From assembly GCA_044892525.1 (NCBI GenBank), contig CM097887.1, forward strand, positions 37,386,001 through 37,450,000: 64,000 nucleotides of DNA. The letters run 5' to 3'. The position numbers and the translations under genes are program-made. This stretch comes from Schmidtea polychroa. Its lineage: Eukaryota. Position 1 is the first letter of the stretch; each line of letters opens with the position of its first letter. Shown here piece after piece: positions 1 to 64,000 of this stretch. The notes beneath the pieces are model-generated. The model saw nothing but the letters and a program-made list of their open reading frames with translations. It searched no databases and had not been told where the DNA came from.

Positions 1-1450
1 TAATGTAAAAAGATTCTCTTTGTTGTCGATAAATACCAAATTTTTGAAAATCTTTCAAATCAATGAATAAGGCAGCATAGTTTAGCAACAAGTATTAATG
101 GAAAAATTGTGTTTGATATTTTGGTTCATTTCTTTAAACAAGAATAAAATACAAAGAACTTTCTTTCGAATTTAAATTATCTAGTTAAGTTAAAGAATTG
201 TGAGAAATGTTTGAATGTATGTATGAATATCAAGTACAATTATAACGATTATCTGTTGATTCATATTTATTCGGTAAAATTAACAATAATACTATTTCAT
301 TAAATGTGAGGAAGTACATACTCTTGCGAGCAGTTTTTTTCAAGCATGAAAAACATTAAAACTACAGAAAGAAATAGGTTGACTAACAGACATTTAGCAA
401 AAATTGTTAGAAATAAGAATGCATCCTTCGATGCAAATATTGAAAACATTATTAAACTTAGTCCTAAAATACTTGGCAAAACTTTGGTCAATAGTAAGCA
501 AGTTAAAATAATTACTTATTCTTGTTTTCATATCACTAATTCATAAGAATTGGTTGATATTTCTGTAAATAATGATTTTTTGTTTCCATGACATCAGATG
601 ATCAAAATTCAAGATTGTCGGATAATTATATTATCTTAATTTGTAAAAAACGCCATATATTTTGGGAATGAATTTCTATTTTCAACATGAGATAAATAGA
701 ATATTTATTTTGATATTTGAGAAATTATGAAATTTATGTAAAACTGTTTTTTTTTATTTATCAGTAAAATTGAGATTTGTTTATAATTCATTAATTTTGA
801 ATATTTAATATTTATAGGATGATAATGTTATAAGAGATATAAATATATACACATCGGTTGAATATAAACAATTATCTGGTGGAATTTAGACAATTATGCC
901 TGTCTCAAATAGACCGGACAATAACATAACAAACAAATATTCGATTTCAAAATGAATATAGTTTCAGATCGGATTGAAAGAAATTTAAGTAAAAAATTAA
1001 AATTTTATCTATTTTTCAATATTATTTTAAATTATTATAAAAATTTTAAATAATTTAAATTAATATAGAAAAATCATTAGGATTTAAAAATAAAAATAGA
1101 AACATTTTTTAAAATATTTTAATATAGCATTTATTAAAATAGGTTTCTATGAACTAATTATAGAAGCTTTAAAAATTTTAAATTTTTTCTAAATTAGTCA
1201 CTTTGAATTTTAAGGATATTTAATTAAAAAAAACTTTTATTTTATTATTTTTAAACAATGAGAAGTAAGGAAATGGAAATAAAAGAGAATATCAAAGAGC
1301 ATTTTATAAAATAGAAGAAGCTAAACTCCATGAAATTGACAAGGCCTTTCTTATAGTCGAAAATGTTTTCATTTGTATTAAATATATTATTCGTAGCAAA
1401 AGACGTAAATTATCACTTAATTGTTTATAAATTTAATTAATGCTGCTACC

Positions 1451-1791
1451 NNNNNNNNNNNNNNNNNNNNNNNNNNNNNNNNNNNNNNNNNNNNNNNNNN
1501 NNNNNNNNNNNNNNNNNNNNNNNNNNNNNNNNNNNNNNNNNNNNNNNNNNNNNNNNNNNNNNNNNNNNNNNNNNNNNNNNNNNNNNNNNNNNNNNNNNNN
1601 NNNNNNNNNNNNNNNNNNNNNNNNNNNNNNNNNNNNNNNNNNNNNNNNNNNNNNNNNNNNNNNNNNNNNNNNNNNNNNNNNNNNNNNNNNNNNNNNNNNN
1701 NNNNNNNNNNNNNNNNNNNNNNNNNNNNNNNNNNNNNNNNNNNNNNNNNNNNNNNNNNNNNNNNNNNNNNNNNNNNNNNNNNNNNNNNNNN
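1451..1791. other. Assembly gap (N run)
   Basis: Run of N. The other gaps are at 3642-3770, 5157-5752, 11123-11626 and 56589-56744. ORFs that cross these gaps are artefacts of translating N. Confidence 1.
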
Positions 1792-2119
1792 TGTATAAAT
1801 TTATGATTTATATAACTTTAAAATTTATATACTGTTATTTTGAGTTTTATAGTAAATTAAATAGCGAATTCTGGCAAAAAATTTTATTTTGATTTATTTT
1901 ATTTATTTCAACCAATGAGAAGAAAATTAAAATAAAAAAGCATTTGAAAATTGAAACTAAATATCAAAAATTTAATATAGATTATTTTTATGTTCGAAAA
2001 TTATTTCATTTTATTGACTATATACTTTGCAGCAAAAGGTTTAAATTATCATTTAATTGTTTAACAAATAATAGTAATAATGATAATAATTAAGATATAA
2101 AAAATAAATAAATATATGA

Positions 2120-2202
<83 letters not shown>
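2120..2202. repeat. (ATT)n microsatellite, about 27 units
   Basis: Uninterrupted ttattattatt run. Confidence 0.95.
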
Positions 2203-2203
<1 letters not shown>

Positions 2204-2308
2204 AAATGATATCTTGGTAGCAGCATTGATTAAATGTTAAAATTAATAAGCTATAAATGACAATAATAAAAATAATAATGTATATATTGGGAAATAATAA
2301 AGACTTAC

Positions 2309-2554
2309 TTTCAAATACCTTTGAATATAAAGAGTCAAATCTTCTTCTGATTTAATAATTCCACTGTTCATTGTTGACTTTAATGCCATGACCTCAAAAG
2401 AAACTACTAAATTAGAAATATGGGAAAATAGTTCTGTTGATGAGTTTCGACGTATTTCTTTGGAATCGCAAAATTCTTCTCTATAATCATTTGATGGTGT
2501 AACAATATAACTTTTTTGAATTTTCACATCTTTCCAAAATATTTCCACGTTCAT
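2309..2554 (-). CDS. Probable internal coding exon of an unidentified gene (82 codons, phase 0/0)
   Basis: Open frame MNVEIFWKDV...YIQRYLK, preceded directly by a ttcttag acceptor and followed by a gtaagt donor at 2308. Length is 246 nt, a multiple of 3. No family recognised. Confidence 0.4.
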
Positions 2555-3302
2555 CTAAGAACGTTTATTAATCAAATGACTATAAATCAAATTCAATTGA
2601 GAGTTTACACTAAGTTTCAGCATTGAAATCAATCTACCATCATATGAAAATGAGGAGAAAAGAAAATTAAATTAATCAAGAAATGGTATAGAATATAAAA
2701 GATTTTACCAAAAATAATTTAAAGGCTTTGTCGGATATTTGAGTTTTTTTATTTAATAAATAGAAATATTTTATAGCATTTTTAACGCAGCGCGAACACA
2801 GTGCCATTTTCTTTGAAAGTAGTGTAAGTCAAAAAGTCATTTTTGTCAAAAAGTTAGTTAATATTAACAATGAATGCAATCTGCTATGACATTTTATCTT
2901 AAATTTAATTTAGCACCTAAAGGGTAAAAGAAATTATACCAATGACTAGAAACAAAAAAAAAGAATATTGGAATCAGATTCTGATGAAAATACTATATTT
3001 AAATAAAAATGTTAAAAGAAAGAGAATCATACGATAAAGTTCGAGTTCAGGTGAAAGTGCTATTTCAGATGACTATGAGTCAGATTCTACAAGACAATAA
3101 TAATGTAAATACGCAAAGGAACAGAAAAATAAAGCACAATAAAAACACAAAGAAAATTTGCATATAAATATTATTTGGTTTGCAAAAACAATTTTATAAA
3201 TACCTTTAAAGTATTTATAGGTCTAAAAATAGATCGAAATTTTAAAATCTAAAGATAATGTATTGTGTATACGTTGGCACATGCCAGGACCCTCAAGAAA
3301 AC

Positions 3303-3500
3303 CCTCAGATCTCCAAATAAAATTTATAAAAGACCACATCCAAAGCTTTCTGGAATACTAGACCCGGTCGCATAATCCTAAATGAAGATATTTAGAGCCT
3401 GAGTTGAACGTCAAGAAAATGCATGAATTATATTTACAAAATTGTAAAGAAAGTACTATTTATACAGTAAAAAGTTATATATAGGAGCATATATATAATG
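3303..3500 (+). mobile_element. Degenerate DNA-transposase fragment (Sola-like / unclassified)
   Basis: Reads IKDHIQSFLEY*TRSHNPK*RYLEPELNVKKMHELY, matching the HIxSFPxxxSHYxRxxxxxxYLxxxLNIxKMYxLY motif of invertebrate transposases. Three in-frame stops. The superfamily assignment is from memory. Confidence 0.45.
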
Positions 3501-3911
3501 TAGCAATGCTGAATTTGCAAGCATCGTAGAAAAACATGATGTTCACTTAATAAACTCTAAATTACCAATTGAAAATGGCTAACTTATAGTCGAAAATTTT
3601 TTGATTTTTCAAAATATATTATTTACAGCAAAAGGCTTAAANNNNNNNNNNNNNNNNNNNNNNNNNNNNNNNNNNNNNNNNNNNNNNNNNNNNNNNNNNN
3701 NNNNNNNNNNNNNNNNNNNNNNNNNNNNNNNNNNNNNNNNNNNNNNNNNNNNNNNNNNNNNNNNNNNNNNGTCCGCAGAGGTGATTATGATTTTTCATAC
3801 GCCATGTTTACAAGTTTACAGATTTTTTTCTGTGACCAAGCTATTTTTCAAGCGATGTGATTTCCAGTGTACCGGGGAAAGTATGCAATAGAGTTGAATC
3901 AACAATATTGT

Positions 3912-3945
3912 ATACTTACCTGGCGCGAAGAGAAATCTTCGTGTC
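3912..3945 (+). ncRNA. U1 snRNA-like 5' end (ATACTTACCTGG) running into a 10-bp GAAA-tetraloop hairpin
   Basis: ATACTTACCTGG at 3912-3923 equals the conserved U1 5' end. G3922-A3931 pairs with T3936-C3945 (two G-U pairs) around a GAAA loop. It is not a complete U1, and the 12-mer could instead be a minus-strand splice donor (CCAG/GTAAGTAT). Confidence 0.4.
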
Positions 3946-3946
3946 T

Positions 3947-3997
3947 CCCGCATAGTACTGATGAGAGCCAAAAGCTCGAAACTAGTCTACTATTGGG
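3947..3997 (+). ncRNA. Minimal type-I hammerhead ribozyme with palindromic helix III (dimer type)
   Basis: Stem I ATAGTA(3952-57)/TACTAT(3988-93), extended by CCCG/TGGG. Core CTGATGA 3958-64. Stem II GAGC/GCTC with a 5-nt loop. GAAA 3978-81. Palindrome ACTAGT 3981-86 in place of helix III. GTC cleavage triplet ending at 3987. Confidence 0.85.
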
Positions 3998-4335
3998 ATT
4001 TGCACTGGGTATCACAAAGCTTGTACTGTTTATTTTATTATTATTATTAATATTATTATTATTACTAATTTTGATTTTCACCTCTGATTTCTTTTCATAT
4101 TCAATTGAAATTATATTGAAATTTATTTTTTCATTATTTTTTCCAAAATCAATAGGTAATGATCAAAATTAATTGAAAAACCGTGCCGAAAATATAATGT
4201 CAATAATTATTCTTATTATTAAAAGTTTTTCGATGTATATTATTAACCAAACGTTAACGAACGTATTAAATAGTTTAACTCAAAGAATGGATTCATTAGT
4301 GTTAATTTTAAATCTATCGCATCCGGCTCGATATT

Positions 4336-4626
4336 CCCAAAGTTGACAGAGGTTACATGACTCAAATTATGTTGGAGATATTTAATGCACCAATGACTTA
4401 TGTTGCAATTCAAGCAGTTCTTTCTTTGTACGCTTCAGGTCGTACCTCGGGTATCGTTCTGGACTTTAGTGATCATATATCTCCTACTATAGCAACTCAT
4501 GAAAATTGCATGTTACCTCATGCTATTTGTAGCATTGATTTAGCCGGAAGAGACTTAAGTGATGGTATTCATGATGCGATTTATAACAGCATAATAAAAT
4601 GCGATGTAGATTTTCGTAAAGATATA
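4336..4626 (+). pseudogene. Actin fragment with an in-frame internal deletion of about 85 codons
   Basis: [45 protein letters not shown] is joined directly to [20 protein letters not shown] (actin [20 protein letters not shown]) at 4563/4564. No introns; no actin N- or C-terminus. Confidence 0.85.
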
Positions 4627-5107
4627 GTCACAAGTATCGTGAGAGAAAGTTGAAAATTACTTTGAAGAGAGAGTTAATAGTACGTGAAATCGCATAGAGG
4701 TAAAAGATTGGAGCCGCAGCTGATGTATGGGATTCAGTTGATTGTGTGTCATCTTGTCAATGGTAAAGTTTCAAGGATTCATTGTTGATGAGCTCGTGAT
4801 ATGCGATCGATGCACTTTAGATGCATCAAAACCGCGACCAATAGAGCTGTTTCTTTGTCGTGTTGATAAAAGTGACCAGTTATTCAAAATCGGTTCTATA
4901 GTTCGATGCACGGTTAAACATAGTGTATTGGTGATTGCAATTTTTAATTTTAATGATTGTCAATGCCGATTGTTTGATGGTTAGCTTGAAACGAGATGGC
5001 TGTTGAATGGTTGGTGTAGCTGATTGTTAAAGGATCTAAATCTAAATTCTGCAGTATATATGTAGGTTACCTGCTCGTCCCGTTTTGAAACACGGACCAA
5101 TGAGTTT
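4624..5107 (+). rRNA. 28S (LSU) rRNA fragment spanning the D2 expansion segment; decayed, non-functional copy
   Basis: The 5' flank atagtcacaagtatcgtgagagaaagttgaaaattactttgaagagagagttaatagtacgtgaaa and the 3' flank cccgttttgaaacacggaccaatgagt match the conserved LSU blocks around D2. Several normally invariant positions have changed to A/T, and there is no other rDNA context. Confidence 0.85.
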
Positions 5108-5752
5108 TAAAATATCGTGATTCGACAATGTATCCAGATCGTATGAATAAAGAAATNNNNNNNNNNNNNNNNNNNNNNNNNNNNNNNNNNNNNNNNNNNN
5201 NNNNNNNNNNNNNNNNNNNNNNNNNNNNNNNNNNNNNNNNNNNNNNNNNNNNNNNNNNNNNNNNNNNNNNNNNNNNNNNNNNNNNNNNNNNNNNNNNNNN
5301 NNNNNNNNNNNNNNNNNNNNNNNNNNNNNNNNNNNNNNNNNNNNNNNNNNNNNNNNNNNNNNNNNNNNNNNNNNNNNNNNNNNNNNNNNNNNNNNNNNNN
5401 NNNNNNNNNNNNNNNNNNNNNNNNNNNNNNNNNNNNNNNNNNNNNNNNNNNNNNNNNNNNNNNNNNNNNNNNNNNNNNNNNNNNNNNNNNNNNNNNNNNN
5501 NNNNNNNNNNNNNNNNNNNNNNNNNNNNNNNNNNNNNNNNNNNNNNNNNNNNNNNNNNNNNNNNNNNNNNNNNNNNNNNNNNNNNNNNNNNNNNNNNNNN
5601 NNNNNNNNNNNNNNNNNNNNNNNNNNNNNNNNNNNNNNNNNNNNNNNNNNNNNNNNNNNNNNNNNNNNNNNNNNNNNNNNNNNNNNNNNNNNNNNNNNNN
5701 NNNNNNNNNNNNNNNNNNNNNNNNNNNNNNNNNNNNNNNNNNNNNNNNNNNN

Positions 5753-8570
5753 AAATTACTTTGTTCCGAGTGAAATTCATTAGCGATAGGACAAGATTCA
5801 GTCGGTCGTCCAAATAATAATTTATTAAACTCAATCCGGTCAGTATTTGACAATTGAATAAGCATATTGACTCTCGATATGTATTAGATAAAGACAGATT
5901 CTCGTTCTGTACAACGACAGTATCATCGACATCACTTTTTTCAGAAATATTATCATTGGAATCATCATTTGAAATATGATTCGACCAATATTGAACAATA
6001 AGTTTCAACTGTCCACTCCATAATAATTCAAGATTTTCCGGATCACTTAGCGAAAATCTTTCCAACAACTCTTGATTAAATTCCTCATTAGTCGTATCAA
6101 TCCGATATTTAACAATAGCATCAGTCGGTAGACTAGGATTATCGGAATTTAAATTGATAGAATCCTTTAAACTGTTTATCGATTTGATAGGAAGAAACTT
6201 CTCCAAACTATTACTCGAAATAGATAACAGTTTATGAGTAGAACTTTTGCGATTGCTAAATTCTTGATCGGCAAATCGAGAAATGAGAGTTTTCGATGAA
6301 ATATTCAACTCTAATTCGTCAATAATGCAAACAATTTCATCGATGTCGAGTTCTTTACTTTCATTGGATAGGAATAATGCAAATTCCAGAACTTCATTTA
6401 GATAAAGGTCAATTTTGGAGCAGAATACTGTATTTGATGGAAATTTATAGGAATTGAAATTTTTGTGTACTTCGCTTAAGGATGACATAATTCGTAATTG
6501 TGGCATCATGGGATAAAGTTTGATTTCTGGAATCGATGTTGATTGAAAAATGAAATCAGTAACAAGTCTATGAGGCTGGAATATTATGTTTGCAATCGAT
6601 GTGATAGAATACGAAATATTTGTGATATTATAATTGCCTAAAGAAATATGTTGAGGATTTGGAACAATAACAAAGTGACAGTTAATATTTTTATCTTGAG
6701 CTGGCAAATAGTGAACAGAGGAGCCTTCAGACGGTAACCAGACTTGAGACCCAGTTGTTGTGTTGGTTAATAGAAAGGCCACATTTGATAAATGAAGAGA
6801 AAGATTGATTAGGTTATCAAAGATAAGAACAATTTCGCATTCTTCGCCACATATCCATATCACAGGTTCAGGACATTGGCCTCGACTAAAGTTTGAATTA
6901 ACCTTGATTGGTGTAAATATGAAAACAGATTTTTCAATACACGATTTCGATGGTCGTTTTGGAATCAGATAATCTGGCAGCTTTCTAAGAATGATTTGCT
7001 TCAACCTTGGCAGATTCATAACTGAGGCATTTAAAGCCATTTGGTTGTCTTTACTCAACATCAACTTGGAAAAATTATTAAGCTCTCTGATCATTCTTTC
7101 ATATTCATCTCTGGCAATCAAATGATACCAATTGTCGAGAATTGACAATCCAAGCCCCAACAAAACATTTGTCGAATAATTCAAGAATTTACACACTGAA
7201 TAGAGTTCAATGATAATTTGCATTTTCAACGATTGGAAGCCATGATTAGATCTTTCACTATTCAAACCATCATTGATCAAACTCAACAAATTACCGCTAA
7301 CTTTCTCATTGAATAAATCATTGGATTTCACATTTAAATCATTCAGAATGTCTATCAATACAGAGAATCTTTGTTCGTAAATCAATTTCCTATCGGGATT
7401 TTTGACAGCACTCAGTTTATTGTGCATCAATAACGATTTCTTGTATTTATGGAGTGCGGATTTCCTAAAAAATCCCATTTGAGAATAGAGTTGTGCAAGA
7501 GTGTTGTGATATTGCTCTTTGTCGTTTTGGGTTTTCAACAAGTCGTTTTTGATCATTTTCAGAAAATTAGCAGCATCTAAGAATCGATGCTGATCAATAA
7601 AAAATCGGCTGGCTTTGATAATGGAATCGAAATTGATTGGATAATGATTTTGGATTTTATTGATTAGGAATTTTTTGTATCGAGATATGCATAGATGATA
7701 TTTCTCGCTGAGCTCAGTCAGATTTTGAATTTCAGGAGGATTTTTAAACAAGTCATTCGATGAGAATTTCATCAAGAAAGAAAAATCAGTCTGATCTGGA
7801 GAATTCACGTTGTTATGATTAGAGAAAAACGATTGATCGGTTTTTGGTTGACCGAGAAATAACTGACGGCTTTGATCATTCAAAGAAATTACTAATTGTG
7901 GATCTAATGCCTGGGTAGGGTTTGGGAAACAATACAAAATCCAAGAACAACACAATCCTTCTTCTGCTCCTGCCCACCACAATTGGTCTTTGACTTTACT
8001 TAGATAACATATTGCCACCTGATAATAGTAATAGGCATATAAATAATTCCCACATAACAACGATTGGTCAGCCGTTTGTTTATTCACTCTACCCAAATAC
8101 AATCTCGATTTATTATTTTTAATAAATCGACTTTCTTCTTGTAATTTCTTCAAATCCAAATCAATCGGATCTGTCAAATTGAACTCTGTCTCGTCAAGTG
8201 ACACTACAGAGCCAGAATCAGAAAAGGCTTCATTATTCAATTGTTTATTTCGAGTTTGTTCTAATTTATTGTTGAAAAATGCTTCTCGACTATTTAATGA
8301 GTAGAGAACTTTTTCAAAGATTGATTTCAAAAAACTTCGAATTTCTGAATCAAAAGATTTATCCTCCAATGAGGATGTTTCAAATGATTTCAGTGAATTA
8401 TCAACTGGCGGTGACAACTGGGTTGGATTTTCGGAAGAAAGTGAATTTATTTTCCAGTTATTTGATACAGACGAGCAAGAAGAACCATTTAATGAAATAG
8501 TCGAATTTATTCTCGAAAAGCTAATTGTAGACCGGTAATGCCAAATTAATTCATTTTGAAAAAAGCAGTC
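5753..8570 (-). CDS. TRAPPC9: Trafficking protein particle complex subunit 9 (NIBP/Trs120), long exon; C-terminus runs into the gap at 5157-5752
   Basis: LGRVNKQTADQSLLCG, DQLWWAGAEEGLC, LYSQMGFFRKSALH, SVFIFTP and VIWICGEECEIVLIFDN match TRAPPC9. The frame is open upstream of the called start, to 8570 (DCFFQNELIWHYRSTISFSR) behind an AG acceptor. The most 5' exon(s) were not located. Confidence 0.85.
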
Positions 8571-9379
8571 CTAAACAGTACATATACGTTACACTATATT
8601 ACTGGGCAATGAATTAGTGCTAATTATTTCTTGTTTATTATTTTCACTCTTTTATACTTTTTATTTAAGCTCTTCTAAAGAGTATCGGTAAAATCTATTC
8701 ATTAAACAGAGAATATTAGATTTTTTACTATTGTAATCATTGTTATCAGTTGTTATCTGTAGCCGAATTTGTGTGATGTCAATTCATTCAACTCAATGTT
8801 TTATACACACAGAAGAAATTACACAAAAAGATAAAATTCATTGTGAGCTTATTTCAAGAGTTTTTTCAAGATGTCTAAAAATCCCTTTAACTGTATTAGT
8901 GGTTTTCTAATTGTTTTTACCGACAGTTGAATTGCCTTATTTTCATTTCAAAAAAAATGCTAACTATAATTTTTTTAGAAAATGCGAGGCAAATCCATGA
9001 AGCTTTTCATTTTCTTTATATATCTTTAATAGACATTATTGGATAATAAATTTAGGTTATCTATAAATACAAAATATACAAAAGTTGGCAGAATTTATTG
9101 AAACGCAAATCTTCATAACAAAAAATTGCCTTATCCTCACTTTCACAGAAATCAACTTAATTATACTCAACCTTCTTAAAGAAAAAATAGTAAGTGTTTT
9201 GTGAATAAATATTTTCAACTCATTCAATCAGAAACTACAAGCATTTTTATCCATAGATTCTAACATGTAATATATTATTAATCGTTAGTTAATCAATATT
9301 TCATTTATAAATAAAATTAGAAACAACGTATTCATAGTTTAGAGTAAAATAAACTTGTCAAAAGCGTTTCACTCATCCT

Positions 9380-10070
9380 TTTTAGCACTGTGATCCTGAA
9401 ACTCTTCAATGTCATTCATAGATTCCTGCTTCATGAACCCATTCTTAATATATTCCGGATTGATCTCATTTTATGCCTTTCAATCCACCAAAAAACTTCT
9501 TTATTTTTGGTGCATGTATGTTTTCTTTCGGCCATCCATTTCTCCCAGAGGTTTCTAACCTTTGATTTAAATTACCTATTTATAGTTAAATCTAGTGGCT
9601 GTAGTGCTTTAGTCAGTCCCCATGTATAACCACACTATTAGGAAGTATTTACTACTCTTTTTCTATCTTTTGTTAAATGAGAAGGTGCAGAATCATAAAT
9701 CAATACTTTGTGATTTTCCTATGGGAAGTTGCCTCTTGGTATCGTTTTTCTATTGTAAATAACCATTGGATTGCACTTATCACCATTTGTAATAACACTT
9801 AAAACCATCATAAAGTTATACTTTTCCCTATTTTCTTCTCTTAAGCTACCATTATTCTTATGATCGAAACACTCTGTTTAGCCGCGCGCAACACCTCAAT
9901 CCTTAAGGTTTCTTTCAAGTACTGATCCAAACTGTTTTCTTGATATTATTTCAAACACTTATTTTACTCTTTTCCATTTTCTAACACCGCTTTCTTTAAC
10001 TTTCCATGTTCTACAAACTTCACGATTACCATGGTGGATAAATTAACGTTTACATGTGTGCTTTATTTAT
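9380..10070 (-). mobile_element. Degenerate pogo-family (DDE_1) transposase relic
   Basis: REKYNFMMVLSVITNGDKCNPMVIYNRKTIP and GLTKALQPLDLTINR*FKSKVRNLWEKWM match POGK-type DDE_1 motifs. Contains stops and frameshifts. Confidence 0.7.
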
Positions 10071-11749
10071 ATGGGTGTGGTATATATTTGAAAAATTATG
10101 GTAAAAACGATTAATGTCATTATCTGGTAGAAAATCGGGATAAAAGGTTTGTAACTTCTATTTAAGAGAATATATTTACTTGGACTTAAAATTACCTTAC
10201 ATTTACGTCTTAATACTATCTTAATTGAGTCACAAGGCACGTGTGAATATTGTAGATCTATTTAAAAAGAACAATAGTGAAGTAATAAATCAATTAATCT
10301 TTTCACTTTCATTCGAGTGACAAAAGTTTTAACGAGGAAATAATCTAGAAGCTTCAAGAAATGGATATCAGGAGAATAAACAGGATAAAATAAGGTATCA
10401 GAAATTACGTATACGATGACCCCAAAATTAGTGCGAGAGTATAAAAATGTTATCGAGTCAAATGATCTGTGGGAATAATATGAAACCATTACCTTTAAAA
10501 ATCTGAATTTAGAATAGAAAATAATGAAGTAAATGTATTCTAGTATCAGTAGTTAATTCTAATTAATATTCTAAATAGTTCTGTGTGAAAACTGAATGAA
10601 AACTGTAATATAATAATATAATCACTTGCTAATTGTGTTCAATAGCAATACAACAGCTTACCATTTATAATGGTCAAATGTGACACTGGTGATGATTACA
10701 TTTGATCATTAAATGTTATATTTTTCCTTTATTTGATGAAAATTTTAACATTTTTCTAAAGACATTTTGGAAAATGACCAGAAGAAATGGACAACAGAAG
10801 ATTATTTGTGTAAAAAGTAAATATAATTTATAGAGTTTAAATGGAAAGCAACTCAAATGTAGTTTATCCAGAATCCGTTAAGTTAAGAAAGGTTTATATG
10901 GAAAATGGAGAAGATGACATAATTCGAAAGGTTATTGAGAAAAATCTAAACACTATTGTCAAACCTTAAATTAGAAAAGAATAACTGATTTCCGTCATTT
11001 TCATGTAACTAAAACTGATAAATGAGTCACACAAGACTCGCCAGATGAGCACATAATGACATATGTACTATATAATGTTAATATGGACAAATATTATTAT
11101 TATTATCATTATTTTATATTTANNNNNNNNNNNNNNNNNNNNNNNNNNNNNNNNNNNNNNNNNNNNNNNNNNNNNNNNNNNNNNNNNNNNNNNNNNNNNN
11201 NNNNNNNNNNNNNNNNNNNNNNNNNNNNNNNNNNNNNNNNNNNNNNNNNNNNNNNNNNNNNNNNNNNNNNNNNNNNNNNNNNNNNNNNNNNNNNNNNNNN
11301 NNNNNNNNNNNNNNNNNNNNNNNNNNNNNNNNNNNNNNNNNNNNNNNNNNNNNNNNNNNNNNNNNNNNNNNNNNNNNNNNNNNNNNNNNNNNNNNNNNNN
11401 NNNNNNNNNNNNNNNNNNNNNNNNNNNNNNNNNNNNNNNNNNNNNNNNNNNNNNNNNNNNNNNNNNNNNNNNNNNNNNNNNNNNNNNNNNNNNNNNNNNN
11501 NNNNNNNNNNNNNNNNNNNNNNNNNNNNNNNNNNNNNNNNNNNNNNNNNNNNNNNNNNNNNNNNNNNNNNNNNNNNNNNNNNNNNNNNNNNNNNNNNNNN
11601 NNNNNNNNNNNNNNNNNNNNNNNNNNAATTAAATTTTTACAAAATTTATATTAAAATATGTTTAATTTTGAAAATAGAATAAAATCATATTTTCTAATAA
11701 ATTATCGGCACTCAATTATTTTCAGTAAGAAATTACGATAAAAAGTTAA

Positions 11750-12400
11750 ATTAATAAAAAATAAACCTGAATATATTTTAATTCCTCACTGAAATCCGTG
11801 CACGAAACATCGCCAAGAACCATTTCACCAGTTTCTGAATCAACTGACGAAGAAATATCACCATTTGTGTTTAAAGTTCGTTTAATAAAATTACAAAATG
11901 ACTTTGAATTTTCATTATGTATAATTATCAAACGACTTTCATAAATGCTAGTATCCAGCCTTTCCTAGAATTTGTTAAGAGATGAATGCCAACAAAAAAA
12001 AACCTTTTCAGAATTATAAAGATCTAGAATCTTTTTAAAATCAGTACCACTCTTAAATTCAGAGATAAATAAAAGGCCAAATGGCCTATGATGTGCTTGA
12101 AAATTTTCCCATTCTTTTTCCTTTGAAGAGAAATCCTGCTTATAATTGAAAAAGATTTTTTTCAATTTGTCTTAAATTTTTAAATAATTCCAGTTAATTT
12201 AATTATCAATTAAACCTGAAGTTCTAATGTTAATGAAGTCGAAATTTGAACGAATTTGATTTAATAAATCGATATTCAAATTTTGATTTTCATCTCCATT
12301 TAATGAAACTGCAATTGTTAATGAGGCATGATCAAACACTGACTGCTTATAATAAATTGTAGATGACATATTTTGCCAAAAATTAAATAAGGTTTTATAT
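11750..12400 (-). mobile_element. Highly decayed non-LTR retrotransposon (L1/Tx1-like) ORF2 fragment
   Basis: SVFDHASLTI..NLNIDLL resembles the SDH motif at the end of the APE endonuclease, followed by linker-like sequence. Weak, with many stops. Confidence 0.3.
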
Positions 12401-13242
12401 ATGGAAAACTTTCATTTAAAAATTATTTTTTAAATTTGAAAATTGCGTGTTAGTTTAAGTAATTTTAAACACAATGTTAATTCAAAAATCATTTTAAACT
12501 TTGATTTGATAAAATTATCATTAATTAATTATGTTTATGATTCTATATGAAAAAAAGAATAATGCTCTGACAATATATTATTTACTTTAAATATACATTT
12601 TCATGATTATTAAAATAATTTTAATTTAAATTACAGCTAAAGGATTTTTAATTAAATGTAATTATTTGCAAAGAATGTTAGAAATTCAAAAAATTAATTA
12701 AAAATAATTAAAGGATGTTATAGTTTTTGAGTTTAATCTGTTATTCAAATAAGTTTTTTTTTAATTTTTGTAGAATCACAAAACAACGGAATATGAAGTA
12801 TATGAAGTATATATATGAAGTATATATCTCACAACTTATAAAAGATTTTAAATTACAATCAATCACTTGTACACATATATTTGTTACATTATTACAATCA
12901 CGCGCTAGGTTGGTGAATGGTATAACATACTTAAAACCTCGTCGCAACCAAATATAAAAGAATCTGAACGGAACTGCTAATGGCCTAACGAATTTTGCGT
13001 TCGTGTAAAACAGTTATCAACTAATGTAAGTACTACACTGTCGTTCAATCCTGAATTATGAATTATGACAATCCGCTGGGAAAATCCTTCAAGGCAGTGT
13101 AGTCCAACCTAAGTGTCACGGAAACTTTTTTAAAAATCTATAAAAAAAATATTTTTTTTCGGTTTCGAAAAAAATTTAAAAAATGATGAATTCAATTAAA
13201 TTTACGGTTGAAAAGTTTAATTTTTGAATTCACACTTTCAGT

Positions 13243-13651
13243 CAGTAGCGTAACTAGGGGGGGGGGGGACATTTGTCACAGGGCGCCAAAATTAGGGGGC
13301 GCAAAATTAGGGAAGCCTATTTGGAACAAAAATTAAGTAATAAATTATTCTTAAGATCTAAGAGATTAATATATTTTTTATTACTTCATTAGTTTCTTAG
13401 AATAGATGTGCGTGCATTCAGTTATTTGCAATATTTACTTATCTACAGACTTTTCGTTGCAACAATGCCGCCAATAAAGAAGAATTCCCAAAACCTAATA
13501 TAGATATTTTTGCCACGACAAAAGCCAGAAGAATTAATATTTAATGTCAAACTGTATTTTGTCTAAGTCAATAAATATTATTTATACGCTTATTAAAATC
13601 TGTTAAACCTGTTTCGTTATTCGTCATTAATATTCTTTAAAAAAATTAAAT

Positions 13652-13724
<73 letters not shown>

Positions 13725-13780
13725 GGGGGCGCTAATTTCTCAGTTGCCCCCAGGCGCAAGAACCTCACGGTACGCCACTG
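13243..13780. mobile_element. hAT-type MITE, 538 bp, with an internal (AT)n tract
   Basis: TIRs CAGTAGCGTA.../...TACGCCACTG. Exact 8-bp TSD CTTTCAGT at 13235-13242 and 13781-13788. (AT)n at about 13657-13722. Confidence 0.9.
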
Positions 13781-15125
13781 CTTTCAGTTTTGAACGTTGA
13801 AGTTTAAAAATTTGAATTTAAAAAAAATTATCAATATTTTTAAGGAGTTTTCCAACTACCAACAGCCTGTTACCAAATAGGTACTAACAATTATCTACTA
13901 AGTGACAACCTAAAGTCAATCACCGACCAAGTACTTTCAATTATACACTAACAACTAGATATCAACTATCAAGTACTAAGAACTTACAACTAGGTGCTAA
14001 CAAATAGGTTTAAAAGAAAATATTTTTCATTGAAGAAAATGATAATCATTGAATGAAAAAAAAATTATAAAAATGCAACTGATTGACTGAACTTAAGGTA
14101 CTAGTACTTTTAAGATTTCCAAAATAAGATTTAAATTAATCAATATATAATAAATAAATATCATAAAATGTCAATTAATGGACAAGAAAGAACTTTAAGT
14201 TCTAGCCATTAATAATCCAGTAAATATTTATCTTAAATACTAATCATTCAAGTTAATAATTATTGAAATAAAGTAATTTTAATGATTTTTCAAAAATAAT
14301 TAATCACGTGTATACTCAAATTGATTTACTGATTGCTCAAATTATTCAGAAAACTCAGTATAAATTCATTACAAATTATTAAATCTACATTAAAAATATC
14401 TAAATAATTATCATTAAATTTCCAAAGGAAACTGATATAAGCCCACTAACGATAATATCTAATAAACCAGTAAATTCATTTAAATGACAATATTTTACCA
14501 TTTTTTATATCCAAGTGAATTCTCCACTGAAATCATCTAAAAGCATCAAATTTCAATCAAAATCAATTGATAAAACTAGTTATAATTAAAAATAAATAAA
14601 TTTTTGTTCTTATCACTCTACTCGAAATTTAAAATAAATATTACTATGACACTTTTAACCGAATATATTATTTATCATATATAATCTGAGTTTATCCGAA
14701 AAGTTATTTTGGGTATCGGTCATAAGGGTACTGGTCTTCAGTTTTAATCATTTTATATAGGCAAATTTGGTGTCTAAAACAATTAAACATATTGGTAATC
14801 TTTTAGTGTTTATGGTTTTAAGAAATATTTAACCTAACATTTTTTGTGAATTCCATGTTGATTGAAAGAATAATTTATAGATGAATCCAAATTACTGTAA
14901 TTAGCTGTGGATATAAATGAATTTCTGAAAGAACTAGGTTTATTGCTTTATCGGATAAATTAATAAAATATTTTTATTAGGATAAAGTTTGTACTACTAA
15001 AAATATTTTATTAATTAATTTAAAGGATGCTCATATTCTGTTTTATTAGATGGTTCAATGTTTAATAGATTTCTTTGTTTAGAACTTTGCCAACTCATAC
15101 TAAGTAATCGATAATAGTAAAAATG

Positions 15126-15379
15126 AAAAAATAAATACAAATTTGTTGATATTATTAGAATTTCAATATTTGTCTTCAGAATAAAATCTGAAAAACTATT
15201 ACTGTATTTTCATGCATGGGCTATACAGTAATAGTTTTTCAGATTTTATATATATATGGTAGGCGGGGAAATATTTGAGTATAGCCCATGCATGAAAATA
15301 CAGTAATAGTTTTTCAGATTTTATTCTGAAGACAAATATTGAAATTCTAATAATATCAACAAATTTGTATTTATTTTTT
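15126..15379. repeat. Perfect 101-bp inverted repeat with a 52-bp spacer
   Basis: 15126-15226 is the exact reverse complement of 15279-15379. The spacer begins with a copy of arm sequence (agtaatagtttttcagatttta). Confidence 0.9.
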
Positions 15380-16822
15380 ACATATATATATATCAAAATT
15401 CTTCCTCTAAATTTAAATTATATCAACTCTTAATAATTCTCATAAAGTTATAATAAAGTTATTGCACCATTGTGTAATCTGCATTACTGCTATAAAATAT
15501 AATGTTATATGTGACCTCTTCATTTACATTTCAACCCATTTTACATTTTAACATATGTATACGCATGTGAGTGGGTTTATTGTATTATGTATTAACATCT
15601 ATTTCACTAAGGTCTGTGTGTTACTTATTGATTCTAAATAATTTGCTATCCTTACTCGATTTATTGATAACTATATTTTTGTAATTAAAACATGTTTATT
15701 TCTAAATATTTCAATACAGGGATATAAATGGATGAGAAAGATGTCATATCACCGATCCGAGTTAGTGATCAAATTTCTCTGGGATTTTAATAAATGTTTT
15801 ATTTTTAATATACATTTTCAACACCAGAATGAGTTTTCTTAAGTATAGATGAATAATTTATATTTTTTAAAAGTTGAAAATTTGTGTGTATGTAAAAGTT
15901 GGCTGAAAAAGGCATTGTTTAAAGTGTTATGATTGTGAATTTGAAATAAATAATGATGATATCATTTTGTAGAGATTTAAATTCTATCTATATATTGTTT
16001 GAGTGAAAATATCTCAAGTTGTCTAAAAGGATGTGCAAATTCAAAAATGGTGCACTAAAAATGAAATTTCAAAATTTTGACTACGCCATGGTCTCATTTC
16101 AAGTATATTGATATTAAATATTCTTATAAAAAATAAATATTAATGATGTAATCAACAATTTAAACAAAAATTAAATTATAACGTAAAAAAAGTAAAGGGG
16201 TGTCCAAAAATATTAAAAAAAAGTCGGGGCTGTAGGAAAAAGGTATGGGAGTATCAGACGCCCAAAAAAATGTTTGTGAGAGTCGAGGACTCCTGTTGGG
16301 CTGGAATCCACATATTACCCTACTGATCATTCAAAGGGTGTTTGGAAATGATTTTATTAGAATGATTATCGTGTGATGATCGAGATATTTTGCCATGGAA
16401 ATGATTACATTAGTATTATTTAACCTATTTAGATAGTTTCAGGATCACTCGTAGACATCGACCGATAAATAAAGTGTTAGAATGAAATATGCTAAGTGGT
16501 CGCGCTTAAGAATCAATGCTAGGAACAGTTTCTACCGAATCGTGTGTGTAAATTGCATATTTACATTTTTCAATATTCTATTATATAGCTATACATGTTA
16601 TGAACAAAAAGGCGAAGAAAGAAGAAAAAATATTCAATGTTACATGTCTAATGCAAGTTTTCAGTGAGGGAGAAACAACTCAAATCCGGGGCATCTGGTC
16701 ACTTTACAATAAATGAAAATGTTTTTTTTAATAATTGTTTCCGTAACTATTGATCATTTACGTAATAATTTAATATTTAACCAAATAAATTGAGAATATT
16801 AATCATTACTTAAATAAATAAA

Positions 16823-17551
16823 ATGGTAGAGATTTTTTGTTCAACGTGTTACAAAACATTAGCAGAAAATAAATCCGTAACCTTAGTCAACTGCCACCAT
16901 AAATTCTGTAAGGGTTGCCTCTCCAATTTCATCATTGATAAAGATCCCACTTGTCCTTTCGATGGAATTTTGATTTCTAAAATAAAAATTAGCAACATTA
17001 TTCACCCAGTTATTCAATATAATTTTGATTATGTAGAGGAAAATGAAAAATCTATTTCTCAACATTTTAAAAACTTTTGGTACAAAGGTGTCGTTCGATT
17101 GAATGACTTGGTGTTAGAGAATATCAGTACAATACAGGAATGCCAAAGACAACTTGATTCTTGGTTAAATCGGAACTTGGATAATCCTCGATCAGAAATT
17201 GATGCATTCAATATGAAGCTCAAAAAGAAAAATGAGAGTTTTCAAAAACTATATTTTGTCATCACAACCGTACCGAATAACATAAAGAAAATATTAAATT
17301 TTATTCTTGATTTTCCAAATGAAAACCGATTTCATTTCCGAATAAGCTCAGGGTCCCAACATTTCAATAATATAATACTGATTATACTGAAAAGATTACT
17401 TTTCGATATCGATTGGGACTTGAAATGTCCTATAAGCATTCAAAAGAAAGCCATTCTGAATTATATAATTTATTTCCAAGCAAAGTCAAATGAAATGAGG
17501 AGAAATTTGACGATTTTGGAAAATTTTGATGCTTTTTTAGGTGAAATTTAA
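16823..17551 (+). CDS. RING-finger (C3HC4-like, CPxD variant) protein, 242 aa, intronless
   Basis: CSTC...CHHKFCKGC...CPFD at the N-terminus; the last ligand is Asp, as in Roquin/TRAF6-type RINGs. The remainder is not recognised. Confidence 0.7.
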   Translation: MVEIFCSTCYKTLAENKSVTLVNCHHKFCKGCLSNFIIDKDPTCPFDGILISKIKISNIIHPVIQYNFDYVEENEKSISQHFKNFWYKGVVRLNDLVLENISTIQECQRQLDSWLNRNLDNPRSEIDAFNMKLKKKNESFQKLYFVITTVPNNIKKILNFILDFPNENRFHFRISSGSQHFNNIILIILKRLLFDIDWDLKCPISIQKKAILNYIIYFQAKSNEMRRNLTILENFDAFLGEI

Positions 17552-18199
17552 TCAAATGATTTTAAATAATAAAAAGCAATATGACAGAAAATGAGTTGGA
17601 GTTTCTGTTAATTAAAAATCAAAAACTAATATTTAATATATTCTAAAATAATTAATTAGTAAATCTGCGAGGATATTTCAACATGATTACATCATGTTCG
17701 TGAACTATGATTACATAATTAATATTATAAATAGGGTCAACATGTGATATCAAGGTCAATTACATGTTTGACATCGTATATTAGAAAATTATTTTAAACA
17801 AAAAAGATATTACATTTTATATTTATAATAAAATATGATTTAAAGTTTCTTTCTATCCTTTCCCTAGGCATATTCAGCAATTTTTATATAGGAACGGAGG
17901 TGTTAGTTTAATGCCTTAAAGCATTGCATGCTTTTGATACCTCTGTTAGCTAAGGTGAATATGGCGTGTATAAATTCCATAAACAGGAGAATTCTCAAAT
18001 AATTTATCTAAATAAACAACCGATATTTTTCTCTGTTATTCAAATAAATAATATTATTTAGCATTTTTTTAATGTAAAATACTTTAAGAAGTCCAGATTT
18101 CATTCAAATTACCTAACTAAATAAATTATTTTTAAATTTAGAAGACATTTGACATATTTAAAATGTTGGAAATACTATCTTACAAATATTTTACATAAT

Positions 18200-18698
18200 C
18201 AGTGGCATCACTAGGGTTGGTGTCACCAAGTTCGGTAACAAATTTGTGTCACCCCCTCAAGACACCCCCATAGACTTCCTCCAAGTCCGCCAGTACCAAA
18301 TAACGAAAACATACAGAATCCTTAGTAACGTTTATAAATATAGGTCCTATATAAACAAAGGCAATAGGAGAAAAAAAATTAATTCAAGGTCGGTTAGTAA
18401 GACTGCAAGAAGTTAATTTTATGTCATATTAAATCTTGACTAAACCAGGAATTTCCTTTCCTGGCCTTTAGATCTGAAAACTTGTTAATTACTTCATTGA
18501 AATCATCTCCTTTTGTCAAATCACTTTCAATTGATAATATTGCAAAATCAGAAAGCGGGCCTCTGGAAAAGCTCGCGTAACCGCTTCCATTCTAATTTCA
18601 TGGAGTGACATAGATTCATAGACAGTGACATTTTGCATTTTGGTGATGGAGTCACCCGATGCGGTCCGCACCCCCCGCATCCCATAGTGACGCCATTG
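18200..18698 (-). mobile_element. hAT deletion derivative / MITE, 499 bp, retaining the transposase C-terminus
   Basis: TIRs CAGTGGCATCAC/GTGACGCCATTG. Exact TSD TACATAAT (18192-99, 18699-706). The minus strand reads LSDFAILSIESDLTK..FNEVINKFSDLKARK (end of the hAT dimerisation domain). Confidence 0.9.
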
Positions 18699-19198
18699 TA
18701 CATAATTATTTTTTAAAAGTTAATAATGAATTTTTAAATACTCATAACATCATCGTAGTACCTCCGACATTCAAATTAATAAATATATTAATTTAATAGT
18801 TAAATTACAAATGCACTATAAAGTTATGTAAATTAAATCACGTTATTTAAATATTCATTCTTCTTTCGAACATCACCACATTTTTATTTCAAATGTATTC
18901 AAACCCATTGAATGTTATCAATTTGACAAAATTTAAGTCTATTTTTGAAAGGTATTGTGCAGATTAATTTACATCAACGATTCATACGGAATTAAGAATG
19001 GGAAATACAGGATGAGTGGATGCAATAACTATCGGAATATATCACGCTGAATGGTTAAGTAGAATTACCTCAGCTTCCAATACTCCATATACAATATTTT
19101 TTACATCTCCTTCAAATCCTACTGTCATACGTGTTGGTTTTACTGGTTTTGGAAAATCAACGTTTGTTTTAGTAGTGTTTGAAGAATTTACATTTTCC

Positions 19199-22100
19199 CA
19201 GCCCCGTACCGTGACACCTTTTGACGGGGGGGCCCAGACTCTCATTAAAGAGGCCAGTAATTCTCGTGTAAACTAAGTATTTTATGAAAACAGACTAGTC
19301 ACTACTCACACTTTGCACTCCGAAATGTTCAATTTAAAAAAAAGGAAAGCAAAATCGACATTTTGTCTGAGCATTATTTTGCTACATTATTGCATATACT
19401 AGTATATAGGAAATGATTTTCGCACATTTTTTAGGAACAAACACAAAAAACAAATAGCTGCATGTATTTGCACGACGGACAATTGGACATACAAAGACAG
19501 AACACACAGTCACACAGATTTGAAAACTAAAGGTGAGTGCAATAGAAATTACACAGGAACTAGATCCAGAAAAAAGAAATTACGTGTGTGAGATATCGAC
19601 ATTACTCAAAATAGCTGCAGTCGACGATTTTTCATTTCATGAAACCGCCGAAGAAACTCATCAGATTTGATGTTATTACTAATGTCACTTTCAAATGAGA
19701 GCAATACAAGGTTGGCTTTACGAGAATGGCTCATCGACGTACGAAAGGGAGTTAAGACACGAGATAAAGTACTGAAAGTCGCCTCACATGTGGCAGTTGA
19801 AGCACCGATTGTCAGTGCAGAAGCTGCAATACGATAGACAGATGGAAAAGCATCTCGGTATGAGTACAGTTCTTGCACTAACTGATGAACGTTTGTCACA
19901 GTACTGGCTCTCTTCAATAGGAAAACCTTTGCAGTTTCAAATTCATGTTGGGTTTCGCTTAGGTTCACGCCACACAGTGTCGCTAAAGTCTTTAGATCCT
20001 CAATAGTCAAAAAGTTTGCGTGATCAGTCTTCAAACATGCAAGAGACTTATAAAGGCTTCTGTTGGTGACACCGAAGCGTTTTGTTAGTTCCTGCAGAGT
20101 CCTATCAACGACTTCGTAATACATCTGGCGATATGCGCATCTGATAGGCAAGGCCTGGTGTTCTGGCTGTCCCACAGATCCGAACACAATGAAGTTGTCT
20201 AATTTTGAGTTCATCTGAGTTCTTCTTCTTTTTGGTGTCTGTTCCATATCCATTTGACCTTCGAATTTCCCAAAAAGAACTTGGTTGCGTAGGCTGCGAA
20301 TGCGCTCTATGACGGCATCCATAACATCACATGTTGAAGAAAGGTCCATTGCTTGACCCTGCAAGCTATTGTTGGCTGTTTCAAGGATAGTCAGCAATGA
20401 GAGCACCATGTGTGCAATGAACTGAAACTCCACTTCATTGACTCGATGCAAGAGTCCAGTAGCTTCCAATTGAATATCAATTGAAAAGTGAGAATGTCTA
20501 CTAGAACACATCTCAAGCAAATTCACAATTGTATCATAATTAGTTGTTATTGCCTGAGTCGTCTGCAAGTGTCCTGTCCAAAGATGTTCCATGAGCAGTG
20601 TCAATTTATCGCCTTGATATATGGCCGCAACCTTAGGATATGACAAAAATGTGTATAAGTTTCTGCATATGTCGAAGAAGTCCCGCAGTTTTTGGCACTC
20701 AGAAACGGCACACACAACAACCAAATGAAATTTGTGGTTGAAGCAATGGACATACGGAATTTCTTTTTGTAGACGCTCCTGAAGCAAGGCCTGCACCCCA
20801 CCATGCTGTCCAGACATAACAGCGGCTCCATCATAGGATTGGGAAATTATATTTTTAGGATCCAACTGAGCCTCTTTCAAGGTTGTCAAAATTACATCTG
20901 TGAAGGCCTCTGCATTGAGAGCAATTGTTCGGGAAATGCAGATTAAGTGCTCCTGAGGTTGTCCTGCTGAGACAAACCTTATGGCAATCGACACATTCTC
21001 AGTCCCTGTTCGATCTTTGGTACCATCCACTTTCAGAGTAAAATATTCAACATCCGCAGACTTGCACTTCTTAACAATTGACTCTTGCACTATTGATGCC
21101 ATTAACGCGATAATTTCATTTTGAATTCGGGGTGATGTGTACGTGGCAATTTTGGGAATCGTTTTAATGATTCGAGCCAGCTCAGGATTTTTCTTAACAG
21201 TGTATTCGAAGAGACGTAAAAATAGACCACACGGAAGCTTATCATCCTCATTAATATCATCTCTACTGAAACTGTCACCACGAAAGGCTAATTCATTTGT
21301 CACAAGAAACTTTACAACGTCAACGATTTCGTTGACATATAACGGTTGTTCTTCAGCTGTGTTTCATTAATCAAAGGGCAAACTTCCTCACCTTTTTCAC
21401 ATCTCAGCTGTTTCTCTTTCCAGCGTTCCATGTCATGGATGGGGCCAGCAGAAGATTCATGCTTTTGAAAACCTTTTCCTTTTTCTAAAGCCGATTTCCA
21501 ATTTTGGAATCCTCCTGTTCTGAAAGCACTTTCGCCAGCAGAGCCGGGCAATGAAAATTTTCTACAGCAAAAGCAGAAGACTGCATCTTTCTCAATAGAG
21601 TACTCCAAATATGGTCTTCCATTATACCACACAGACGAAAATGAGCGTTCCCTTGAACCAAACGAAGTCTTTGGGAAATTTACATCAGTTGGCTGGCGTG
21701 GCATTTCTTCACCCAGATCACATTTAGTAGATGACAGAGTCTTAGCAGGTGCACAAGAAGATGAGGACATCACTGCACTGTCACGGATACATGAAATAGC
21801 AGGTACAGATGAAGGACTAGCACAAGTTGAGGACATAGTAGCATAGATACTATCACTGGATGAAGTGACTGAAGTCACAGAATTCTTTGGAATGACTTGG
21901 AAGAAATTCATGATACTCTTTTGTGTCGACATGTTCTATTACGATGAAAATAATGTTACAAAATATGATCAATTAACATGTCACTCTGCCATAGGAGTGA
22001 GTTGAGTATAATGACATGTGATGTGCTCTCATTGGCCTATCTCTCTACCATCGTATAAAGACCACAATGCACCCACTCCGTGCTCTGACACTCAATCATG

Positions 22101-22422
22101 CCTCCATGCGTTGTTACTGCCTGTGAGGCAGGAAAGACAGACAGCACGCACCCTACCCACGCCACCGACTTCACATGCCAGTCTCTTCCAGTGAGGCAGA
22201 TAGATGGAACATCCTACCCCCGTCCACACTACATAAACCTCTACATGTGCAACTCTTGCACACCCATGTCAATGCATGTGTGCACGATAGCAATTTTTCT
22301 TTTATCAAACATATTGAATGTAATTTTTTATTCATGTCCGTTTATTTATTTGGGGGGGGGGGGGGCCAGACTTGCGTTTTGGGGGGCCGGGCCCTCCTGG
22401 GCCCCCCGACGGTACGGGCCTG
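19199..22422 (-). mobile_element. Near-intact hAT transposon (ZMYM1/Tip100-like: TTF zinc finger, DUF4371, hATC), 3224 bp, one frameshift
   Basis: TIRs CAGCCCCGTACCGT / ACGGTACGGGCCTG. TSD CATTTTCC vs CATTCTCC (7/8). ORFs 21312-21932 (RSFSSVWY..LEYSIEKDAVFCFCC) and 19606-21303 (LAFRG, DGTKD, SYDGA, HCFNH, CEATFS) join by a single frameshift near 21340. Visibly more GC-rich than its flanks. Confidence 0.92.
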
Positions 22423-24851
22423 CATTCTCCAATATATGTTGGTCATGTACTGAATATTTGTTTATTACACAATAAAATATATTTTTCTTCTGTTTCAAAT
22501 TTATAACCAGTTTCCTTATTAAAATTCTGATAATTTTATTTATTTTGACATTTTTATTCAACGTTTGTAATGCAAATAAACTTTGACTTTGCTAAATCAA
22601 AGTTTTGAATTTTTTTCTATTAACTATACAAATTCTAATTATGTTTCTCTGATTTGCTTTTCATCCAATTCTCTAGTTGTCTCTTACTTATTTTATTTAA
22701 TTATTTAATTTATTATATTTAATTAATTAACTTTTTCATTTTAATAACTTTATATAAATATTTTTATTTATTAGTTTTAATAATTAACTTATTTCTTATT
22801 TATTTATAAAATTTTATAATATAATAATATTAATTTATCATTTTATTATTTTAAATATATTATTTAATCATTTAATAATTTTAATAATATTTTATTTGAA
22901 TTACTTACATACTTTATTTTGGTTTATTATTTTTAATTATTTGTTTTTCACTTTTTTCATTATTATATTTTTTTGATTTTTATTAATTAATTAATTTTAT
23001 CATTATATTTATTATTAATTGAGAATTCAATTTTATATTTATTTTATTACAGTGAAAACCCAATAAAATTATTTTAACTAAGTACGAAATGCAAGTTTTA
23101 CGACAAAACATGTTTATTTATGAAGGGGGTTTGGAGATGAGAAATATTTATTAATATTGTGTCTTTTGTTTTCTTCTTATTTAGGTGGATGATCTTTTAG
23201 GCACTTGACATCGACAAATATTTGTACATGAAAGATCCAATGGCGAGCTTTAACCCCCTTAACCTCGTGTCTAATCCACTGTACAACATTTCATTTTAAA
23301 TTTCCATGTAAACCAATTTGTAGTGTAATATGTAAAGTTTACCCATATACATCCCTCTTCTTTGAAATACGTAATAATTCAGCCAAAGGTCAAGGTCATT
23401 ACAAAGTAAATATCAAATATAATTGGTCAGGATCATTTTAAGAGTAAGGTTAGTTTATGGTCGTTTAAAGGTCATTTGAGTTGAGTTGATGTCAATTGAG
23501 TCATTTTATGGTGGAAAAGGGTGTTAAATGGTTAAGATGGATTGTGTTCAATGATATAGTTTAAAATATTGTGTTGTTGCTTTCCATTTATTAATGATAA
23601 CATTGTCGATAACAACCGCAATAAAATAATAAAATAAATAATCAAAAATACTAAATATACTAAAAATGCTAAAGCAATAAATACAATAATAAAAACTATT
23701 AATTAATAATTTAATTAAGTAAAATTAATAAATAATTGATTAAAACTAATATATAAAATAATTATATATTAATATATAAACAATAGATATAAGTCAATTA
23801 TTAAAATAATTTTATGAAATAATTAAAGTAAAAATAAAATAATGAATTAATAAACAATAATAAATTAATTTATCTAATAAATATAATTTGAATCAAAATA
23901 AAATTAATACAAGTAATTTATTAATCTAACTTTGATAACCTTGACACACTTTTAATGACATTTAGATGACCTTAAAAGGTTATTGAGATCAAAATACACA
24001 GGAGTTAAATGGTTAAGATGGAGTCAATTAAATTTTATACTTTAAAATTTTATAAAACATAGAAAAAAGTTAGAAAACTTTTAAAAACAATTTTACAGTT
24101 TATTCAGTGACCTACTTTATAAATTTAAAAAAAATAAATTCAAATTTTTATATGTATTTGGTCAGTCAGAGATGAAGAAAAATATTAAAAATTATTTCAA
24201 TTATGCTAATTTTACCATTTTAAAATTTAAAAACTGATAAATAATAATTTAAACTTATTAATTTTACGTTTAAATTTGGGAATCACGATCGAAAAATATT
24301 TAAAATTTAACATAAAATTTTAGAAAAATTTATTTAAATTTGTATTTAAAATGTGTTTAATTTGAATAAAATAATAAATTCAAATTATTTACAATAATTT
24401 TCAAAAAAATTCAATTTTTTAAAAATAAAAATGTATATTTAACCAAATTCCCATAAATGGAAATTTAACTGCCTCCCGTCTTTAAAGCTCGTTTGTGAAC
24501 AGTGCACAAACTTCAGATAACACCAAACTAAATTTTATTAAAATTTGTATTATTATAAATTAGAAGTTTATTGGTAACTGGTAAGAATGTAAAATTACAT
24601 TATGAGAAATTACTTATAAATGTATTAAAAATAATTTTCAATTTTTATTTAAAAGTTTTTATAAAATGAACAAAACAAATTAGATTTTTGAGTCAATTTT
24701 TAAATTTTAAATTTTCAGCTTTCAATAATTTTGATTGAACATATATTAAATCAATTAAAGATAATTCAGCCAATTAAATTCCATTTTAATTCAAAAAAAT
24801 TATTATTATCAACATTGATAAATTGAAAGTAAAATATGTATTATTTAAAAA

Positions 24852-25928
24852 ATGAGTTTAGAATCAAATATAAATGCAACCTCGTTCATAGATCAATTGA
24901 AAATGAAATCTCTATCCAGATTGGATGAAAAATGCGCACAAATACTTTTCAGCGCCAATAAAGTTTGTGTTTTTTTCTTTGCCAAATCATCCAATGAATG
25001 GTTAAAAGATAATTTGCAAGGCACTTTTCACTTGTATGAAACAAGTGATAATCGAAAATATTCAATTATATTTTTGAATAATAATGTGCTGGTTGACATT
25101 ATTTCGTACAAAATACAGAAATTGTCTGAAGTTGAATTATGTTTACAAGAAAATTTTGTGAAAATGGAACGGGGAGGAGAATACAGTCTTGCTTTTCAAT
25201 TTGAAACAACAGATAAAGCTCAACAATGTTTCACTAACGTTTTAAATGCCTCGAACGTTTGCAAAGGTGTAATCGATAAATTTCCGAAGACTATACAACC
25301 GGAAACAATTACAGAGAAAGAAAAGACAATATTTAAAGCTGATTATAACAACAAAAATACCATTAAATTATTTTTTACTTCCAAAAATAACAGTTTGACC
25401 AATTTTCATCAAGATAATCCAAATCAACATCAGGAGCAAAATCATGTTGAAACCTTCAGTTCCCCCCTCAGCAAATTTAGATGCAATTACCAAAATAACA
25501 ATAAAATTATTAATCATAATCGTAATCAAAACTATAATCAAAACTATAATCAAAACTATAATCAAAATTATAATCATAACTATAATTATAATCAAAATTA
25601 TAATTATAATAAAAATTATAATAATAATCAAAATTATTATTATGATCAAAATTATTATTATGATCAAAATTATTATTATAATGAAAATTATTATTATGAT
25701 CAAAATTATTATTATAATGAAAATTATTATTATAGTGAAAACTATTATTATAAAGAAAACTATGAATATTCTAACACAAATAATGTTTGCCAGAATTATG
25801 CGGATAGAAATACAAAGTTATCTTCAAACAACCAGCGCAGCTTCGCTTATAACAAAGGCAAAAAAAATGGATCTTATAATAATTGTAAAAGTAAAGATCG
25901 GAGAGTAAAAGTTGCTGGAGACATTTGA
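24852..25928 (+). CDS. DCP1: mRNA-decapping subunit DCP1-like protein (EVH1 domain) with an N/Q/Y low-complexity C-terminal tail, 358 aa
   Basis: LSRLDEKCAQILFSANKVCVFFF..SNEWLKDNLQGTFHLY aligns with DCP1 LKQHDPYITSI..QVALYTF..NQWEKTDIEGTLFVY. Intronless. Confidence 0.65.
   Translation: MSLESNINATSFIDQLKMKSLSRLDEKCAQILFSANKVCVFFFAKSSNEWLKDNLQGTFHLYETSDNRKYSIIFLNNNVLVDIISYKIQKLSEVELCLQENFVKMERGGEYSLAFQFETTDKAQQCFTNVLNASNVCKGVIDKFPKTIQPETITEKEKTIFKADYNNKNTIKLFFTSKNNSLTNFHQDNPNQHQEQNHVETFSSPLSKFRCNYQNNNKIINHNRNQNYNQNYNQNYNQNYNHNYNYNQNYNYNKNYNNNQNYYYDQNYYYDQNYYYNENYYYDQNYYYNENYYYSENYYYKENYEYSNTNNVCQNYADRNTKLSSNNQRSFAYNKGKKNGSYNNCKSKDRRVKVAGDI
25537..25768 (+). repeat. Coding tandem repeats: 12-nt (NQNY)n then 18-nt ([DNSK][QE]NYYY)n
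   Basis: aatcaaaactat x4, followed by about 8 units of the gatcaaaattattattat / aatgaaaattattattat type. Confidence 0.85.
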
Positions 25929-26378
25929 AATCTGTGCATCAAATTTTCATAAAATAAATATTTTTTTTTGCTTATAATTTTTGTAAAAAGTAAGGGCATT
26001 CGTAGTAATTTTACAATTTTCATCAGACCTGTCGTCTTTAAAATTGATTTGATTTACAACTCTGGATGTCATTTCCCCAATCCCTGAATTTTATTTGACT
26101 TTTGGTCAATCCTGAATCGCGTGTGTCCATTTTTTTGTGTTCAAAAATTGTATTTTTTATGGGTGCGCATACAGACGCGAACAATGTGATTTTTTTGGAA
26201 TTGATTTGAGTCTTGGATTTTTTTATGAATTCGTCGAATTTTGGATTGTGATATATTTTGGAATTTCAAAGTTTTTGTTTAAAAGGTTTATGTTTTTGTG
26301 TTTGAAAATAAAAGATTTCTAAATTCGTTTGGCGTGATCATTTCGAAATGGAAAATGGTATGGATTTTAAAAAAGCTA

Positions 26379-26700
26379 ATGAATGTGAAAGAAGTATGTG
26401 AAATAAATCTTGATGAGGGTGAATTTGAAGAAATTATTCCATTAAAAGATGATGCAAAATTTGTTTTCAGTGGTCATTGAAATGTTGTTTTGTCAGTAGT
26501 TTGTGACAATAAATCGAGTGTTTGCATTCACTGGTGGAATGGATGATACCATAATTGCATGGAATTTAGAAGATGACAAACAGATTGGCAATCACCATTA
26601 ATAACGAAATTAAGCATCAACGAAACTAACTCATTCCTTGGAAGTGTGGATTTATGTAGTTATGTAAAGCTTGATCAAATGAAGTTTAATAAATTCAAAC
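26379..26700 (+). pseudogene. AAMP/SQT1-like WD40 pseudogene fragment
   Basis: An acidic N-terminus, then KDDAKFVFSGH*NVVLSV..(frameshift)AFTGGMDDTIIAWNL and SFLGSVDLCSYVKL, versus AAMP RDDSEVTFALH..AVTGGEDDKAFVWRL and TLVATGDMSGLLKV. In-frame TGA at 26478-80. Confidence 0.55.
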
Positions 26701-27063
26701 CAGCAGTTTCAATTAATAATTTAATCGATGAAAATTCACCAGAAATGGTGTCTGCCTTTTACAATCAAGATAGCATCGATTATTAAAATTTAATTTTTTC
26801 TGAAATTAGGAATAACTTCGTTTATTAATAACAAAAAACTTTTTATTATATTTTTAACATAAATTGGCTTTCCACCACTAATAAAACTTTTAATTTGAAT
26901 AATTATAATCAAAATTGAATAAAATACTTTAATAACAAATATCCATTTCAAATACATATATTTCCAATATATATTTGGTTTTGTTTACACCCTTTAACTA
27001 CCATTTCCTTTTCAAACAAAATTTTCATTAATAATTTTGTCATCCATTAACAATTTTGTCAAT

Positions 27064-27116
27064 ATGACAGAAAACAAGAAAAGGAAATATGAAGAAGAAA
27101 ATAGAAGCTTTAAATT
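27064..27116 (+). mobile_element. 5' end of a GTF2IRD2/SPIN-like hAT transposase, split by the Gypsy insertion
   Basis: MTENKKRKYEEENRSFK matches the KKRKxxxEnRxF start of this family. It resumes at 31207. Confidence 0.6.
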
Positions 27117-27368
27117 TATTAGGATTCTCATCCGTGAGAACATCTATTTTCAAATCACTAAATAATTCCATAAATTTTATTTAATAAATTATATACTCAA
27201 AAACTCGTCTATTCTTAAATTTGTTATTTAAACAAATTTCAGTTTTTCTTAAAATATTTTTTGATAAAAATAAATTTCGTTCTTTTTAAAATATTTTTCA
27301 ATAAAAATATATTTTAAATTTTAACAAAATTTCTAATTAATCTTGAAGAATCTTTCAACTTCCTCATA
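27117..27368 (-). repeat. Gypsy 3' LTR, 252 bp, preceded by the polypurine tract
   Basis: Termini TATGAGGA...TCCTAATA form a 7/8 inverted repeat. The PPT GGAGGGGAA lies at 27369-27377. 27117-27251 matches 31078-31211. Confidence 0.8.
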
Positions 27369-30300
27369 TTCCCCTCCATAAGAAATTTTTTAAGTTTTTC
27401 CACGTTTCCTTCACTCTTTTTACAATTCTCGTTTCTTAAGATATATCGTCTATCATGCACTTTCTCGATCACTTGATATGGCCCCTCATATCTGTTCTGG
27501 CTTTTGTTGCGTGTTTCTAATTTTACTAACACATCTTCTCCTACGTTAAATTTCCTCCTTGTTTGTTCTTCTTGTTCTTCCTTTACCTGTTTTTCTTTTA
27601 ACCCTTACCATTTCTCCTTGCTAATCTTTTTTTTCAAAAACTATCTCTGACAGGCTTTTTCCTGTCGTTTTTGTTTGGTTGCATTTAATGTAAATTCAAC
27701 TTCTGGTAGTATCTCTGCCCAATCCGTCTTCCTTCTGTCTCGTAAAGTAGCATTTAACAGCTCTCGTATTGTCCTGAGGTGCCTTTCTATCTGTCCATTT
27801 GTTTGATGATGATATGGACTTGAAGAACATAACTTAATATCAAGCATCATAGTGAATTCTCTCATCTTTCCTGATTCAAATGCCTTCCCACAATCAACTC
27901 TTATCTCCTTTGGGCACCCAAATCTTAAAATCCATTTTTCTAAAATCGTTTTCTTTATTGTTTCCTCGTCTTGTCTTGTTATAGTTGTCAAGACTTGATA
28001 CTTACTATACTGGTCTATTATACTCAATATATACTTCTTACGTCCTTTTATTTCTTGCATTGGTCCACATATATCCACGAAAATAATTTCAAATATTTCG
28101 GTTGATTCTAGTTTTTTTATTGGCCTAATATCTTTTTTCTCTTTTTTCCATACACAGATTAACGGTGTGTTCCATGGGGGTTGCCTTTCCGTATAATCAT
28201 AAACGTGATCGCCTTGTGGTCTGTCCTTAGCGTGAATCTTCTTCCGTAGAGATAGTGCTTAAAATGAATACAAAATAGTATACCACCAATAGTTCCTTCT
28301 TTGTAATGCAATATCCTTTTTCATGGCTCGTCATCGAGTGTGATCCATACGCAATTACTCTCTCCTTTCCATCTTTATCTCTTTGCGAAAGCACTGCTCT
28401 AATGGTATCAAAACTGGCATCAGTATCTAAAATGAACTCCTTTCTCAGATCAGGAAAGCATAGAATCGGTGCCGTTAGGAGTGCTAACTTCATTCCCTCG
28501 AATACGTTATTCGTTCCTTCAGTCCATTCCAATTTTTTGTTACTCGGACCGCTACATAATTGTTCTAACATCCTTGATTTCTTTGCATACTCACTGATGA
28601 ATCTTCAATAATTATTACAAATGCCTAGAAAGCTTCGAAGTTTCTTTACGCAACTTGGCTTCCCAAAGTTTTGTATAGCCTGAATCTTAGAAGGATTGGT
28701 TTTCAATACTTCTTTACTGATTATGTGTCCAAAGAATCTGATTTCTTTCTTTATTATTTGACACTTTCTGGGTTAATCGTTAGACCTGCTTCATCGATCG
28801 CTTTTAATACTTCACTGAGTATTGTATACTGTTTTTCTTTACTATTCGAATAAATCAGAATGTCATCCAAATAGACCATTGCTCCATTTATTTTGCCTAT
28901 TACCTTTGTCATCATTTCCTGGAACGTACCTGGTGCTGCAGCGATTCCGAACGGCATTCTATTGAAACAGTATTGCCCTTTCTTTGTTGAGAATGCTGTT
29001 TTCTCTTGCGATTCTTTGTCTAACTCCACTTGGTAATATGCATTACCAAGATCGATTGAGCTAAAATAAACTGACCCTCCTAACAAATCTAACATCTCGT
29101 CTATGTTTGGCATTGGGAATGCCTGCCTCTCTGTTACTGCATTCAGCTGTCTGAAATCCAAGCATAGCCTAATATCTTTTTTCTCTTTTTTCCATACGCA
29201 GATTAACGGCGTGTTCCATGGAGAGTTGCATTTCCGTATAATCCCGTTTTCGTACAAATTTTGTATAGCTTCTTCAATTTTTGTTTCCAAATTCAATGGT
29301 TGACGATATGGTTTTAAGTTTATCGGTTCACCTCTTGTAATTATCTTATGCTTTACCAAATGCGTGCGACCCACATCCCGTTTATCCGCCATAAACACGT
29401 TTCCACTGTTCGTTATTATTTCCTTCAATTTACTATCCTCATCAATCTTTAGATGTTCCAACGCTCTCGTCAATCTTTCTCCATCCTTTATTTGTCTGCC
29501 GAATTTTGCTTCAATGTTACAAATATAATTCTTGTCTTTTCACTAGATTCGAAATTTTCTTTTTTGCCAGCTTATATCCAAATGCTTCTAGTAATTCTAC
29601 TCCTCCTATCACCTCTGGTGTCACTTTCTCCGCCACAATAAATCTAACTTCCTTAGAAATATCTCCGATAGTTACTTTAACCTTTGTTCTTCCAATTGTC
29701 TCTATCGTATTTTCGTTTGCACATCGTAACTTATCGTCCTTCTCATCAATTGTTGTCCTCGTAACTTGTTAAAACAGTTCACACTCATTACGTTTATTCG
29801 TGCTCCGGTGTCTAATAAACATTCGAAAATTTCCCCATTCATCATTACTGTTACACTAGGTATTCCCTGTAGCTTGTTATATACAATTTCTACCTCCAAC
29901 CCCATTTCAATTGTTCCAATTCTTTCCACTTCCTCTTCAAACTTTTCTCTCCTTAGGAACCTGTATACTTTCTCACTTATACTTCCTACATTCTCCTACT
30001 TTTCTACTCCTTGAGGATATCCCATCCACTTTTGTGTTAGTATACGGCTCCAACCAACTTTTCTATTGGTGGAGCCCTGTTGTTTGGGTACGTCCTACTA
30101 AAATTATCTTCATTTGTCTCTACGCACGATTCCATTTCCTCTTCTTCTTTGATTCCATTATCCTGGCTGTATCTGTTTCCTGTCGGTCTTTGTTTCTCTA
30201 TCGATTTCTTGTAACTCGACTTTATATAACATTCTTTTGATCTATGACCATTTCTGTTGCATCTTTTACACCGTATTTCTTGACATAACCTTCTTATATT

Positions 30301-31064
30301 ACCTTCTTTCCCACAACCAAAACATCTTGGCACTTTTTTATCTGGACAATTCCTACTTATATGTCCGCTTCTGTGACACGTCCAGCATTCTATCGTACTT
30401 CTTACTGGACATTCTATTTTCGTGTGGCCTAATTTGTGGCATAGCCAGCACTCTGGTTCTTCTCGTCGCCTGACTTCTTCTCTTTCATCTTTCTCCTTGT
30501 ACTGTCGTCTTCTCTGTGGATCCTGATAGACCACTCTTGCATAACTTTTCAAAGCGTTGATATGATCTCTCTGCCTGTCCACTTTATCCATCGGAATTAA
30601 TGTTTCCTTTATCTCCTCTGTGCTTTTCATCTTCCTCAATATTACTTCTTTCTCAACTTCTTTATTCTCAGCACATACTATCAACATCTTTGTTGTTATT
30701 TTCTCTTTGGTGAATTCTTTATTCTCAGACAACCTGTCAACAAGGTCCTACACTTTTTTTAAATATGTTTCAATCTCTTCGCCTCTTCTTTTATAATTCA
30801 ATAAACTTTCCATATCCTTTATTACGTCTCTTTCGTAATCAAATGCCATTCGTAACCTGGTTTGAAATCCTTCTGCTTTACTAACTGTCTTCGCATATTT
30901 CTCCAAAAGATCCTCATCGATCATGCATGCAGTCAATCTTTCCTGTTTTTTTTATTGAATCCTTTAGCATCGAAATAGATCTCGGTTCTCTGATGAATTT
31001 TTCCAAGTCATCACCTTGACAGAACACCTTTGGTAATAATCTTTCGGTAATCGCGTTGGTGTTT

Positions 31065-31077
31065 ACCACTGCCACCA
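31065..31077 (-). promoter_or_regulatory. Primer-binding site, tRNA-Leu type
   Basis: TGGTGGCAGTGGT immediately follows the 5' LTR end. It is complementary to the tRNA-Leu 3' end ACCGCUGCCACCA with one G-U pair. Confidence 0.75.
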
Positions 31078-31211
31078 TATTAGGATTCTCATCCGTGAGA
31101 ACATCCGTTTTCAAATCACTAAATAATTCCATAAATTTTATTTAATTAATTATATACTCAAAACCTTGTCTCTTCTTAAATTTGTTATTTAACAAATTTC
31201 AGTTTTTCTTA
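31078..31211 (-). repeat. Gypsy 5' LTR, truncated (outer ~118 bp missing)
   Basis: High-identity direct repeat of 27117-27251 that stops at TCTTA, where hAT coding sequence resumes. Confidence 0.8.
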
Positions 31212-32670
31212 CGCCATATCCCGGAATATTGGACAAACTAAACGCTCGTATACAGAAGGTGAATTTATAAAGTAAAATATATGTGAGGTGGTTAAGATGC
31301 TAGATTCTAATAATACCAAATTACATAGGTTGGTTGGAAAAATTCTTGTTTCACGCCATACAACCGAGAGACGGGTTTCTGAAATGAGTATAGATTGTGT
31401 AGAACAGCTGATAGTTGATTTAAAAAAATGTAGCGTTTAGTTAGGCTCTCGATAAATCTACAAACATTCAAGATAATCCACAACTAGATGTATTTATCCA
31501 ATATGTATCTAATCTAACCGTGAAAGAAGAATTGCTGGATTTAGTAGCACTCAAGAATGCAACCAGTGGGGTTGATATTAAGAATGCACTGGACACAATA
31601 TTATCATCTAATATTATACCTTTGAACCGACTAGTAAGCGTTGCAATCGATGGTCGATCTGCGATGTTAGGTAAAAATATAGGTCTTGTTGATCTTTTTT
31701 AAAAGTGATCCGAAAATACTTGATTTTATATCTGTTCATTTTATTATTCACCGTGAAAATTTAATAGCCAAGTATGGCAATGTTATGAAAACAGTTCTTA
31801 AGGTTGTTAATTACATTCGAACAAACTCAAAAAATCATAGACAATTAAAAAATATTCTTGAAGAATTAGAATTTGATGACCATCCTAAATGAGTTACCGT
31901 TCTATTCTATTGTGAGATGGTTATCTACATATAATGTATTAAGTCGTTTCTAAAAAAACAAAACTTTTATCCACAGTTAGAAGAAACTTACTGGCTACAA
32001 GATTTAATGTTCTTAACTGATACTATGGAACATCTACAATCACTAAATTTAAAATTACAAGGAAAGGAAATAACTATCGTTGATCTCACCCATGTGATTT
32101 TTAGCCTTGAAAGAAAATTAAAACTGTTTAAAAACGATTTGATTTCGAAAACTTTCAGTCATTTCACAAATCAAAGATAGTTAACTTGAAGAGCATGTAG
32201 ATAAATTACAGGAATTAATAGATGATTTTGCACTGAGATTTGAAGATTTAAGAAAATTTAAATTATGCATCAATTTTTTAATGAATCTATTTGAAATTGA
32301 TGTAATCAACGAAGGATTTTCAATTATACAAAGTATTTTACCTATAACAACTACTGCAGAATTAGAATTGATTGGCATGCTGGAAAACCTTGGATTAAAA
32401 ATGCACCATACATCGATAGTGTCTCCAATAAAATTTTGGAAACTTATTGCTGAATCTAAATACCACATTTGAAAAAGGCCGCCTTAAAGTTAGTCACAAT
32501 GATTGACACAGTCTATTGTTGTGAATCATTGTATTCTGCAATGAAGTATATTGAATCAAAACATAGCTTGCATCTAACAAATGAACAGTTATCCTAACTT
32601 CTTCGCATTGCATTAACAAATTATAAGTCAGATTTTAAGAAATTTGCATCCAAAATGCAATCTCAAAAAA
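31207..32670 (+). mobile_element. GTF2IRD2/SPIN-like hAT transposase, degenerate (main body)
   Basis: SYAISRNIGQTKRSYTEGEFIK, VKEELLDLVALKNATSGVDI, VAIDGRSAMLG, HFIIHRENL, VVNYIR, FWKLI..KY. Many stops and frameshifts; TIRs not found. Confidence 0.8.
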
Positions 32671-32919
32671 GAAACATTTGATAGTGAATAATAAATAAAT
32701 TTTGAAATGAATGAGTGGTTAATAAACATTTCTGTAAAAAAAATTTTTTTAACTTTTGCCAAATTGTGGCTCCCCATAATTTAAGTTTATGGTTTTTGAC
32801 TCTTATGGAAGAAAACGACATCATGAAAATTACATCTCTACAGAAAAATATAAAATAATAGTATATGTTATTTACTTGATGATTCTGGATACAACATATA
32901 TAAAAAGATTTAATGAGAT

Positions 32920-34944
32920 TCTTGCTCTTGTTGCTAGTTGCAAGTGATTTTATGTGAGGCTCCAACTTAGTTAACTTCAGTCTCAAATCAACCGATATCC
33001 TTTTTTCATGAGCAAATCATTTATGGCATTAAAACCCCATTCTGCTATATATGAAGACATAAACGGAAACAATAGTTTTCTTGCACATTTCACTTAAATT
33101 GAATGTTTCATTTCATTCCTCACAAAGTCCTGCCATCGCTCCTTTTATATTAAATAAAGTTTTAACTGATTCATCATTTTGCATTTCTATGAGTTCTTCT
33201 TGGTGCGGTATATTTGAAATATCTGACAAATCCACTAGCATTGACTGCCACATCCAAATTGGAAATTCGATTTGTTTCAAATCAGAAAATCTTTATTTTA
33301 AATCAGCCGATAGAAATTTCTAATGATCGACAATAACAGTTATTGTTGAATGTTCGCCAAAAGATATGAGATATGAAGCACACTATATATTTAATTCAAA
33401 ACAGACATCAATATGGCGATCTAAATTACCGCAACGTAATATGATACACCCGTTTCCACAATATAAGAGTTTCTATAATCTAAAAAAAAAATCGATAAAA
33501 TTATATTATAGCAACACACAAACTTACCTGTGTGCAAAAATTTAATGTTCCGAATGTAGAAAGTTTTATTATAGGAATTGAGAAAGTGACAGAAAAATAA
33601 TTTTACATACAAACACAGGACACATAATATAAAATACACGCAAATTTAATATAGCTTTTTTGTTCCGAAAGTAGAGAGTCATTAACATACTGTTAACATA
33701 TCATTAATTTAAAATTATTAAAATTCATGGCTGAAAAAAATTTGGATTTTGAATCTGACAACTCAACTTTGAGTTTTTGAGAAATGGACGACAAAACATC
33801 GTAAGATCTATTTATAAAATATTTTTGAAGTTAATATTTCTTTAGATTTTCAGATATTTCTTTGGAGACATTTCCATTTTGCGAAGGTGAAGATCTGACA
33901 ATGTAAGAATTTTTTTATTTAATTACAAATAATTAAAATATTTTACAGCATATCAGATATTTCTAGTCAAACGCCTTTGTGTGAAGATATTCAACAAGTT
34001 CCATCGACATTTTTGGAATTGAAGAAAAAAATTCGAAAATCGTAAATTTTAATAACTAAAAAAAAAATAATATTTTCAAAGAATTTCAGAAAATGACAAA
34101 ATCCGTCTCATCAATCCATATGAAAATGGAGAAAATTATAAAGATTTTGGAAGATTACTGGGAATCTCCAAAAAATCGATTAGAACCATTATTTCTTAAA
34201 AAAATAAATGTTTTTGGTGATTATTTTATTTCTTTTTAGTTAAAAATATATATAACTTACATTTTATTGAAATAATTCCAAATTCATAACATATCATAAA
34301 ATACCTAAAAAAGCACCTGAAATTTAATTATCAATATATTATAAATATATTATAAATGCTGATTACAAGTAATATTTAAGAGCTTGAATAATGATCTCAT
34401 AATTATATGAAATCAAAATTCAAGCCTTAAAATATACTTAAATTTAAAAAACTTACTTCTAAAACCATAAATAAAATTGAATTGAGAATGAAAAAATGAA
34501 ATAAACATTCTCATAAATGGTGAGTCATCGATAGATGAACACACCAACATGTATTATAGAGACTTTTAACATGTGGAAACGGGTGTATCGACAAGAACTA
34601 TTGCACAACAGTTTCGTCGTTCAACACTGTTACGCAACATTGTCGCAGTATTTTAACAGTATAACAGTATCAGTCACTTCAAATTTTTATAACCAATGAA
34701 ACTTTATAAAATTTTTTTCGCATAGATGTTTCTGAAATAATTCAATAAAAGTAAAGAAACCAAATATCTTAGCTAAGGCGACAATAAGAATTTTGCTTGT
34801 TCCTTGAAGTTGCTGATTTAATATATTTAGTTTTTCAAAGATATCGCCTAAATAAATTAGAAGTGCTTTACCATTGACCGTTAACAGATACTTAATTTCA
34901 GGTTTGTCACTTAAAAAATTACTAGGAGTATCAAATTGTTTCAT
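32920..34944 (-). mobile_element. Fragments of a Buster/ZBED5-type hAT transposase (34687-34944 and about 32920-33330), separated by about 1.3 kb of other sequence
   Basis: YLGDIFEKLNILNQQLQG, KLLFPFMSSYIAEWGFNAI and LRLKLTKLEPHIKSL match the family C-terminus. Confidence 0.65.
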
Positions 34945-35589
34945 AAATCATTCCCATTTCGAAAAGTCAAGGAAATTCTTCCCATTGAATCCTAAAATAA
35001 ATAAAAATTATAAAACTCGGATGAAAAATTAGTTCGAAGAACAATCAATTTCAATTGAAAATTTCTTTGTGGTACATGCTATTAATTATTTTGCTTACGG
35101 ATATAACTATTATTACTTATCAATTTTCGTGATTTTGTTTTGCTTTATCAAGTCAATTGTATGATATACGTCAGTTGTTGTTAACAAATATAAACCCTAG
35201 TGCCTATTACGGTTTTGTGTGTCAAAAAGCGTGCATAAATGCTGCATTAAATATTTCTCTTTTAAAAGAATATATTTCAAATAACGAAAACCCAGTTCAA
35301 TCGTAAAGCAGCCCAAATTCTTGCCAGGAAATTTTTATATAATGAACCAGTTCCTTATGCTTTACAAAATCAGCTAACATTATTTCAAGTTCCTGGACAA
35401 AACCACTCAGTTTGAGCTTCACAATTTCATCAATACGCAACATTGATGCTACCTCAACCGATTTTGGCTATTTATTTACCGCAACCACAATATGGTTATC
35501 AAACGTTCACTGTAGTGATTCCTACCACTAACAATGGACAACAAGTAACATTCAGTCAAAATGGTCCTGCACCATGGTATACTTTAGCT

Positions 35590-36167
35590 CAGTGGTTCTC
35601 AATTAATATAAAAGCGCGGAACACCATTCACAAGATTTTTTTACGCGGAACACTGACAAAAAAATACTTGCCCACAATGATTGACCAATTACAAATTACT
35701 ATAAATCTGTCGTAAACGTAAACAATGTCTCTTATAAGCAAAGAAAATACCACGCACAACAATAACAAGCAATAAAAACACTTTTATATTTGTATGTTTA
35801 TATATCTGTGTAACGGCTTCCTTATTTTATCATCTTATAAAAAAATTAATTGAGGTTTTTGATGATATGTATCTTAACCCCTTCAGACCTGAATTATTGT
35901 TAATGGAGATAAAAAATCTTTTTTTAGCAATTATTTGCCAAAATAGTAAGCTTGAAACACATGTATGATAAAAATAATATATTTATGAAGTAAAATATAT
36001 TAAATAAGGAATCTATAAAGTTTTTAATGTTATGTGCATAATTCTGCACACGGGGTCTGAAGGGGTTAAATTCAAATTTAAAAATAAAATGTCATTTTTT
36101 TCGCGGAACACGGGAAACGAATTTGCGGAACACTGATGTTCCGCGGAACACGGGTTGAGAACCACTG
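35590..36167. mobile_element. hAT (Charlie/Buster) MITE, 578 bp
   Basis: Perfect 13-bp TIR CAGTGGTTCTCAA. Exact TSD CTTTAGCT with central TA (35582-89, 36168-75). Five subterminal GCGGAACAC motifs. Confidence 0.92.
35878..36065. mobile_element. piggyBac-type MITE, 188 bp, nested in the hAT MITE
   Basis: 12-bp TIR CCCCTTCAGACC; TTAA on both sides (35874-77, 36066-69). Confidence 0.88.
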
Positions 36168-37269
36168 CTTTAGCTGAATTATTGGCAGCATCACAATAAT
36201 CCTCTCAAACCTCAAACAACAACAGTTCAATTTCAATTGCTCAAACTTTAAGATGAGTTGCTACAACTGATAAAAATCCCAAATTAACAGGCGATAAGTG
36301 CACAACATACTTATGCCAGTATTTTTTGGACTAGAATAACTCTCGACTTACTTGACTTATTGTCACAGAACTTGTATTTGAGTGAATATATGTCACCAGC
36401 TCATGTGACAAATACAGCCATATTTTATCTCTGATTCCTCCTGCAATTTTAAGCAAGATTTCAGCGGTAATTCTTCGAACAATGCCCGCTAGCGTAAATA
36501 AAACTGTTGTAAAGTTTGATGGTGTATACTTATATATTTATATTTGAGTATTTGTGCAATATACGATCGTATGTAAAAGGATATTTGATGAACCCGATAG
36601 AGTCACCGATAGAAAATTGTGGCGGGACAATCGAAGTGCGTGTATGTAACTAATAAATGTCCTCGTATGAATGTTTGCAAAATCGAATGATTAAAAAAGA
36701 ATTAATAATAGACGACGTAATCAACAAACACTTTTATTAATTAAGAATTAATATGCGACCTGTTTATTTCCGAATATTGTTGGCTTAACCAAACCTGGAA
36801 TGGCTAGGTAACTAGTAATTTGGTTCAGGGTAATTTATTGTATTCCGGTAGATATTACGAAGTAGGGTACCAAAAACGTAAGAGATTATATAACAAATAT
36901 ATAATTTTAAAACTTTTATTCTAACACACTTTATGTTATTAGAGATAGTTCTATAGGTATCTGAAGTCACTGATAGTGAGAATTAGGGCAGGAAAGTATA
37001 GTGATTGTCACTGGGTACAAAGTATATTTGACACGATTTAATGTTCAAATTTCCAAAGGATTTCTTTGATTAAAGTTGATTTGTTGAATATTCGTTTTTG
37101 ATTATTCTTCTCGGTTGTCACTGGGTACAAAGTATCAGAACTCAGTAGCTTTATAAGATTGTAATTTTTTTATTGATTACTTATATTTTCATTAGTTTTC
37201 GTTTTATTTTTTGTGCGTTTACTATAGCGATGATTTATGATAGTAAATTATCGCTATATAGTTTTTTTA

Positions 37270-38060
37270 AAACATTTTGTTTTATGTCGTTAAAGACACG
37301 GGAATGAGAGTGGAAACAAAACCTAATAGAGGTTCTGTTTTGTCTCAAAGCAAAAACTATATGAAGAATTCTACACAGCTACTGGGCGTCCTAATGAAGA
37401 CAGTCCTTATTCCCAGCGTACACAAATACCACAAAACAGTCGTCGACAATCTCCTTCACCTTCCACCAGGAACATGTGATGTTTTCATTTTAAGTTCTGT
37501 AATAAAGCACGGTTCTGAAATTTAGGTTGTAATTGGCGAGAGAGCACCATTGTGTCAGATACTAGACAAATGTATTTACCATGATAGTTTGGCGACAAAG
37601 CCCTCAAATGCATGAAAGGATGCATACGTTTCGTAGAAACAGCCACGTCAAACAAAAAGGGCTAATTACGCAAAAACTTTTAACTTTAGAAATCGCTACT
37701 CAACTTCCAACAGCTCTAGACCCATTTTTATTAGACGCTGAGCGCTAATCTTTTAATGAACCACCTTGACTTTCGAACAAACTCAAATTTCTTATAGTAA
37801 CTGGGTTTAGTCATTCAATCTTGCCAAAGGAATACCTAGTAGATCCCAACTCCACCATCTTTTCACTGGAACTAACAAACGGTAGCGTACTTGAAACATT
37901 AGGGTATTTTTTATCACTTTGTTCGTCTATAAATGAAATTTTTAATTGTAGATGTCATTGTCCCTATTTTAGGTTCTGACTTCTTGTGTGCAAAGGGATT
38001 GCTCGTGGACTGTCATTCCGAAATTCTAAGGACACAGAACCACAGAATTAATTCACTTTC
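37270..38060 (+). mobile_element. Decayed Gypsy (CsRn1-like) gag/protease relic
   Basis: CIYHD.FGDKALKC..GC (CxYHxxFGxxAxKCxxPC knuckle, with a frameshift), FLIVTGFSHSILP and FLIVDVIVPILGSDFL..GLLVD. Confidence 0.6.
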
Positions 38061-38277
38061 TTTACTTGATAAAGCTATTTCACCAAACAAATTTTCAACT
38101 ACTTAAGACAATGGTTCTAACTTACTTTTTTTATTTAATGACTTACTTAAAAATAACTCAACTCAAAACGATTACAAGACCAAAATGGCACATTTACACG
38201 TTTCAACTAGTAACAAAAAGTCAGTATCTGGTACACTCAACTCACGAAATCTTTTGTGATGGGAATGACAGTGAATA

Positions 38278-40264
38278 CACCAAACACCACTGAGATACAT
38301 TCTCTGTAAAGTAATTCACTCACCAATTGGCTTTATTAATCATCATCAATTTGAATACAATGTATGAATTTGATAATGAATGATTTTTGGAAATTTATTT
38401 TAGCCATTTTAGAAATGGCTTTCAGGTAAGATATTTAATTTTAAGTAAAGTTTAAGGCTTGAATTTTGATCCATATGAGATATGAGATCATTATTCAAGT
38501 TCTTAAATATTACTTTTAATCAACAATATAATTATAAATTATTTTTAATTAATTTCCAGGCTTTTTTTAGGAATTTTATGTCATTTATTGTCATTTATGT
38601 CATTTATTTTGGAATTATTTCAAAAAAACGTGAGTCAGATATGTTTTTAATTATAATTAATTAAATAAATAAATCAATCCCCAAAAATATGTATTTTTTT
38701 AAAACATTTTGGGAAAAATCGCCTAGTATGAATAAAATAATTTTTTAAATTTTTGTAATCTTCTTTTCTGAGCTCAATATAAAGGGCTTCTTTCAGGAAA
38801 TCATATCTTGATTGAAACGACATTGATCCAAATCCTTCTGCTCTTGATATTATTTTCCTAATATTAAATTTTATCTTACTAAATATGCTTTCAATTGGAT
38901 TGAGGAATGGGCTGTATGGCGGTAAATGCTCAATAATATTATTTGGCGATAATGCTCCTCCATGAATTGAGGCATTATCATGAATGAATCGATATCCCGT
39001 TTCATTCAATTTCGATGTTATCTCGTAAATAAAGGTTTGGTAGGAATCCTTTTTATAGGATCATATAATTAATTTGTGGTGAATTGGCCCTTTGACGCCT
39101 ATTGCCAGAGCCAAGGACATATTTCGTCCTCTGTTTGTTGGTTCAATTTTGTACAACCTTTCACCTTTTTTGTTTCTTCCCCGTTTCTGGCTTGTCCAGC
39201 TATTAAAGCCACATTCATCGATATATATTAATTTTTTATCTCTCCATCCTTCTTCCAGGAATCGAGTTACAAACTGTAACCTCATTTCCATTACTCGATC
39301 TGAATTACGTTCAGCAACACATGGCCTAATTTCCTTCAATGTTATGAGATGTTTCTTCAAGAAATGAGAAATTGTCGTTTTTGATACGTCGCAGTTTATG
39401 GAAACAAGGTAAATTCTCATTTCTTCAATTGAAGCGTATATGTTTCCCTCAACGAAGTCCAACAATTTGTATCCTTCTTCTTCCGATATTTTTTCTTTGC
39501 TACCACCTATCTTGCCCTTTGACCAATGGCCAAATTTTTTATATTTGTAAACAATGGATTTTATTGAGTTTTTGGATATCCCCATTAATTTCCCGAAGTG
39601 TAAATAATCTTCGCCATTTTCCATGGCATTTATAATTCGGACTTTGTCAATTTCCGAAATACTAAAAAATATTATTTTTTTTTAAATTATAAATAAAATT
39701 TACAATTTATGATCTTTTTTTGCGGTTACAGGCATCGCAGACGTTCCAGCAACATCTTCAACCCTATCAAATAATAAATTTATTATAACTCATAAGAAAT
39801 CTTACAACATCATTCCTTCACCTTCGCGAAATGGGAGAGTTTCTATAGAAATATCTGAAATTCTAAGGAATGTTTAACTTCATTTTAACTGAAAAAATAA
39901 ATCTTACGATGATATTTCGTCATTTTCATGACATTTTAACGTATTTTCATTAAAAATATATTTTAAAAAATTTTCTGCCATCTTTTATTTTCTCAAAATA
40001 GTCTAAAATAGAATTATTATAGGAATGTATCTCAGCGGTGCATTTCGATGAATCAAAAGTTTGTATGTGTTTTTAAGTATGTGTTGTGTTTGTGTGCATT
40101 TTTTTTTCTTCCACTTTTCAGATTTCTATAGTATAAGATGTATCTGATTGCACTCTAAATGAACACATCAAAGTAAAATCAAGGTAAGCATGTATGTATC
40201 TATAATGTAAGATTATTGATTTTTTTGTTATATTATAGGAAATGCATCTCAGTGGCGTTTGATG
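38278..40264 (-). mobile_element. Tc1/IS630-like transposon, 1987 bp, defective transposase
   Basis: 31-bp TIRs (25/31), TA on both sides, and an inner direct-repeat copy near 40014-40045. Transposase motifs IDECGF, HDNASIH, LPPYSPFLNPIE; frameshift near 39060. Confidence 0.88.
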
Positions 40265-41570
40265 TAGCACTCTGGTTTAGAGTAGTTCATATTGAAATTT
40301 TATCTTCCAAATTAAACATCGGTCTTACTAATAATCCATCATACTTTTCTAAATTGATCTCCTGCATTTGCTACTCATCATTTAAAAACATACTTACGGA
40401 TAAACCACAATAATCAGCAACAACATCACCACATCCTCACTCAATCCTTTCAAGGCCCGACAGACAACAACAAGCAAACACGGCGACAAAATTTGGGTTC
40501 GCCAAGTTGGTGAGGATATTTCTCAACCTTCACGACTTGTTTGAGGCTATTCTAATGAGGATTTGACATATCTGATGGAGAAATTCACTGACCAACATTT
40601 CACTGCAACAGAATCAATTATTATTTACTTTTCTTAAAGATACTTTCAAACACATTACAAAATTTTCAAAAAAAGAGTGTCTAATAATTTTTTTACATCG
40701 ACAACAGAATATATGTCATCTAGATAAGCTTCTAGATATATGTTGGATGATGAGGCTTGGTAAATCAACACATTCACTTTAAACAAATACAATAAAACAG
40801 GGCCAAGCAAATACAGACTGAACTTATTTGGCGAACAATAAATAGTTTAAAATAGTTTTTATGACAATCCTTTCAGTCTATAATCAACTCCTTCTGTCTC
40901 AGAAACATTCTACAATCTATTGTATGGGTGTAATTGAACAAAAAACATTTCAATATTGATTTTATTTGTTAAACAATATATTGATATTCATATTTTATTA
41001 ATGTGAGTCTTAATGTACATACCTTTCATCTTTTATAATGTATAGTCCTCATCTTTTATTTATGTATATTAAAGTATTTTTAGAAATTTGGAAAAAACAT
41101 ATTGCTTTTGTTGGGTATTTTGTGCAAGTCGGTAACATGACCTGACTCCTTTGTGTTCTTTTTGAAATTAAGTTAAACAACCCAACACAAAATCTTTATT
41201 TGATACTAATACAATTACACTTTCATTACACTCTTTGTTGACACAACCCCACTTTAAACAACTCTTTTTGCTCTGCACTTTTTAATACCAATGTAAACCT
41301 TGCGCAGGGATTAATCTTTCAACAGGAGATGTCACTTTCTGGTACGCTCAATTCGAAAATATTCAGGTATCGCTAAGTTCAATTTTTCCTTTTAATACTC
41401 TCGCTAAACTATTATTTTAAGTTTTTTCTACCTACTGGAATTTCTATTTACTTGCCGGTCGCATTTATACCTATCTCGTAATTTGATTTTACTGTATCAA
41501 ATTATTTCGGATCCACTAATTTGATTGACACTTTTCAGGTTCTTTCACATCGCTCGCGTTTTCCATTGTC

Positions 41571-41836
41571 TCGAGTTTCCCATTAGCTCGGGCTCTCCAT
41601 AAACTAGAGTTCTCAATTAGCTAATTAATTTTTTAATTAATTTAATTTTTTGTAATTAATTCCTTCTAGGGAGCCCCATTGATTTTATTTTATTATATTT
41701 GAACTCGTCTCATTGTTCGGCATCCGCCCATACCAGTTACCCCCGAATATATTCATTTTTTGTTTTTCTTGGCTTTTAATTAATATTTTTGTACTTTAAA
41801 TTAGCATAGTGAATTTGGTGTTTTTATTGATTTTTA
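41571..41836 (-). repeat. Dispersed repeat, diverged copy of 49886-50126 (possibly the 5' region of a non-LTR element)
   Basis: Shared tcgagtttcc..ctcggg, ttctag.ga.ccc and tttggtgtttttattgattttt blocks, with 18-nt internal periodicity. The element class is uncertain. Confidence 0.45.
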
Positions 41837-42623
41837 ACCTCATTTTTTCTATTTCTCTTGTTGAATCCTACACTCTATTAAAATTTGATTACCATTTTGT
41901 GATAAATGAGAAATATTTAATTTATTTTGTTTGTTTTAAATTGTACTAATATAGTAAAGAGAAATTTAAAGTTAATTTTATTTCATTATATTGAATATAA
42001 TCGTCTGACTAGACTAAAATATATTCAATATCAAAGTTAAGAAAAAATTTCAATATTAAAATGATATACAAATTAAATATGATGGTCTAACGAAACTAAA
42101 ATAAATTGATTTATATGCGTAAAAATAATTACATAAGCGAGCGAGAATGTTATTCAAGCCGCCTTAAAAATCACCCCTAAAGCTTCTAAAGTCTTCTAAA
42201 ATTAATCTCAAGAAGAGTTTAAAACCCGGAACAGACAAAAAGAAGTTCTACATAATTTATCTTTTTTGAAGTAATAAATATAGCATTTGCATAAATATAA
42301 CAATATATAACACACTGCGAAAATTCAGAAATTGTATTTATATAATCAGTTGGATATCGGATACTGTAACCGGTAAAATTTTAAATTTTTATAAATAAAA
42401 GTAGATCCACACAATCTTGTATATATCATTTGAAAAAGACAGTGCCAAAAATTCGTGAATATAAAATAAACATCGATATGTTTATTGATTCATAGTCAAG
42501 TTTTTTAATAAATTGAAAAGAAATCAATATAGTATTCTTAAATATTTTCAATATTTTTGTTTAAAATTAATTAAAAAATTTAATTTTATATGATATTAAA
42601 TTATAATTTTGTAATTATTCCTA

Positions 42624-45309
42624 CAGTCTTCCGCCGAACATAGCGCCTAGGCGTTATGTGTGAATAGAACGTTGTGTGAAAACTCTAAATATGACACACA
42701 ACCAGGTTTTTTTAATGTATCATATAACACAACTGCTTGTTGGGTACTTTACATTAAAAAATAAAAGTTATATACGAAATTCTAATCTGTTGCGATTCAG
42801 ATTTGCTGATTACATTTTTTTGGTTATATTTTTTTATAATTTTCGAAGTAAGCAATGACAATTCAAAATATCATGTTTTGACTTCTTCTACTTTTACTGA
42901 TCTATATATGTTTACGATTTGACAGCACATGAATAAATGTTACTTTATGAAAAAATTTCAAGTTTGTTTTTATAAAATTGTGAGTTTGTTCTAAAAGAAA
43001 TTATAGAAAATTAATACTCTTACAAATTAACCAAAGTGAATGTTTTAGCACGCTATTTCGTAAAGGTAGAATTTTTAATTTTAATTAATAGAAAGATTAT
43101 TTTATGATTTCAGCCATAGCCATAGAATGTCAAATAACCTAAAAAGAAAAAATTATTCAATTAAACATAAATCAAAAATTTTAAATGAATACAATGCCGG
43201 TGTGAAAGGCAGTGGCTGGATGCTATTGTCAAAAAAATACAACATTGATACATCAATTCTTAGGGGATGGCACAATCAAAAAGCACAAATTCAAACTTTA
43301 AACTATCAATTCGTTCAAATAAAAGTTGCACGAAGATTACTTGGTGGTGGACTAAAATTGGAATTTCCTGAAATTGAAAATGAAGTATTGCAATGGGTGC
43401 TTGATAGACATTCTAAGGGCTTAAGGGTTAAAGATAAGTACATTCAATTAAAATCACAAGAAGTTTGTGAACGTTTGAAAATGATAGATACTGAAAACAA
43501 TTTCAAGTGGATTAATTTCAAGCATTCATCAGGGTGGTGTTAGCGATTTAAAAATTGCCATGAGTTAGTATCTCGGCGTCTAACCACAACAAAAAAAATC
43601 TCTGAAAATGTTAATGCTATTGTAAGCAATTTTTTAAAAATAATTCATGCCAAAATTGAGGAACAACAAATAAAAATGTGCAATATCGTAAATTTCGACC
43701 AAGTACCACGATATTTCGAATCTGAACCAAAAACGACTATTATCCAGAAGGGATGCAGAGAATTTTTAATGAGAAAAGTCGGTACCTCACATAAACGTTT
43801 CACAACCACATTATGGATAACTTTGGAGGGTAAATTTTTAAAACCACACGTTCTGTTCTCGAATTTAAAAAAAACTATTGTAAACAAAAAGTGTCTTGTA
43901 GATGTGAATAGAACTGGAATGTTTAACAATGACATCATGAAACAATATATTAAGGAAATTATTTTGTGTAGGCCACAAACCAGTTTAGCTCGTGATCCAG
44001 TATTGCTGATAATGGATTCTTACGGAAGCCATGTAAAATTATATGAATCTAAATATCTGGAAAAATTCAATATTTTTGTTGTGTTAGTGCCTCCGAATTT
44101 GACAGGTCTCCTGCAACCCTTAGACGTTGCAGTAAATCGCAGTTTTCAAGCATAATATAATAATCGATATTATAATATTCATCATACCGAATATTATAAT
44201 ATGCTTGAAAACTGCGATTTACTGCAACGTCTAAGGGTTGCAGGAGACCTGTCAAATTCGGAGGCACTAACACAACAAAAATATATCAGAAGCACTCAAA
44301 AATTCAGAAATGCAAACTCGACAAGAAAATCCTAAAATTCCTAACTATAAAATAGTTAGCGGTTGGGTTGTGGACTATATATCGACAAAGGATTTTATAG
44401 TAAAAGCATTTAAATGTTGCGGAATTGTACCTAAAATAAATTTTAATATTGATGCACTTCATACTACTTTACAAAATATTTTGCAACATACTTTTAATTA
44501 CGATGATTGGATTCATGAAAATGAAGATCTAATTGCTGAAAATTCGAATTTTTTTTTGACAATGAAGATTATGAAGATTGGTTTTATCCAGAGGAAGTGT
44601 CAGCAAGTTTCTTTAGATGTGTTCATCAGATAAAAGGTAATAACAGTTCTTTTTCAATTTTTATGAATAATTACATGCCACAAATAATTTCATATATAAA
44701 AAGTAATCCAGATACATCTGACATTTTAGATGGGCATGACGAAGAACTTATAAGTCGTGGTGAAAATTGTTCTCCATATGCCGAAATTTATGATACTGCC
44801 TTAAAAGAAAATTGTGCATATAAGTAGTAGAAGTGGACGAAAATTGTGTTCAAATTAAAAACTTTACGTATGAAGTAGAGTCTCCAAAAAAATCTATTCT
44901 GTTACTCCGAAACGAAAATTTTTTTGATTTGAATTTAAAAGCATAATTTCTTTATATTTACTTAATTTTATTTCATTACATATATATTTTTTTATGTGAA
45001 AAGTAATGTTTATGTTCCTATATTTAATATTTTTATTTTAATTTAATATATACACATATAGGAGTTAATAATCCTAAAATGGTGTTATTAAAGAGGGGCA
45101 ACATACTGTTGCCAACCCGAATATTTATGTGAATTCTGAAAAGTTATGTGTACGTTATTTTTTTATTAATAAAACTTAATTTCACAAAAAATCTTTTATT
45201 TCAAATATAGTGCCTAGGCGTTCTAAACGGGAAAAAATGCGAAAAATTTAAAACCGAAATAAAAACTTTCCGAATATAACGCCTAGGAGCTATGTTTGAC
45301 GGAAAACTG
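42624..45309 (+). mobile_element. pogo-family transposon, 2686 bp (HTH-psq, CENP-B HTH, DD35D), inactivated
   Basis: 34-bp TIRs (30/34) with TA flanks. ORFs 43127-43543 and 43676-44155 are in the same frame across a premature TAG. Motifs [24 protein letters not shown]. Confidence 0.9.
44070..44284. repeat. Perfect 85-bp inverted duplication inside the pogo transposase
   Basis: 44070-44154 is the exact reverse complement of 44200-44284, with a 45-bp spacer. Both strands encode [23 protein letters not shown]. Confidence 0.92.
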
Positions 45310-45445
45310 TAGTCAAGTTCTTTAATAAATAAAAATATATATATATATATATATATTATATACTTGTTTAAATAATAGTTAATTTAATACATTTTTAAAA
45401 TGTTAGATAAATACGATCATGTTATAATGTAATTTTTTTTAGTAG

Positions 45446-47861
45446 ATTAGACTAATAAAATATTTTAGAATTAAAAATTTAGAAAAAAGTAATAAAGAAA
45501 TAATAAGTTTTGATGCATTTAAAGAAGTTGCTTCTCATAATTTTAACATTTACATGAAAAATAGAATAATATCTATACATTTTCATGACAAAGTTTCTTT
45601 TTTAAATAGTTAAGCATTTTTTTATTATTTGATACAGACTGAAAAATTAGAATATATCATCATTGGATTAATATTGAATCATGAGAGGTTACAAGATCAT
45701 ATTGAAAAAGGTCCTATATTCGGATCTGAGGAGGCTATAGAATTTAAAAATTTATGGGGCGATTTGTCTCAAGTAGTACAAAGAAATGGCCTTGTTCAAG
45801 AAAGCGTTGTATGGCCAGATAAGGGAAATTTAACCTTAAAAATCGTTAACTTTATAATGAAAGAGTAAGGAATTTGGATGTTTTATTTTGATATAATTAC
45901 CTATTTAGAAAATTAGGTTTCCCTCCTCACGGGGAAAAAGGCGGTTGGTACCAGATATATTCTGAGCAATTAAATAAATTTCTCAAACAAATCCGCACCG
46001 TTAAAATTAATAAAAAAGAGAATGTATCCATCCAAGAAGCTTATGATTTACTCAATTCGAATTTGTGTTCATCGACAGCTTCCAAAAGTGTCAAAAAGTT
46101 GCCAGTTCATATAAATGAATTGCGTCCAATCGGTGGCTGGTATAAAAATACAAATATATTCCCAGAAAAATGCATATCAATAAATGGTTTTAATCAAAAT
46201 ATTTTAATTGACCAGATTAATAAAGTTTATTCCGGTAAGTTTAAGAACTATTTGGAATATTAATCATTGCCATTTAGTTGCCCTAATCGTCGAAGCCAAC
46301 AACAAATGGCCGTCCGATATCGATGAGTTTCAAATGATGAAAAAATTGTTCATCGTAAAACTGTCGGATTTATTGTCAAAACATTGCAAAATCTCATCGA
46401 AAGTACTCAAGAATGGGAAAATCGATATTCTAATAAAGGGATTCATTTTCCGATGCTTTCTCGACGTGAAAAAGGAAGCTTTGATTTTAAAACGACTTCA
46501 ATCTGAAACCCAAGTGGAAATTGGTGACAATTTGAAACGCAAACGTAAATCAGTGAGTTTATTGAAAGAAAATTCGAATTCCATGTCGAAACAACTGAGA
46601 GAGTATTTGCTGACTCATGATTGGCTGATGGATATAAATACACGCATTCGGTGTTTGTGTGCGCAATTCGGTCAGGTTTTCATCGACAGTTGCCGATTAG
46701 TGAAGCGCTGGTTGATGAGTCAAGGGATTGAGTTGATTGCAGATGACGATGATCGATTGGGTGACTCATGTCTCAATGGTAACAACGAGTCGACTGAGAG
46801 CCAATTAAACGGTTGGTGTTTCTCAGAATTGGCAATTGAGTTGATTGTTGCCAGAATCTTTATCCACCCGTCAGATGAATATTATGGATTCCCCAGGTGA
46901 ATAATGTCAATGTTACCCCAATGTTCCGATTTATCGATTTCCGAAAATATTTCAGATCTGCCGTTTGTGGATTCATTCGATTTTTGAAACTGATGTCGGA
47001 ATTAGATTGGACCTCGAAACCGCTTGTTGTCAATATCAACGGAGAATTGTCTCACGATCGATTTGAGGAATTATCGAAACCGTTTACCACAAACGAGAAT
47101 CGATTCACCGAGTTGCCAAGTGCCGTCATTCGAACCCCTGTTGATGTATTCGGCAATCATTGGACGACAATTGGACCGAATCGGTTTCTATTGGATATGG
47201 TGAAGAATCTCTCGAAACGAGCTTATTTCTGTTGCGAGCATTTATTGATCTCCCAGCAAGACTTGACGGTAGCAGAAATTCTATTATTTCCCAATATTGA
47301 TTTTCCTCCTATCGTATTCAGCCGCTTTTCTCATTGGATGTTTCGGAATTCGATGTTTTGATACATTTGAAATCGTCAGTGCTGGATCTGTTCCTCGACA
47401 AATCGATCGATGCGACACCTGAGGAAATCAAGCGGATCAGCAAATGGAGAGCCGGAATGAAGAAATCCGATACGAAATTCCAAAGATGGCCGAAGGATTA
47501 CGATGACAATCCCGTGGAAAAGATGACCAATCAAATTCGGGTATGTATTGATTGGTTTATTATTGATCTCTATTTGTGTCTGTGTGTGTCCCCATGTGTG
47601 TGTGTATTGGGTATGTATTGATTGGTTTATTATTGATCTCTATTTGTGTCTGTGTGTGTCCCCATGTGTGTGTGCATATATATCGATTGATGCTCCATTC
47701 AGGCCATTGTTGGCAGTGACGCAATTTGCTTCGTGGACAAATACGGACCGAGATTCATCGGATTGAAATGGCTGAAACGGGAGGTCGATCGGGAATTCCT
47801 ACTCAAATGCATCGCTGCGGACTGCCATAACTTCGTTGCTAAGTGCGAAATTCTTGAATAA
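45446..47861 (+). CDS. NOL6: Nucleolar protein 6 (Utp22/Nrap), 3' half, spliced
   Basis: GPIFGSEEAIEFKNLWG..ESVVW, LPVHI, EANNKWP, SAVCGFIRFLKLMSELDW..PLVVNING, FDVLIHL, DKYGPRFIGLKW. Phase-compatible introns at 45865-45908, 46235-46277, 46897-46955, 47269-47321 and 47541-47702 (probably also 45593-45637). Stop at 47859-61. The start coordinate is tentative. Confidence 0.85.
47539..47674 (+). repeat. 70-nt-period tandem duplication at the start of the last NOL6 intron
   Basis: 47541-47604 is identical to 47611-47674; both are preceded by GG. Confidence 0.9.
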
Positions 47862-50800
47862 ATCAGCAAATGTTTGGCATGTATAAATTTTATGAATAAA
47901 TCTTTGATTGACTTCGTTTGTGATTTTCTCAATAAAATCAATGAATATGGTGCAGTGAGCCAATCGGGACACTGAATGAGAAAATAGGAGAAAATAGCAT
48001 CTCCATTCATATCTAATTGGTTAATTGGTTGTCCTGTTCAAGGCCGGATTATCCAATAGGCACTCTGCTTAGGGCCTACGCAATAAAGACAGGTAAAATT
48101 CATCTACCAGTTTTGCAATCAAATAGCTTGCACAGGTAAAATTCAAAATCAATCACTTTTATAATTAGAAACTGTTTTAGCGCGCAGCACCTCCAACTCC
48201 CCAGCACAGCAAAATTATTTTCAGCGCAGTATATTTAATTCAACCGTTTCATGGCAGTTGTTCCTAGTTCCATCTTCATTTTTCTAAATGTGCTGAATTA
48301 ATTAAATTAAATGTGCTATTTTTTATTTTATTTTCACCTTCCAATTAACATATTTATTATAAAACATTACGAATTTTTGATACTCAATATTATTATGTAG
48401 TTCATTTTGAATATTTAAAAATTTTCAATGTTAATAACCAGATGCATAATAAAGGTATATTTCTGTAGTGTCGTTTTAAAACTCTTACAACCACGTTATA
48501 GCATTTTGACGCTCATTTGTATTTAAAGGCTGCTCAGCGCAGCTGACTTTGCGCGCACTGCTGCTTATGGCTTAGAGGGAACATTGCATAGCAGACTAAA
48601 TTATATACCCGCATATAAGCCGATTCCACAAATTTGATTGATTAAAATGTCAAGAATAGATGACCCGCATATGTCATTATTTGGCTTATCATCATTATTT
48701 ATATATTTGAATATAGAGTCCTCCATCTTTTTTAATGCTTTCTCTTGCTTTTCATTCGTTTTTCAGATCCAGGCTCGAGTTTTCTCTGGTACCCATCAGA
48801 CATGATAAAAAATATTTTTAATTACCAATACTAATTAAATTTTAATCGATTCTTTCTATGTAAGAGTATCCAATCCATTCCACACTGGAATAAAGGAATT
48901 CCTCACGAGAGGCATGCTTTAAGGTTGATACTAATCACAATATATAGAAAATAAACCTAAGGAAAATTATGAGAATATATATCAGATATGGCTTATAGGA
49001 TTTGAGATCTTGTTTACAAAATATAATTTGCATTGGACCAGCGTTGAATCTTGTATTTGGTATCCGATTATTGATTTCGATTTTAATAAAGTATTTAATC
49101 AAACTATTGGTTGTAAATTGAATTAGAGAATTTGAATTGTAAAAATCTTTATGTTGAAAATAACTTAACTATATCGAGTTTAATTGGTTTCAATAGGATT
49201 AGACGTCTTTCCAATATAATTTTCCTACCGAAATTTACACATTCTTGGAAATAAACATGATTAAAAATAACAATTTGATTCACTGGTACATCGAAATAAT
49301 TAGACACAGTTTGGAAAATAAAAACACCATAATTAAATAATAAGATTAATAAAAACCTCATTATTTAATGATTTCTTATGATAAAATACACAATTTTGAA
49401 CTTGAAATCAATCATGACGAATGAATGATAAAGAACAATGTTGAGTTATGATTTTATTAATGTCTGTTAACTCTGACTCCTCGTGATCCAACACAAAACA
49501 ACTTTTTTCAAATTTTAACACAATTGCAATTAGTCATTAGATTTGCATCTTTCTTTCGTAGATATTTATTATCGCAAGGTAGGTTCCCCAAAGGTACGAT
49601 AATTTTTAATTCTCTTTAGCTTTAGTTGAAATTTCTCTTGGAGTTTCGTAAACGTCCTCTGATCAGATATTGTTTTCTTCCACCAACTGGTCACTTGTCT
49701 CCTTTCAGTTTTTTAATTTTATATTTTTCTGAAAGGCGTTTATCTGATATTGGGTAAACATTATTTTCAATCCTACCAATTTAACTTATGTACTCCTAAC
49801 AGGTACTCGGTCGAGTTTGTTTCAAATTCTTTTGATGATTGTTTAATTAGTCGAATCTTAGTGCACTCTGGGTTTTCCTTCTCGTTCGAGTTTCCTTTTG
49901 ACTCGGGTTTCTCATTAGATCGGGTTTTCTATTAACGATTAATTACTTTTTAATTTTTTTGTTATTTTATTTTCTAGAGACCCCTCATTAAATATTTATT
50001 GTTTTTGAATCTCATGATTTAGCGTTCATCCATATCCATTTCCCCGATAAATATTAAATTTCACATTTGTAAAATTTTTTATTAATTTTTGCGCACTTCC
50101 TATTTTGGTGTTTTTATTGATTTTTTGTTATGCTCCGTTTTATTTTATGCTTTTATATATTACCCAAAAATGTGCAAACAAAGAATGTTAAAAAAGTAAC
50201 TTTAAATATTCATGGAAATACATGTTTCAAGCACAACTTCAGCGCATGTGTGGATACATTCGAGAGAGGTTGGAGGTCGGTAAAAAAAAGTGTGAACCGA
50301 TGCATGCAATCAGAAAATTTATCACCTGGTAAGAGAGATTGCATAGTACACCTGATCCAATGGAAACACACTAAATTAAAATCGAGTATAAACAGGTACT
50401 AATTTTGTCAGTAAGTACCCAAGTTCCAAATTATTTTAACTTGGTTACTATTGACCAAAGTTTTGCCAAGTATTTTATGACTAAGTGCTAGTAAATGGTA
50501 AGTTAATTGGTATGTAATGGTAATTGTAAGTAAATATGTTCTATGCAATAAATGTTCAATTTATTTTGTTTTTAATCAATATTTCTAAGGGACATATGAC
50601 TCGAGTTAATTGTCAAACATTCCAAAATTATTATGAAATTTGGCCGAGAGATCGTGTTTCCTTTACCTTTCCTTTATTGTAAGAATCTCTGGTACAGAGT
50701 CAATCATACGGTCGAGAAAAATCCTGTTTGATAATGTCGATTAAATATATTAAAAAATAATAAAAATGATGAAAAATTACTGAGTTTGATTTGACTTACA

Positions 50801-64000: not shown

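What the first reader, a model, noticed from the sequence alone, without database searches (positions are those of the whole stretch)
3947..3997. Minimal dimer-type hammerhead ribozyme
Seen: every conserved core nucleotide of a type-I hammerhead is present (CUGAUGA, GAAA, GUC), with a perfect 6-bp stem I and 4-bp stem II. Helix III is reduced to the palindrome ACUAGU, which cannot close as a monomer. Established: such minimal hammerheads with a palindromic helix III occur in the terminal repeats of Penelope-like retroelements and cleave as dimers. No Penelope RT or GIY-YIG ORF is visible nearby, so this may mark a non-autonomous ribozyme-carrying retroelement, or a lost array hidden in the gap at 3642-3770. 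Predicted cleavage is after C3987.
Basis: partly seen in the sequence, partly recalled or inferred. Interest (0 to 1): 0.78.

Follow-up and report, generated by a model that had tools for sequence, protein, structure and literature searches.

The report
Lone hammerhead ribozyme beside U1 fragment
A complete hammerhead self-cleaving RNA motif with no partner copy sits inside a very tightly folded element of a planarian-like genome; it is most likely one stray unit of the ribozyme-carrying 'retrozyme' repeats already known in animals, and its one odd feature is an exact copy of the first 16 bases of the worm's U1 splicing RNA.

Summary
The motif is real. At 3947-3997 (+) every hammerhead core base is present, with a 6+4 bp helix I, a 4 bp helix II and the palindrome ACUAGU as helix III. 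Cleavage is predicted after C3987. It is the only such motif in the window, and 300 simulated windows gave none. Its build (helix I 6 bp, helix II 4 bp, helix III 1-2 bp with a palindromic loop) is that of the canonical animal type I hammerhead of satellite-2 and retrozyme repeats, not the Penelope 'min-HHR'. No Penelope gene and no second copy can be read nearby.

Two points go beyond the finding:
- The ribozyme is one arm of a 175-nt four-way junction (3849-4023). It is extremely stable on the + strand (z = -10.3) and held by 7 G·U pairs with no A·C mismatch.
- Another arm holds 3912-3927, identical to nt 1-16 of the Schmidtea mediterranea U1A1 snRNA. The rest is not U1.

Best reading: a solitary unit of a planarian retrozyme-like element, probably inactive on its own. 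The U1 block may mark an snRNA-type promoter and start site, as in newt satellite 2. No relatives could be reached, so family size, covariation and expression are untested. Interest is moderate.

The parts
3771..4023 (+). Minimum readable extent of the element. The left end is hidden in the gap 3642-3770, so the element is 253 to about 382 nt if the written gap length is right.
   Evidence: GC is 27-45% here, against 12-20% after 4025. Structure specific to the + strand runs from 3771 (z -2.9 on +, 0.05 on -) to 4023. There is none in 4024-4110 or 3560-3641.
3849..4023 (+). 175-nt four-way-junction domain
   Evidence: MFE -79.7 kcal/mol, z = -10.3, 0 of 300 shuffles as stable. The minus strand gives -61.4, z = -6.4. 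Control stretches give z from -1.7 to +1.4. All helices have mean pair probability 0.74-0.99 in a 290-nt context.
3849..3871 (+). Closing stem P1, 5' strand; it pairs with 4001-4023
   Evidence: 5+6+9 bp, interrupted by G.A/A.A and U.U mismatches.
4001..4023 (+). Closing stem P1, 3' strand
   Evidence: pair probabilities 0.95-0.99.
3872..3923 (+). Arm A: 21-bp hairpin whose 3' strand is the U1-like 5' end
   Evidence: 5+12+4 bp; z = -7.6 on the + strand and -4.1 on the - strand.
3912..3927 (+). Exact copy of nt 1-16 of S. mediterranea U1A1 snRNA
   Evidence: 16/16 identity to the U1A1 sequence in the S1 table of PMC6312358. It is the only match in the window with up to 3 mismatches; 0.02 are expected. 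Rfam U1 scores only 10.9 bits against a gathering score of 69.5.
3924..3943 (+). Arm B: 8-bp hairpin with a GAAA tetraloop
   Evidence: pair probability 0.99.
3947..3997 (+). Arm C: type I hammerhead motif; predicted cleavage between C3987 and U3988

Best explanation
The locus is a single, structurally intact unit, or a large piece of one, of a non-autonomous hammerhead-carrying retroelement. It belongs to the 'non-LTR retrozyme / satellite-2' kind and lies in intergenic DNA of a Schmidtea-like planarian.

If the + strand is transcribed, it would fold into a compact four-way junction with the hammerhead as one arm. Helix III is only the palindrome ACUAGU, so the ribozyme can be completed only by pairing with a second copy (a double hammerhead). 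That happens naturally in transcripts of tandem arrays. This solitary copy is locked in a 10-bp helix I and is therefore most likely catalytically silent at this site.

The exact U1 5' end inside the element is best read as a piece of a U1 snRNA gene taken up by the element family, namely the transcription start region of an snRNA-type promoter. Newt satellite 2 likewise carries an snRNA-type promoter, and the schistosome Sm-alpha repeat carries a pol III promoter ahead of its hammerhead.

Shown: the motif, the lack of a partner, the fold statistics, the strand bias and the identity to U1. Inferred: the retroelement nature, the family membership, the promoter role of the U1 block, and inactivity at this locus.
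For: - The motif is complete and non-random.
- Its architecture equals the 'canonical' metazoan type I hammerhead as defined in PMC4209133, and matches the amphibian retrozyme hammerheads (PMC7229834 text and supplement).
- Retrozymes are described as short units of 150-450 bp with low GC that give highly self-paired RNAs. Here GC is 27-45%, the fold has z = -10.3, and the possible length of 253-382 nt includes the 379-nt S. mediterranea retrozyme named in Fig. S6E of PMC7229834.
- There are 7 G.U pairs and no A.C mismatch, and the + strand is 18 kcal/mol more stable than the - strand. That points to selection on the RNA of hammerhead polarity rather than to a DNA palindrome.
- A planarian origin fits mir-753 at 81 bits and the U1A1 16-mer.
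- There is precedent for small-RNA-gene promoters inside hammerhead repeats: newt satellite 2 and the schistosome satellite (PMC2220036; PMC6765202).
- The monomer cannot close helix III, while the dimer can.
Against: - Only one copy is readable. There is no tandem partner, no target-site duplication and no second hammerhead in 64 kb.
- No relative from any genome could be fetched, so there is no copy count and no covariation.
- The Rfam score is below the gathering threshold.
- Loop 1 is reduced to a one-base bulge, so the usual loop 1-loop 2 contact may be missing.
- The published planarian retrozyme is available only as an image, so identity with it is not shown.
- The promoter reading of the U1 block rests on analogy alone. 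No planarian snRNA promoter element is known to me, and none could be compared.
Confidence: 0.55

Rival explanations
1. Chimeric retro-insert. While copying a hammerhead-element RNA, a reverse transcriptase jumped onto U1 snRNA near its 5' end, leaving U1 nt 1-16 fused to the element. The locus is a dead one-off product.
For: The boundary is sharp: identity to U1A1 is 16/16 and then falls to 5/32, counted by eye against the S1 table. Addition of U1- or U2-derived pieces onto 5' ends of retroposons by template jump is documented for the SINEU families (PMC4494074). The U1 block, the hammerhead and the nearby actin fragment are all on the + strand.
Against: In this model the U1 piece should be the 5' terminus of the insert, with unrelated host DNA upstream. 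Instead 3849-3911 pairs with both the U1 block (arm A, 21 bp) and the far side of the hammerhead (P1, 20 bp), through changes that keep G.U pairs. No target-site duplication or poly(A) was found.
Confidence: 0.15
2. Remnant of a Penelope-like element: a solo terminal repeat (pLTR) whose coding part was lost.
For: Most Penelope hammerheads occur as single motifs away from intact elements, and their helix III is short and palindromic (PMC4209133; PMC6765202). A 2026 preprint argues that animal retrozymes derive from pLTRs.
Against: The helix lengths (I = 6 bp, II = 4 bp) and the absence of an extra base between positions 9 and 10.1 do not fit the metazoan Penelope min-HHR. No RT or GIY-YIG remnant was found in ORFs within about 4 kb on either side. 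The only RT in the window belongs to a Ty3/gypsy-like element 24 kb away.
Confidence: 0.12
3. A host small-RNA gene derived from U1: an snRNA-like transcript starting at 3912 that carries a U1 5' arm and an embedded hammerhead and has a cellular role.
For: The U1 5' end is copied exactly. A GC-richer block lies upstream where an snRNA promoter would sit, and composition drops sharply about 112 nt downstream of 3912. The fold is strong and specific to the + strand. The U1-like arm shows no change while its pairing partner has drifted only through G.U-preserving changes.
Against: The sequence has no Sm site of the planarian form PuA(U)5-6Pu quoted in PMC6312358. The U1 stem-loops are absent (Rfam U1 10.9 bits). 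The U1-like arm is base-paired and not free. The locus is not among the expressed U1 variants listed in PMC6312358. A transcript starting at 3912 would lack the upstream strands of P1 and arm A.
Confidence: 0.08
4. Chance motif inside a DNA-level foldback (MITE-like inverted repeat), with no RNA meaning.
For: P1 looks like a pair of imperfect 23-bp terminal inverted repeats. The window is rich in DNA transposons and long hairpins.
Against: The motif appeared in none of 300 simulated windows. A neutral DNA palindrome should decay into G.U and A.C mismatches about equally, yet 7 versus 0 is seen. The nested multi-arm layout is not that of a simple inverted repeat. No target-site duplication flanks it.
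Confidence: 0.04

Closest known systems
Amphibian satellite 2 / axolotl retrozyme hammerheads (HHR_Amex1 type)
   Same: Both are type I with a 6-bp helix I and a 4-bp helix II with an A-rich loop 2. In both, helix III is reduced to one or two pairs with a palindromic loop (ACAUGU there, ACUAGU here). Both show poor monomer activity and activity as dimers, and both sit in a unit of about 330-350 nt that gives self-paired RNA (PMC7229834). The newt repeat has an internal snRNA-type promoter (Coats 1994, as cited in PMC2220036).
   Different: Those occur as very many tandem copies; here one copy is readable. Loop 1 is reduced here to a single bulged C. No identity to a U1 sequence is mentioned in the papers I read on the amphibian repeats.
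Schmidtea mediterranea retrozyme of 379 nt (Cervera & de la Pena 2020, Fig. S6E)
   Same: The likely host genus is the same. It is a type I hammerhead in a self-paired unit, and its 379 nt falls inside the 253-382 nt possible for this element.
   Different: Only the name and length are available as text, so the sequences could not be compared. Identity is a lead, not a result.
Penelope-like element min-HHR in pLTRs
   Same: Both are type I with a palindromic and very short helix III and are expected to work as dimers. Many copies lie apart from coding sequence (PMC4209133; PMC6765202).
   Different: The metazoan Penelope motifs have a longer helix II, a shorter helix I and an extra unpaired base after A9. 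Here these are 4 bp, 6 bp and none. No RT/GIY-YIG gene is nearby.
Schistosome Sm-alpha / Sj-alpha SINE-like hammerhead repeats
   Same: Both come from a flatworm host, are non-autonomous, and have a small-RNA-type promoter region followed by a type I hammerhead (PMC6765202; PMC2770079).
   Different: Sm-alpha uses a pol III promoter. Here no tRNA-like gene and no convincing A/B boxes are present, and the borrowed piece is from U1.
SINEU retroposons with U1/U2-derived heads
   Same: A retroposon carries a 5' piece of U1 snRNA that was added by template jump or recombination (PMC4494074).
   Different: SINEU heads are much longer pieces of U1 or U2, lie at the 5' terminus, and have no ribozyme. 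They are known only from crocodilians.

Membership tests
Hammerhead ribozyme, type I | Conserved core: CUGANGA, GAAA, an A15.1-U16.1 pair, and H at position 17 | tested here: met
   All are present at 3958-3964, 3978-3981, A3981/U3986 and C3987.
Hammerhead ribozyme, type I | Helices I and II flank the core, with helix I open-ended | tested here: met
   Helix I has 6+4 bp and helix II has 4 bp, including G10.1-C11.1. Pair probabilities are 0.87-1.0 in a 290-nt context.
Hammerhead ribozyme, type I | A helix III that closes the three-way junction | tested here: inconclusive
   It does not form in the monomer (pair probability 1e-6). It forms as a 6-bp intermolecular helix in a modelled dimer at -29.6 kcal/mol.
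Hammerhead ribozyme, type I | Score at or above the Rfam gathering threshold | tested here: not met
   HH9 scores 26.5 bits against a threshold of 52. The loss comes from the missing helix III and loop 1 columns.
Hammerhead ribozyme, type I | Self-cleavage at the predicted site | not testable with these tools
   No RNA data or assay is available here.
Hammerhead ribozyme, type I | Covariation in helices among relatives | not testable with these tools
   No relative could be fetched.
Non-LTR retrozyme / satellite-2-type repeat | Canonical type I hammerhead (helix I 6 bp, helix II 4 bp, helix III 1-2 bp with a palindromic loop) | tested here: met
   The sequence was checked against the definition in PMC4209133.
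Non-LTR retrozyme / satellite-2-type repeat | Head-to-tail tandem copies of 150-450 bp | tested here: not met
   No repeat of the flanks and no second motif are present in the readable sequence. The gap 3642-3770 cannot be read.
Non-LTR retrozyme / satellite-2-type repeat | Low GC and a highly self-paired RNA | tested here: met
   GC is 27-45%; z = -10.3 with a + strand bias.
Non-LTR retrozyme / satellite-2-type repeat | Expressed as linear and circular RNA of unit length | not testable with these tools
   No transcriptome is available here.
Penelope-like element hammerhead (min-HHR in pLTR) | Lies in a repeat that flanks an RT + GIY-YIG ORF | tested here: not met
   The ORFs around the locus (outermost 300-8500) gave no RT or GIY-YIG hit. 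The only RT in the window is gypsy-like, at 27.6-30.7 kb.
Penelope-like element hammerhead (min-HHR in pLTR) | Long helix II (6-8 bp), short helix I (4-5 bp), and an extra base between positions 9 and 10.1 | tested here: not met
   Helix II is 4 bp, helix I is 6 bp, and A9 is followed directly by G10.1.
Penelope-like element hammerhead (min-HHR in pLTR) | Palindromic positions 15.2-16.2 and loop 3 | tested here: met
   ACUAGU at 3981-3986.
U1 snRNA | 5' splice-site recognition sequence at the 5' end | tested here: met
   16/16 identity to U1A1 nt 1-16.
U1 snRNA | Four-way junction with stem-loops I-III, the U1-70K and U1A loops, and stem-loop IV | tested here: not met
   Rfam U1 scores 10.9 bits against 69.5, and only the first 13 or so positions align. 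No match to a 20-nt 3' segment of U1A1 was found in the window.
U1 snRNA | Sm site PuA(U)5-6Pu | tested here: not met
   None is present between 3912 and 4110 on reading the sequence; the definition is from PMC6312358.
tRNA-headed SINE (Sm-alpha type) | tRNA-like head with pol III A and B boxes | tested here: not met
   ARAGORN finds nothing.

The most novel reading that the evidence does not exclude
The U1 block is a shared, selected feature of a planarian family of hammerhead RNAs. These structured RNAs would carry an exact U1 5' arm held in a hairpin by a splice-site-like partner. They would then either use a captured U1 gene promoter and start site to be made as snRNA-type transcripts, or interact with the splicing machinery by presenting or masking a U1-like arm. 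That would be a direct sequence link between self-cleaving retroelement RNAs and a spliceosomal snRNA gene.
Probability: 0.12. Interest if true: 0.7.

Novelty: new member of a known kind. Interest (0 to 1): 0.4.

Why it matters
Hammerhead repeats are abundant in animal genomes, but it is still unclear how they are transcribed and what moves them. A planarian copy whose structured unit contains the exact start of the host's U1 snRNA gives a concrete clue that can be checked by sequence. It bears on whether such elements borrow snRNA gene promoters, as was inferred for newt satellite 2, or pick up snRNA pieces during reverse transcription. Taken alone, this single locus is an ordinary relic. Its value lies in pointing to a census that would settle whether the U1 link is a family trait.

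Tried and rejected
- **Other copies in the window:** none by seed-and-extend repeats, local alignment or motif scans.
- **Relatives elsewhere:**
  - A search with the ORF that happens to span the locus found nothing.
  - A metagenome scan for 'U1 5' end followed by hammerhead' gave 11 hits, about the number I had estimated for chance. Several have a complete-looking hammerhead with a stable helix III, and in every hit the upstream 9-mer is accidental.
  - The neighbouring TRAPPC9-like protein has only one database relative, at 55% identity, on a 3.1-kb contig with almost no flanking DNA, so no orthologous locus could be read.
  - An exact-protein look-up for a neighbouring gene found nothing.
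  - The planarian genome is evidently not in the collections.
- **Target-site duplication or poly(A) around the element:** none.
- **Empty-site test using the local repeat cut by the gap:** the part after the element is not recognisable.
- **Minus-strand reading (a consensus 5' splice site at 3912-3922):** rejected. The identity to U1A1 runs 5 GC-rich bases beyond what a splice site needs, and no coding signal exists on that strand.
- **Canonical U1 gene or pseudogene:** rejected.
- **tRNA-type SINE head:** rejected.
- **U1-hammerhead-actin chimeric retrocopy:** the actin fragment is 290 nt away behind AT-rich simple sequence, and no supporting junction was found.
- **A possible short intron between arm A and helix I:** I thought of it, but no tool predicts it and no relatives exist, so I make no claim.

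- In one search one extra statistic was computed on a string in which the hammerhead arm was left out and the two remaining pieces were joined by a four-base linker. The string was neither printed nor saved, and I do not use that number.

Full report
**Where we are**

The window is AT-rich eukaryotic DNA (17-41% GC in 2-kb steps).
- It has a mir-753 hairpin at 81 bits.
- Its host genes include TRAPPC9-like, DCP1-like and Nrap-like ORFs, a RING-finger ORF and an ORF with a RickCE-like domain plus TPR repeats; it also holds several transposon remnants.
- The stretch 3912-3927 is identical to the first 16 nt of the main U1 snRNA (U1A1) of Schmidtea mediterranea, as printed in S1 Table of PMC6312358.
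- I therefore treat the source as S. mediterranea or a close relative. That mir-753 is a planarian microRNA family is from my own knowledge.

- Reading 3947-3997 on the + strand gives every part of a type I hammerhead at the coordinates the finder gave. The layout is listed in the observation check and in the parts table. Cleavage is predicted between C3987 and U3988.
- Rfam's Hammerhead_HH9 model aligns end to end at 26.5 bits, with E = 1.4e-4 locally and 0.023 for the whole window. This is below its gathering score of 52 because the helix III hairpin and the internal loop of helix I are absent.
- A descriptor scan of my own finds this single site in the window. It finds none in 300 simulated windows, even with relaxed stems.
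- The motif is real and not a chance match.

**It needs a partner and has none**

- In the energy model the monomer keeps helices I and II (-12.1 kcal/mol). Closing helix III costs 5.7 kcal/mol, and its pair probability is about 1e-6.
- A symmetric double hammerhead, with intermolecular helices I and III, scores -29.6 kcal/mol.
- The core strings CUGAUGAG and GAAACUAGUC do not occur together anywhere else in the readable 64 kb.
- The flanks of the motif are not repeats of each other.

**Which kind of hammerhead**

- PMC4209133 separates two kinds.
  - The 'canonical' animal type I motif has helix I of 6 bp, helix II of 4 bp and helix III of 1-2 bp capped by a 2-4 nt palindromic loop.
  - The Penelope 'min-HHR' has helix II of 7-8 bp, helix I of 4-5 bp, an extra base after position 9 and usually no helix III.
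- This motif fits the first kind on every count and the second only in being palindromic.
- The axolotl Ax330 retrozyme printed in the supplement of PMC7229834 has the same core followed by the palindrome ACAUGU and a similar A-rich loop 2. That paper reports poor cleavage of such motifs as monomers and better cleavage as dimers.
- The same paper places canonical type I hammerheads in non-autonomous 'non-LTR retrozymes' of 150-450 bp. These have low GC and are expressed as highly self-paired linear and circular RNAs. It names a 379-nt retrozyme in S. mediterranea, but only as an image.
- ORFs around the locus (outermost 300-8500) show no RT or GIY-YIG domain. The only RT in the window belongs to a Ty3/gypsy-like remnant 24 kb away.

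**What surrounds the ribozyme**

- Folding 3771-4030 gave -98.3 kcal/mol, z = -8.5.
- The core of this fold is a 175-nt domain, 3849-4023, at -79.7 kcal/mol and z = -10.3. No shuffle out of 300 was as stable. Control stretches nearby give z between -1.7 and +1.4.
- The domain is a four-way junction:
  - a 20-bp interrupted closing stem, 3849-3871 with 4001-4023;
  - arm A, 3872-3923, with 21 bp;
  - arm B, 3924-3943, with 8 bp and a GAAA loop;
  - the hammerhead as arm C.
- All helices keep pair probabilities of 0.74-0.99 when folded in a 290-nt context.
- The same DNA read on the minus strand is 18 kcal/mol less stable. The helices contain 7 G·U pairs and not one A·C mismatch. A DNA palindrome decaying neutrally should show both kinds about equally, so the structure looks selected at the RNA level, on the strand of the hammerhead.
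- Structure specific to the + strand continues upstream to the gap edge (3771-3848: z = -2.9 on +, 0.05 on -). It stops at 4023, where GC also falls from about 43% to 12-20%.
- The element therefore spans at least 253 nt, and at most about 382 nt if the written gap length is true.

**The U1 piece**

- 3912-3927 matches U1A1 nt 1-16 exactly. It is the only match in the window even at 3 mismatches, where 0.02 are expected.
- Right after it, identity falls to chance: 5 of 32 by eye.
- Rfam U1 gives 10.9 bits against a gathering score of 69.5.
- There is no Sm site, and no 3' part of U1 anywhere in the window.
- It is therefore a sharp-edged fragment, not a decayed U1 gene.
- A minus-strand splice site would explain 11 of the 16 bases but not the GC-rich last five.
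- In the fold, the U1-like bases form the 3' strand of arm A. They pair with 3872-3890, whose departures from perfect complementarity are G·U-preserving changes or small bulges, while the U1-like strand itself is unchanged.

**How I read it**

- The simplest account is one unit of a planarian retrozyme-like element, silent at this site for lack of a partner.
- For the U1 block, two origins are documented in other systems.
  - Hammerhead repeats can carry promoters of small-RNA genes: newt satellite 2 has an snRNA-type promoter and the schistosome satellite has a pol III promoter (PMC2220036; PMC6765202).
  - Retroposons can gain U1 or U2 pieces by template jump (PMC4494074).
- The template-jump account predicts that the U1 piece is the 5' end of the insert, with foreign DNA upstream. 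Here the upstream 60 nt is woven into the same fold. I therefore prefer capture of a U1 start region as part of the element, at modest confidence.
- A cellular U1-like RNA with an embedded ribozyme is not excluded, but it lacks the features of an Sm-class snRNA.

**Limits**

- No relative could be reached.
  - The collections hold no planarian genome.
  - The one metagenome scan returned only chance pairings of a 9-mer with unrelated hammerhead-like matches.
- Copy number, covariation, expression and cleavage therefore remain untested.
- No target-site duplication, poly(A) or empty site could be defined.
- No tRNA-like head or pol III boxes were found.

- Some letters were written from memory in my private reasoning: human U1, actin residues and promoter consensus motifs. 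Of these, only the pol III box consensus was used in a tool.
- One statistic used two pieces of the domain joined by a linker. It is not used here.

**Verdict**

The hammerhead is an ordinary member of a known kind. Two additions, the hyper-stable four-way junction and the exact U1 5' end, make the locus worth a genome-wide census. Interest is 0.4.

Noticed in passing
34373-34434 (-), 38448-38509 (+), 61280-61336 (+), with repeats 38396-38660, 59336-59563, 61228-61457: One mir-753 hairpin scores above the Rfam threshold (81 bits) and two more score about 52 bits. Each lies in a repeated unit of a few hundred bases, so this microRNA family seems to sit in a locally multiplied or transposon-like unit.
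   Followed up: partly
4320-4653 (+): A decayed actin fragment matches Pfam Actin positions 113-181, then jumps in frame to a later part of actin. It has no N-terminal part upstream and lies on the same strand as the hammerhead, 290 nt downstream.
   Followed up: partly
1334-1430, 1985-2065, 3567-3641: Three copies of a local AT-rich repeat of about 85 nt. The third copy runs straight into the gap at 3642, so the hammerhead element may have landed in or next to a copy of this repeat.
   Followed up: partly
5067-8417 (-): A large TRAPPC9/Trs120-like ORF is interrupted by an N gap. Its best database relative is only 55% identical and sits on a 3.1-kb contig, which shows that this genome is not in the protein collection.
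   Followed up: partly
19606-21932 (-); 27641-30732 (-); 39061-39624 (-); 43127-44155 (+): Transposon remnants: a hAT transposase ORF; a Ty3/gypsy-like element whose gag, RT, RNase H and integrase signals lie in at least four separate reading-frame pieces; and Tc1/mariner-like and pogo-like transposase pieces.
   Followed up: partly
15126-15379 and 44070-44284: Two long hairpins, with arms of 111 and 104 nt that are 96% complementary. They draw weak hits to unrelated microRNA models; the second overlaps the end of the pogo-like ORF.
   Followed up: no
51787-56010 (-): An uninterrupted 1407-aa ORF with a RickCE-like cysteine protease domain followed by TPR repeats. Such a long intron-free ORF is unusual in this genome context.
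   Followed up: no
L002:1002-1060, L006:640-698, L008:3407-3466, L007:3130-3190, L005:344-412, L011:924-988, L003:1824-1905: By-catch of the metagenome scan: contigs carrying complete-looking hammerheads with stable helix III hairpins. Three of them (L002, L006, L008) are near-identical. They are unrelated to the planarian locus.
   Followed up: no
PMC6312358 S1 Table (not in the window): That census lists low-scoring 'U1' candidates in pairs on the same scaffold (for example scaffold2225, 135 nt, 61 reads). Loci that keep only part of U1 may therefore be recurrent in this genome and could include relatives of the present element.
   Followed up: no
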